Assembly: GCA_017499595.2 (NCBI GenBank)
Contig: CM039006.1
Location: 1,426,001-1,490,000 of the forward strand
Direction of reading: 5' to 3'
Source: Psilocybe cubensis
Lineage: Eukaryota
Length of the DNA: 64,000 nucleotides
Shown: piece by piece, positions 1 to 64,000 of the stretch
Layout of the letters: the number at the start of each line of letters is the position of its first letter
Position numbering within the stretch: the first letter of the stretch is position 1
Notes under the pieces: model-generated
Database searches by the model: none
The model's input: only the letters and a program-made list of their open reading frames with translations
Told to the model about the DNA's origin: nothing
Program-made: the position numbers and the translations under genes

Positions 1-2377
1 GCAATTGAGGCCTACCTGAAGGAGATCTTCAAAATCCCGTGCTGCCAGTTTCTTCATATCTGAAGCATTCCTAGCAAAACGTCGGATAGTTGTGAGGCCG
101 AAAGGGGAGACTTGGCGGTATCTAAATCTATAGTTAGTTTGAGTAAGAATCGAGATATCACGACAATACCTTTCGTTCAGAGTTGCAATGGCGTTCTGGT
201 TGCTAGAGGTATAAAGAATCCGGAGTAGGTGACTAAATAGGGCCTTCCAGACACCCAGTTCCACTTCGTGCATGAAGTCGACAGTAAACATCCGATAAAA
301 GTTGAAGCCATATTCAAATAAAGCCTTGGAAAAAGCGTTCTATGTAATATTCTTAGACAAAATACGTAGATATGAGGAAATAAAAATATACCCGAGTTGG
401 AAAAGCAGAGGTCTGTTGCAGCAAGCCATTAACCACCTTGCTGTTAACCTTTTTCCCCAAGAACAATGCTTTACGGGCAGTTTTGATGTCAAATTGACAA
501 GTTTCGCTGTCAACGCGAGCTAGCTTGAGCCGGTTTCGCATATCCATCTTTGATCCAACCTTTGGGACATTCATAGTCTGAATTAAACAACGTGGACACA
601 AGCAAGTGCCGCGACACTTGCAGCAGGACTGCAGCATTCTGCTTGTACATTAGTTATCAATCGAAATAGCGAGTAGATGTTGACTTACTTTTTGGGGTAG
701 TCATTTGAACTAAAAATAAAACGGAGATACATAGCTCGACATACTCTGTCGGCCAGTTCTACGGCCTCTCCTTCAGCATACGCTCGTTTGACATCCTCAT
801 CAAGTAATAGCCCCCAGACGCCTGTATTGACCTCGCGTCTCATATGGGTGAGCATTTCAGATGTCGCAGCTTTGCCAAACTGTCGCTGATGCCAATCTTG
901 AAAACTGTCTGTGAGCTATGACCCAAACGTTAATATGAATAGTACATGCCAGTCAATACAAACTTACTTTAGGGATATACGCAATATGGTGCGCAGCGAA
1001 TTCTTTAGGTTTCCCTCTGGTGTATTTTGACTGGTTGAGGATATACATAAGGATCGGCCATATAGAAGCATCGCCAAAACTGGTCAGGTGGGTAGAATCT
1101 GAAAAAATCCCGATACCAACGACAAAGGGCTCCAGGTGTCTGTGGGGACCTGTGCGTGGCTCTGACTTGATCTTTTCATACTCTTCATTGAAAATGTCCG
1201 CCACGTAGGACTCTGAGAATAAGCGTTCGGGTGGTTCGTCGGGTGAGGGACGCCAAAATTCTCTGTACGGTATGGTCGTATACGTCTCAGAGGTGCATTC
1301 TGCAAAGGCCTGTTTGATAACTTCTAGAGGTTTTCGATACATGACGTTTTCAACAACAAATTGAGGAACCTCCTCTTCCGAATCGAATATGAAACCGTCG
1401 CATGGCACTGGTATTGAAAAGCTGCCCTTGATCCACCCAGCTTCCGGTCGACACACTTCTGACAAAGTAGGATCTGTAGAATTTTTTTGGGTGGAGATTT
1501 CGTCCAGACGCACTGCCTCTCGAGCAGTAGAAAAGGAGGAATCAAAGTCCTTGGGGTCAAAATCCGGGTCCAGTACGACTTGGTGAATCAATTTGTCAGT
1601 ATCAGCGTAGGATTTAGTACCGTGGCCGTTGTAAAACCAAGACATGATAAGTTGAGTAGAACGATTTTTGAATAGCAAGCTCTTGTCGTCTTTTGGCTCA
1701 GAATCCAAGGACCAATCCGAAGGTAGGGCCATTGGTGTTCCCTCTGACGCCTTTCTCAAAGAGTCGGCTGGGTCTTTGGCAATATTTGGAGAATTGGACA
1801 CTGATGACAGTGTGAAATGTTCGTCAGGAGTAATAGAAGGGGGACCATAGGTATACTCTCGAAATATCCCATAGCCATTCATTGGTGTTCGATACAGACT
1901 CTCCACAGATGGAGGTTCCTGAGGCTGAGGTGGTTCCTCCTCCACGACTGGTGGTATAATTAGAGGAGGTTCGGGTGGGACCTCGTCTCGAAAGCGCTGT
2001 GGCAATCTAATAACGCGTGGAGGAAGTCCTCTAGGCCGTTCAATGGGAGGTGGTGGTGTCGGGGGATGTGGTGGTGGTGGTGGTGATTTAGGTGGAGGCG
2101 CAGGGGGCATTGGAGGTGGTACCATATCCACATCGAGATACTCATGATGGACATCAACGTCCATAGGCCCGGGCTCATTATTCAGGGTTGCCTGGTGCAA
2201 AGAACCACTGGCAACATTACTGTTCTGATTCTGCCTGCTGAAGTTTTCCTGGAACCCCTTCAGGACCTTGCTCATTGCAGCAGGATATTTTTTACATTTG
2301 TTGGTATGCTGCTTCAAGGAGCAACCTGGTACAAAGAGTTTATGGCACCCTAAGCAGGGTCTTTTTTCGTCGGACAT
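1..2377 (-). CDS. Plavaka-family transposase, multi-exon, 3' end beyond the window; possibly defective
   Basis: ATG at 2377 (MSDEKR). N-terminal CxxC..H..C finger and Pro-rich linker, then recognisable Plavaka motifs across GT-AG introns: FSDSTHLTSFGDASIWPILMYILNQSKYTRGKP..AAHHIAYIP, DYP(K)K, CLCPRC, VDFMHEVELGVWK, IRRFARNASDMKKLAARDFEDLLQ. Confidence 0.88.
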
Positions 2378-2400
2378 AATTACGGCCTGCTGAAGTACAA

Positions 2401-2700
2401 CTATCCACGCAATGAGCCTGGATAGGGAGTAGAAAATCCTTGCCCAAGCAATGAGCCTAGGCAGAGTAACGATACCCTTATCCCAGCAATGAGCCTGGAT
2501 AGGGGGGATATCCTTGCCCAAGCAATGAGCCTGGGCAGGCGAACGACACCCTTATCCCAGCAATGAGCCTGGATAGGGGGTAGAAAATCCTTGTCCTAGC
2601 AATGAGCCTGGACAGTGGATAGGAAGCTCTTATCCCGGCAATGAGCCTGGATAGCGAGCCACCAATTCGTTCTGACCCGAGCAATGAGCCTGGGTAGAGC
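2401..2700 (+). repeat. Hairpin array 1: 8 copies of stem-NN-GCAATGAGCCT-stem
   Basis: Core at 2409, 2448, 2486, 2522, 2560, 2599, 2638 and 2681 (spacing 36-43 bp). Each core is flanked by a short inverted repeat. Confidence 0.95.
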
Positions 2701-3028
2701 GAATAAGGAGAGTGCAGACATCAACCTCAGGCGTGATAGGGCGCGGTGTCGGAGTTCAAAACTTAGCGGAGTTTTGATTGGCCTAACCGGCTTACTGTAA
2801 GCAATCTCATGTTTTTTTTATGTTTTTTGAGCTCAGAATTGATTCACACATGTTTCGATGCAGGTCCAAACAATTCTTTCCGTGGTATACATGATATCTG
2901 ACCAATAGTTTGTACGAAGAAATATAGATAGTATACATAAAATTTGTTTTGTAGTATGTACGAAGGCAAAAATAGACTGTGAGTAGTGGTGTAGATCCGT
3001 GAATGAAGAAACAAGAAAAATGTGCTAC

Positions 3029-6000
3029 CTATCTACGAGGATTCCTGGTTACGGGGATATGTTCATGGACAAATGCCGCTGATCGAGCTCGCACCAATTC
3101 CCTTAGAACACGGACTGGCTTATTTTTGAGAAGGCTCTTCCAGTCTTGAAGCGTTAAAGGTTGCGCTTTGCCATTTTGAATTAATTCCAGCCTAGTCTGG
3201 TACCAGTACTCGTTGCGTTCAGTCCATTCCAGCCATCCTATCCCATTCCTGTCGATTTCATTCCATACCGCCGGGGGAGGAAACCAAGACTTGACTCCGA
3301 CCTGATTTTTAAAATCTAAGAACGACATTAAATAGAGCGATCAGTTAAATGTAGTGAACACTTACCCGTCATGAGAGAATACGACCCGATAATAATCGCA
3401 ATATCGTGTTCTGTAAGCCCGTCATCGCAGTAAGCCAGCAACTCGGCCTCTGGATTAGCGACATATCCGCGTCCATTTCTCAGCAATTCCACTGATGGGC
3501 CCTGGAGAACAGACTCTGTGCTCAGATACTCTTTGGCAATTTGTCCTACTATTCCACCCATGAGTAGCGCTGCACGACCGCGTTGTTGGTCCAGTATCTG
3601 CCGACAGGCCAGCATCGAGGACTCATAGTCGTAGTTGGTAAACTTGTAGCTGACTTTGCGGTAAAAGGTAACTTCCTTGTAGGGTTGATGCACCTGAACC
3701 ACATTTTTACGCCCGACAAGAGTTCGAAACTGCACTCCTTTGGACAAAAGTCTGTGTGCCACACTGACAACTGTATGCCCAGGATGGGACTGGAAGACTC
3801 GTAAGACATATAAAGCAGCCTCTGGGGTTTCGACTCCAATACTCCAATCAGCAGACATTCTGTCGGACTCTTCCTGAGGTGCATGTATGTCGTGATGAGC
3901 GAAAACAAATAGATTTGGGATGGGCCGATGGATGAGGCTGAGATTCCCTAAAACTTGAAGGGATAGGTAATTTTGCGGGTGGAGATCGTGAATGTCTTGA
4001 GGGAGCGGACGGTCAGTTGACCCCATCAAACCGTCATGAAACTGACAGATGAGTTGACGATCCGTGTTTGAGACAAACTGTTCTGCCCCATCCTTCCTAA
4101 ACCCAAAGTGTTGACAGGCGTGTTTCCAGCCTTCCGGTGTCTTATCCTCCTTCTTCGGGACTACAGAGGCTACGAATCCATAGCTGTATCGCAAGTTGGA
4201 GATGAGGTTGGCGGTGTCCCAATCGTAATCGTGGATTTTCGAAGCTTTATCAGTGTCGGTATCCATGGTGGAGGGGCCCGGCTCTGGACGATGTACCGGA
4301 GGCTGGGAAGGCCCCTCCTGAAATTCCTCCGTGTCCATGGGGAATGTTTCGTACTGAGGTTCATGAGGGGAAGTCGCACCACCCGAGGAAGAGTCTACAC
4401 AGGGTTCTGGGATGACGGAAACGGATTCCACACGGGGTACATCGTTGTCGGGGATGATGGACTGGGGATTGATGCGGGCAGCTTGGATAGGATAGTCGTA
4501 GATATAACCGTCCTTCCTAGGAGGGGGGTCCACAAATTGCAGATATTTTCGTGGCAAATCCACTTCATCAAAAATGTCCCACTCGTTTGAGACTGCATTG
4601 TATGTTCGTTGAGAGGGAGGCACCTTTGCAAACAGTCTCTCGTGCTTTGATTGAAGGAGGAGAACTTGCATGTATAATTCCTTCCCCCCCGGCGTCGTGA
4701 CACTTTTCCACCTATAGACCGATGTGTTGTACCCCGGGAGGGCCTCCTCTCTTTGAAGCCTTTTGATCTTTGCGTCCTCGGTCTCAGTCGCAATGATAAA
4801 GCGCTGGTTTCTCTCGCGTTTCTCCAAGAATATCGAGACGTGGTCGTACAACTCTCCTCTCCGGTGGTAGTCACCTTTGTCCATCCAATCGTGAGTGGGG
4901 AGATTTGCTATGGCTCGCTTGGCCTCTGCAAGGTCCATGTCCATGGCTCGGCTTACTATCTCCCTCAATTCTGCAACCGTGGCCTCCACCTGGTTCTCCT
5001 CCATAGCCGCCTTGACCTTGTCGGTTTGCGAGGCAAATTTTTCATACATATATTTCGTGACCAACGACGTACTGTGTTCCATTCTCAATATATGTTTGGT
5101 GGAGTGCAGCGGGCAATCATGAAATCAAAAGTAGGACCTAAGGATTAGGCCAGCGAGAGGAACACTGGGGAATCGGTTCAGAAACTTCTCAAGGGCATCC
5201 CGAACAAGGTTTGCAGGAGGCTCAAGATAGCAAAGGGTGGGGTTGTTTATGATGGCCTGTTCTGCGATGGCACACCACGGAAAGAAAACAGGAATCTGCT
5301 GGTCCAGGAAGAACTGTATCTCGGGCCTCCGATTGTCATATTCATACCAGGGAATAACTATCCCTGCACGCTGAGTGTCGGGTGAGAATACACACGCTGG
5401 CGATGTTAAAAGCCCGTCCAACCAGGATCGCTGTAGCATCGGAACCTCCTCGAGCAGCCTGGTATACCATCGGGGTAGTAACTCGCCCTGTTCTCTCACC
5501 ATCTTTCCTGCACAATACTTGTCATACTTTGCACACGCAGCAAAATATGCAAAGAATCCCATCCATACGGCAAACCAATCTCGCGCCAATTTAATCTGGC
5601 GATAAGCTTCTTCTTTCGATGTGTAGGGCTTATCGTATTTAAAGATGGAAGGCGGGGGTGGTTGACTGGCTGGTACGTGGTACCATAGCTTCATTTTGTG
5701 CGCAGCTTCCAGTAAACATTGTTCCTTAAACCGCCAATGCTTTATAGTATGAATTTCGAGCTGGTAGAGAGTGGAACCGGGTGGAGTATTATAGCTAGGA
5801 GTTACATCCAGCTCAGGCTGCCAGGTAAAGGTGTCGAAGGGGTCGGAGATAAAGGATGGGTTGAGCGGTATGAAGGACATCCACCCAAAGGTGTCTGTCC
5901 ACCAGACAGGATGCTTGACAGAGGTGGGATCTGGCTCTGCATGTTCGGGGAATGGGTGGGGGTGATTCCGCTCTGGGGCCTTGATACGGACTGGTCGGTT

Positions 6001-6138
6001 ACAATTGGGAGAGTAGTAAATTATACCGTCTTGTAGGAAGACGGAGCCCTGGGACCAGTCAAAGGAGGGCGTAGTCTGTTGTACGTAGAATTAGCAACCA
6101 AATACACCTTGATATTGTAAGATACATACGGGGGGCAT
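3029..6138 (-). pseudogene. Large transposon-associated hypothetical gene with one in-frame premature stop
   Basis: ATG at 6138 (MPP, intron, TTPSFDWSQG...). ORFs 5125-5880 and 3328-5088 share a frame and are separated only by TGA at 5125-5127 plus 12 sense codons. The last exon follows an intron near 3311-3366. C-terminal RGRAALLMGGIVG, YCDDGLT, SWFPP and WTERNEYWY motifs resemble genes I recall next to agaricomycete Plavaka transposases. Confidence 0.7.
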
Positions 6139-6181
6139 TATGGACAGTCGGGGGAGCAGGAATTCCAATTTATCTGTGCGT

Positions 6182-6379
6182 ACTGCCCTGGCAATGAGCC
6201 TGGGTAGTTTAAGCGTTCTGCCCTAGCAATGAGCCTGGGTAGTTTATGAGTTCTGCCCAAGCAATGAGCCTGGGTAGTGTCTCGCGTTCTGCCCTAGCAA
6301 TGAGCCTGGGTAGTTTGCGCGTATTGCCCGAGCAATGAGCCTGGGTAGTGAGGCTGTCCGAGCAATGAGCCTGGGTAGC
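6182..6379 (+). repeat. Hairpin array 2: 6 copies of TGYCC-NN-GCAATGAGCCT-GGGTAG
   Basis: Core at 6191, 6226, 6261, 6297, 6332 and 6362 (spacing 30-36 bp). Same invariant 11-mer as array 1. Confidence 0.95.
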
Positions 6380-6508
6380 GAAGAAGAACCAATGACGCAG
6401 GAACGTGTTGAGATTACCATGCGTGTCGGAGTTTGAAATTGCCATCAGGCGGAATCTGAATTTGGGTAGGGTTCCATTTGTTGGCTCTGTTGACTTCCGC
6501 ACCACTAC

Positions 6509-7115
6509 CACCCTTCAACCCACGGAAATACCTGGGGGTTCGTTGGGTGGCAGTCTGCTGACTACGGTGATTCCGTAGTCTGTAGGCTGCTCAAGTCGGT
6601 GCCCACACCTTTCAACCCACGGAAATACCTGGGGGTTCGTTGGGTGGCAGTCTGCTGACTACGGTGATTCCGTAGTCTGTAGGCTGCTCAAATCGGTGCC
6701 CACACCCTTCAACCCACGGAAATACCTGGGGGTTCGTTGGGTGCGGCTGCTTGACTATGGTATTTCTGTAGTCTGGCGGTTGTTCGTCTCGGAGTTTGGT
6801 GGCAGTCTGCTGACTATGGTGATTCCGTAGTCTGTAGGCTGCTCAAGTCGGTGCTCACACCCTTCAACCCACGGAAATACCTGGGGGTTCGTTGGGTGCG
6901 GCTGCTTGACTATGGCAATTCTGTACTCTGTAGGGTGCTTCTGTCGCTGCTACGGACTACCAGCCCCCTTCAACCCACGGAGATACCTGGGGGTTCGTTC
7001 GGTACGCGTATACACCCCTTCTCGTCGTCGAAAGCCCTGGCCACAAGCTTCAACGCACGGGTATACCTGGGGCGTCTTGGGTGGCTACCTCCTGGCTATG
7101 GTGATTCGCGGTGGG
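6509..7115 (+). repeat. Hairpin array 3: ~97-bp unit made of two stem-loops, 6 progressively diverged copies
   Basis: Hairpin A (CAACCCACGGAAATACCTGGGGGTT) at 6516, 6613, 6710, 6865, 6971 and 7051. Hairpin B (GACTACGG-TGATT-CCGTAGTC core) at 6560, 6657, 6753, 6811 and 6908, with a degenerate copy near 7095. Confidence 0.93.
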
Positions 7116-7307
7116 CTATTTTTATCCTCTGACAGCTCGCTGTCGATGGCGATCGCGCCTCCTTCGCCTGCTAGTTATGGCAATGGCGCGGAATAGCGCG
7201 GACATCTGTACCTCCTCAGGTGTCCATTACATAACCACTGCGCTCAGTATATGCGGAAGAGAGTTTTTTTCATCCCTTTTCTTCCCGTACCACCACCATC
7301 CACCACC

Positions 7308-9429
7308 ATGCTCACCCCGACCCAGATTGAAAAAGCCCTCACGGCTATCGATACCAACAAAGAACTCGAGTAAGCCTGAATCCCCCCCTCCCCCGTTCCC
7401 GTGCGCGTTAACCGCTAACGTTATTTGTAGATGCCCCGAACTAGCAGACACTCTGAAGGGCGCGAGATGGATTCACTAGTCCATTGACCCATTTATGAAC
7501 GTAAAGAGCGTCATCCAAGAGGGTCTCGAGTTTCTGGCCAACCATATAACGGATGGTATGACCCGACAACAAATATTGGAGTAAGTATATGCGCCTTTTT
7601 TTTCTGGGGCATTTATTTATGCATATATTAGTTTACAACCCAAGCTCTGGTCCTTCTATGAGATGCAGGACTTGATGCCCGACCTTATGGATATCATCAA
7701 GAAGTGCGAGGACAATTCTGCCTTGATTGGCAAAGTCATTGATTTGGTAAGAATTTTGTGAGGTCGCATGTACAGATCGACTAACCATACTTGTAAGGTA
7801 TCGAGTGCTGCAGCTCATTCGCGATCCGACGATCTCTTCAAGGCACATAAGTTGATCTCGGAGTTGATCCCATTTGATCTGAGGGTCCCACTTGACCTAC
7901 AGGCCTACAAACTGGCCTGTGCCAGGGTGAACCAGGGCTATAAACACCCTGCATACGCCGCTCTTTTAATCCCGCGTGTCAAGTTCGCCGAGCTTGCCGA
8001 CCTCAATGCGCGTGAAATTCTGTAAGTCGGCTTGTTATTTTCTGCGAATATGAGTTGATTTATTTGTGGATAGCGTGCGATGTGAATCACTCGAAGCCGA
8101 TACCAAAAATGGAGACGCGCTGGATTGGCCAGCTTGCTTGTATGACCCTGACATCCCATTTGACATAGACGACGAGGTCCAAGGTCTGTTTCGACCACCC
8201 TTGGGTCCCCAAGTAAGTTTTTTTTTATGTTTTGACATGTCATTGATACATATTGGCACTCTAGTTCGTCCAACGTATGCTTGTAGGCGAGGCCAACAGG
8301 CTTGGAGGACGTGCCAGCAAAGGACAGATTCACAAAGTATATGAACTAACGATAAGACTCATATGTTATTATTGCATGATGGTAAGTGGACATTGCCAGT
8401 AGTCTGTCAGTGCTAACCTCCTTCAAAGCTTGTCATTGCAATCAGCGGTAAGACTTGGCCTGAGGCGAAGAGCATTTTGAAGGCCGACCGCCTCTACGCA
8501 TCTATTCTGACGCTTCTGTTGGGTCTTTTTGATGACAATACGTGGGCCAAGGAGACTGTGGCTTGGTGGCAAGAGTAAGCGTGCCTTACGCGCTTGATTT
8601 TATGCTAATGAATTTCTAGGAACATTATCTTGCCATCTGAGCCCGTGGATCATGACAAGAAGTCGTCCCCTTTAGAAGGTAGTGCACGCGACGGACGCCT
8701 CAGAGACCCGGTAGAACGGCGTAAAGCTCAAATGGCCGCTGCGGCTCAAGCACCTGCACCTGCTCGTGCACCTGCTCGTGCACCTGCACCCGCACCCCCT
8801 CGTGCACCCACACCCGAACCTGCTCGTGTACCCACACCCGCACCTGCATCTCCTCAAGCACGCACACCCTCCTCCCACCCCGCCCCAGATAATGGGTCTG
8901 CACCAGCGCTAGCTAAAGCATTTGCAGCTGTTTCACTGGCGGAACCTGTGCCTCAACAAGTCTCCCGTCGCCGAATGGCATTAAACGCGATTAGGATCCC
9001 TTCAGAATCCCCCCCTGACCTCCCTTCCGAGGATTCTTCCTCTCTTTCTTCCGAAAACGAACGCTCCCCTTCCCCACCAGCCCCGATCAAGATCAAGGTG
9101 CGTTTTCACTCGAGATTGGTTCATTACACTAATATTATGATTAGCTCCCTGCAAAGAGGAAAGCGGCGCCACGCCGCCCTGGTCCAAAGCGTAAAGACGT
9201 GAGTGCATTTATTACATTCTCTATCTAGGGCTCATATTAGCTACAGGCACCACCTTCAGACCCCTTCGAGACCGGGGATGAGGCCCTGCCTACTCCCAAC
9301 GCTGATGCCGTTCCTGCACCCAATTCTGACGCCACCGCCGCCGACGGTGAAGAACCACCAGCTAAAAAGGCCAGGACCCAGGCCAAGGGAACGCGCCAAC
9401 CTATCAAACGTAAGGCTAAGAAATTCTGA
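7308..9429 (+). pseudogene. DUF6698-like transposon accessory gene with Pro/Ala-rich and basic tail; disrupted
   Basis: Multi-exon reading gives RSDD...GYKHPAYAALLIP, WPACLYDP..D..QGLFRP, KGQIH and WAKETVAWWQ. In-frame TAG at 7477-7479 and a further disruption near 8340. PAPAR repeats at 8745-8850. Confidence 0.62.
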
Positions 9430-9579
9430 TGTCTTTCATTGCTGTAATTATTGCTCTGCTCTGCCCTGCTTTACATACCATGCCTGTACTTTTATTACTG
9501 AATAAATAAATTTGTTCTATTATAATCTGCTGGGTGCCTCAAAATCCCATTCAATCCTCCTTATCATTGAGAAATCCAA

Positions 9580-9812
9580 TAAATTCTCGCAATGTTTTAT
9601 AACGCTCTTGATTCCTTGTCATCTCATACAGTAATTTGTTGAGATTATAAACTAGCCGCTTATTCTTTCATATTGCAATACCCAAAAATATTGTAAACCT
9701 CAAATTAATTTATTCGCACTGCAATATTTCCGGTTTCTCACAACATTTCAAGAGGGTTGTAACGCAGTATGAGAATTTCGAATAAAAAAATATTTAATTG
9801 GGTTTACAATGC
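9580..9812. repeat. Overlapping imperfect inverted repeats (subterminal-like)
   Basis: AAATTCTC...TTATAACGCTCTTGA (9581-9611) pairs imperfectly with TCAAGAGGGTTGTAA...GAGAATTT (9748-9778). ATTGTAAACCTCAAATTAA (9690) pairs with TTAATTGGGTTTACAAT (~9794). Confidence 0.6.
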
Positions 9813-11096
9813 TTTGTAATCTACCCGCACTTTTTATGATGATCAAGGATGTTGTGCATTGGACAAGTGGTTGTTGAGATATGGAAAGAAAGGTGTTGAA
9901 GAACCCATCAGAGACCCGGATGGATATTGGCCTTTATTTATGCTTTGTTTGTGGTCACCTCTTTGGCCTTTCTCCGGGATACTTTTTGACATATCTCAGC
10001 TCATAATCATCGGATTTCCATGAGTCTATATACCACAGATAGGTGTCATTTAGGGCTACACAGCCGTATAGTTTTTGTATTTTATAAGTGTTATCCTTCA
10101 CATCATATTTTGCTTTTCCTCCATTTTTGAACAACAATGCTTATTCTTCTTGTACCATCTTGTTAAGCGTTCTGGTCATTTAGCATTATAAATATAATAT
10201 GTAGAGGACCTTAGTAGCTATCTGTGAATGTAAGATATGTGCATTTAGGTGAAGTATAAGCGGTGATATGGTCATATTATGTTGCACATCCAATACCTTG
10301 TTATTAGCCTCATAACCAAGGTGTTTCCCTTCATCCTGAATGTTTCAAAGATATGTATTGGGTCTGTGGTACTATATAGAGCAGATTTACATACCTATAT
10401 GTGCTGGGAATGGCCATTCTATCCCATAATAAAATATACAAATTCTGGAGAGGATGGGGGGTAGTACCCTTAAATCTTAGAATTGCACCAAGATTTTGGG
10501 CCCTAAAAATTGGTATAATAAACGCCTCCCCATCCCTGGTTGGGCCTGAATTTATCTGATCAGGAAGGCATTTGTACAAGGGGTAGGAGGAGGGGTAGGG
10601 TGCACATCCTAGTTCAATAGGTTCCACTGCTCCAATTGAGCTGAAACTTGGCATGTACTCCGTCTAACATAAATAATAAATAATGGCATAGTCAAAAGGG
10701 TGCATGCCAGCCCCTGGAGGGTGCTATTCAACGTGCGCTTTTTGACCAAAACATCGTATGCTTAATTGCACAATAACAAGTAAAGATATTGCAATTCTAA
10801 TTTCATATTCGGATTGGGACACTTTAAAACTATATGTCTATTAAAAAACACCAAGGGAAACGGTCCAGAAATGCCCCCAAAAGCGCCCAATCCATTGCCA
10901 GCAATGCACAAAAGTAGCATAGGATGAGTGTTATTTATAGAGCCAGGAGCCAAGGGAAGGGGCAGGGACAGGGCCCTGATGTGATGGCTGTCAGCCCTAA
11001 TTCTAATATATTTAGTCCGAGTTCCTGGGCCAAAAATAGCATGCACTAATCAATCTGGTACAGGATTATCAAGCCTAGATAATCATAAGATTAGAT

Positions 11097-11337
11097 ATGA
11101 AATCATAATGAAATCACCTCTACAGCTAATGAAATCAATTCTAAATATTAATGAAATACTTCAAGATAGAAATGAAATCGCAATGAAATCATTGATAATA
11201 GTGGAATGAAACAGCCTTCAATTGAAATGAAATCAAGCCAACAAGTAATGAAATCAATTGGTTTGATATCATATTTTTGTCTAGGAATGAAATGCCCAAT
11301 AGTAATCAAATCTCTAGATAAACAATGATATGAATTA
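11097..11337 (+). repeat. Cluster of about 10 ATGAAA(TC) direct repeats
   Basis: ATGAAA at 11097, 11108, 11129, 11151, 11172, 11183, 11206, 11227, 11248 and 11287. Confidence 0.8.
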
Positions 11338-11391
11338 CTGGGTAACAGTTTAGTTCGCCTGTAGACAGTTGTCTAGATATAATGATATAAA

Positions 11392-13899
11392 TTGAAGCTA
11401 CCAGTCCGAGAGGTTGAAACTGCTGCCCGAACGGCAGTTTGGCGGACGCCCCGGATGCACCACCGGCAACTCACTCCACCTGCTGATGAAATTTGCAAAA
11501 GACGCCTGGAGGAGAGGAGAGGAAGTGGCGGTGGTCTACATGGACGTGAAAGGTGCCTTTCCAAACACAGTCATACCGGTGTTGGAACACAACATGAGGT
11601 CAGTGGGGATACCGAAGGAGTACACGAGGTGGATAAGGAACAAGAGCGAAGGGAGAGAGACGGTCATCGCGTTCGACGACTTCACGTCGCAGCCCATCGC
11701 AGTCAAAAACGGCCTGGATCAAGGATGCAATCTAGCAATGTTAAGTTACAGGATATACAACGCGGGACAAATCAAAGCGATCAGGCAGAACAAGGTCGAG
11801 CTATCAACGAATTATGCAGACGACGCGTATGTGGCGGCGGCGGGGAAGACAATGAAGGAGGCAGTACAGAGGGTGGAGGAGCTCTTTCATAGAGAAGAAG
11901 GGCCCAGAGATTGGACAAAGTCACACTTCTCGGACTACCAGTACGAGAAGTTTGTATTCAAGGGACTCACGAGGAAGAGAGTGGTCGACCCAAACAACCC
12001 GAGGAAGAGGATCGCGCCACCTACGCCGAACATCAACCTTGATGGCCAACAAATCAAGGCAAAGAACATACATAAATTCCTGGGAGTGATGGTGGACAGC
12101 AAACTGAGGTTTAAGCAACACGCCGCGTACGCGATAGCCAAAGGAACAAAGATGGTCAATCAGACAAGGAGGCTGTCACGGATGGCGAAGGGGATGAGAG
12201 GAGATTACGCGAGGAGGCTGTATTACTCGAGTGTGGTAACCAGCATGCTATACGCAGCTGATGTATGGTGCCCGACGATGGCGGGAGGAAAGGGAGAAAG
12301 GGAGAAGGGCATGAAAGGAATGTTGAGGAAGATGGACAGTGTACAACGAAGGGCAGCGCTACAGGCAACAGGTGCACTGAGGACAACACCGACGGATCTA
12401 CTATTTGCACATGCAGACATGCCACCAACAAAAGATGTCATATGAAAAATGTGCAACGCGGCGGCGCTACGGATGGCGACGCTACCGGAATCGCACCTGC
12501 TACATCACGAGATAAAGAGAGCCAGGAAGATACAACCCAAACGGCACCCAGCACCTTTGCACCATGTCATGGCAGTGAGCAAAATATTCCAAAACGACTT
12601 CGAAATGATAGAAACCACCCCTAAGGCACCAAAGTGGGAATCACCAATGGACATATTGATAGCAAAGGACAGGAAGAGAGCAAAGGAAATGGACAAGGAA
12701 GACAACAGCGACATCAGGATCTACACGGACGGGTCAGGACTGGGAGGGAAGATAGGAGGAGCGGCGGTGATTTACGAACAGGGAAGGAGCACAAAGGTAG
12801 CGAGAGCGCATCTGGGCAGCGAGAAAGAGCACACGGTGTTCAAAGGGGAATGCGTGGGGCAGATACTGGGAATGCAACTCTTGGAGGACAGGCTCGAAGA
12901 AAGAAGACCAAACCAAACTGAGACAATTACAATAAGCATGGCGGTGGACAACCAGTTGTCCCTGACAAGACATAAAGCAAGGAAGCAGGGCCCAGGGTCA
13001 TACCTGATAGAGGAGGTGCAGTGGCAGTGGGCAAAAATCAGAAAGAAATACCCAAAAGCAAGGCTGAAAATGAGATGGGTCCCAGGACACGAGGACATCA
13101 AAGGAAGCGAGAGGGTTGACAGGGAAGCTAAACGAGCGATGAAAGGCGCAGACAGAAACACCGGCCCACAGAGAGGATGCCTGAAAAAGACCCAAACTGC
13201 GAGAACTGCGAGGACAATGTACCAGAGACAATCACACACTACTTGAAGCACTGCCGAGCGTACAAGGAAATAAGAGCAGAATGGAGGAAGGAGCTGGGAC
13301 CAGACCACCCAATCGGCGTAGGACTACTAGGAGAGCTCAAAACAATACAGAGCGTGCTGCGATACGTGAAAGCCACCAAAAGATTCAAAGAAACACATGG
13401 AGAAATAGTATGCGCCGAGAGGGAGACCGAGGAAGAAGAAGCGGAGAGGAGAGAAGAAGAAGAACTGGAACTAGAGGAAACCTGGGTCTAGGAGAAGAAC
13501 AATGGACGAGACCACGAAGAGAAAACAGCGCCGGCAACACTGTGAGGCAGGCCACAGCCCAACCACCACTTCCTTTCATTCCCGATGTACATATTTCATT
13601 TCACCTTCTAATGCAACATATTACACATTCTACTGTCCCATATTTGAATTTTCTACCTTCAACACATCTCCCCACCCATTTTACAATACCGTCGTATAAC
13701 ACAGTTACCTTACTTACAGCTACTATCACACACAGAGACATAATACGCACTACGTGCGAGGTGCTACCAAAGGAGGCCCACTACAACGTAGAGTTTGACA
13801 CCATAGGAATAGTATATTAAAAGTAGAACATACAGTAGGACGTCCAGCATAAGGCCTGACCTCAATGGACAATAAATAGGATTTAAAAAAAAAAAAAAA
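11392..13899 (+). mobile_element. 5'-truncated non-LTR retrotransposon (Tad1/I-like LINE): reverse transcriptase, RNase H, C-terminal zinc motif; inactive
   Basis: RT motifs QFGGRPG, DVKGAF, GLDQG and YADD; RNase H motifs IYTDGS and WVPGH; CxxC..ETITHYLKHC. In-frame TGA at 12443 and a frame shift near 13170. AATAAA at 13871 and an A15 tail at 13885-13899. Confidence 0.93.
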
Positions 13900-15528
13900 G
13901 TTGACGTCAGAGCTTGCAAAACAAACCGGCTGGTTTACAACAATTATTTTGGGAGGTCCACTTCCAAAGGATAACGGAAACATTTCTACCTTGATGTGAA
14001 TCTTTAGAACCGAGGGCAAGAACAGGGTTCTAAGCGCTTGAACCAGATACCATCACAGTACAGATAAGGATGGGAGAGACTTTGGAGCTTACGTCGGTAA
14101 AGAGGATTTCGAGTTGAGCATTAGCCGAAAGTTCGACGACTTTCTACATGAGGCTTTTGGTGAGTGGATATAACTGAAGACTGTTTACGCACCTTCTAAC
14201 CAAGTCATAGATTATTGTGACCGCCTTGCTTGGGCAATATCCAAAGAAAGCATGTCCAACAAGAGCAACAAAGAAGAGTCCAATTCTGAGAGCGAGGAGC
14301 AAAAGGTTTCCAAACCTATGCCCCAAAAGAAAGAGCCAAAGCAAAATCAGCAGGAGGTGTCCAAGTATGAGGCAACAAAACAAAAGAATATTGAGCAAAA
14401 TAAGGTGTTACTGAGGGAGCTAGGCCTTGACAACATTGGGACGAAGATGAAGAAGGGGGGATTGAAAACATGGGATGAAAATGAACCCACCTCTAAAAAG
14501 GACCCGTCTACCCCCAGCAACGTTCATACATTCCCACGTCAACCGTACGTGTGATTAATTAATTGGTCAACAGCAAAGCGTAGATGCTGATGGATGGCTC
14601 TGATAGGTCGACATCTAGCAAATCTGGCGTACCCAATGTTGAGAAATCAACTGCCAGTGTCAAAGAAAAAGACCTCGGTGACACGTCTGTGAGTTTCACG
14701 GTTGTCATATAAAAATCTGGTTTCTCACCATTTTTCACATAGCCCCAGTCTCCTACTAAGGCCAATCAATCTACTGGAGTAGTACCCAACGTAGTCAATT
14801 CGGTGTTGCATGATAATCTTGAAGACATTGCTGGCATCTCTATTGCAACTACTAAAGACAATGCAAAAGTCAGCATTCAGGTCATCAGGGAAGTGAATTC
14901 AAACGCTGACCTACCGAGAGACAATGATCTCGCCACCGCAAATCCAGATATGGATGTAGACCCAAAATCTGATGATAGGTGCCTGCGCAGAGATGCCGGG
15001 GTCAGTGTTGATAACGCTGCCGTGGGAATAGCCCCTCAAACCTTCCACGTTCAATCACCCTCACCGTCTGCTTCGCCAACCACGCTTAGTGCTGCCACTA
15101 CACCTGCACCACCTCCAACCTCTACCCCATTGACTGCTCCTCCAACTCTTGCAGCCACAGCCGATCCATTAACTTTCCTTGCCTCTCTTGACGACAACCT
15201 CAAAGGCGCCCCCTCTTTCTTATCTTTGAATGTGATCCAGTATCTTCAAGGTTTATCCAATCACACAAGTTGGCAGGAGTTGGTGTCGCTGTATCTGGAA
15301 TTTGAGAAAGGGAATCCTACCCTAAGAGTACGTTCTTTTTGCTACTGTTATTTTTTTAGCTTCACTTTTCTCTTTCAGAAACTCTCGACCGCAATGCGTC
15401 CACGCAAAGTGGCCCCTTGGATCAAAAGGCATCTAAACAAGAAGCATGACCCTGTCCCTGTCAACAAAGCAAATTACGGTCAACGATTCCGCGATTGGTG
15501 GTCCTCAAATCAGTTGAGGGGTTGGTAA
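13900..15528 (+). pseudogene. Remnant of a transposon accessory gene of the type seen in KDZ-type elements; truncated at both ends
   Basis: Starts right after the LINE poly(A): ELAKQTGWFTTIILGGPLP, GRDFG..FDDFLHEAF, SKYEATKQKNIEQNKVLLRELGL and RPRKVAPWIKRH...FRDWWSSNQ, joined by GT-AG introns. Family link is from recollection. Confidence 0.55.
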
Positions 15529-15704
15529 TGGGATATTACTGAGATATTGTTGGTTTTTGATAGACTTGGAGGTGTTATCATGCATGAGGACAATCTGTGA
15601 AAATTGCAGTAGTTCTATCACTCCTATATGGCTGCCCAAGTGGGGAAATATTCCCCGTAAATATAATTTGCTTATTTTTGAGAAGTCCGTCAAGAATAAA
15701 AAAA

Positions 15705-15939
15705 AGTTGTGCGCGGAAACATTTTTTTGGTGCGCAGATTGCTTTCTGGGGTAGTTTGAAGATTCCGTGAACACAATTTGCTGCGCGGAAACATATTTCA
15801 GACATATATTACAAGCCCGAGTACATTATTTCTACCCCAAATTATACTTTATGTGTAAATTACCTGCGCGTAAATACATTTTGTGCGCTGAACAAACCTT
15901 GTGATGCGCGGAAAACATTGTTAATTCTTGCCCAAAGTG
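15705..15939 (+). repeat. GCGCGGAAA(C) direct-repeat cluster ending at ...CAAAGTG, possible transposon subterminal region
   Basis: Exact GCGCGGAAA at 15711, 15784 and 15906; degenerate copies at 15732, 15866 and 15885. Confidence 0.5.
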
Positions 15940-15989
15940 GCCAGCCGCAATTGCCGTGATTATGTAAATTGATCCATTATGGCACTTTG

Positions 15990-16124
15990 GCACACTCTCA
16001 GGGCCCATGAGACAAGGACAAGGGAGATCTAGAGGATCTAAAGGGATGCAGGTGAAGGCATATACACGCATCGTGGTGACGATTGTGGAGTCATCCGCGG
16101 TGTATGCGGTCGCGCTGTTCATGT
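15990..16124 (+). pseudogene. Short fragment of an agaricomycete membrane-protein gene
   Basis: YTRIVVTIVESSAVYAVALF resembles the Y..I..I.VES.A.Y transmembrane motif of an expanded basidiomycete family. No other exons are nearby. Confidence 0.45.
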
Positions 16125-16127
16125 TTG

Positions 16128-18345
16128 ACAACCGCCTGTGCCAGCTCACGACGAGGATTCGGAGACGGATTCTGATCATGATGGACAGGCGCTACCTATT
16201 CCACCTAGGCGTCCAGTAGTGCCTCGTATCGCCCCCCCCACCGTTTAGTTCTTCGCAGGAGGAAGGTGGGCAGCAGCAGCAGCCTTCTCAAACCATATCT
16301 CCTCCTGAGCAAAGTACGCCTTCTCTGTCGGTCTCGGGTTCGGAAGAGATACTTGACAAAGAGGAAGGCGGTACGTGATTATTCAATTTTCACGAGCACA
16401 ACTATCCTAATTACTCAACTTTCCTTTCGTCTTACAGACCCCATAGACCCGGCATTCCATAGCCCAAGCAGGCAAACCTCATTTGTAAACCTCCGTAGTA
16501 TTTCTCAAGCGCAAGAGGAAATCGATGCCCAATCTCCTATTTCACCGTCAATTGGCCGATCATCCCTGGTACATTCGCCTGTTGTTGCACCTCCAGCTGC
16601 ACCTCCATCTGCTGCTCCTCATGATGATGATGATGCCAAAGAGGATGTAGAACAATTACGCCGCAAGACAATCGCTGAGCGCATGGCCAAATTGGGTGGT
16701 ATTCGATTTGGCGCTGCACCTATCCCTACCCCCATCAGTCGACCACCACCTCGACAGTCTGAGGAAGAAGATCAAAAAGAGGGTGAAAGTTCAGCTGCAG
16801 TAGACGAAGAACCTGCAGTGCCACTTTCTGAAGAAGAAGAGGAGCGAGCGCGGAAGGAACGGATTGCAGCCAAATTGGCTACGATGGGTGGAATGAGGAT
16901 TGGGATGATGATGGGTGCTGGTGGATTGCCTCCTCTGCCCCCGAGATTGCATATGGTGAAAGAGGAGAATGTTGACAGAGCTTCTGCGCCTGCACCTGCT
17001 GTCCCACCCGCGCCACCCACCCGCGCTGTACCTCTCTCACGGCCCCCTCCGCCTCCAGCTGCCCCTGTGCAGTCGGCCCAAGATACAGACTCTGAGTATG
17101 GAAGCGTAGCTGCTTCTGAAGAAGGTGTCAAGGTTGAGGCTGGTGAAAGTGAGGCCGAGGAATCTGGATACGAACATGTCGAAGAGGCTCCTCCTCCAGT
17201 ACCATCACGAGCTGCTTGCCCGTCTATCAACAGACAATCTACAGGACCTTCTTCTCCACCTTCCAGGCCACCTGTACCGACCGCCTTGCCGATGAGGCGA
17301 TCTAGCACATTGCAGAGCTCCACCTCTACGAGAAATGTATCAGGTGGAGATGGGGCGTCGAGTCCTCCCCATAGGGCGCCGCAAATGCCTCACACTGAAT
17401 ATGTTATGGTTGAAGAACCGGAAAGTCAAGAGGCTCCTCCACCGCCTCCAGCCAGGCCTGCCGCTCGCCCTCCTCCATCACGGTCTGCTCCTCAGGCACC
17501 ACAACCACCACCTATGCTCCAGCGTCCCGACCTGGGAGATAGCATATCCTTGCAATGGGAGCTCCCGTCAATCCCTAATTCCAGTCTCGATTTCAGTGGT
17601 GCCTCGGATTTGACAATGTCGTGGACAGATGCTGGCGCCGAACCAACCTCTCCTGTAGTGGCGGCACAACCATCTTCTCCACCCGCCCCTCCACCGCCAA
17701 CCAAACCACCTGCTCCTCTAGCTAACAATCGACAATTGTCCGCCGACGAGCTGATCGCGTTGTGGGGCCGCGTTGGCGTGCAGGTTTGCAAGGTTGCTAC
17801 GTCGCTCTTCGAGAAATCGCACAAGACGCTCATCGGGGACGGGTCCTACGCCGGATTCGTGCGCGAGGTGCTTGCAGCGGTGCCCAACGCCGCACCCGCG
17901 CCCACAGCTGCTGGAGAGCCGTACGGTTATACAATATACGGTTATACAATATACGTGCAGAACGGGCCGGCGGTGGTGAAACGCGTCAGCGATATTATGC
18001 CGGGCAATTTGGTGGAGATTCAGGATGCAAAGCTCAAGGGGCACAAGGGGCTGCAGACGTATCATCAGTCCGTGGGTGCGGCGGGTGAGACGTTGGTGGG
18101 CGTTGTGGGCGAATTCGAAGCGAAAAAGTCGAAAATCAGGGTGTTTCAGGCAAATCAGCATGTTGGACAGCAGGTATGCAGCGCTCTTTGCAATTTGTAT
18201 CATTCTGAATATTTCCTAGACAGTCGAGTCTGTCAGTTACCGTTTGGAAGACCTCAAGAGCGGACTTGTCAAGGTTTGTCCTTTTTATTCTCGCTTTTTC
18301 CACAATTCTGACAGATTTTAGGTTTATCGTGTTCTCGATGCATAG
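16128..18345 (+). pseudogene. 5'-truncated Bbc1/Mti1-like (myosin-tail interacting) gene with Pro-rich region and C-terminal BBC1/AIM3-type domain
   Basis: RRKTIAERMAKLGGIRFG, RKERIAAKLATMGGMRIG, LWGRVGVQV...KLKGHKGLQTYHQSVG...VFQANQHVGQQ, TVESVSYRLEDLKSG, VYRVLDA*. No start exon is visible; frameshift in the C8 run at 16232-16239. Confidence 0.7.
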
Positions 18346-18567
18346 TCGATATTCCTATTCTTGGATTTATGTTTTCAATTGTACCTCTCTCTGTAATACT
18401 ATTTGACATGCATGGGTATCATAAAGTACAACGCCCAAAAACCCCCAAAGAAGAAAAAGAAAACAAAAGGTGTCCACAGATAGAAATCTGGACTTGTTCT
18501 GGATCATCAGTTTAAACGCCTTACGAAGATCTTGAGGCCTTGAAGGAAAAGAGAGAAACATCATCAG

Positions 18568-19509
18568 TCACTTAATCAGAGGTCTTACACCAGTTCCACC
18601 GTCCTTGAGGCTCCCTGGGTAGGATTCCATGGCTTTGTGATATTCAGCTAGAGGAGAAGAGTTGAGAGGGTGTTCAAGTTTGCGAATGGGATGTGACGTA
18701 CAGACCTTGTGCATTTTGGCCAGCCTTCTCTCTGTCCCCCTTGTTTATACTCAGCTCCCCATCGAGCTTTAGTTTCTTTGTTGGAGACTCGTCAGTTTCA
18801 GGCGTGGTTGTGTCTGATGCGGCGGATTGGATGGTTGTAGGAGGTGGTCGCTTTCCTCTGGTTTTCTGGGTACGATATGGGTGAGTCCACTTGATCAAAA
18901 CAATTGAAGGACGATATAGAACTGACGAAGCGATCTGCAAAATGTTTCTTCCTATATCACCGTCAATATGAATGACAGAGAGTAAAAAAGGAGGACTACA
19001 CCGCTCGACGTCTGTTACACCGACCTTTCGAGGGCTTCTTTTTCTTTCTTTTTATCCTCTTCTTCCTGTAGATCCCAAAGTGAGTAAGTTATATATAAAT
19101 GCTAATATTTTCACAAACCTTCATAGACCGTCGTATCCTGTCCAGAAACGAACCATCATTGGAGAACACATTAGGGGGTTTCGCCCCTTTGGGTTTTGGC
19201 TTTGGAATATAGTCCGTTGACGCCACTCCACCACCGGAACTCGCACTGGGGGCCGGTGAGCCTGTACGTTCCGTCAGAGCTTGCAGATCTAGACATGTAA
19301 GCGTAATTGCGTTTTTCCCTACTGTCGCAAATGTTAAAACAGTGGTCGAAGGCAGGAAAGACCTGGAAAATTCTGGCAGGGTCATGGGATAAACATGTCA
19401 AAACAATTACCTGTGACTCAGTGTAGAACTTGACGATGGCTCGAAGCTTAGATTTTGAGACTTTCAAAATGACAAAGGGGTATGCAAAGGAGAGGTAAAT
19501 CTCACACAT
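18568..19509 (-). CDS. Small TRIR/C19orf43-like protein (multi-exon)
   Basis: PNVFSNDGSFLDRI motif, charged coiled coil and C-terminal LKDGGTGVRPLIK*. The 5' exons are tentative. Confidence 0.68.
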
Positions 19510-19690
19510 GAAAGTTTAAAGCAATTGATTAAGACAAAGGTAACAAAAATGATGAAAACAATTGCAAAATTTAAAGACGACAAAAGAAAAATGCGTGTGC
19601 TGAAAGATTGAGTAGGTCTTTAGGCGGGTATACTGACTACTTGGTCTGTGATCGCATGTTAGGATACATTGACTCTGATTCATGAGATAC

Positions 19691-22296
19691 CTAAGGTGCA
19701 GGGCCGGAAGGACGATATGGCGTATCATCGGAATGCTTCCGTTTCTTCCTTGGTTGGCGCGAGGGAGATCCATCCAAACCAGAATTATACGTGGAGGCAA
19801 CAGGATTATCGAGCTCAATATGGGGTGCTGGAGATCTGGGATGCTTTTCACCCTTTCCGGCCTTCGGCGGATTGAGGTAGTCGTGCCACCCGGGAGTATT
19901 GTTTGGCCAATCCTTGTTGAGATACTCCTTGAAAGTAGATTCCAAAAGTTGATAAAGCTGTACTCCGAGCTCGTTGGTTTCGCGGTCAAAAGCTTCTCGA
20001 GCCTGTCCATAAGTATATTGTTGGTTTCCCATAAGTTGTTTGATGCGTTTGCGAGGCTCCGAAACATGGTCACCATATCTAGAAATAATGTTTGCAAAAA
20101 GGGTATCTATGAGATCCGTTAGCGGTTCATTGTCGGTAACAACGAAGACTTTGAAGCTAAAACGATTGCCGGTGACGAAGGATTGTTTGCCTGCCCCGCC
20201 TGTGTTTAATTCGCCTGGGACATCTCGGTCAACTTGATCAAATATCCTCTCCATTACTGATTGTAACCTTATAGGCACAATGCTGGTCTTCATGTACCGC
20301 ATTACGGAGTAAAGAAGGGCCCAAATAAAAGACTCGGCGTCGTCGATGCAGTGGTGAACCTTTGACGGGTCCTCGAGAAGTCCTATTGACATGAACTGCC
20401 ACGTTCCCTGGTAATGGTACATTTTTAGCCGCAGGTCATCACCGGAGCAAATCAAATCACTCACCGACCGAGATTGCTGCCTCTTGTCCTTGAGAGGAGT
20501 ATGTGTTTCAATGTTGTAGCGCGCTGCCAGGTCCCAGTCATTCAGCACTCCGCCGTTACCGTCTCTCCTCCTCAGGATATTTCCTAGGCTCACGTCTCGG
20601 TGTAGAATCCCACAGAGCTGGTATGCATCCTGGTGGGCTATTGCGAGATAGATGAGCATCAATCATGAACATAATTGCATGCTTACCGATTACAGCGTCA
20701 TAGACAGCCTCAACCAGCTGCTTTGGGTTCTCGAATTCCCAGAGAGGAAGACCGACAATATCTTCGACAAACCGAATGTGCACTCTCGTTATAATATCCT
20801 TCGCAACTCCACCTGCATTCCATAGCGCTTTGGTATAATCCTGGGTGATTGTCCTATGGCCAGGTATGTCGTCGCCGTAGAGGTATTGTGGTACGTTTCG
20901 GACACCATGTTTGTTCAAAGTCTGAAGTATGTCTGTTTCCTTTTCCATACCTTCCCCACACAATCTCCAGGAATCCTTCAGAAAAACAATGTCTTCCCCC
21001 TCGGGACGGCTAGGATCCCACGCCGGGTATCCTCGTGTTGCTCGTCCAATAACGGTATTGGGTTCTGAAAGGGACCCCCACACATACACAGTGTGTAATT
21101 TTTTGACTGGATCAGCAACAGTTGACGTTGGCATTGTGGGCGCAGGGACCTTTGCTGGCACAGATTGTTCCGGAACATCCATTGCATAGACACGCTTGCT
21201 GCCACTCGCAGGTTGCCAGGCGCTCAGCTTTTTTCGTGCCATCATAGCTTTCACGTCATCGATTGGTAAGACACGAACAGTCGTATCAAACCCACGGGCT
21301 TCGTCAGTTGTTTGGGAATAGTACCACAGGAAGTCTAGGAGCAAATCACCATGCTTTTTGAAGTTAATCCTTTCTGATACTAGACCTCCTGAGCGATCAA
21401 AGCGAATGATGCGGGCATAGCAGCCCCCAATGTAGACAACATAGCAGTGGGTACGATGTTGTCGGTGCATCATGATTCGGGCATAGTTAGTGATCTGCCC
21501 CCGGCATTGAGAGCGCCCATTAGGAGTAGCCTCAAAAGGACGCTCAGAAGCTTGCCCTACAACACCTGAGACCTTAATAGCTCTAGAATCGAATGGGTCG
21601 ACAGTATTTTGTTGTGGCTTGAACTCGAAGACAAGCTCCATCTCACGGTAGATGGTTACATTGTCCAAGTTAACTGTATCCTTGTATGCCGCCAGATCGG
21701 GTTTGCTCTTCATATCCTTAACGACCGCTCGATCTGCATAATTTGATGTGTTGACCAATTTGAACCCAGGCATAGCGTTTATCTTGGCGACCTTCTCAAT
21801 CTGAGCGGTAGTCAAGGAGTTAATAACATGAAAGAAATAAGCTATAAGAATGACGTACAAATGGGTCATACATGGTATTTTCTTTTTCGTCGACCACAAA
21901 GCCTGAGAAGTAATCCATAGAAAAGGTAGGTTTGATTTTAAGGCTTTCTTTGGTGACGGGCAGAAGCTCCAATAGTTCATTGAATGGCATAGGCCCCACA
22001 AAGTGGTCTCGGATGTTCTCGACCATTTTTTTCTTCACCTGACTGGCACTGGGTACAATTTCAGAGGCGAAACGTCCTGAGCCCGAGTATGTATTTTTTA
22101 TAGGGGTTGACTTAAAGGCAGCTACTGTGGAATTTTGGGCAGCCGAAGATTCAGACTGTAATGGAGTTGGAGTTGGGGCGACTGCCGAACCACTACTTTC
22201 AGTGGTCCAAGCAGACTTGGAGTCTGGGGCAACGAGATCTGAAAGAGGCAGCGGGGAATCATTGTTAGGGGAGGGGCTCAACGACGGCGACGACAT
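19691..22296 (-). CDS. Fungal-type protein kinase (FunK1 / Pkinase_fungal)
   Basis: RGQITNYA, QHRTH, IIRFDRSG, IGRATRGY, FLKDSWR, GILHRDVSLGNIL, GVLNDWDLA, GTWQFMS and DDAESF; three introns. Confidence 0.92.
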
Positions 22297-25200
22297 GGGT
22301 TAAGAATGACTCACTGACCTACGGAGCGCAGGTATTTAAATATGATACGAACGAGGTACTTCAGATCCTCGCGTTCTGTGCACGTTTGACTGAATAACAA
22401 TGATTATTTCCATATAATCGGACCGAAGAATATTTAGAAGACTTACAAAAGTAGAAAGATCGAAGATAAACGATAAAAGGCTGAAGTAGACAATGATAAG
22501 CCAATCCGAGCTGAAAAAGTGGTGTGAACAATTTGAGCCTCCAAGGTTCCGTTGCCAATAGTTCGCTGACAAGTCACAACCTCGAGGTAATAATCTGTGT
22601 TAGAATCAATGAAACTCTGTATGCAGTGGAGGCTATATTTCCATACCTAAAACTTCGGAGGTCGACCACTTAGCATAGATTGGCGATGATGTGATCACCA
22701 ATGCCACCCTCAAAATTCCATGTTGGCGATTGAACACTGTCATCATGTGACTTTATTAGGGCAGGCTTTTTGGCGTATCCTCTTGGTATCCTTTGAGTTG
22801 CATTTGTCTTTTGGACCGCTCTATCTCAGGGTGCAACATTCGTATTGTTTTCAAGTATATGTTTTTATTATAACTTCTATGATAGCTGCTTGTGATTCTT
22901 CTATCCCTGAGTGAAACATACCGGGCACAGTAGAAGCTTCTTCTCAGTAATCACTGCACATCGGCGTCCGAAGTAAAGCTTACCAGATCTTTGCCTGCTT
23001 TTGATTATCGCAGGACATCACTGGATATTTTCCAAATATGTTACTTTCACCGTGAATCGTGCTTCCCTAAAAAATGTATCAGACCAAATCAAGGCCATAT
23101 CTTCTCGCATGATCATGTACCCTCGAACGTTGTCATTTCGGGACCAGTCATCCTGTAAAGGCGGATATGCTCCAAAGCGCTCCACAGCTCTTGATAGCAC
23201 CACAGCGCCACAGCAACGGTCCCCATCAGTACAGCTTTCTCACATAATTATGTGGCAGCATGCAGCCGATCACGGGTTGCTGTGTAGCACTATACAGCAC
23301 CCTGTAGCATGAGGACACGTTCGATGGGTACTTTTCGATCCAGGGTCTGATGCAGGGTCCTTCCCCATTAGGAATATACCTTCGGTTACCTTGTCCCGTT
23401 GTGATTATGTAGCATTTAGGGCAGGGTTTGATACCTCCCGGCCGGTCCGTGTGATAGTGGTATAGGTCTGGCGCTCTCAACCAGTGTGTTACTTGTGTTT
23501 TAAACAGGTGTTTATACCACGTCACGTGACTGTCGGAGTTTTTACATATGACCGGTAAAACGACTCCTAATTCTCATTTTTTAGGCTGTTTATGGCTTTA
23601 CCAACAATTTCTCCAATATATAAACAATAAATACAATACATATGTCACTTTTTCAAAGGCGCACAGTACCTTGGGCAGTTTGTGCGCCGTTTTCAGTCAC
23701 ATCAGGGTACGAGGTAGGGGTGTCACATGAATGTGACCCGCGAGTCACAAAGGTCGAATTTCGACAATGTTTGCAGTCTGCACGCCGGGGCATGAGCTGC
23801 TAAGGTATGAAAGGTGCGCGGTTCAATAGTGTATGGTACTTGGTATGATTTCGTGTAAAAAAATGATGTCACAGCCAAATGAGTATAAAGTAATATCTAC
23901 CTGTATGATTAAACAAAGTTATCTATGTTCCATTCACCCGGTTTGCCTTGAGCAAAGTTTGAATCATCATCGTGAGTTGTCCTTTCAAAAAATAATTTGG
24001 AGCCCGGTCCATTTGTGTCAACATTGGTGATGAGCAAAACCAGGTTTTTATCATCAAGTTGCACAAAGGAAGAAATGTCAAACCGGTCAGATGTGCGAGT
24101 GAGTTGGATGGCACCTTCAGAAGTAGAGTTGGAGATGTGCAAAGCAGAATCCATGCGGTTGACTTTGTCCAAATACTATGTACACCCATGCATACAACTT
24201 CGTACACTACTCATTACCTCCTTCCTCCTCTAGTTATATTGTATACACCCTTCACCATCGCATCCGGGTCTCACACGCTCAGAATAATACTATGACACAA
24301 TCATGGCTTCACTGACCAGGAACATCCTTCTCGTGGCTTGTGTTTCCGTACGACCGACTGCGCCTGAGTTGTCATGATTGGAACCTACATTTGGAGTGGG
24401 ATATTTTTTCTCTCTTGTGCCTCTGAGGTGGCGTTTGGTATTTTTGGGGATCGGAAGGATACATAATCGCGAATCGTGAGTTGTTTTTGCTAGGTTTGCT
24501 AGTGACAATTTTCACGCAGAGCCATCCATCGGAGATGCCGATGCAAAAATATAGCAGTCTGTATATATAAATAGACCATCCATGATAAGTTTGCAACTTG
24601 TTTTGATTCTTGACGCGCTCGCCGCTCGTTTTCCAGTCACACACATTTCGGTCACGATGAAAGAAGGGATGTTAACGGGTCGGAGCTCAGATTGTCGCAT
24701 AGTCATCTAATGCGGCAACCGGACTCCAGTTATGTAGTATTTGCGAGGCCATTATTGCAGGACTTAATAGCCAGTTGCTTTGCATCTTAAAGATATCGTT
24801 GTCAGTGCACCAACATGATGTATAATGTACTCCACGTCAAGCTGGTCTTCGCCTTCAACTATCAAATTGTCACACTCTCGAACATCAGTTAGAATTCATG
24901 CTCCTTGTCTGATTCTACAGGCACAATATTCTGGTATCATGCAGAATCCCATGCAGGAGGTCGCCACAGAAAAGTCCCTAAATCAGCAACATCCTGATGG
25001 AGTCTTCGAAGAGTCTTCAACCAAAAGGGCATATGGTGGGTGATATTTGTGGGAAACAAAATAGCATCAGTGTCGATTGCTCCGTGGGGCAGAGCCATCT
25101 AAATGTATATCAGAAGGTCCTGCTCATACTGCGGAGTGCGTCCCGTCACGAGGGTGATTGACAATATTCAATGAGCAGGAAAGCTTGTTCTATCTACTTG

Positions 25201-25445
25201 CCAAGTAGAATTTCGGCTTCAAAGTTTGCAGTTTTTACCGGCGTTCTCGGCGGACTTCACGATGCTTGATTCGATTCCTAGTAAAGTCATTTCGATAATG
25301 TATTGTGATTGTCCAGATTGAGAAAATTATAGCTTAAAGATTAGATTAGCAGGCAGATTCAGCCCCGTGGCCATTGGCCATACAACTTTTTAAAGGAGGT
25401 GGAAGTTGACTATTGGTACCACAATAATCAAGATCGCAGACGAGT

Positions 25446-28033
25446 TCAAATGGAAGCCACATTTTCAGCAGGTATTTGATCTTGATCATCGAAGCCAGCA
25501 ATCTCTGAAAGGTTCAATGAGCGATGTCGAGTAAGCTGCGGTTGCTCAGTTTCTGGTCCAAAGTATGCGTGTAAGCATGGCGAAGATTTCAGCTGCGCAA
25601 TATCTGCATGGATGATCGAATGACAGAAGAGATCAAGGTCGAGATCATTCTGGTATGGTATGTGTCAACAGTGAACCAGCGTAATAATCTGAATGGAAGG
25701 AGGGACATACGTCGTCATAGCCTTTATGTACGTAGAACGTTAGAAAGTTCATCAGCGCTACTAGAAACGTCAAAGCAGGCCTCACCAAACGGTTGTTCGA
25801 TCTCTTCACCAGCCGCGAGGAATCCTAAATAAATAAACGCAGCGATCGCAACGCCGGGTATAGCGTAGTATCCGAAGATAGCGACCAACTGGAACGGTAA
25901 AAAGAAAAGGTACAGCCAAACAGTGCTAAATTCATAAGGTGGATTCATACTCTGACGGAAAGGTGTAAGATAACCTTACTGTCTGTTATGTTACAAAAAG
26001 AACAGTCAGAGTGTGAAAAGGAAAATAATAAAAATGAATGGACTAACCTGATATGTACTGCGTAAACGCTATTCACGATTGTAGGTTAGTATCAATCATG
26101 TGGGACAGAAAGTCACTTAATCACAATGGCAGTGGTGTTGTCAGGATACGCTCCAGAGCTAATAAACGAAGGAATCTAAACGTCATCAGACGTCAGCTAT
26201 GGAATAAAACTGCCTACCGGATAATGAATCTTCAAACGCAGCAATGGCACCTAGCATAGGCCCCAAAGTCGGCCCTAAAGGAGGTTATGAAATTAAATCA
26301 CAAAAAGGTGGACAAAACGACCCAAACATACCCTGTACAACCCCTCTATCATCGAGTACACTAATCCATTCGCTAAGACATCTCAGAATTTCGAGAGGAA
26401 GGTTCTCACCGCCCCCGGCGATTTTGGGGCGACTTTTAGTGTATAATCTGGGATGAACAGGACTTTGCCAATTACGGCCAGGGGGAAAACATTGGTTATC
26501 ATTGGCCAAAGCCTGGTGTTGGAATTTAGTATGTCAACGGGCTTGTCTTGTATAAGATAAAATACGTGCCGTGTTCTCTCCGCAAGATCCTTCCTGATGT
26601 TCAGAGCTTCGCATGAACCAGTGCTTCATGACACGGATCATGTTTGAAAACGGTATGAGATCCTTGTGCACTTTGTCCATGACGTTGTCGTTCTTCGGAG
26701 GCTGGGAAGAAGGCATCAGTAGTCTGTGCTCGTTATGAGCGGAGATGCTCGAGCTTTCAGAGAGATCAACATGTCGGCGCCGTGATGCTGGTCCAAGGTT
26801 ATTGGGGTCAAATGTACCGTATGCGTTGATGGGCGGGATAATGGGATCAGCGTCGATGTCGATGTATGCATGCCGAGATGATGAAGACGACGATGGTGTT
26901 GACGACACGACAGGACGCGTCACGGGAGTGTCAAAATTCACGATTTGGGATGTGATCCGTTGGGCCTTGCGCGGAGACGGAAGGGCAGAAGTGGTGGCGC
27001 CGTAATTATTATCATCATCGGCAGTATGGTGGTGCTAAGAACATATGAAATGAGACAATGGTAGAGGACACATTTTAGTAAAGGCTGACGTTGTGCATTG
27101 GGCGGACCAAGTGATAAAGATCCTCATAGTAAATTCCGACCTCGCCTTCACGTGGATTTTTGTATTAGGATATGCAAATGTGTATTATTGTGCAAAGAGA
27201 ACGCACTTCGTATATGGTGTTTCAGGGCCACAGCGAATCTTAACATGATTGAATAAATGTAAGGTAATGTGTTAATTTGAATAAACTTACCCTTCGACAA
27301 GATCTAATGCCATTCTTTTCTCCGCCATGACTTTATTTAACTCCTTCTGGGGGCGGTCTAGTTGTCCTGACTGAGTTTCTTGCTGCGTCTTAGGCGAGAG
27401 TCGGAGAGGGACATGGAACCATATGAGACGACCGAGAGTTCTTGAAGTCCTTATGACGTCCGACCAACAGGTCCTCCCTGTCCAATATCTGTCGTATCTG
27501 GAATTACACACACATTATTTATGATACCACTGTTAATAGGTCAGAACAAATACTTACCCACTGCTGGCTCGGTATGAGATGACGAAACCAATGACCACAC
27601 CTGACGAATCATACCAAGTTTTAAAACAGGCTTTAAAACGATAACAGTTACTTCATACCGAGAACTGTCAGCATGACATTCGGAACTTCGAGACAAATAA
27701 TTTTTCGCATATCCAATGTGACAATGACTGAAGTAACATGTTGAATAAGAATAAGGCAGGAGACAAATTCAAATATCGCACCTGCCGCAAAAGCTGTATG
27801 CAAGAGTACAGCTGGCCAGATTCTCCAGACCTATAAAATTTGACGCATATATAAACATGAGCAACGAGTGGCTTAGGCGATGGCATACGCACCACCGATC
27901 CTCTCCCTAATGTCCATGCTATAAGAGAATATACAGGTACGCGCGGTACGGCTTCATGGGTATGTCCAGGTTGGGAAGCAGGTAACAGTGAGTGCTTTCC
28001 TGTTGCAGAGCGTTTACTTTTCTGGGTTGTCAT
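25446..28033 (-). CDS. Bestrophin / UPF0187 family anion channel
   Basis: Multi-exon: GFVISYRASSG-YDRYWTGR, ENLPLEIL, LERILTTPLP, LFFLPFQL, GEEIEQPFG and NDLDLD. Confidence 0.9.
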
Positions 28034-28594
28034 TGCCGTGGTGAATTGTGGAGGGTGATGAAAAAAGAATGAGAAAGCCAAGTGGCAGAAGGAAGATAAA
28101 CAAAGGGATTCAAAGCACACTAAACGATCAGCACGAGCAGAGACGCGCTCTGCACGCTATGGTGGACTGTTGAAGTAAAGTGATGACAACGCCCTTGTCG
28201 ACATGCGATGGCGACAAACCCGTGGCAAAAGCCACCGAGGGACCAAGAAACCCCTGAGCGAGTCCCATTTGTCCCAGTACGTATCAGTCAAGGGGTTTCA
28301 ACATGTAATTGAGCCTCTTCCCCTCTTCCCCGAACGCGACGACAAAACTGCGATGCGGCAATGGATGGATGTGTAAACAATTAGCTCGTTTCGCAGTTCC
28401 AAGAACGCTAGCACGTCATCAAAACTGTACTAGTGTGTGCGGCGGTAGCCCCTTTTGAGGGGCTATTTCGCTCATGAAGAAAGCCTCGTGGTGACCCTGG
28501 ATGCTTCATATAATGGGAAATGCTGGAAGAAAACCTGGTCCAAACTCCTCATCCCTAAACTGAAATCCACATTAATTCACCAAATCCAACGACA

Positions 28595-30282
28595 ATGGTG
28601 TCGACAAACCAACCGTTCCAAGGGGTGAAATATGATGTATCCAAAGGATCCCACGGACGTGCTATCGTTGTGGAAGACCTCACAGGATGGGGTGTGAAGT
28701 ATGTTCGAATCCAATGGGTGGACTTGACGAACAACATCCGCTTTCGCGTTCTCCCTCTTGCGTACTTCCACAAGATACTCCAAACTCCGCGGCCTGGCAC
28801 CTCGCTCACCAAGGCGGTCCTGGGCATTGTGTTCATCACTGTCGTGGATGGGTTCAGGTGATTGTTTATTTGTCTCAGCGTTCATTAAGAGTAAATATGT
28901 AGGTGTCTGATATTTATAGCCCAACGGGAGAGTACGTCTATGCGGTGGATTTGTCGACGTTGAGGTTGTGCCCATATGCGCCAGGCCACGCAAGTGTGAT
29001 GGGTTGGTTCGAGGAGAAGGAGCCGGTTGCCGGCGTTGAAGGTCATCGATCTGTCGAGGTTGACCTTTGCCCACGGACCATCCTCCGTCGCGTCGTTGAG
29101 TCAGTTTTACTGTACGTCTCCACAACCAACCCCAAATTAACCTCTTACCTCCCAGAAAAGCAGAACAACGATGCAATACTCAATTCCTCATCGGATTCGA
29201 AACCGAATTTATTCTTCTGAAAAAGACATCGCCAATAGAGGCGGGCAACTCACATGGATGGTGCGTTGCCTCAGCGCTCCCGACAGGATCAGCAGAAGCA
29301 CAGATACTTGAGGAGATCGTGGACGCGCTACAGGCTCGAGGGTCCGATGTAGAAGTGCAGATGTACCACGCAGAGGCCGCGCCAGGTCAGTATGAGGTTG
29401 TAACGGGACCCCTTCCTCCTCTGCAGGCAGTCGACGCACTCATACACACCCGCGAAACCATTTTCAATATCGCAAGCAAGCATGGCATGAGAGCTACCCT
29501 CGCACCACGCGTTTTCATGGACAACTGTGGGTTTCGTTCAGGTTGGATATTCTTCGCGGTACACTGATATTTGTTGTATGCAGGCGGAAGCGCGGCGCAT
29601 GTACATATCTCAGTGCACCCTTCCAGTGGAGCGTCACCAGCCCATCTCCCACTGTCTACCAACTCCGTGCTTACCCCTCTCGAATCGTCATTTCTGTCCG
29701 GCGTTCTCGCGCATCTCTCATCTATCGCACTCCTTGCCTTGCCTACAGAACCATCTTACAAGCGTATGGCCGACGGTGTCTGGTCCGGAGGGACATACGT
29801 TTGCTGGGGCAGAGACAACCGAGAGGCTCCTCTCCGACTGTGCAACGCGTCTTCCCCCACCTCACGTAACTTTGAACTCAAGACGCTGGACGGAACAGCC
29901 AACCCATATCTGGCCATAGCTGCTGTTCTGGGTGCTGGCCTTGATGGAATTGAGCATGGGAGGGAGTTGAAGATCAAGGAGTGCAGTGGAGAGAAAAGCG
30001 CGGCTCTGTTGGGGTCAGCAGGGAGGGCGGAGCTAGGGATCACTGAGCGGTTACCACTAAGCTGGAAAGAGGCACGGGTCAACTTTGAAAAAAGCGAACT
30101 CGTCGATGAGTTTTTCGGTGCTGAATTCAAGACAAAGTTCTTGGCAGCGAACAAGGCATGTTTCCTTGCCATACCACTTGTTTGGGGGCGCTAACAGCCA
30201 TTATTTGCAGACTTTGCAAGAACAAATGTCTTTCGGGTTAATGGACGATGAGGAACTAAAACTCTTCGTTGAAACATTTTAA
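28595..30282 (+). CDS. Glutamine synthetase-like protein (FluG C-terminal type)
   Basis: YVRIQWVDLTN, CPRTILRR, IGFETEF, HAEAAPGQYEV, GSAAHVHIS, WGRDNREAPLR and FELKTLDGTANPYLA; four introns. Confidence 0.92.
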
Positions 30283-30426
30283 ATCCATTGGTGGTATAGG
30301 TATCATTATGAAATGGTAAAAAACTGTGTTTAGAATTTAAAAAGCAGATTAATTTCCCAATAAAAGATTAGTAAAGGAAACCGTCCCCACAAAATTCAAG
30401 ATGCCAGAGTTATGGCATCTTAAAAC

Positions 30427-32033
30427 CTATAGACAATCAACAGAAACTGCTCGTACATGCCCCTGCCCGACACTATTCACGCGCGCAAGCGACCGTTGTG
30501 GGCGAGGAGGTGGCATACTTCCCAACTTGAACTTCGCCAACTCAGATTTTGGCGGCAAAGTAGGCATCGGGGGCATTTCCGTTCTGTTCCAACCCTTGAA
30601 CTCAGTGGAGCCGAAGTGAGGTACGGCTGGAGAGCTGTTGTACCGCCTGTGTCCCCTTCCTTTCATTACAGGGATGGCGATGGCAGGAGGAGGGGAAATT
30701 GACCTCGGGGCTTGGATCGGCGTAGCATCGGATAGTGAACCCTCTACATTGCACGGCGGCCGAATGGAACGAGGAGGGCGGGGTCTCACAGGCATATTTT
30801 CACTGTGCGAAGATTCTTTACGCTCTTGTGTCACTTCTCCGAGGTGCGGGTGCGCAACTGCTATTGTAGTCTGTCGCCGCGACGAAGTTTTTGCAATCTG
30901 GCTATCCTTCTTGTTGATTGGCTGCATGGACAGATGGCTCATGGCTTTCCCAAATGCTTTGGCGTGCTTTGAGATCCTCTTTGCAGCGCTGGCCCTCTTC
31001 TTCGATGATACGATAACAGGTAAAGCCTCGCCATCCGAGTCGAGCGCCAACAGGTTGACAGGGATTTGCTCCTCTGATGATACAGTCGGACTGCCTCCCC
31101 GGAAAAAGGGGCTCAAGATGCTCGAGCTAGTGCTCAGTCGAAGGTGGGCCCTCAGGTTGGCCCGGGGTTCTGGAGCATGTGAAATTTCGACTGAAAGAGT
31201 CTGTTGAACACCGGGTGATGGGTTTGAAGAGATTTCCACTCCAGACTCTGTGCAATGTTGACTATCCGTTTCTGAAGTGGCATCGTCCGACAATGTTTCC
31301 CATTGAAGGCTCGGGCTGAATGCAACGCCATGCCTCCTTGTGTCGCCCACGTTAAGAAAAAGGCCAGCAGGTGCACGCGTAAGAGGACGAGTAGGTGCAG
31401 CAACTGAAATAGGAGAAGCAGCGGAAACTGGGGCGAATGGAGAGGGGCCACCTTGCCATGATTCCTGGCTGTATACGCTGCACGTCGATAGAACAGATAG
31501 AGCAGCACTGATGATCCGTGCCGATGCAGACGCAGTGACGACGAACAACGCAGGCGAGGGAGCTGCCGACTCCGAGGTTACCGCCGAATCCGATTCCTCC
31601 GTCGGTGTCAACTATAATGGAAATCGCCAGATGAAAAGACACGTCAGAAACTCTGTACAGTGCAGGGGACTATTGTCCTCTACCGCCCCACAAAATACAG
31701 TCACTTACCTCGCCGTAATTTGTCTTCGTGGCAAGGTCTGCCTTGACTCTGAATAAGAGCGACCTCTGCGCGACCAGCGGGGCAAGAGATATGCTCAGGC
31801 GTTGTGCTTTTGGGCGGTATATCCCCCGGCGGTATTGATGTTCCATGACTTTCTTATACAATAAGCAAAGTAGGTTACGGGAGTGTTTCGAGTAAGAATG
31901 GCAAGTTCAAGGCGCACAGCGTCCTTTGCCTAGATCTCCAGCGGTCAACGCTGTTTTCTTTGGAAGAGATGGTGGTGGTTGGGGTTTGAGAACCTAGAGA
32001 AACCCATTCGGCGAGCTCTGGTATTTGTTGCAT
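30427..32033 (-). CDS. Hypothetical Ser/Pro-rich, probably disordered protein
   Basis: 394-codon terminal exon plus two probable upstream exons bounded by GT-AG; no recognisable domain. Confidence 0.6.
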
Positions 32034-32843
32034 ATCAATATTTGATGAGAGTTGGTATGTAAGTTCGGAGGTTACTTTGATCACAGTTTCAAGTTTGATG
32101 CGTGGACGTTGATGACGCGTGATTGTCTACGAAGTACAATTTTCCCACGACTTGAAGACTGCCACAACATTCGAGTGTATTCAAGAGCAATTACAGCTAC
32201 TATCGTCAATGGATGATACCCTCACAAGATACCCTGTGCCACATACAGTCAAAATTTATCAATATATTTGACCCGAATGTGTGTACACGTATATATGCAA
32301 AGTTTGTGGCTAATACAATTTTAAGGCTACCACCTCAGCCTAGCAAAGAATCGGCTCTAATACCCCCCATTTCATCATACTCAACAGGATTTCAAAATTG
32401 ACTATATGTGTTTCCTCTGTCCTTTATTGTCATTATCTATTGTGGCTCTAGTATTGCTCTGGCGATGTCAAAACATCAAGGCGAACAACTTGACTACGAG
32501 CAGAACACTTGACTGCACTTTCTAGAAACCATTTGTACCGTAAAATATGAAAAAAGCTTCGGAATTCGCCAGATACTCTCGACTTGCGTGAAGGTAACGC
32601 TCCGGAGCAGTTGCTTGTCTACGAGTCAATCGACCAGACGGACATTCGACGCCGTTGATTGTCATCGGACTTTGATACTATAAGGTTTCAACCTTCCCCG
32701 ACAACATCTGACTCAAACTCCCATCACATTTTGAAAAAAGGATTGAACGGTGAGCCATATACATCTATGATATCAAGGTCTCAACTCGACTTTGCTTTTT
32801 CTGAAGGTACCAGAGATACTTAGATATTTTTTCAACCAATATC

Positions 32844-34730
32844 ATGGAATCTGACCTCGCACGCCTTCTACAATGCAACGAGATGCCATCCCAGCGAATG
32901 ATGGCCGAGATAAAACATTTCCTACAAGAACCTTTGGCAAAATTCAGGGCCAACCAGCTGGAGATTGAACGTCTGGAATACGCCATACGAACTCTCAATA
33001 ACGAACAAGCAAAAATTAAAGAAATTGTCAAGCCGTACAATACCGTCCTTGCGCCAATTCGACGTCTACCCACAGATATACTCCGTGAAATATTTTCTCA
33101 CTGTCTATCTTCCCATCGCCTCCCCATCATCAGCGCAACAGAAGCGCCTCTGCTACTCACCCACATCTGTAGCAGCTGGAGAACCATCGCTTTGTCTTCC
33201 CCGTTGCTGTGGTCCAAGATTATCATATCTCTTCCTTCTCAGACGTATTATGACAACAATGACAGTGACGAGGAGAAGGAGGACAAGTACATACTGAGCG
33301 AAGAAGAAATGGCTCAAAGACAAAATTACGAACGTGTTGCTGAATTACGCGCTGAAGTCACCAAGATTTGGTTAGATCGCTCCGGACCCAATTGCCCTAT
33401 TTCTATTTCCATCGTGTGCCCTTATACGAGATACCCTTGCTGGAACAATTCCATTGCAAATATCATCGATATCATCATACAGCACTCACGGCGTTTTCAC
33501 TCGATCGAAATGGCGGTCCAACAAAACTTGTATAGCCATATTCAAGAACTTCTCTCAGATGCAGATTTATCAATGTTAAAAGCCTTTAAACTCAAGATAC
33601 AAGAACCTATCAGTTATAGAACGCCTGCTAGACTACCCATTGATACTCCAGTTTCTCTTCCCTTGAAGAACCTCATGCTTGACACCTTTTCTCTTTCGTG
33701 GAAAACATGCACTAAAGATTTCACCGTCATTCCTATTTCGTGGAATCACCTTCGTCGTCTTTTCTTGCACTCCCCCATTCAACAAAAGGATATCATCCCT
33801 CTGCTTTCTGAATGCTCGAATCTCAGCGAATGTAGAATCTGGGTTTCAAATTACTTTCAGGAACCCGAAACTACCCCAAAAACATTGACTCGAAAGGTGT
33901 TTTTACCTCGCCTACACTCTTTATTCATTCACGATACGACACGTAGCCCTGTTACAGCAGCAGCATATGCAGCAATTGATGCTCCAGCTCTGAGAACCGT
34001 GGGATATACTCGATCCTATCATGGATCGGTTGATCGGTATGGAACCGTTACAGAGGACCTGAGCGCACAACTGTCTTCGTTCTGCCATATTGTTGAGGGA
34101 GCTTCTGTTGACAAATTTATGCTAGCAATGGCTTACCAGCTCTCCGAGACCATAGTTGGTGTACTCAAGAGGACTACTTGGCCCAAGCATGTTATCATTG
34201 GTCAGAAACCGCTTCCATTTCGTCTGGCAGAATCTACGGGGAGCCCAAGATACTTGGATACTACGGGGCCTCAAACTCTTCCAGAACTGAATCAATTTGA
34301 CCTCAGTAGCTTGACTATCACAAACGAATCCCACTCGACAGGCCATTTGCTCCCGCGTCTGGAGTATTTGGAGGTGTACGGCATCTCGTGTTCTAGCGAC
34401 GACGCGGCGGCCACGATGATCAAAAGTCGACTGTCTGCATATAAAGCAGGTTATGTCTCGTGCCTGAGAACAGTCATACTTCACTTTAACAGGCCCATGG
34501 AAAGAGATATAGAGGGGGAGATTCGTCAATACGCATATGACGCAGGTGTCTCTCCGGTCAAACTCAAGCTGATGTATAAACCGGTTAAAAGTCGCCTACC
34601 ACATATGATGACCTATTCTTCTTCGTATGGACTATCAAATCGAAAAGGCTTTACTTGGTCCGGTGCTATGGAGTACGATGAGTTTGGCGATTCCGTTGAC
34701 TCTGGAGAACAGGACGACGACGAATACTGA
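32844..34730 (+). CDS. F-box-like / LRR-like protein of the agaricomycete expanded family
   Basis: Coiled coil, then LAPIRRLPTDILREIFSHCL...APLLLTHICSSWRTIALSSPLLWSKI; single 628-aa ORF. Confidence 0.88.
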   Translation: MESDLARLLQCNEMPSQRMMAEIKHFLQEPLAKFRANQLEIERLEYAIRTLNNEQAKIKEIVKPYNTVLAPIRRLPTDILREIFSHCLSSHRLPIISATEAPLLLTHICSSWRTIALSSPLLWSKIIISLPSQTYYDNNDSDEEKEDKYILSEEEMAQRQNYERVAELRAEVTKIWLDRSGPNCPISISIVCPYTRYPCWNNSIANIIDIIIQHSRRFHSIEMAVQQNLYSHIQELLSDADLSMLKAFKLKIQEPISYRTPARLPIDTPVSLPLKNLMLDTFSLSWKTCTKDFTVIPISWNHLRRLFLHSPIQQKDIIPLLSECSNLSECRIWVSNYFQEPETTPKTLTRKVFLPRLHSLFIHDTTRSPVTAAAYAAIDAPALRTVGYTRSYHGSVDRYGTVTEDLSAQLSSFCHIVEGASVDKFMLAMAYQLSETIVGVLKRTTWPKHVIIGQKPLPFRLAESTGSPRYLDTTGPQTLPELNQFDLSSLTITNESHSTGHLLPRLEYLEVYGISCSSDDAAATMIKSRLSAYKAGYVSCLRTVILHFNRPMERDIEGEIRQYAYDAGVSPVKLKLMYKPVKSRLPHMMTYSSSYGLSNRKGFTWSGAMEYDEFGDSVDSGEQDDDEY

Positions 34731-35488
34731 TGCCAGCTGAAGTCTTTTAAGACTGTATTCACAACTGTGCTTTGGATTGGTTTTGATAAAATCTAGTCCC
34801 CACCACATATTGCCGATACTTCGTATCTAATGTCAATAATATTAAAGACACTTTGGAATCTCTGTTGCTCTCCTCTACGGCCGTTTCTACGAAGGGGGGT
34901 ACTAGCAGGAAATCTTTAGCTCTTTGCCCGGCTCTCGTACAGTGGTTGAAATTCAGTACAGATTCACATGATAATAGAATCAGGTACCATACGCCATCCT
35001 GGTCACTTGCCAGTGGTCGGGAGCACCGCAGAAACGTTCTACGTCATTAATGTTCAATCGAAAGGCTAGAGAGAGAGTATAAGAACCAATCAGGATGCTT
35101 GTGATGCTTGTACGGCAAGCCGGCCCTTCGTAGCCCGACGATGGCAATCTGCGAAACCTCGGAGGCAGTATAGAGATGGCATTAGAATAGCGTAGAACTC
35201 TTCTCCTGACTTTGACGTTTTGCTTCGAATCATAAAAAGCACCATTCGTTAACATTTCCTTTGACTTTTCTTCCACACTCTCTGCAACCGTGTAGCAGCT
35301 CTCGTCACATGCAAAATCCTCATGATTCGAGGCGTACATAGCTATAGGTGCCAGCAAGCATCATACCACTACGCAGTCTAGCGCTCCATGTGCGCGCACC
35401 TGGAGCGACTTCCGATAATAGGCCTAATTCCACCAATTTATGCGCTTTAAAAGGGCAAGATGCTCGCTATGCTACTCATTACCAAAAC

Positions 35489-36985
35489 ATGAAAAGTTTA
35501 TTTGCTCTAGTTCTCCTTGCTACCTCCTCTTTTGTCGCTGCAGGGCCTTGCGACATCTACGCCTCAGGTGGCACTCCATGTGTCGCTGCTCACAGTACGA
35601 CTCGCGCGCTTTTCAACAACTTCAGTGGCGCGCTTTACCAAGTAAGGCGCGGCTCTGACAATGCAACGACAAACATTTCACCATTATCCGCTGGAGGCGT
35701 CGCTAATGCTGCCACACAAGATGCCTTCTGCGCTTCAACAACTTGCCTCATCACCACCATATTCGACCAAACTGGACGCGGCAATCACCTTAACCAGGCC
35801 CCACCTGGCGGGTTTAGCGGTCCCGAACCCAATGGATTCGACAACCTCGCCAGCGCTACTGGTGCTCCAGTGACATTAGGCGGCCACAAGGCATATGGTG
35901 TCTTCATTTCTCCTGGCACTGGATACCGCAACAACGCTGCTAAAGGCACAGCCGTAGGCGACCAGGCTCAGGGCATGTATGCTGTCTTCGACGGGACCCA
36001 TTTCAATGGTGGCTGCTGTTTTGACTACGGCAACGCAGAGACAAGCAGTCGCGACACAGGCAATGGCCACATGGAGGCCATTTATTTCGGCAGTTCGACG
36101 ACCTGGGGAACTGGATCTGGCAGTGGTCCTTGGATCATGGCCGATCTAGAGAACGGTTTATTCTCTGGCGTCAATGTCCACCTCAACACTGGAGACCAGA
36201 CGATCAATGACCGCTTCGTCACTGCCGTCGTCAAAGGGGAGCCTGGTCACTGGGCCATTCGTGGGGGAAATGCTGTTTCAGGGTCGCTCGCAACGTTCTG
36301 GGACGGTTCGCGTCCCAGTGTTTCCGGATACAATCCCATGTCGAAAGAGGGAGCTATCATTCTCGGAATCGGTGGTGACAACAGTATCGGCGCACAAGGC
36401 ACATTCTACGAGGGAGTGATGACATCAGGATACCCTTCGGATGATACTGAGAACTCAGTGCAAGCCAACATTGTAGCTGCAGGTTATGCCACGGCTTCGT
36501 TGACCAGCGGCCCCGCTCTCACCGTTGGTTCCTCCATCTCCTTCCGGGCAACCACAGCCTGTTGTACGACGCGCTTCATCGCGCACACCGGCAGTGCCGT
36601 TAACACCCAAGTCGTCGACTCCTCAAGCAGTACCGCACTCAAGCAGCAGGCGAGCTGGACGGTACGCACCGGCCTGGGAAACAGCGCGTGCTTCTCGTTC
36701 GAGTCAAGAGACACCCCTGGAAGCTTCATCAGGCATGCCAACTTCGCCCTCGTTGTGAACGCTAACGACGGCAGCAAGCTGTTCTCCGAAGACGCAACTT
36801 TCTGCCCACAAGCAGGGCTCAATGGCCAAGGCAACACAATCAAATCTTGGAGCTTCCCCACACGCGCCTTCCGTCACTTCAACAACAATCTCTTCGTCGC
36901 CAGTAATGGCGGTGTTCATGACTTCGACTCCCCTACCCTGTACAATGACGATGTCAGTTTCGTAATCAGCGCCGGTTTTGCTTGA
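35489..36985 (+). CDS. abfB: Secreted alpha-L-arabinofuranosidase B (GH54 + CBM42), intronless
   Basis: Signal peptide MKSLFALVLLATSSFVAA, then GPCDIY..GGTPCVAAHSTTRAL, GCCFDYGNAET, GPWIMADLENGLF, KEGAIILGIGGDNS and a C-terminal AbfB domain. Confidence 0.96.
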   Translation: MKSLFALVLLATSSFVAAGPCDIYASGGTPCVAAHSTTRALFNNFSGALYQVRRGSDNATTNISPLSAGGVANAATQDAFCASTTCLITTIFDQTGRGNHLNQAPPGGFSGPEPNGFDNLASATGAPVTLGGHKAYGVFISPGTGYRNNAAKGTAVGDQAQGMYAVFDGTHFNGGCCFDYGNAETSSRDTGNGHMEAIYFGSSTTWGTGSGSGPWIMADLENGLFSGVNVHLNTGDQTINDRFVTAVVKGEPGHWAIRGGNAVSGSLATFWDGSRPSVSGYNPMSKEGAIILGIGGDNSIGAQGTFYEGVMTSGYPSDDTENSVQANIVAAGYATASLTSGPALTVGSSISFRATTACCTTRFIAHTGSAVNTQVVDSSSSTALKQQASWTVRTGLGNSACFSFESRDTPGSFIRHANFALVVNANDGSKLFSEDATFCPQAGLNGQGNTIKSWSFPTRAFRHFNNNLFVASNGGVHDFDSPTLYNDDVSFVISAGFA

Positions 36986-37257
36986 TCTTTAAAGGTTAGC
37001 TGGGTCGGGCACCCCCAAAAATGTACTTGATTGCATCCTTATATTTAGTTGTTGTAATATCAAGTATTATCTTGCATAAAATGTAACCAGTATTCCATTC
37101 AATACAAGCATTCCGTCAGCACTCCGAGTCGTTTTTGGACCAGGGGCAAGCAATTGACAGTCCGATTGATCTATCTTTCATCATTTATCTCACAGTTGTT
37201 GTACGATCTTTAACCTCTCCCCGCTGCTGCCTTGCTGGCAACTAACATTGTCTTCTA

Positions 37258-38538
37258 ATGGCCCGCACCATAGAGATATTACCACTGGAGATCATAGAAG
37301 ATATCATCGCTCTCTTGTCCGATTTCGATCGTTCTGTCTCGACAACACCTACATCCCTTCAGACATGCTCTCTGGTCTGCCACGCGTTCGTTCCTCTTTG
37401 TCAAAAGCACATCTTTCACTCTATTGTTTTGCATGATAGAGCCCCAAAATCCTCTTTTGTCAAGCTTATCAACAAAAATCCACGGATACTTGACTATGTT
37501 CACAATATTAAATACTTGGTAGAGCCTGAGGATTCTCATCTCGAAACCGGTTGTCCAACTTCCTTCGTCGACGTTCTTAAAAGCTTCACAAAGCTAACGA
37601 CAGTGATGGTATCTTTTCAATACTTCCCAAGGCAGGATTGGAACAATCTGTCCGATATAATGCGGACCGTCGTCCTTTCTATTATACATAAACCATCTGT
37701 CACCTCAGTCGGCTTGACAAACATAGACAACTTCGACCACACCACTTTGCTTCTATGCCCCAACGTCCAGGAGCTCAGACTTCGAAACGTCATGTGTACA
37801 CAGCCGGCCCCCTCTTCAACAAGCACGGCCGCATATACGCCAATCAAACCACGTCTGCTCGAAATAATGTCTTGCATAGAAATGTTAAATGTGCATTACG
37901 ACGTCGGAACAGCGATATTTGACCTTACAGAATTAAAACATATCGAACTTCAAGGCCGTGGTCCACTTGTTCCTGCAAAAAATATTCTAAAAACGGCCAA
38001 AGCACTCGAATCTGCCCTTGTCGAAATTAATTGTAGGTATTTCTTTGATAGCTGAGAAATATATGCTTACATATATATAACATTTTCAAGTTGCAAACGT
38101 GGATGACTCTGATGACTTGATCTCTCTATTGATAGGATCTTCCAAGACTCTGAAACGCTTAACTCTGGAACCAAATCATATTGGTCTGACCACAAATTAT
38201 TACGACCTCTTAACGAGGATGGGGGGGGGGGGGGGGGGGGGGGGGTACTAAAGAGATTATCTGGCCAAAATATTATCTCGACATTAAATATTGAACTCTA
38301 CGCCATTTTGGGGCCAGAACCAACTATCGGCGAAGAGTGGAATATTTTCGACCAAGTTCTTTTGACTCCCGGATGGTCGTCTCTTAGGGAGTTTAACCTA
38401 ACTATTGAAGATTCTCGAGGCGAAATAATCATGCGGGCATTGCGATCGCTTCCTCAAACTTATCTCCAAGGACTAGCAACTGGCAGCGAAACCGTCAATT
38501 TTAATTTCGAGGTCGTAGATATTTTCGAGGACTGGTAG
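37258..38538 (+). CDS. F-box-like protein; frame broken by a G25 run as sequenced
   Basis: LPLEIIEDII...LQTCSLVCHAFVPLCQKHIF; one intron at ~38033-38090; paralogous to the next gene (GQNIISTL in both). Confidence 0.78.
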
Positions 38539-38852
38539 TCCTATCCAAGGCACTAATTGTAACGTTCTCGCATTATGTTAAGTAAATTTTTAGTATTTGT
38601 TTAGCACTTCTCGAATCCAGTACCATTGCGCTAGGTTGCAAGGAGATTACAAGACCCTTTTGATTGGCTGGTTTCGGTTTGAGGCCCCGTGACTCGGTGG
38701 TATTAAATTTAGATTCAACCTCCGCGCGTTGAGCGTTTCAAGCGATGCACATTGATACGAAACTTGTTCCCAGCCAATTCTCACCCATCAGCACCAAAGC
38801 AGCACTGTGCCTCGCATTCTCTTCCTTTTATTGCCGTCAATAATTCACTGGC

Positions 38853-40209
38853 ATGTCCTCCATAATCAAAGTTCTACCTCTCGAGATCATATCCCTCATT
38901 ATCGAAGACCTGGGTAGCGATGAACACCCAAGTCAATCTCTCAAATCATGCGCTTTATCGTGCCAAACATTTCTTCCTCTTTGTCAAAAAGAACTGTTTC
39001 GGAAAATGTCGCTTCTAGACGACAGAACACGCTCGACGTTCGTGGAACTTGTTCGGCAGAGCCCCCGGCTAGCTCAACATGTAAGAGAGCTCGCCTATGC
39101 GCCAAAAGCAGAGGAGTGTGTAGACAGCTTAGATACAGACACCTCCATCTCGGCACTCCTCCACGTATTCAAAAAGCTGAGGCGCATTACAATCACATTT
39201 CCCGGTCCTCGCAGATCTTCATTTCAGGACTGGCAACAGTTATCCCCATCCTTGCGATCGACTCTTCTGTCACTTCTGCATCTCCCACTCATCACTTCCA
39301 TTCGCTTGAGGAATATCCGTAACTTCGATTACTTTGACCTTGTGCCATGTACTGGTCTCAGGGAGCTCGATTTGCACGAAGTTTTACCAGTGGAATTGGG
39401 TAATGCATATTCAATGCTTCGTTCGGCCCTCCCAGTCAAACCAATCCAGCTTCAAAGACTCAAACTAACCGACCAACACCCAAACGAAAAGAAGGTTGTG
39501 CCCTCTTTTACGGAAATTTCACGTATAGTGAAGTATAACCGCAATGATTCTGCATCAGTTCTGGATTTGGCTGGGCTGGTAGATGTGGCAATCACCCAAC
39601 TTGTCGATTTGGGAATCGCATCCAATATCATCAAGAGAAGCTGGTCTTTGAAAAGTGTTGTCCTTGGATTCTCATGTAGGCTGTGTATTTATTTACTCAA
39701 TGAAAGGATGTGCTAACCTTTTGAACCTTTTGTTTGAAGACAGACCGCAGAACATGCTACTCGTGGTACCGACTATATTCCCGTCTTTAAAGACTCTGAC
39801 ACATCTAAGTCTACAACCCAGACGTTATCATCGACTGAATGTCCCTAACCTGAATCGCATTTTATCATCTCTTTTCCAAGTCCTTCGATCTTTGGATGGC
39901 CAGAATATTATTTCTACGTTAAAAATCGACATCAACTTCATTGAGCCAACACGTTGGTGGCGCAGATACCTATGGCAAAATTTTGAGTTCATCCTCCTTG
40001 GAACAGGATGGCCATCGCTTATTTATTTTGGGTTGAAGTTAAACTTCAGTCACATTGGAGATTACTCTCATATTGTAAATGAGATGCACGGTCTCCCCAA
40101 AGTTTATCTGCCAAGAATGTTATCAAGTAATTCTGTGGAGTTTAACTTTTGTATTCAACGAAAGTGTGTATGTATTGAAACAAAAGGGGATGTTGGTAGC
40201 TCTTCCTAG
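38853..40209 (+). CDS. F-box-like protein, tandem paralogue of 37258-38538
   Basis: LPLEIISLII...LKSCALSCQTFLPLCQKELF; one intron at the equivalent position. Confidence 0.82.
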
Positions 40210-40420
40210 TACTAAGTAAAACATAACTAGGACTTATTAAACTTAAAGATCGCGGTCTTTAGCCAGTAGTAACACTTAACGATTCACCGAAATAAAGCAA
40301 CTGTATCGTTGCTGTGACAATCAGCCTGGTAAAATCCAGACAAATGACAGCACTATGAAAAAAAAAAACACCAGTAAATCATATTGATAAATTGAGGGCT
40401 TTACCGGAAGGCAGACACTT

Positions 40421-41691
40421 CTATGAGCACATCTCTGCTTGATAATAAGTCCAACCTACATTTGAAAACTCGTCAGATCTACAGACATTTGTGATCACGA
40501 TTAAAATATCACGACCTTTATTTTCAAGATAATTTGCCATAGCATCAAAGCCATGTCTTTTTATCTCTTTTCCTAACTGATCGAACAGTCCACGATCCAC
40601 GACGATAACGCCGAAGTCATGTAATGCGTGAATGGCATCCATACACCAGCGCTGAGAACTGAACTCCGTCGAAGCTTCTGTGGGTATATGAACGGACGTG
40701 AACATTGACACCAGGACGTCCTCCACAACATTCCTGTAATCGCCTAATATGCTGATATCAGCGAGGCGCACAATGGTGACGACTAGTGGTGAGGATGATA
40801 TCACGCCTTCCTTCTGAATATCGAATTTCCACGATCCTTTTAGATCAGGGTCTACGACGCGAAATGTAGTCCCAGCACTGCCCACCGGAGACACTGATGG
40901 ATCGGGAACAAAAAACGACCAGTTCCACAATGCCAGTTCACCACGGTAGGTAAGTACAATATACAACTGTTCTGGATCCAGGTCTTTAGGATAGGATGGG
41001 AATGATGTAGCTTGGACGACTGTCTTTACAGGTGTGATACCCATAGCTTGCTGATTACTAGCATTAAAAGATGTCAGAACTCCAGCTTTCCAACCTGTGA
41101 ACATATCACTATCAGCTCGATTTCATGATAATGACTTGAAATTAACAAAAAAAATCTACCTTTGCCCATACCGTGCCGGGATCTGAACCTGAACAGAGCG
41201 TCCATTTGGCAAGTCTTCATCTCTTTCTCTAACATGCCCGAGTCTTCGCATTGTACAACACCACAGTCGTCTAGGACACGAACAGCCTGCAAAAACCATG
41301 TTCTGGAATCAAAGTCTATCGTAGTTTTCCGAGGGATAGACACCGTCTTGAGTATCAATTGCAAAGTTTCAACGATAACTTGGTATTCGCCGAGAAATCC
41401 AACATTGGCGAGGCCCAGAATGGCGATAGGGATCGATGAGGTTAAAAACATTGTCACTTTTTCAGTCATGAACATCCATTTGTTGGCCGAGTACCTGTCT
41501 AGGAGAAAGAATACCGTGCCTGAAGTGCCTATTGGCAACACTGCAGGATTGGGCACGAAGAAAGCCCAGCTTCCTAGCCCGAATTCGTTTGCCAGTACAG
41601 CGTAGAGTTGCCCCGCTTCGAGCTCTTTGGAGCTACTAGTACACGTATGTGGCGTTTGTTGTTCTTGTGCGGTCCGGGGAGTGTCGGACAT
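40421..41691 (-). CDS. Hypothetical protein with an internally duplicated domain
   Basis: Two homologous halves (QLYAVL..WAFFVPNP..PIGTSGT / QLYIVL..WSFFVPDP..PVGSAGT) joined in frame by a GT-AG intron at ~41095-41159. Confidence 0.75.
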
Positions 41692-42751
41692 CTGTGTCGA
41701 TGATTGAAAATTCAAGATTGTAATCGTCCGTCCTTTAAGTAGGAGTCAGTGTGGAGATGACAGTGCAGCGCAATTTAATCACCGTTCCAAAAATTCTCAC
41801 AGGATACACATGTTTTGCGCCTCCGTGAGTTACAGATCCGAGTCGCTACCACCTTCCCAAAGGCTTGTGTATACACCTTTTTCTATATACAATGGTAGCA
41901 AAACTTAGGTGCCCTTCAAGTTATCTTCAATATTGCAGGCTACAAAAATAGAATAGAATAGCCACTGGATTTAGATTGCCCCCGCCCGTCTGTTGGCGTG
42001 CAAAGCACAACTATAGCTAGAAAAGTCATACCAGGTTTTCATCTAAATAGTGGATTAGGTTTCCATCTACACAGTGGTAAAAACAATTCCGCGTATGACT
42101 AGGAGGGACTTCTTCATTATGCAATTACTGTCGTACTCAGGTCGTTACTTGTCATCTCGCACAGCACCAGTTATATATATAAATAAAGAATCGTGTACCC
42201 AGCCTTCGCAGTTGAGACTTCAGGAGCGGTGTCATTAGATTGGGATATCAGACACACAACAAGACCATCAAACAACTCAAGAAACACAGATACGGAAATG
42301 GTCAGCGTCGCAACTACCTGGCTTGTATGCTTTGGGGAATATAGAAAACTGGATACGAGATCATCGAGGGATCAAGGTTGAATTGATGCTCGCACTGAAT
42401 GAAGGAACTGGAGGAGGCACTCTAAGAGATATTCTAGACCCAGGCTGGTTTAGTTCATCTTGAAATTGGAAGTAATTACTTCACCGATAGTTTTATCGTG
42501 AAGGACCAAACATTCCCAGAGATGCATCTTCATGCCACCCTCGGCCTGCTACAGGGATTCAACCGGATTGAAACCCATCCTTTGACTTCGGATAGCTGCA
42601 AACTTAAAGGCAGGAGTATCCGGCGGGTTCGAATTGTCAGTGAATATTATATATTAGAAAGCCTACAATGCAATGAAAGTGAGCATCTAAACGGGAAAAA
42701 GAGTAGAACGCCGAGAACATACGGTATAATGATAGCAAGTCGTCAACATAA

Positions 42752-43789
42752 CTATGTTTCTACTTTGACTGGTGTCTCAGCCTCGGCAGCTTCAATCTGC
42801 TGAGTTTGTCTGATTTTCCTGGAGACCATACGGACATCCTGGTGGAATGCCGCAGGTAGCCCACCCTTGACTCGCAGGAGTGGTAGCAAATGCGAATGGA
42901 ACACATTTAACGCTGCAGCAGCTCCCTATGTGACATATGAAAAAACATATTGCATGGAGATTAAATTACACACATGTTGCTGGTAGATTGCACCAATCAT
43001 AGCCTGAACGGCCTCCCCTTGAACCTTGTACAGCCCAGCCCCCCGAAGTGCTGTTGCATTCAAAGGAGAGAGGTCGTGCAGAGGAGCTGCTGGCTGCCAT
43101 ATCAACACTTTTCCAACACCCCATGCATGTCCGACGTGTTCCCCTAAAAGGTTGGTGTGAAGAGTGGTGGATATGATTTCTTCGGTGTTATGTGATGGCG
43201 TCAGGTTTGAACTTGATTCGAGGAAAAAAAGAAGATATGTCGAAAGCACACGGCGACCTTGGTGTATTAAGAGGTTTAAACTTCATTATAACTAGAGACT
43301 TTGAATGGGACACACCTATGAAGCTCAAACCAGCGTTATGGCCTCTCCTTGCCAAGGCATGACTGTTGTGAGTTAACACGCGTTGCGCCAGCTCGGGGGG
43401 AAATTGTAGAGGAGAAAATATTCGGTTCATATATTCCGCAAAATGAGGTGGCACCTGCGACTCTTGGGATTCTGCGCTCTTTGATGTTTGAGGTGCCTCG
43501 TTTGGGGACCGTGGGCCGTGCTGTCTCCAGAGTTTTGATGCGAATTTTACCGCTGGTATCCTCCGCGGTATCGAATTTGACTGTTTCCGTGAGGGATCTT
43601 GTTGTTCAACAGCAGCCTGGCCATAAGATCTCGTTCCTGCAAGTAACTCGTAAGGAACTGAGCGAAATTGGAAACAAACGCGAGTGCAGTACCGAGTGTC
43701 AACGCCCGGCCACATGCCAAAGACGAGCTAGAATGGGCGGAGGTCGCTACGCGTAGTGACGAACTCAAACATCGGGTTGCGCTGGACAT
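42752..43789 (-). CDS. MRPL15: Mitochondrial large-subunit ribosomal protein mL57 (RNase III-like)
   Basis: Presequence-like N-terminus; FPPELAQRVLTH.SH, HNAGLSFIGRRVL, LGEHVG..WG and GLYKVQGEAVQAMIGAIYQQHG. Confidence 0.8.
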
Positions 43790-44121
43790 GTTGGTAGAAA
43801 TGGGATACGGGACACTGGCGACGAACGACCTGCTGGAATTTCCAAGGACCGCAACAGCCCGCGACACGGAAAGGAAAAAATACCATGGTCACGTGGTGTT
43901 GTCTCTTTAGGGGAGGTTTGCTTATTCGGCCTTCAAGCCGGGCCACTCTATCTTTAACCGTTGTGTGCTCTCCCTTCTGTCAACGTACCATTATCCAGGT
44001 TTCTGAACTATTGACAGCAATCAGCACTGATATATCCGACTTGACACGCTACAATACTTATCGCGAGTACTCTCAGCGGCGCCTATTGCTTACATCTAAC
44101 CAGATCCTCAAGGTGGCTTCA

Positions 44122-44787
44122 CACTGCGGGCGCCGACTGCTGTAAGTTAAACATACAGCAGTAAACTTACATGTCTTATGTAAGTTTAGGTGTATGTTCA
44201 ACTTACAGCATATGTGTCGGGAAAACAAAAATTTAACAAAGACATATTGTGTTTGGTGGCTGTATGCCGACCAAACACAATTGCTGTAAGTAGACTGTAA
44301 ATAGAATAAACACCTAAATTACACAAATTGTGTTTGTCCGGTGTTAGTAAAACATACACATTTTCTGTAAGTAATACAAACAGCACTTACTGTAAGTAAA
44401 AATTACACACAAAGAAAACAATTTGTGTATGTTATACTTACACAAGTTTTTCAATTCATTTAATGGTGTAAGTCTGACATACACAAATAGTGTTCTTTGT
44501 ATGTAAATTTTACTTACAGCAAGTGCTGTTTGTGTCATTTACAGAAAATGTGTATGTTTTACTAACACCGGACAAACACAATTTGTGTAATTTAGGTGTT
44601 TATTTTATTTACAGTCTACTTACAGCAATTGTGTTTGGTCGGCATACAGCCACCAAACACAATATGTCTTTGTCGAGTGTTTGTTTTTCATACACGTGTG
44701 CTGTATGTTGAACTTACAGCGAAACTTACATAAGACATGTAAGTTTTCTGCTGTATGTTTAACTTACAGCGGTCGGCGCCCGCAGTG
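44122..44787. mobile_element. 666-bp foldback MITE with CACTG...CAGTG ends and 3-bp TSD (TCA); CACTA/EnSpm-like
   Basis: Arms 44122-44443 and 44466-44787 are near-perfect reverse complements around a ~22-bp spacer. TCA at 44119-44121 and 44788-44790. Confidence 0.95.
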
Positions 44788-45322
44788 TCATGTGGGCCCG
44801 ACATTGTGCTATTTTGCCGTGGAACATCTCGCTTGCTCTTGTGGATTCTCTATTTCAGACAAGATATCTACACAAGACCTGAACGCTGGATGCTTTACTC
44901 ACACTCCCCGCGCTGGACATGGCGATCGGCCAGTCAGATGCTTGGCGTTCGGAACTCGTCAAGAGCAGTGAGGAAGTGACTCTGAGAGGACAGAGTAATG
45001 TAACCGCTCACGGTAATGCTTACGTCGTCTTTTTATCTTACAGCGGCCTTTCTTGGATCTTCCTCTGATTTTTTCCATGCATATATTCCGTCAGAAATTT
45101 CTTATCCAACGGCACTTCTATTTAGGACACCTTTACCGAGGAATTGGACTTGTGTGCGGTACCCTAAAATTTCTCATGTTCTCGTGCATTTCCACTTTGA
45201 GGTCGATCATCTTCTGTCGTAGAAATATAAAAGCAGACTGGAGACACCTCAGTTCCACACTCCCTGTCCATTGCTCTTCCCACCTAGAACTCTGTTCGAA
45301 CCCCTGTCATCTCTGTTCAATT

Positions 45323-45946
45323 ATGTCTACATTGACCATTGGTTTATCACCTGCCCCCGGAACATTTCCATTCACGGCCAAGAACATCCCAATTTCATCA
45401 ACAAAGGTCATTTTAGGGTCCATTGAAGTAACAGAGCCAGGCAAAGCAGCGCGTATACCATCGACCAACAATGGCTGGTTCCCTCCTAAATCCACAGACT
45501 CAGTCACAGGGGTCTCTCCTCTCCCTCTGAGCTCATCCCACGCATACATCTGGTGCGACGGTGGAAAGGTGTGTGTTAAAATGTTGCTACCATTCGGGTT
45601 CGGCGCTCTCCTACATGCACACACACACATCCCCATCTTCCATTTCTCACGTATCTAATCTATATTCTTTCTCTTCTCAGGTCTATATCCGAGACTTGGA
45701 CTCTGCTTTCGGAACATTTGTCAATGGAATGAGAATATCAAACGACACTGTTCTCAAATCAGGCGACACCATCGTGCGTATTTCACCTTCCTGCACTCCG
45801 TTTCGCAAGTTACCCCGTCTGACATGCTCGCTCTCCAGAGCCTTGGTTCCCGGATTGTACGAAACGAGAAAACACCTGCATATATCACCGACCTTCACGT
45901 CAGCCCCATTATTGCAACTGTGTCGATAAAAGGTTCACGATCATAA
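45323..45946 (+). CDS. Small FHA-domain protein
   Basis: NGWF, LSSSHAYIW, VYIRDLDSAFGTFVNG, LKSGDTI and SLG; two introns. Confidence 0.8.
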
Positions 45947-46750
45947 TGAGAAGGAACGCTGTCAGAAAATTCTTAGAACTTTGTATTTCTATGTACTTTG
46001 TATTGTGGCGATGTACTATATTGGTTCAAATAGCATTTCATGGACTATTTCAAGCCCAACACAACACCTTGATATACATGGCGATATAATTAGGGGTCTC
46101 ATACACACGGCATGTTATTTTTGCATTGACATTTATTACCACCAAAGCCAGTCACTCATCGCTTGGTATGATATTTGCCCCAAATTCTATATGTACATTA
46201 AGACTGCAGCTATATTTACTTGTGAGCAACTATGCTTCGGCCATCTGCAAAGACCAGTCAATTTACTTGACTTGCATAACCCTGTTCACCCGGTACCGAA
46301 TACTCAGATAAAAGGAAGATCCGAGAGTTATAATAAAGCTCTAAGCTCTAATCGTCATTTGGAATCTATGAACTCCGCCGGTGGTTCATGGAAATTGGCA
46401 CGACAGGCAGACTCATGGAATTTATGTTAACGAATCCCGAATAGAATCTCAGGGCTACAGACACGACAGCACTGGGGTTTGAACGATTGTAGACAGGATA
46501 AACTCAATTCAACTGAGCGGCGTTCAAACCCAAATAATTTTCTCAATTACTCGGTACCGGCAATGTTTATTGTAGTTCTACTAAGCGTGTCCAGGCGACG
46601 TGCGAACTTTCTGATAGATTTGTGCCTGTACACAGTAATACTATACATGAATTACACACTGCACAGACCAAAGCCCAAACTAAGGACGATGTCTTTGAGC
46701 CATCATGGCTGGACAACCTCCCAGACCAGGAGCGTTAGCATAATACATAG

Positions 46751-48840
46751 CTAAAGCATGTTTCCTTTCCCGATTCTTCTTGCTGAAAATTCGATCTCTT
46801 CAGGACTCATAACCGTCACTGTCCCATCCTCCATCATGCGCGTGAGCGGTAGGGTCTTATCAGCCATGGGTAAAGTAAGCAAAAATTCGTTCAGCCCAGA
46901 CGACTCTTTCTCGTTCTCGCGACCTCGATACAACCTCCTTCGTCCGTCTGCAAGCGCCATGTATTCTTCCACCGCTGAAATCTTGATGGCCACTTCACTG
47001 TTCATTCGCTCCTCAACTTTTTTGAGGTACGTGTTAACTCGAGCGGTAAATTCTTTAGCATAGGATGCGTCAGGAGTGGCGAGGAGCTCGAGGAGCTCAA
47101 ACTCGGCTGATTCCGGTTCTTTCGATGCAGGCGATGCATGTAGGTTGGTGAGAAATTGGTCAAGGACATCGTAGATTTTCCCGTCGGCCTTGAGGGTCGC
47201 GTCATGGGGCACATACTGCATCAAGCCTTCGCGGCGAGCAGAGTAAATGGGATTACTGTTCACATGTCAGTATGGGTTCGTAGTGGACGAAAGTCAATGG
47301 ACAGTCCGACGCACTAAAAATCAACCATTAGCATGGCTGTAATGGCCTTTTGTGGGAGTAGAGTACGAGGCTCGATTTGTTGACCAGGGTTTTAATACCT
47401 TGATAATCTTCCACGCCGGACTCGATAATAGGAAAAGCGAAGGGTCCCTCTGATCCTTGAACTGTTATTCTCTGTGTCGGAGGCTTAGTAGAGTAATCAG
47501 CATAATACAGGCTTAGCCCCAGCGAATTAACAGCTTGAACATAAACCTCGTTAACGATGGTATACGCCTGTGACAACTCCAGTAAGTTTGATGACCTTCG
47601 AGTTATACCGCATTTATCCTACCTGTGAGGGACCCGCATCAGGCAGCAGACGCTGCATAGCGTTTGAATTAAAGAAAAGCGTCGCGGGTACACCATTGAT
47701 ATTGGCCTGTTGCTTGACTTCTGGAGTGGATGTAGCACTAGCCGCAATATTCATACTGCGGCTGAGCAAAATGTGGCCAACCCAGTCTCTGACAGCGGTG
47801 GTCTTTGAAAGAGGTTTCAGATTTGCATCTAAAAAGTCGTGCGCTGGTTTGACGAAATAATTAAAAGCATCATAATGAATGGTGAACCATGCGCACCGAA
47901 TCTAGCATCGTACCACTTTGACACTGAGAGCTCGACAATAGGTTCTAGGTCTTCTGCCCGTCGCTTGAGAAATAGGATTAGACAAAGACACACAGGAGAC
48001 ACTATCGAATAAACATACAACGAGAGAAAGAGGTGGACCATTTGGTCCACTAAATAAAACATCGTTAAGAGCATCATTTGGGTCACATTTCGATGGTTGA
48101 TCTTTGGTAGAGCCCAAGGAGTTTACAAAATCGTCGCGATTGGTGTCAAACCAATGAGTCCATGGACTCGTGAGTTCCTGAATTGAAAGGGAATGAGTTT
48201 ATACATCTGTTGTTCAGGAAAAGGATCAACCGACCTTCATAATCATCCCACCCCCAACATGCCTATGATGTTGCGTAAGCTACATGCCTAGTGAGCCAGA
48301 GAATTCTAGATCACTCACCCATCGAATGGACCTCGGTCGATTGAAAGGGGATTGAACTTAGCGTAAAGCAGCAACATTAAAGGCTGATCAAATGAAGTGA
48401 AATTTGAGTTTGGTTCTTACCGCGTTCAGACTATTGCCAACATAAATCCAATTTGGCCCCGAGCGTTCGTAAAATCGCATGATTCCGAATTTGTGTGGCT
48501 TGTCCAATCCTGTCGGGTCCCAACTTGCACACTGAAGAAATTCTGATTCAGAATCTGGACTGGAACTCCCAACAATGCACAGAGTTCGATCCAAAATAGC
48601 TTGCTTAAGATCAAAGGTTGCTCGGAGGGCCTTGTCGGGAAGGGCAATAATGATAAAACGCAGATGACGAGAAACGGAATTTAGAGGGTTGTCAGGATGC
48701 GGCGGCCACAAGAAACATCATCATAGTAGGCACTATTGACAAATGAAGACGATTTCTCTCGCGTTGTCGCTTTGGAAGGGTATTCTTCGTCTGCAACCCT
48801 TTCTGTGATATGTAGTTCTATTCCAATTGGATATTGTGTG
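46751..48840 (-). CDS. Multi-exon hypothetical protein; 5' end unresolved
   Basis: Consecutive GT-AG-bounded exons including FLQCASWD, RFYER, GPFDG|HVGGGMIMK|ELTSPWTHW, EGPFAFPII and NPIYSARREGLMQYVP. Confidence 0.65.
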
Positions 48841-49726
48841 CATCTTTGAAATCAAAGATAGATGAGTTTTCCTGCCGCTTACAAGTTACCAGGCTGCTTG
48901 TCGTTCGGGATGCCACCGAGTCGTCCAACAATTTGATGACAGTATTGTGTGACAAGGGTAGTGAAAATCCGATTCTAAAGAGCGCGAAAGATTGTTAGCC
49001 TCGCTGAACGTCGAATGATGCTCCTCGTTGTTGATAATAGCTTCATGGCGGCGTCAAACGGAAACCTTCAAACATATAGATGAATCTTTAGGACAAGTTA
49101 CACACTTTGAGCCTTTACAATGCACTTTAAAACCTTCGGCATCCCGACTCGACATCAAGATCCATACCCAGAAATAATAACCGTTTCCATCTCGTTCGCT
49201 TCAACATATCGAACCTTAAACGAAGTAAGATGCCCAAAGAAAATCCTCAGAGGGATAGAAGCGTGTTTGAATGCAAAGAAAGAGCTACGTGGATTTAAAG
49301 ACAAAGATGTATGGCCTCTGGTAAGGAACACTACCCCAAGTCAACATCCGTTAACTGCCAACGAAGGCTAGAGTGCGCTCCAGCTGAGACCGAGAATCCT
49401 TCTAGAAGACGCCGTAGGCTCCTGCATGCCGATAGATGAATATGCAGGGGGACAATAATGCGACTCCAGGAAATGAGTGAGGAACAAGAAGAAAAAAAAA
49501 TCGCTTATATACAAGACTTGACACGTGATATTTTCACACACATTTTCAACCTCAGATTGAACTTCCGAACCGGAATGGCCGAGTTATCGGATTGTGTTTC
49601 CCGACTGCCACGAGTAGTACTAATAAAATTCAAAAGAAAGATAGAACCAGCAAAGAAAGACAAGGAGTACATTGGTTATTGTTCAGCACCACTGACACAA
49701 ACTACATGCATTGCAGTACTATACAT

Positions 49727-50726
49727 CTACTCGTCGAATGCATGTTGCATGAAAATTCTCTTGTGCAACTTTTCTCCAGCTTCTTCAATTGCATGTATCT
49801 CTTCCGATGTCAAGTCTGGTACATTCTCAGTATCTAAGTATTCTTGAAGGCGGGACACCTTTGAAGTAGTCCTGTAATTGCACAGCGGTCAACGAAAGTA
49901 AATGTGGGAGAACATAAATGAAACACCCACGTAATCACAATGACGTCTTTCTGAAGCAGCCATTTACTCAATACCTGTCCAGGTGTGACTGATTTTCCAC
50001 GCGTTTGTGTTAATCGCTCGCTGATTTGCTTTAGTACGGGACTCAGTGGACCGTCTGGGACACGAGCTACGGGAGTCTGGCCACCATACGATTGGATCGC
50101 TATGCCCTTTACTTGGGAAAACTCGACAATTGGTTTGGCCGCTTTCCACACATAGGGGTGAAGTTCAATCTAGACGACACAACGTTAGTATTCTTTCTGT
50201 CTTTTGGTTGAACTTGAATATCAGGAGAGCAGACCTGGTTTACAGCTGGTACAATCTTTGCGTTTTCCAGAACCGTGTTGAGATCTTTGACCTGGAAGTT
50301 GGATACTCCAATCGCTTTGGACAAGCCCAGGCGGTATGTCTCCTCCATTCCTTCCCATACCTCAGCAAGGTTACCCTTTTTTCTTGCAGGCGTTGGATCG
50401 TGAACGAGGAAGAGATCGACATAGTCCAACTTAAGCTTTGAGAGCGATTTTTTTAGCGATTCGACGATAGTTTCTCCAGGTTCAAGTGCTGGCAAGTAGA
50501 GTTTTGTTGTTACAAATAACTCTGAGCGTGGTTTTCCAGAGTTTGCGATGCCTCGACCAAGACTCTCCTCGTTGTCGTATATCTGGGCACCATCAAGGTG
50601 TGTTACTCCATTGTCAATAGCGAGTTTGACGAAATCAGCAGCATCCTTCTTGTAAAGAGCAGTGCCCGTTCCAAAACCTAACCAAGGGATAGTTGCAGCG
50701 GTATTGAGCTTGAAGAACTTGGGCAT
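49727..50726 (-). CDS. Aldo-keto reductase
   Basis: LGFGTGT, HLDGAQIYDNE, ELFVTTK, DYVDLFLVH, AIGVSNF and PAVNQ; two introns. Confidence 0.94.
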
Positions 50727-51156
50727 AGTAGAGAAAAGGGATAGAATGGGACGCTGGGAGTCTCACCGGTGTTTCTTTTTAAATGCACACGAATGATTCA
50801 AGTATGGCGAATATATGACAAACAACCATTCATCAAAACAGAAATGTTACACATACGGCTATCGGGAGGGCCAGAAGTGCCGGATGGGACTTTGTCAAAG
50901 CAAATCGTATCAAGACGTCATCGCTAATTTAACGACTTCTCAATATAAGCAAAGTAAGTTCAATGCGAATTCCTAATGCGTTTTTATTAATGGCTTAGCA
51001 AGGATACATCTCTGCACTAAATACAAAAACGTAATGAAGGGGCCATTTTTGGCGAGTGGGATTACGACCCAAAAACCTCTGCAAAACGTGAAAAAGATTT
51101 TGAGTTCTACTTGAGGAATCTTTCAAACATGAAGTGCGTTCCATAGCCAAAAAAAT

Positions 51157-51886
51157 TCAAAGACAATACGAATATGGCTCTATGTTGACCAAGATATTTG
51201 GATTTTCTGCAGAGTGAGAGTAGCCTGTTTGAAGGAGATACTGTTAGTTACATACAATCTCCAAAGGATATGTAATGTGCAACCTTCGACCATTCCAACA
51301 GTAACACACTGATTTATGATACTCTGCGCCGTCAAAGCAATATCAGCACTAAAGGCAAAATGGTTGTTAGAAATAAAGTCCAGTCAAAATAACACAACAG
51401 TTTTTATTCTTACCACGACGCGGTTTCTGCTTGGCCCGCACCCCAGAGGTTTGTCCCCCATATGTAGGCATCTGCTGTCTCACAGAAGATAACATCCGAA
51501 CTGTCTGCTGGGACGCCGCAACTCGTTGTACCAATGCTGTTTAAGTAGTTTATACACGCCTGGGCATTGGCTGCTGATACCATAGAGCCTTCAAAGTCCT
51601 CGCATGTAATCATTTCTGCTTTCCTTGCGGTCAAATCTCCTAAATAAATGAGTAAATATGACTTTCCGAGAATATTGTTTGACACGCTAGTTGTGTACGT
51701 ACTCTTTAAATGATCGACATGAAGATCGGAGGACGTCAATCCAAGAGATTCCAGAGACGGGAGCCCTGGACCAGGAATGACTTGCGGAACCTCTGAAGTA
51801 GGAGACAATGATGCCACCATACATGCCGTGAGCAATATACAAAGAGCTCTGGAAATTTTAAAAGAAAATTCTGTAGCCAAAGCCAT
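51157..51886 (-). CDS. Small secreted cysteine-rich protein
   Basis: Hydrophobic N-terminus, VIPGPGLPSLESLGLTS propeptide and a Cys pattern (C..ACINYLNSIGTTSC..FC..QC); three introns. Confidence 0.78.
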
Positions 51887-52983
51887 ACGTTCTGAATACG
51901 AATATTACTGAGGTAAGGAGTAAGTGAACAAGCGTATTACCGACTTTCGCGTATAATTCAATGCTACTTTTATACTCGTGTAGATATATTTTGTTTCTTG
52001 GTCAGAACTATGGCACATGCTAGGCGCTTGACACATGAACCCTTGAGGCTATCAATTCTTTGTCAAAATGTATATCACTGGATGAAGGATTGAATAAAAT
52101 GGGTCAATTTATTCAGAAATTACTTGAATTTTAATGTATAAAAAAAATAAATTTTTTCTCGGCAGATTATTTAATGAATATTCAAGATTATATAACAATA
52201 ACTGGAGAAAGATTACACAAGGATAATGCAAAGATCAACCAAAGAATTTTAAGTAATAAAATATTTTTTGTTCAAAATATTCATTAAATAATACTTGAAA
52301 GATTATTTAAAGAAAAATCAATATTGAAAAGAGAATGAATAAAAAAAACAAAAATATATAGAAATTATATAGGGTTTAATGTAATATTATATATATATCA
52401 CTTAAAATAAAATGAAACAAGTAATATAAGGAATATGCAAAGAATTATAGAGAAAAAATATACAATTCTGTAAAGATTAATTTTAAAAAATTAAAAAAGT
52501 ATTCAAATTATAATAAAAAAGGAGATGTATATATTTCAAATAAATTTTGAGTATGAAAAAATTATTAAAAGATAGTAAATAGAAAGATTATTCAAATCTA
52601 TAACACATTAAACAGGTAGATTAAAGCATTTAAATATTATAAAAGTATTTTGAGAGAAATTTTATGCTTATTTTAATTAATAAAGGTTTGTCTGAAATTT
52701 TTTTAATTATATATGGCGCCGCATAAAAGGTGTTCCAATAATCATATTGTATCGATCCAGGTTTGCAATATCCACATATTCTATAAAGAAAGTAGAAATG
52801 TGCACCACTACAAATGGAGGGCTCTGTTGTGTAGACAAGATGCAATATATTTGGTGGCCGGAATGTGGCTGTATTTCTTGGCGGGATGGATTAGATTGTA
52901 CCCGCTGCAGCTATCAGGATTTACCTCACTAGAGAGAAGAAGTGCACGAGGAGGTGGTCTGCTAAAGGATCAGATCTAGCTTC

Positions 52984-53881
52984 AGATGATTACTCAGATA
53001 CCTCGCCAAGAACGCATACTCATATCGAGTCAGGCCTGGGACTTCAGGTTACATACGCGTGGACTCTTTATTCCTTTCTTTCCGCAAAGGGTTTTTGCGG
53101 CATGGTAGATCAAAACAGCCCCAGATGGAATGGGATGGGATGGGATGATCATTCCCATTGCGGTCAATAAATGACCTGAATTCTTTCTTGACAGACAGGA
53201 GATAACGGCATTAGAGTTGGCGAAGAGCGCTGCACATGCAAACACAACAGTTATGGCACGGTATGCGAGCTTGCGGAAGGCTTAATCATCTCCAGAATGT
53301 TGGGAAGGTCTGAATTGCCAGGTTGGCTTGCTAGAAATTGATTCAATCAGAAAAAAAAAAGTTAAGACAAGTTGAAGACATACTATTTCCAGGATTAGAT
53401 CTAGTACCAAATGTAGTAGGCCGTCATCCAATATCCAACCTGGTAAGTTTTTGTGCTTCTTCCAGTAAGTTGGACAAATAGCATGCTGAAATACGCCCAC
53501 CTCAGGAGTACAATGCTTTCCATGTGGAACCTTGGTTGTTGTGTTGTGCTGTCAGACAGGTCCATTTATCCATCCGCTTCTGTATTCCAATGAATATCTG
53601 CCTTGAATCATACACCGGATGACCATTAATATATGTAATAAGTAATAAGATGTATAGGCTATACTGGTAGCACATTCCTTTCCACATATCCTGATAGCAT
53701 GGATTATGCCTTTGAGCTAACCCAATCCCTCTTAAACTACATGAAGGCACAGATAGCTAGTCGTCTTTGGCATGAAGAACTGCCTAGTCAAGTCCGGGAA
53801 AACTTTAGTGCTAAGACCATGTTTGAGTGCAATCTACCTGTGGAGGTAATTTTGCAGATGTATGAAAATCAAGGTATGTAA
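52984..53881 (+). pseudogene. Decayed coding sequence carried inside the long-TIR element
   Basis: About 150 codons in one frame (QMITQIPRQERILISSQAWDFRLH...) are broken by four isolated stops. They are followed by intron-like GTAAG and GTATG sites and a further exon-like stretch. Family unknown. Confidence 0.4.
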
Positions 53882-54140
53882 TCAATAAGCTTTAAAAATT
53901 GAGATTAAATAATATGTGAATGGCAGAATATACAACGGACGTGGGATGCAGAATAGTATTTGACCTATTTCAGCACATATTGCATGGATAAAATATTTCA
54001 GGAATATCCCATATGATAACAGTCCAGAATTGGTTCCAGCTAGATGGTAATTGATTGGCAGACCAGAGCAATTCAATTTTACAACATTCTACCCAGATCT
54101 CAAAAACATTCGGGAATTGCAAAAATTTTGCAGCAAAATA

Positions 54141-57100
54141 AACATTCTAGGAATATTGCATATGATAACATTCCAGAATTTATGCATAGTGCTTGACATG
54201 CGGACTAGAGCTATGCAAATTTCCAACATTCTGAAAATGTGTGAATGTTGCTGTATAGTAAACATTGCATGTGATAACATTCCGGAATTGATGGCTAGTG
54301 CATGACGTGCAGACTAGAGCTAAGCTAATTTCCAACATTCTGGATGCATACAAATGTTGCTGCATAGTCAACATTGCATGTCATAACATTCCTGAATTGA
54401 TGGGCAGTACTTGACATGTGGACTAGAGCTGTGCTAATTTCCAACATTCTGGAAATGTGTGAATGTTGCTGCATAGTAAACATTGCATGTGATAATATTC
54501 CGGAATTGATGGCTAGTGATTGATGTGTGGACTAGAACTATGCAAATTTCCAACATTCTGGAAGCATATAAATGTTGCTGCATAGTAAACATTGCATGTC
54601 ATAACATTCCAGAATTCATGCGTAGTGCTTGACGTGCAGACCAGAGCTATGCAAATTTCCAACATTCTGGAAATATGCAAATGTTGCTGCATAGTAAACA
54701 TTTCAGGAATATTGCATATGATAACATTCTGGAATTCATGCATGGTGATTGACGTGTGGACTAGAACTATGCAAATTTCCAACATTCTGGAAGCGTATGA
54801 ATGTTGCTGCATAGTAAACATTGCATGTCATAACATTCCTGAATTGATGGGCAGTGCTTGATGTGTGGACTAGAGCTGTGCTAATTTCCAATATTCTGGA
54901 AATATGTGAATGTTGCTGTATAGTAAACATTGCATGTGATAACATTCTGGAATTGATGGCTAGTACATGACATGCGGACTAGAACTGTGCAAATTTTCAA
55001 CATTCTGGAAATGTATGAATGTTGCTACATAGTAGACATTACATGTCATAATATTCCAGAATTGATGGATAGTGCTTGACATGCGGACTAGCACTGTGCA
55101 AATTTTCAACATTCTGCAAACATACAAATGTTGCTGCATGGTAAACATTTCAGGAATATCACATATGATAATATTCCGGAATTCATGTGTAGTGATTGAC
55201 GCGTGGACTAGAGCTATGCAAATTTCCAACATTCTGGAAGCGTGCAAATGTTGCTGCATAGTAAACATTGCATGTCATAATATTCCTGAATTGATGGGCA
55301 GTGCTTGACGTGTGGACTAGAGCTGTGCTAATTTCCAACATTCTGGAAATGTGTGAATGTTGCTGCATAGTAAACATTGCATGTCATCACATTCCTGAAT
55401 TGATGGGCAGTGCTTGACGTGTGGACTAGAGCTGTGCTAATTGCCAACATTCTGGAAATGTGTGATTGTTGCTGCATAGTAAACATTGCATGTGATAACA
55501 TTCCGGAATTGATGGCTAGTGCTTGACATGCGGACTAGCACTGTGCAAATTTTCAACATTCTGCAAACGTGCAAATGTTGCTGCATAGTAAACATTTCAG
55601 GAATATTGCATATGATAACATTCTGGAATTCATGCATGGTGATTGACGTGTGGACTAGAGCTATGCAAATTTCCAACATTCTGGAAGCGTATGAATGTTG
55701 CTGCATAGTAAACATTGCATGTCATAACATTCCTGAATTGATGGGCAGTGCTTGATGTGTGGACTAGAGCTGTGCTAATTTCCAACATTCTGGAAATGTG
55801 TGATTGTTGCTGCATAGTAAACATTGCATGTGATAACATTCCGGAATTGATGGCTAGTGCTTGACATGCGGACTAAAACTGTGCAAATTTTCAACATTCT
55901 GGAAATGTATGAATGTTGCTACATAGTAGACATTACATGTCATAATATTCCAGAATTGTTGGGTAGTGCTTGACGTGCAGACCAGAGCTATGCAAATTTC
56001 CAACATTCTGGAAGCGTGCAAATGTTGCTGCATAGTAAACATTGCATGTCATAACATTCCTGAATTGATGGGCAGTACTTGACATGTGGACTAGAGCTGT
56101 GCTAATTTCCAACATTCTGGAAATGTGTGAATGTTGCTGCATAGTAAACATTGCATGTGATAATATTCCGGAATTGATGGCTAGTGATTGATGTGTGGAC
56201 TAGAACTATGCAAATTTCCAACATTCTGGAAGCATATGAATGTTGCTGCATAGTAAACATTGCATGTCATAACATTCCAGAATTCATGCGTAGTGCTTGA
56301 CGTGCAGACCAGAGCTATGCAAATTTCCAACATTCTGGAAATATGCAAATGTTGCTGCATAGTAAACATTTCAGGAATATTGCATATGATAACATTCTGG
56401 AATTCATGCATGGTGATTGACGTGTGGACTAGAACTATGCAAATTTCCAACATTCTGGAAGCGTATGAATGTTGCTGCATAGTAAACATTGCATGTCATA
56501 ACATTCCTGAATTGATGGGCAGTGCTTGATGTGTGGACTAGAGCTGTGCTAATTTCCAATATTCTGGAAATATGTGAATGTTGCTGTATAGTAAACATTG
56601 CATGTGATAACATTCTGGAATTGATGGCTAGTGCATGACATGCGGACTAGAACTGTGCAAATTTTCAACATTCTGGAAATGTATGAATGTTGCTACATAG
56701 TAGACATTACATGTCATAATATTCCAGAATTGATGGGTAGTGCTTGACGTGCAGACCAGAGCTATGCAAAGTTCCAACATTCTGGAAGCGTAGGAATGTT
56801 GCTGCATAGTAAACATTGCATGTCATAACATTCCAGAATTAATGGGTAGTGCTTGACATAACATTCCAGAATTAATGGGTAGTGCTTGACGTGCAGACCA
56901 GAGCTATGCAAATTTCCAACATTTTGGAAATGTGCAAGTGTTGCTGCATAGTAAACATTTCAGGAATATCACATATGATAAGATTCTGGAATTCATGCGT
57001 AGTGATTGACGTGTGGACTAGAGCTATGCACATTTCCAACATTCTGCAAACGTGCAAATGTTGCTGCATAGTAAACATTTCAGGAATATCACACATGATA

Positions 57101-57320
57101 ACATTCCGGAATTCATGCGTAGTGATTGACGTGTGGACTAGAGCTATGCAAATTTCCAACATTCTGGAAGCGTATAAATGTTGCTGCATAGTAAACATTG
57201 CATGTCATAACATTCCAGAATTAATGGGTAGTGACTGACATGTGGACTAGAGCTATGCAAATTTCCAACATTCTGGAAACGTGCAAATGTTACTGCATAG
57301 TAAAAATTTTAGGAATATTG
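54141..57320 (+). repeat. Tandem satellite of about 29 units of 109 or 120 bp with higher-order structure
   Basis: The GACTAGAGC landmark recurs every 109 bp, or every 120 bp when an 11-bp insert (TCAGGAATATT-like) is present. Confidence 0.97.
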
Positions 57321-60300
57321 CTAGCTAGCAGAAATGAGCAACTGTACTTACTGGCAGTGCCCACATGCTATTCAAGAGATACAAAGAATCATTTTTGGGC
57401 CAGAAATTCCTCATATGGCCTGTGGACAGTGTGATAGAAATACTCTAATACCAATGCCTATACACATCTACGCCAATATAAAGCATTTATCTATATAATT
57501 GCTTCATCTCACCTAGCTGTTCTGTAGATTCTAGTGTTTCTTTTAGACAACTGTGTCTATTCATCCATATCTGATAAGCAATGCACTTTGCAAATCTAGT
57601 TTTGCAACTGTCAGCCACAATTACCATTTGTTTTTTTTGTCATTGGATGGCAACTATCTATCATATGCCGTACTCTCTTGACTCTGTCATATAATATTGT
57701 TAGTCAAATTCCACATCCGACTTCCGTCTCCAACTTTACTTCTGACTTCGGTCCTTAACTTTGTTTCCGACTTCAGTCCGACTTTGTATGTAGACTACCT
57801 TTCTCCTAAACCTTACTCCTTCTATTCATTATCCTTATTCGTATTTATTATTCCTTATGGATTTGCTTTTTGGGCTAGTTTAATAATGCCATAAACACAA
57901 TTAGCTATATACATATTATAAATTACAAATAGAATGGAAAAATATAGTTTTAAAAAAATCTTGTCTCTTATTCTTTTTAGATGAGTATCCTAATTGGAAA
58001 TCACACTTGGTTATTCATACGATTATATTATATATAATACCATTAAAATACTACCAAAACTATGAGTTTAGGCGCGGTGGCTCAGGAGGCACCATCGCGT
58101 ACTTAACCCTAGGCTGATGGTTAGGACGCAAGTTTGAACCTTTCCGGTTGCATAGATAAAACAATTTAGACACCATGTGACTTTTCAACGCCACTCTTGT
58201 GACACCGGAAACTGATTTGGGGATCCGCTAGGAAGGCTTTAAAAATGCTTTTGTGGCAAAGCGGCCAAATAGAACGTACCTAGGCATCCCAGTACAATGA
58301 CGACATGGTAGCTCTATTTTCCTTTGTTTCTAAAAAGGGAGCAATACCAAAGAGGGAGGACTGGGAGGTTTGGGACAAGCACAAATGTGATGGCCTGATG
58401 GCCAAGATAGCTAAAGCCGGCCCCCGACTGCAAGACCATTCAGTACCAAAGGGTAGGATGGAACCCACGGGTGGAGACGGCTAAAGCCAACCCAAAGGAG
58501 ATTTGAACAAGTCAGTCAGGTTGCTATGGGCCCTCTTTGGTCAACTGCCAAATAAAGGGAATGCATACTGATCACTGCCGCCGGCGACAGCTCCACGAGG
58601 ATGTGCCGGACTGACTGCACGTGTGGGAAAGGACTGGGAGTAGAGGGAGTACGGAAATCATTAGAACTCTGCCTGTGACAACGCTGCACTATGTCTAGTA
58701 AAAAGATGCATAGGATGTAATATTAAAAGAGGATGGAGTCTGGGACACTTAATATAGTACTTAGGTCACGCCCACTTGTACCGATAGGAGGTAATACTAG
58801 TGTCATGTAAGAACCACTATTGATTAATACCAACTCATTCAACAACAACAACTATGAGTCTAAATGCAGCCTTATATTTGAAATTCACCCAATGTGTAAA
58901 AAACAGTTCATTAGAAAGTTATGAGTCCTCCATTAGAGGGCTCGTCTCTTATAAGGCAACGGTCCTGCAAGGTCACGTTGCGCTTTTTTAGCCGGCACCA
59001 ATCGGCTGCGTTCTGATTGAGGTATTTTTGCTGGTGATGCCATGTGTCCGGCACCATATACTTGAACTCTGAACGATTGCTAACTTTCAAATCTATAGAA
59101 CATTTCTGATAGCTGCGTCACATTTCATCTAGATGACCTGATTATCCATTGAGTACATATATAATAAATTATATACAAGTAATAAACTGAGAGGTATGAA
59201 GGGACTGAGGTGCATACTGCAAGATGCATAGATATCAGCCAGATACTGATAGGCATGCCGAGTGATTGCCGGGACCGAGCACCAACTGCAACTAACAAAA
59301 TGGGAGGTTTGGACTTGTACATGCCATACGCAAGTTGTGGCCCACCTACAAGTCTATATAATTAAAAAAATTTCAGACAAACCTTTGTTAATTAAAGTAA
59401 GCATAAAATCTCTCTCAACATATTTTATAACATTTAAATGCTTTAATCCACCTATTTATTGTGTTATAGCTTTGAATAATCTTTCTATCCACTATTTGTT
59501 AATAATCTTTTCATACTCAAAATTTATTTGAAATATATATATTTCTTTTTTTATTATAATTTGAATAATTTTTTAATTTTTTTAAATTAATCTTTACAGA
59601 ATTGTATATTTTTTCTTTATAATTCTTTGCATATTCCTTGTATTACTTATTTCTTTTTATTTAAAGTGATATATATATAATATCACATTAAATCCTATAT
59701 AACTTCTATATATTTTTGTTTTTTTTATTCATTCTCTTTTCAATATTGATTTTTCTTTAAATAATCTTTCGAGTATTATTTAATGAATATTTTGGACAAA
59801 AGATATTTTATTATTTAAAATTCTTTGGTTGATCTTTGCATTATCTTTGCATAATCTTTCTCCAGTTATTGTTATATAATCTTAAATATCCATTAAATAA
59901 TCTGCCGAGAAAAATTTTATTTTTTTTATACATTAAAATTCAAGTAATTCCTGAATAAATTGACCCATTTTATTCAATCCTTCATCCAGTGTATATTATG
60001 TTTTTTCTATCAGCTTGAGAATCATGCACGGAGTAATTGGAAGACCTCACATCAGATGCTCTGGTATAGTATCACTTCCATTTCCTGCTTGTGGCCAACA
60101 CAAGGAAGGGCACAATATATGAGAAGGCATCACACTCTGAATTAGATGGCGCTTCTTTTAAACGCTTCTTTGCGACCTTTTCCCGCACGACGTAGGAAAG
60201 CGCCCTGGCTACAAACCAAGGCACATGGAACTTGAAGTCGGCGAAGGAAGATACCAATTTTAAAACTGGGGAAGAAGTTGACTCCCGTGAAGGCCGCATA

Positions 60301-60736
60301 GCAAGACTAAATTAATCTTGTGCAGACCTCCCTTCCGTTGCAGGCTTGCAGCCATATCCTTTGCTTAAACTCCTGCTATAATAACTTTATCAAGCCAAAA
60401 TATTAAATATATATGACTCAGACTCATCTGAAAAAAAATTCAGAGTTTTGATGTGCATTATTCAAATTAGGAAACCCTTCTGCGTCCAAACAAAGGCACC
60501 ATGCGACTGATAGTATCAGGGTGCAATTGTTCCCTTTAATATTTATGCGATCTCAGTGGAGTCTTCTTGGGGGACCTCATGACGTAGTTCCTCATTTGTG
60601 AACTCGCTGTTTACTGCTGGTAGATAAAGATATGACACCCGAAGAAGCATTCTACATTCTCAGGCGTGCTAAAGATTCTATAAAGGTTGCAGACCCTGTT
60701 AACCAGATATTTGATTGAGCAAGTATTGTGGTAAAT

Positions 60737-61414
60737 ATGCGACCAGAGCTGTTCTACTGTATTCCTCTATTGGGAGTCGTCTTTGCAAACCCTTCAATCA
60801 GCGCCCCTCCCAAGTCAACAAAGACCGTTGTTAGCGTTCAGAGTACGTACAAAATAGCAGGATAACTTTACGCCTGGAATTTGCGGCTTATACCAATCTT
60901 CAGAGCTTAAGGCGATGAACACCAACAAAACCGAGTTTAGTCAAGATTCGGCAAGCGACACCATTGACCTATCGAATGCTCCATCTACGTATTTCTGCTC
61001 GGGAGTAGCTGGATATGGGCCCCTTATCCAGGATTGCAACAACATAATCCTGGAAACATTCTGGAGCGATGCCCCAATAACCTTCGGACCGGAAACTGTG
61101 ACATCTTACACAAGTACCGTGTCAGCGACCTGCGCCATTGATGTGTAGGCGCCGAACATTATTGTGCACCCAGTATATTACTAACAATCAACCGTAACAG
61201 CTATAATTACTCAGTAGATGTCGTCACAATCTCTGGTGAGTGCTAGTGTGAAAGCGAGAATAACCGAGTGCACTGACTCTTTTGACTAGGGACCAGCATT
61301 GAAGGTCTCGTCAACTTTCTTGTTGCTACATGCGGCAATGATCAGGGGTTTGCCGAAGGGACTGTCTGGTACAACAACTTTGAGCAGGTAGAGATAGATG
61401 TGCGCCATGCATGA
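60737..61414 (+). CDS. Small secreted cysteine-containing protein
   Basis: Signal-peptide-like MRPELFYCIPLLGVVFA; exons give YFCSG..GP..QDCNNII...TCAI...ATCG; three introns; TATAAAG at ~60679. Confidence 0.72.
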
Positions 61415-61944
61415 ACCCAGAGAACATTTTGATTTCAAAGATATCCAAGTGTTGAGTTTGAGGCTCTGACCAAATTATAGGACGACAGCGTTACCTTAGT
61501 GTGTGGATATACACGTGTACGGGGGGCGATGTTCAAAATATGATTTATGCATGCTAGCAAGGTTGGAGGTGACCTGGTGCTAGGGATCTTGAATCCTCCA
61601 AAGAAATTCCGTCTCTGCCGAACGGTGGGTTAAGTCTATTCCTCGAATCTCGAACGCTGGTTGGCATTCGGTTCATGGTGGTCAATGTTATAAGTAGCTG
61701 CACATTGCGCAGACGTGGTGTTACGCGCATCGTAGATTTAAAGAATATGTGAGATAGAGCTCTGGTAGTTAGGTCGAACCCGGGGAGAAACTTGTTGGGT
61801 GGAGTACGGGGTCACAACTGACGATCGTGGTGGGGTGGGAGTCGAGACAAAGCGAAACAGAAACAAGTCGAAAGAAAAAGGGAAGGCAATGAGCTGGCAT
61901 GAGCCCTCCGCAGAGCTCCCCCCAACCTCGACGTCACATAAAGC

Positions 61945-63040
61945 GTGACAGCGTCTGCTGCTCTGCGCGAGCGTGTCCGAAGACCTGCCCTGCTCAAGAG
62001 GCTGATGACCGCAGAAGAGTTGGCCCCTCTTTTCAATGTATGTTATGTGTTACTTGAATGTCTGTCATCTCATGTTCTGACGATGTTTTCGTACTGAACG
62101 ATGATTATGTTTGTACAGCTACTCTCTGATGCTTTGTCTTACATCTCAGACAAGTGTTATTCTGCGAACAGATTGGATGGTCTGGCTTCACGGGTGTTGG
62201 ATACCCCAAGACCGTTCCAACTGTACGTGTTTCCACCATCACTACCTGAGGCAATTCAAGTGATATCGTGTCATTTTCCAGGCCATCGCAAACCATATAG
62301 AAGCGAACAACCTACAAGACGATCCTGCCACCAAGAAAAAGTTCAACCTTTTCGTAGGAGCCAGTGTTGGCCCTGAAGTGGAGGACAGATGGGCGAGACT
62401 CAATATGTACGCTTCGTCTTTACAACCACACGTTATGGTTAACATGTATACACGTTTAGGATCGCGCGGCGGTACCCCCATCAGGTTGGAAAAGACATAG
62501 CAAAGGGAATCAATGCTGGAAGGATTGAGTTTGCAGATAAACACTTGTCCAGTGCGTCTCCTTTCTCCGACACCCCACTCACTTCCATTCCCAATGAACC
62601 AATAGTGTTCCCACAAGATCTCACATACGGCTACTACTCCCTCCGCCGCAATCACGGAGACCCATCCAAGCCTCTAGACTGGGCCATCATCGAAGCGACC
62701 GCCATTACTGAAGAGGGAGGTATCGTCCCCGGTGCGTCGGTGGGCGCGACACCCGAGATTCTGCAGAGCGCGGAGAAGATCATTATCGAAGTCAACACTC
62801 GCATTCCTAACCTCGAGGGTCTGCATGATATCAACCAGAGCTTTTTGCCCCCTCACAGACAGCCTTATGTATGTCTCTCCGGGTCCCATCAATTTATGGA
62901 AGTTTGCTGAATGGGCGTTTGCAGTTGATCAAGCACCCGCAAGATCGCATTGGGAATACTTTTATCCCTATTGACCCAGACCGTGTCATTGCGATTGTCG
63001 AGTCCAATCATCCCGATAACCGGCCAAAATTCTCCAGAGG
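61945..63040 (+). pseudogene. ACH1: Acetyl-CoA hydrolase/CoA-transferase, 5' part only
   Basis: [61 protein letters not shown] and KIIIEVN. GTG sits where ATG is expected, there is an apparent frameshift at ~63020, and no C-terminal exons follow. Confidence 0.82.
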
Positions 63041-63438
63041 TCAGTCATTTTGGTCCAATTTCCTGACTGCAGTCTTAATGTATCACACATCAATCCAAGC
63101 TTCTTTTATGATCATATCGGTGTATGCAAATCTCAATTTCCTTTTCAAAAGCCACGGAAAGCCGCGCGCGTCCTCTCACACTTGTGTACATCGGCGAAAC
63201 ACGAAAACCGACGCGTAGAACCGGCTGGATTGGGAGAGGCACTCGGCACAACCACCTACACAGTGCACGCGCTCGTTCAACTTGGATCGCGTGTCCAATT
63301 GGTCTCTGCGGCAGAGGGGTCAGGTTTGGGGGGCGGGAGTCGTGCACGACGCGAAGAAATGGTGGTGGTGGTGATGAGCGCGTCAGGCGACATCGACGTG
63401 GTGTGATGTTCAGGGGTGCGTCAGTCATCACTGTCTCT

Positions 63439-63999
63439 TCATTCAAAACACCAATACTCACCTTGATAATTTCCAAACCCTTTCCTTCCTTCTCCCCCCT
63501 CCCTCCTCTGCTCGTCGTCGTGCTCTACAGCGAAGAAAGGTGAGGAACACGAACTTACCTGGCAGCACCGCGGACGCTGAGAGAACGAAGCCTTCCCCCC
63601 AATCGCATCCTTGACCATGGTATAACTTTCCCCCATTATCTTTGCAATCACATCCTCAGATCCAATAGCCGCCAAAAAATTCTTCGCCACCTTCCGCCTT
63701 TCCAGCCACGTTGCGGCCAACACCACCTCCGGGGTTTTGACTAACTTAACGCTCATCGGGCGTGTTGTCCGCATGATTTCAACCGTGCAGAATGCTCTTT
63801 CAAGTTTCAAATTTTGCAAAACGTGTTCTCGGCAGACAGGATCCAGCTTGGGCATGACGATCTCGCTGCAATTTGGGTCCCGATAGAACACATCCACGGT
63901 GTAGCACTCTGTGCAATTGTCGCACCCAAAACGCTCCGATATAATATGCACGGCACATCCCTTGGATTTCAAGATATTCGCGAGGTACATGCCGACCAC
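63439..63999 (-). CDS. Partial hypothetical ORF running in from the window edge
   Basis: Open frame of 186 codons with a splice-donor-like site near 63558; no family recognised. Confidence 0.35.
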   Translation of the reverse strand: MVGMYLANILKSKGCAVHIISERFGCDNCTECYTVDVFYRDPNCSEIVMPKLDPVCREHVLQNLKLERAFCTVEIMRTTRPMSVKLVKTPEVVLAATWLERRKVAKNFLAAIGSEDVIAKIMGESYTMVKDAIGGKASFSQRPRCCQVSSCSSPFFAVEHDDEQRREGGEGRKGFGNYQGEYWCFE

Positions 64000-64000
64000 G

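What the first reader, a model, noticed from the sequence alone, without database searches (positions are those of the whole stretch)
2401..7307. All three genes of a Plavaka transposon are fronted by arrays of conserved-loop hairpins: candidate undescribed control or ncRNA system
Seen: array 1 (8 hairpins) lies 24 bp upstream of the transposase ATG, array 2 (6 hairpins with the same invariant GCAATGAGCCT) 44 bp upstream of the second gene's ATG, and array 3 (6 two-hairpin units) upstream of the divergent DUF6698-like gene. Arrays 1 and 2 share the loop but not their linkers, and all arrays fold best on the + strand. Known: CACTA-type elements have subterminal transposase-binding repeats, but these arrays are internal and gene-proximal; I know no description of this for Plavaka. 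Inference: multivalent binding sites for an element-encoded protein, or a precursor processed into unit small RNAs, acting in autoregulation or anti-silencing.
Basis: partly seen in the sequence, partly recalled or inferred. Interest (0 to 1): 0.88.

Follow-up and report, generated by a model that had tools for sequence, protein, structure and literature searches.

The report
Conserved hairpin arrays inside a mushroom transposon
A multi-copy Plavaka-type DNA transposon of a Psilocybe-like mushroom carries, just upstream of each of its three genes, tandem arrays of short hairpin-forming units with an invariant core, which look like selected control sites of a kind I found no description of, though their working form (RNA or DNA) is still unknown.

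Summary
Fourteen exact copies of GCAATGAGCCT, all on the + strand, form two arrays. Eight lie 23 nt from the first in-frame ATG of a Plavaka transposase, and six lie 43 nt from the ATG of a second gene. A third array of 97-bp two-hairpin units lies about 200 bp upstream of a divergent DUF6698-like gene.

The 11-nt core is 100% identical in all 91 unit pairs, while linkers are 30-50% identical. The lower stem is kept through three pair types at two positions. This argues for selection, not a neutral minisatellite.

The strand claim holds only in part. Array 1 folds equally well on both strands. Array 2 and the B hairpin of array 3 favour the + strand (G·T against A·C cells: 25 to 5 and 22 to 0).

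The arrays are internal: a candidate TGATG terminus lies at 9837-9841. Consecutive locus tags in Psilocybe cubensis show the transposase next to gene 2 in 6 places.

I could obtain no DNA of other copies and no RNA data, so conservation across elements and transcription remain untested.

Best reading (0.4): transcribed, multivalent protein-binding hairpin operators. Main rival (0.28): DNA-level transposase or regulator sites.

The parts
1..2377 (-). Plavaka transposase gene, 5' part. It has introns and runs off the left end of the window. The first in-frame ATG is at 2377. The N-terminal 34 aa hold a Cys/His finger-like motif.
   Evidence: PF18759 matches at E = 3.2e-11. The protein is 98% identical to a P. 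cubensis Plavaka protein of 1234 aa. Later exons can be seen in the three-frame translation. Public gene models start at the second Met.
2397..2702 (+). Array 1: 8 hairpin units with the invariant core GCAATGAGCCT, spaced 36-43 bp apart, with diverged linkers.
2746..2756 (+). Box GTGTCGGAGTT, about 45 bp to the right of array 1. The same 11-mer follows array 2.
   Evidence: One search found the exact 11-mer at both places. The wider local alignment of the two flanks is not significant (score 27; shuffles have mean 23.6 and maximum 42).
3029..6139 (-). Gene 2, about 1000 aa, of unknown function. The ATG is at 6139 and a short intron follows the first three codons (MPP).
   Evidence: 94% and 86% identity to P. 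cubensis proteins that carry a precomputed PF28437 label. The family has 1176 representative proteins at E <= 1e-3. The local Pfam copy gives no hit. The AlphaFold model has mean pLDDT 80.5 and no PDB match at E <= 0.001.
6179..6383 (+). Array 2: 6 hairpin units with the same invariant core and an identical right arm (GGGTAG). Each stem holds a G·T wobble on the + strand.
6423..6433 (+). Box GTGTCGGAGTT, about 40 bp to the right of array 2.
6506..7130 (+). Array 3: 6 A hairpins and 5 B hairpins (plus a degenerate one) in units of about 97 bp. The B hairpin has 18 pairs, of which 3-7 are G·U on the + strand.
7308..9430 (+). Gene 3, DUF6698-like, with several introns. Exon 2 of this copy has an in-frame TAG at about 7476-7478. 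The 3' end is approximate.
   Evidence: Two collinear weak DUF6698 matches (E = 0.013 and 0.057, both below the curated cut-off). Position 7477 reads C rather than T in runs X1 and X10.
9837..9841 (.). Candidate right terminus TGATG of the element (PlavakaB type).
   Evidence: Kojima 2025 gives PlavakaB termini as CATCA..TGATG (PMC12730594, section 3.2.2, read). From 9842 rightwards, contig depth rises 5-10 fold and contigs of other copies have loose ends at 9842. The left end is off the window, so the terminal inverted repeat and the target-site duplication are untested.

Best explanation
The arrays are selected cis-acting parts of a multi-copy, PlavakaB-like transposon of Psilocybe cubensis or a close relative.

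Each unit is a short stem-loop. It has an invariant 11-13 nt core, made of a two-pair upper stem, an AAUGA loop and the 3' shoulder. Its lower stem only has to pair.

I think the units are most likely transcribed and act as a multivalent platform for a protein that reads both sequence and structure. That protein is probably encoded by the element.

Transposase and gene 2 share the same hairpin and the same GTGTCGGAGTT box, so they would be controlled together. Gene 3 has its own two-hairpin unit.

Shown: the anatomy, the conservation pattern, the pairing and the linkage of the genes.

Inferred: transcription, the strand, the protein partner and the regulatory outcome (autoregulation of expression).
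For: - Core against linker: the 11 core columns are 100% identical in all 91 pairs of the 14 units. The two bases just 5' of the core are 41% identical, and the outer linker columns 30-33%.
- Pairing is kept: 85.7% of 154 cells pair, against 29-51% when the partner is slid by 1-3 columns. Pair 7-27 is GU 6, AU 5, GC 3. Pair 8-26 is CG 8, UA 5, UG 1. The covariation score is reached by 11 of 500 shuffles.
- B hairpin of array 3: 93.3% of 90 cells pair, against 31-47% when slid. Its two variants differ at most outer-stem pairs yet both fold, at -30.7 and -22.8 kcal/mol as + strand RNA.
- Wobble asymmetry points to a single strand read as RNA. G·T against A·C cells are 25 to 5 in arrays 1-2 and 22 to 0 in the B hairpin, that is 10 columns to 0.
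- The background mutation in this copy hits both strands about equally: 18 A>G and 14 T>C among the listed differences from other strains in 1-7477.
- The G·U-rich B variant is a poor hairpin as DNA (-5.5 kcal/mol) but a good one as RNA (-22.8).
- Position: arrays 1 and 2 end 23 and 43 nt from the ATGs. The - strand has no ATG from 2377 up to 2721 or from 6139 up to 6420, where 4.9 and 3.5 are expected. This fits leaders of the two mRNAs.
- One module, used twice: the same core and the same 11-mer box sit at similar offsets from both arrays.
- The element is real and multi-copy. Six pairs of consecutive P. cubensis locus tags on the same contigs join a transposase to a gene-2 homologue. A paralogous contig of about 85% identity keeps gene 2, both arrays and the start of gene 3 in order, with fewer repeat units.
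Against: - There is no RNA evidence of any kind.
- The strand signals conflict. ATG avoidance and gene orientation favour the - strand for arrays 1 and 2. The wobble pairs favour the + strand.
- The nearly invariant A·C mismatch next to the upper stem (11 of 14 units) would be a G·U pair on the - strand.
- Array 1 shows no strand preference by z-score.
- All units come from one copy of one element, and tandem units are related. The compensatory changes therefore amount to perhaps 2-3 events in arrays 1-2, and the shuffle controls overstate significance.
- On the + strand every core carries an ATG. A + strand RNA holding the arrays would thus make a poor leader for gene 3.
- The ATG-free finding is weak once repeat structure is allowed for. 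My rough estimate is p of about 0.02, not a formal test.
- Strand-biased C>T mutation could mimic the wobble asymmetry. Array 3 has an AT skew of -0.24 to -0.26.
Confidence: 0.4

Rival explanations
1. The arrays are DNA-level sites. They would be tandem binding sites, on duplex DNA or an extruded cruciform, for the transposase (whose N-terminus has a Cys/His finger-like motif) or another DNA-binding regulator. This would resemble the TnpA-binding subterminal repeats of En/Spm (CACTA), moved to the promoters of the element's genes. Binding would repress or activate the promoters, or bring parts of the element together.
For: - The invariant part continues into the right arm. Thirteen to seventeen bp are fixed, and all 6 units of array 2 share the same right arm. 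That is a typical length for a protein site on duplex DNA.
- The arrays lie in promoter-proximal DNA of all three genes.
- Plavaka belongs with EnSpm-like transposons (PMC12730594, passages read). Several relatives of this transposase are named C2H2-type domain proteins by UniRef.
- TGCAAT-like motifs recur near the candidate right terminus, 9589-9810. This is a post hoc observation.
- The core 9-mer also occurs once in inverse orientation, at 2270-2278, close to array 1 (E = 2.4, not significant alone).
Against: - A duplex site gives no reason for the left arm to covary with the right arm, nor for mismatches to be G·T rather than A·C.
- All 14 cores point the same way. CACTA subterminal motifs occur in both orientations at both ends (PMC8978399, passage read).
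- The arrays are at least 2.7 kb from the candidate terminus.
- As single-stranded DNA the hairpins are weak, at -5.5 to -15.5 kcal/mol.
Confidence: 0.28
2. The arrays are neutral or selfish palindromic minisatellites. A palindromic unit was amplified by replication slippage. Template switching within quasi-palindromes keeps the arms complementary without any selection for function.
For: - Repeat number differs between paralogues. In one contig array 2 is replaced by 52 letters, and array 3 is shorter.
- Tandem arrays occur in other elements of this window: a 109-bp array of 24 units lies inside a CACTG-ended element at 52072-59996.
- Plant CACTA elements also carry tandem or satellite arrays (PMC8978399, passages read).
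- That template switching can create compensated hairpins is recalled knowledge, not checked in a call.
Against: - The core is invariant in 14 of 14 units while adjacent bases and linkers are near random identity. This is hard to get without selection on the core.
- The same core heads two arrays with unrelated linkers in front of two different genes.
- Template switching makes perfect pairs, not the observed excess of G·T wobbles on one strand.
Confidence: 0.12
3. The arrays work on + strand transcripts only. They would act as terminators, processing sites or decoys at the 3' side of antisense RNAs running through the transposase gene and gene 2, or as precursors of small RNAs. The effect would be to limit double-stranded RNA and silencing of the element.
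For: - The lower stems are best kept on the + strand: 82 of 84 core-stem cells pair on +, against 68 of 84 on - (derived).
- On the + strand each array sits at the boundary between gene units: antisense transposase, array 1, antisense gene 2, arrays 2 and 3, then gene 3.
- The B hairpin of array 3 is clearly a + strand structure.
Against: - No transcript is known.
- Stems of 5-9 bp in arrays 1-2 are too short for Dicer-type processing (my own knowledge, not a call).
- Array 1 has no strand preference by z-score.
- There is no precedent that I could find.
Confidence: 0.12

Closest known systems
Subterminal repeats of En/Spm (CACTA) transposons, bound by TnpA
   Same: - Short repeated motifs inside an EnSpm-related element that are thought to be read by an element-encoded protein and overlap the element's promoter. 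This is my own knowledge of En/Spm.
- Plavaka is grouped with EnSpm-like elements in PMC12730594 (passages read).
   Different: - These arrays are internal, at least 2.7 kb from the candidate terminus.
- There is one per gene, and all point the same way.
- Each unit is a hairpin whose arms covary. The subterminal repeats are plain motifs in direct and inverted orientation at both ends (PMC8978399, passage read).
Protein-binding operator hairpins in RNA (phage MS2/PP7 coat-protein operators, iron-responsive elements in 5' UTRs)
   Same: - The architecture: a lower stem, a bulge or internal loop, a short upper stem and a small loop of fixed sequence, with a stem sequence that is free as long as it pairs.
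- The position near a start codon.
This resemblance is recalled, not tested.
   Different: - There is no sequence or Rfam match.
- The units come in arrays of 6-8 rather than singly.
- The strand and transcription are unknown, and no partner protein is known.
REP/BIME hairpin arrays with RAYT, and IS200/IS605 end hairpins (bacteria)
   Same: Arrays of DNA hairpins associated with a transposase gene. Earlier notes of this scan describe such cases only in prokaryotes.
   Different: - Those systems use HUH/Y1 single-strand transposases.
- Here the transposase is a DDE-type Plavaka enzyme in a fungus.
Internal tandem or satellite arrays in CACTA elements of plants
   Same: Tandem repeats carried inside CACTA-like elements (PMC8978399, passages read). 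A second element in this window also carries one.
   Different: - Those arrays are described as captured satellite DNA near the 3' end.
- A conserved-core hairpin unit and a gene-by-gene placement are not reported for them.

Membership tests
Plavaka transposon (CMCT clade) | Transposase of the Plavaka family (PF18759) | tested here: met
   PF18759 matches at E = 3.2e-11, 43.5 bits against a cut-off of 26.3. All 42 of 42 longer homologues carry a precomputed PF18759 label.
Plavaka transposon (CMCT clade) | Termini CATCA..TGATG (PlavakaB) or TGT..ACA (PlavakaA), with a 2-3 bp target-site duplication | tested here: inconclusive
   TGATG at 9837-9841 abuts a repeat boundary at 9842. The left end lies outside the window, so neither the terminal inverted repeat nor the duplication could be checked.
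CACTA/EnSpm subterminal repeats | Repeats lie within a few hundred bp of both termini, in direct and inverted orientation | tested here: not met
   The arrays lie at 2397-7130, at least 2.7 kb from the candidate right terminus. All 14 cores are on one strand.
DUF6698 (PF20414), for gene 3 | Score above the Pfam gathering threshold | tested here: inconclusive
   Two exons match collinear parts of the profile (positions 2-59 and 66-109). Each scores 15.6 and 13.5 bits, below the 23.7 cut-off. The spliced protein was not assembled.
Any Rfam RNA family | Covariance-model match | tested here: not met
   No match at E <= 1 on either strand of 2300-7400.
REPtron / IS200-IS605 hairpin systems | HUH/Y1 transposase next to its hairpins | tested here: not met
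   The adjacent transposase is Plavaka. Gene 2 has no Pfam match. I made no dedicated Y1 search.
TET/JBP-carrying Plavaka (Kojima 2025) | A TET/JBP dioxygenase gene inside the element | tested here: inconclusive
   No Pfam TET/JBP hit for gene 2 or the gene 3 exons. The gene-2 model has no PDB match at E <= 0.001. The distant PE-type proteins of that paper were not compared.

The most novel reading that the evidence does not exclude
A DNA transposon runs its own RNA-hairpin operator system. An element-encoded protein binds arrays of a fixed-loop stem-loop, transcribed from in front of each gene. This sets transposase and accessory-gene output or shields the element from RNA-based silencing. 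It would be a eukaryotic transposon counterpart of phage coat-protein operators, in multivalent form.
Probability: 0.25. Interest if true: 0.8.

Novelty: new variant of a known kind. Interest (0 to 1): 0.5.

Why it matters
Very little is known about how Plavaka and related fungal DNA transposons control their genes. Their ends were only defined in 2025.

An array of hairpins with a fixed core in front of every gene would be a compact, testable control module. The element has several copies in a cultivable mushroom, so binding, reporter and RNA-mapping tests are straightforward.

If the hairpins work as RNA, this would be a new way for a cut-and-paste transposon to regulate or protect itself. 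If they work as DNA, it would show that CACTA-like subterminal binding repeats can be redeployed as gene-by-gene promoter elements.

If they turn out to be confined to this one family, the finding is a local curiosity.

Tried and rejected
- Own genome: none is held for this window, so other copies could not be collected.
- Earlier findings of this scan: nothing by sequence, place or words bears on this. Only prokaryotic RAYT/IS200 notes came up.
- Sequencing runs: no RNA holder is listed. The one run guessed to be RNA (X15) laid nothing on the element except 38 bases of low-complexity sequence at 8750-8787. This says nothing about expression.
- Contig tables: only 40 of 510 differing positions were printed. 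Variation inside the arrays in other copies could not be read.
  - All loci are unrelated repeats.
  - Only L091 has two units with the longer motif, in a 28-bp repeat on a contig that looked bacterial to me by eye.
  - I treat that as chance.
- Covariance model of the 14 units: it found only those 14 in the window (E <= 2.5e-8). The next hit has E = 2.4.
- Right flanks of arrays 1 and 2: the local alignment is not significant. Only the exact 11-mer is shared.
- Gene 2 function:
  - No Pfam hit in the local copy.
  - Atlas hits score 0.75 or less and are uninformative.
  - Foldseek against the PDB gives a best E of 2.8.
  - The wider structure library was not available.
- exceeded the residue limit and were resent with fewer proteins. 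One search had a malformed search term.
- Literature: no paper held 'DUF6698'. Searches on Plavaka, KDZ names, CACTA subterminal repeats, P. cubensis repeats, and hairpin or tandem-array transposon terms gave no description of such arrays.
- Kojima 2025: the main text has no occurrence of 'hairpin' or 'subterminal'.


Full report
**What is there**

The window starts inside a Plavaka transposase gene on the minus strand. PF18759 matches at E = 3.2e-11, and the protein is 98% identical to a 1234-aa Psilocybe cubensis protein. Its first in-frame ATG is at 2377.

Reading rightwards, the layout is as follows (coordinates are in the parts list):
- Array 1.
- A second minus-strand gene of about 1000 aa (gene 2), 94% and 86% identical to P. 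cubensis hypothetical proteins whose models also begin MPP or MAP.
- Arrays 2 and 3.
- A plus-strand, intron-rich gene starting at 7308 (gene 3), whose exons match DUF6698 weakly but collinearly (E = 0.013 and 0.057, both below the cut-off).

**Is it one element, and are the arrays internal?**

- Kojima 2025 (PMC12730594; I read the outline, sections 3.2.2 and 3.2.3, and term passages) gives PlavakaB termini as CATCA..TGATG.
- A TGATG lies at 9837-9841. It sits exactly where contigs of other repeat copies lose their match, and where depth rises 5-10 fold. This is a candidate right end.
- The left end is off the window, so the inverted repeat and the target-site duplication are untested.
- In P. 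cubensis, six pairs of consecutive locus tags on the same contigs join a transposase to a gene-2 homologue. Three further gene-2 loci have no listed transposase neighbour.
- A paralogous contig of about 85% identity keeps the 5' end of gene 2, a shortened array 2, a shortened array 3 and the start of gene 3 in order.
- The genes and arrays therefore travel together. The arrays are at least 2.7 kb from the candidate terminus.

**The observation**

- GCAATGAGCCT occurs 14 times, always exact and always on the + strand. Chance expectation is 1.2.
- Each unit folds as a lower stem of 5-9 bp, a small internal loop, a two-pair upper stem and an AATGA loop.
- Arrays 1, 2 and 3 fold better than dinucleotide shuffles on the + strand: z = -6.99, -4.44 and -5.22.
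- No Rfam family matches. A covariance model of the 14 units finds nothing else in the 64 kb.

**More than a minisatellite**

- Across all 91 pairs of the 14 units the 11 core columns are 100% identical.
- The right arm is 83% identical, the left arm 72%, the two bases just 5' of the core 41%, and the outer linker columns 30-33%. Between the two arrays the outer columns are 10-28% identical.
- The lower stem stays paired while its sequence changes. At one position the pair is G·U 6, A-U 5 and G-C 3. At the next it is C-G 8, U-A 5 and U·G 1.
- In the full structure 85.7% of cells pair, against 29-51% when the partner is slid. The covariation score is reached by 11 of 500 shuffles.
- The units are related by duplication, so this amounts to only two or three independent compensatory events. 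It is suggestive, not proof.
- An exact 11-mer, GTGTCGGAGTT, follows both arrays 1 and 2 at about 40-45 bp, although the flanks otherwise do not align significantly.

**Which strand, and RNA or DNA?**

- Array 1 has no preference: z = -6.99 on + against -6.54 on -.
- Array 2 prefers the + strand: -4.44 against -2.17.
- Array 3 as a whole hardly differs: -5.22 against -4.55, with 20 shuffles.
- Its B hairpin does differ: -6.65 and -6.25 on + against -4.67 and -3.07 on -.

Counting mismatch types is sharper.
- In the stems, G·T cells outnumber A·C cells 25 to 5 in arrays 1-2 and 22 to 0 in the B hairpin, which is 10 columns to none.
- The differences between this copy and other strains are almost all transitions, with both strands hit about equally: 18 A>G and 14 T>C among the listed rows for 1-7477.
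- One B variant has 7 G·U among its 18 pairs. It folds at -22.8 kcal/mol as + RNA but only -5.5 as DNA. This favours a + strand RNA.

Against that reading:
- An A·C mismatch next to the upper stem, present in 11 of 14 units, would be a G·U pair on the minus strand.
- The minus strand, which is the sense strand of the two downstream genes, has no ATG from each start codon through the whole array, where 4.9 and 3.5 are expected. Every core carries an ATG on the + strand.
- Array 3 has a T-over-A skew, so a strand-biased mutation process is not excluded.

I cannot settle the strand.

**The proteins**

- Gene 2 belongs to a large family: 1176 representative proteins at E <= 1e-3.
- It has no Pfam match in the local copy. 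Its model is confident (pLDDT 80.5, pTM 0.77) but matches no solved structure at E <= 0.001.
- The transposase ORF starts with a Cys/His finger-like motif. The 3 of 3 public P. cubensis models that I fetched start at the second Met instead. That Met lies in the 9-mer GCAATGAGC, the array core in inverse orientation (not significant alone).
- No partner for the hairpins can be named.

**Reading**

The conservation pattern is that of a recognition element: a fixed loop and shoulder, a stem that only has to pair, many copies, the same element before two genes and a different one before the third.
- I favour transcribed, multivalent protein-binding hairpins that couple transposase and gene-2 expression (0.4).
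- DNA-level sites, analogous to En/Spm subterminal TnpA sites moved to promoters, are the main rival (0.28).
- A neutral palindromic minisatellite (0.12) and a purely + strand role against antisense RNA or silencing (0.12) remain possible.

**What is missing**

- I could fetch no DNA of other copies.
- No RNA run holds the element.

**Novelty**

My searches found no description of such arrays in Plavaka or related fungal elements. Tandem arrays inside CACTA-like elements are known in plants (PMC8978399, passages read), and one occurs in another element of this window. I therefore rate this a new variant of a known kind, of moderate interest until other copies and RNA data are examined.

Noticed in passing
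window 1-7477 (for example 7477, 435, 484, 2323): This copy differs from the same element in other strains almost only by A or T here where they have G or C. Of the rows listed for 1-7477, 18 are A>G and 14 are T>C; the other four are C>G, C>T, G>A and A>C. This fits C-to-T decay of a methylated or RIP-like targeted repeat. One such change makes an in-frame TAG in exon 2 of gene 3; position 7477 reads C in runs X1 and X10.
   Followed up: partly
window 52072-59996: A second, non-autonomous-looking element has 643-bp terminal inverted repeats (93.8% identical) starting CACTGG. It carries an internal tandem array at 54155-57318, with a 109-bp period (about 24 copies) and a 447-bp higher-order period.
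   Followed up: partly
window 9842-10955: A high-copy repeat lies directly right of the candidate Plavaka terminus. Contig depth is 5-10 times that of the element, and loose ends occur at 9842 and 10955.
   Followed up: partly
window 2270-2278 (- strand): The 9-mer GCAATGAGC, the array core, occurs once in inverse orientation around the second Met codon of the transposase ORF. That Met is the start used by the three public P. cubensis gene models I fetched.
   Followed up: partly
window 9589-9810: TGCAAT-like motifs recur in direct and inverted orientation in the AT-rich 340 bp before the candidate terminus. They could be the true subterminal repeats, and they share GCAAT with the hairpin core.
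   Followed up: no
window 44121-44788: A 668-bp region matches its own reverse complement at 90% identity, so it is a large palindrome.
   Followed up: no
window 11396-13246 (+): A retroelement fragment with reverse transcriptase (PF00078, E = 8.8e-11) and RNase H (PF00075, E = 1.1e-6).
   Followed up: partly
window 16209-18308 (+) and 20559-22034 (-): Likely host genes: an AIM3/BBC1 C-terminal domain protein (E = 1.9e-31) and a fungal protein kinase (PF17667, E = 3.8e-21).
   Followed up: partly
window 38221-38245: A run of 25 G.
   Followed up: no
window 3660-3740 against protein P0005: The public model of the closest gene-2 homologue (976 aa) skips a 25-aa stretch (SVAHRLLSKGVQ...) that is open here. 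The stretch is present in other family members (P0207, P0203, and in diverged form P0007). It is probably a mis-called intron.
   Followed up: partly

Follow-up and report, generated by a model that had tools for sequence, protein, structure and literature searches.

Arrays of hairpin-capable repeats with an invariant core precede both genes of a PlavakaA-like transposon

Directly 5′ of each of the two genes of one transposable element, and in the same orientation relative to those genes, lies an array of short repeats that can fold as hairpins around an invariant core. We analysed these arrays in a window of 64,000 nucleotides, the whole stretch of DNA under study (Table 1). Judged from its genes, the host element is a multi-copy PlavakaA-like DNA transposon whose nearest annotated proteins come from Psilocybe cubensis. 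The hairpin arms do change in step, at two positions only, and selection for structure is partly supported. As the best explanation we propose, with a confidence slightly short of even, that the arrays would be multimerised docking sites for a sequence-specific protein controlling both genes, akin to CACTA subterminal repeats. The complementarity of the arms may reflect a recognised hairpin form, in DNA or in leader RNA, and may equally reflect templated mutation of palindromes.

Table 1 Genes, repeat arrays and terminus-like motifs of the element
Feature	Position	Strand	Details
Plavaka transposase gene	1..2377, runs off window start	-	Pfam PF18759, E 3.2e-11
Array 1, 8 hairpin-capable units (u1-u8)	2399..2699	+	Centre spacing 39, 38, 36, 38, 39, 39, 43 nt
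Terminus-like motif TGTCGGAGTTC	2747..2757	+	49 nt past distal edge of array 1
ORF A, 976 aa in relatives	3029..6138; exons 6138-6130, 6075-3366, 3315-3029	-	PF28437 by precomputed annotation
Array 2, 6 units (u9-u14)	6181..6380	+	Spacing 35, 35, 36, 35, 30 nt
Terminus-like motif TGTCGGAGTTT	6424..6434	+	45 nt past distal edge of array 2

A window scan returned 14 exact copies of the 10-mer GCAATGAGCC, all on the + strand, with core starts at 2409, 2448, 2486, 2522, 2560, 2599, 2638 and 2681 in array 1 (cores spanning 2409-2690) and at 6191, 6226, 6261, 6297, 6332 and 6362 in array 2 (6191-6371). With up to one mismatch allowed, 17 matches were obtained against a shuffle mean of 4.69 (largest 13), a count that 0/100 shuffles reached. 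A covariance model made from the 14 units detected no further unit in the window, its next best match being the opposite strand of u1 (E 0.051). Both arrays were also detected by Tandem Repeats Finder, which assigned array 1 a period of 74 nt (3.3 copies, 84% matches) along with a 39-nt period. The longer period and an internal 71-nt pair at 93% identity back the proposal of the first-pass annotation that A- and B-type units alternate through duplication of dimers; u6 and u8 are variant types. Overall likeness between the two arrays is merely 67-71%. A coding repeat was set aside, because periods of 35-43 shift the reading frame, and a mimic of the tRNA anticodon arm was dropped, ARAGORN finding 0 tRNA or tmRNA.

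Units were numbered outwards from the T of AATGA, taken as the centre. The conserved block measures 25 nt, C/T-T-R-Y-C-C-N-N-GCAATGAGCCT-G-G-R-Y-A-G, and is repeated eight and six times in a single orientation. The first-pass annotation described its loop as invariant. This is right for the 11 nt of GCAATGAGCCT (columns -4 to +6), which are identical in 14/14 units; the loop so described also holds freely varying 5′ letters at -6 (all four letters, 1.99 bits) and -5 (A in 11 units, G in 2, C in 1), and on the 3′ side positions 5-6 are fixed as CT in all units. Positions 3-4 are GC/GC in every unit, giving the further closure GC-AATGA-GC that had been suggested, in 14/14. In the stem, positions 7-8 are CC/GG with the single exception of an A at +7 in unit 2; at position 9, eight units pair C-G, five T-A and one T.G; at position 10, three pair G-C, five A-T and six G.T; and position 11 is T-A in 13/14 units, with G always at +12. 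Columns past +-13, like column -6, carry 1.1-2.0 bits and are thus saturated, and arm positions 9 and 10 vary by transitions only.

The arm combinations reported earlier were all recovered: TATCC/GGATA in units 1, 3, 5 and 7, TGCCC/GGGCA in unit 4 and, with one C x A mismatch, in unit 2, TGTCC/GGACA in unit 6 and ACCC/GGGT in unit 8. Array 1 holds four Watson-Crick arm types. The outer extensions are likewise present, CCC/GGG in unit 3 lying beyond a T.G, GCTC/GAGC in unit 7 having a 1-nt offset and GTTCT/AGAGC in unit 8 including a bulged G and one T.G. Overlooked at that stage was array 2, where the arms of all six units are CTGCCC/GGGTAG, with a G.T at position 10. The broader picture of varying arms around a fixed loop stands in that the arms change in step; the inner arm CC/GG, like the outer A and G, varies no more than the loop. 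Complementarity is kept while arm sequence changes, as expected if structure and loop were selected, with just two base pairs covarying. The corollary that stem sequence was not selected is too strong, since arm columns -8, -7, +8 and +11, together with +12, never vary.

The transposase likely starts at codon 2377-2375 (MSDEKRPCLGCHKLF...), 23 nt from array 1, and would begin with an N-terminal CxxC...HxxxxC finger. Its nearest relative, a 1234-aa hypothetical protein of Psilocybe cubensis with 98% identity, carries PF18759 as other relatives do and is annotated from the second Met (2272-2270). The finger after the first Met also begins 7/29 relatives, and 2377-2375 was therefore taken as the start. 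Around the second Met, GCAATGAGCA (2269-2278, minus strand) is one letter off the core; it was rejected as a real core copy, such a match being at chance level for the window. The start codon of ORF A lies 44 nt from array 2. Its product best matches a 976-aa P. cubensis hypothetical protein (94%), within a family of 1176 representative clusters at E up to 0.001 and 96 at E up to 1e-30. A Pfam match for ORF A was absent in the Pfam profile library, and the best protein atlas score was 0.75. For the N-terminal 320-residue domain we obtained a confident model (pLDDT 88.5) without a convincing fold match (Foldseek best E 1.8; VIA-align best Z 4.5, all helical bundles), and a search against PDB sequences gave none at E up to 1. 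The same search with the C-domain, whose model was unusable (pLDDT 47), gave four chance-level rows.

The window is eukaryotic and its genes are spliced. The stretch was found in twelve DNA runs from four studies, nine of which contain at least half its words; no RNA run was among those listed. Raw-read depth in run X13 is ~350-400 throughout 1800-7200 against a single-copy expectation of ~36x, itself estimated from 1632 M sequenced letters and an assembly of 40-47 Mb, which suggests a copy number of roughly ten. The window also contains a retroelement within a few kb of the Plavaka element, with ORFs for reverse transcriptase (RVT_1) and RNase H at 11396-13246 on the + strand.

Beyond the distal edge of each array stands a motif of terminal type. 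TGTCGGAGTT occurs exactly at 2747 and 6424, and also at 23531, with a one-mismatch copy at 6787. A second CGGAGTT copy follows the 2747 motif at ~2765-2775, and the related motif GGCGGAATCTG follows the 6424 motif at ~6448-6458. The supplement of PMC12730594 prints six PlavakaA consensus sequences, all of which start with TGTCGG or TGTCGC, and TGTCGGAGTT equals the 5′ end of 6/6 of them; the available text of the same paper describes the termini of PlavakaA as TGT..ACA. From one module to the other, the spacer that separates motif from array shows a weak likeness, which runs on across the motif; read depth is flat across 2747 and 6424. The flat depth and the homology across the motif led us to set aside an arrangement of three elements, tandem or nested, with ends at 2747 and 6424, and to read one upstream module that was duplicated. 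On this comparison of spacers, each array belongs to a duplicated ~400-nt upstream module that includes a copy of the terminal motif.

Read in gene sense, the terminal motif is ...CTCCGACA, a 3′-type end with array and gene on its outer side. Its orientation in both modules is away from the genes and runs counter to the usual PlavakaA layout, in which, as seen by eye in two consensus sequences printed with PMC12730594, a TGTCGG end is followed by an ATG within 200-300 nt. The search did not locate the true ends of the element, TCCGACA being absent from the + strand between 7 and 31 kb, and the arrays therefore cannot be called 'subterminal'.

Other repeats were recorded in the window. Distal to array 2, a second hairpin-rich repeat region at 6498-7107 is built of 97- and 155-nt units, each with AACCC-N14-GGGTT and a stem-loop GACTACGG-TGATT-CCGTAGTC; one variant has C>T in both arms at CpGs (GACTATGG...CTGTAGTC), and many read joints (for example 6898>7005, 67 reads) show that unit number there differs between element copies. 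A 236-bp stretch at 23531-23766, bounded by TGTCGGAGTTT and inverted TGTCGAAATTC and flanked by AC/AT without a clean 2-bp duplication, may be a miniature PlavakaA-type element. In an AT-rich stretch (GC 0.34-0.38), a satellite at 54155-57308 comprises 109-nt units (24 copies) with a 447-nt higher-order period (7 copies), and 38221-38245 is a run of 25 G.

The contrast between an invariant, asymmetric core and the saturated spacers next to it argues for a recognition site, present in repeats, that controls the element. Survival of the core in two diverged modules points the same way, as does its position before both genes and beside a terminal-type motif, and array homogenisation does not explain the invariance, given that neighbouring spacers differ. 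The units would then form the repeated cis-element of a transposon control module, on which one protein would dock, be it the N-terminal zinc finger of the transposase, ORF A or a host factor. By reading the invariant 11-13 nt, this protein could couple or limit expression of both genes. The complementary arms would make each site a dyad able to extrude as a hairpin, and selection on the hairpin form, helped or mimicked by templated (quasi-palindrome) mutation, would keep them complementary. Such control would follow the example of En/Spm, where TNPA acts at subterminal repeats overlapping the promoter; in the available part of PMC2613891, TNPA is described as binding the subterminal repeats of CACTA elements and as a regulator of its own element. 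In PlavakaA-1_SLL and PlavakaA-2_SLL, whose opening 400 nt are printed in the supplement of PMC12730594, short tandem repeats can be made out by eye between terminus and ATG. Several observations count against docking sites. All units share one orientation, unlike En/Spm motifs; in gene sense the array lies outside a 3′-type end; ORF A gave no nucleic-acid-binding lead in family, sequence or structure searches; and a protein that reads the duplex gives no reason for complementary arms in four versions.

We assessed the hairpins by folding and by the statistics of their arms. Every unit folds to one common hairpin, and array 1 folding against shuffles gave z values of -6.70 (+ strand) and -7.21 (- strand). 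RNAalifold, a check proposed with the first-pass annotation, returned the same structure from the 14 units with a small covariation term (-0.97 of -10.07 kcal/mol). Aligned as 12 distinct rows with 8 pairs, these units gave 96 cells, of which 97.9% were paired against a shuffle mean of 94.4% (1/500 shuffles as high), and pairing fell to 22.9-50.0% when the partner column was slid by 1-3. The covariation score was 0.305 compared with 0.215 in shuffles, 1/500 of which scored as high. Pairs changed on both sides (1) and further pair types (5) were matched by 458/500 and 450/500 shuffles, respectively, so the covariation signal rests on two column pairs, 6-24 (CG 8, UA 5, UG 1) and 5-25 (GU 6, AU 5, GC 3), the sole pairs varying on both sides. 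When the left half of a unit was joined to the right arm of units of another type, 0 chimeras matched native stability for u3, u4, u5, u7 and u8, 1 did so for u2 and for u6, and 5/10 for u1. Swapping the outer flanks, from position 13 outwards, left native pairing best for u3, u5, u7, u8 and u13; array 2 had no native-pairing advantage in the swap test.

Hairpins of this kind might act as RNA, either in the mRNAs of ORF A and the transposase, as part of their 5′ leaders (minus strand, loop UCAUU), or in an upstream + strand transcript (loop AAUGA). There they could form a multivalent platform for an RNA-binding protein or a translational brake before the AUG, with selection on the stem making the arms covary. 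We regard this reading as rather unlikely. Both arrays lie so close to the start codons (23 and 44 nt) that ordinary leaders would include them, and the gene-sense strand is free of ATG for ~340 and 281 nt before those codons, in a region where ATG occurs at 0.017 per nt, although this stretch is repetitive and lends correspondingly little weight. The same hairpin arises from every unit, unit-specific outer extensions occur in u3/u5, u7, u8 and u13, and positions 9 and 10 vary by transitions through a G.T intermediate, the usual path of RNA stems. Position 5 is paired in 13/14 units on the minus strand (G.U 11, G-C 2) and in 2 on the plus strand. Yet the strands disagree. Summed unit energies favour minus for array 1 (-102.1 versus -90.0 kcal/mol for plus) and plus for array 2 (-76.1 versus -59.2 kcal/mol for minus), in the latter case because on the mRNA strand each of the six units has A x C in place of its G.T, and neither strand folds better when both arrays are taken together. 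Rfam 15 gave 0 matches at E up to 1 over positions 1-12000, and with two covarying pairs in stems of 5-6 bp the power is low. A more specific version, in which 6-8 structure-selected stem-loops in both leaders would form an MS2-type array read by ORF A and gating the transposase, the arms being products of true compensatory evolution, seems to us improbable.

The hairpins might alternatively be recognised as single-stranded or cruciform DNA during transposition, at end or accessory sites, as in HUH-type elements. Terminus-like motifs stand close to the arrays, more hairpin-rich repeats follow at 6498-7107, and the units can fold as DNA. With DNA parameters, however, the hairpins are weak (-2.4 to -8.5 kcal/mol per unit, + strand); the transposase is of the Plavaka type (CMCT, DDE-type) and not an HUH enzyme, and the arrays stand before genes rather than at demonstrated ends. 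We consider such a role very unlikely.

Raw reads place the variation within the window against that of other copies of the element. The window's copy has decayed, carrying both a private nonsense mutation and private stem mutations. ORF A contains an in-frame TGA at 5127-5125, a CGA>TGA change where the relative has Arg, and position 5127 is A in the window and G in 320/320 X13 reads. The mismatch of unit 2 at 2459 is private to the window, with G in 348/348 reads, as are the TGTCC arm of unit 14 (6357) and the T at position 12 of unit 13 (6324). Among the 40 best-supported window-versus-read differences, from a total of 257, 34 have A/T in the window and G/C in reads. Over 1800-7200, differences from the read majority are almost only G>A and C>T, a signature that resembles RIP-like change or methyl-cytosine deamination in a dead copy. 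The arrays are hit at about the background rate in the window copy, which indicates that core invariance is not a mutational cold spot. Unit number of array 2 varies between copies, as read joints 6187>6261, 6245>6285 and 6295>6361 attest (skipping 73, 39 and 65 nt); among the joints listed from X13 reads, none changes the unit number of array 1. Contigs of other organisms from three runs are 95-99% alike and add no new arm variant.

Comparisons among units suggest how the arm variants arose. Between the dimers u1-u2 and u5-u6 the likeness is 89% over 63 nt, and their seven differences include both complementary changes from TGCCC/GGGCA to TGTCC/GGACA, indicating that u6 changed within a B-type background. 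A and B types differ at positions 9 and 10 in both arms. Unit 8 has the left flank CGTTCTG and the right arm GGGTAG common to array 2, yet A-T at position 10. We infer a history of about three completed double changes and one half-step, the G.T present in all array 2 units. Every arm change is a G:C to A:T transition.

This uniform direction is also compatible with a minisatellite in a transposon promoter that has no selected structure. Quasi-palindrome template switching, arm-to-arm conversion or context-dependent C-to-T change in both arms would keep the arms complementary, and tandem duplication would spread a few such events. G:C to A:T is the dominant change of the element family (34/40, above), the nonsense codon likewise reads CGA>TGA, and a palindrome offers the same context on both strands. 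Few events are needed where A-B dimers were duplicated, pair and pair-type counts do not exceed shuffles, and the G.T stays uncorrected in 6/6 array 2 units. Template switching is reported to create and maintain hairpins in the available part of 10.1101/2021.04.15.439925. Left unexplained are 11-13 invariant letters beside saturated spacers and a fully variable column -6, and the presence of the same core in two modules 67-71% alike. Template switching should also symmetrise positions 5-6, which are asymmetric in 14/14 units (right CT fixed, left free), and the chance of a compensating pair among the u2-to-u6 differences is ~0.06 by a rough count, three such events together probably being unlikely. 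We judge this reading, in which no structure is selected, unlikely, and retain docking sites as the preferred one.

Searches for related arrays were made in several collections. A metagenome scan for two cores 18-36 nt apart gave at least 119 stretches, those checked being unrelated tandem repeats rather than homologous arrays; one among the matches listed has CCAA-core-TGG (2 units, no further arms). Contigs of prokaryote genomes gave 3 loci, all unrelated repeats of bacterial MAGs, and viral contigs gave 0. Among the papers listed on Plavaka, and on transposable elements or tandem repeats of P. cubensis, we found no description of these repeats, and those listed as containing the core motif deal with other subjects (HIV, cell signalling). 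The core motif is absent from the supplement of PMC12730594, where sequences are given to 400 letters, and in the available text of that paper, which reconstructs Plavaka elements, the words subterminal, tandem repeat and hairpin do not occur.

Mushroom-forming fungi carry Plavaka elements in abundance, and the cis-acting sequences of these elements are barely described. The same invariant motif before both genes, beside a terminal-type motif, offers a concrete handle on the regulation of such an element, and the module suggests a testable role for the large ORF A family. Should the hairpin form be what is recognised, the arrays would count among the few natural arrays of protein-binding stem-loops; if it is not, they would be a clean example of palindrome mutation mechanics imitating compensatory evolution.

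Several known systems share parts of this organization. Like REP/BIME and IS200/IS605-type repeats, the units are tandem, hairpin-forming and next to a transposase gene; those systems are bacterial and work through HUH (Y1) enzymes on single-stranded DNA, whereas the host here is eukaryotic and the transposase Plavaka/DDE-type. The Su(Hw) sites in the leader of gypsy and the A-repeat RNA hairpins of Xist each comprise a short core repeated 6-12 times between variable spacers, located shortly after a promoter or at a transcript's 5′ end, and recruit proteins multivalently. They differ in organism, sequence and protein, and transcription or binding of the arrays described here is hypothetical. 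The template-switch hairpins of Monttinen and Loytynoja (10.1101/2021.04.15.439925) resemble our units as short inverted repeats in which one event changes both arms; the process, as set out in the available part of that work, does not predict the invariant asymmetric core or the lasting asymmetric internal loop seen here. CACTA repeats are direct and inverted and cluster within a few hundred bp of the termini. In the arrays described here, 14/14 units share one orientation, each unit is an inverted repeat with covarying arms, and a second array precedes a second gene far from any demonstrated end; the terminal-type motif TGTCGGAGTT lies 45-49 nt from each array, in an element whose true ends were not located. 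ORF A and TNPA are unrelated as far as compared, and docking is here putative. The host element nevertheless falls within the CACTA/EnSpm-related (CMCT) group (PF18759, E 3.2e-11), in keeping with the relationship of Plavaka transposases to EnSpm given in the available text of PMC12730594. As in the subterminal repeats of En/Spm, Tam1 and Tgm, a short family-specific motif occurs in many copies in a CMC/CACTA-type element, in arrays that adjoin a terminal-type motif and a promoter, and in the CACTA system, according to the available part of PMC2613891, an element-encoded binding protein regulates the element.
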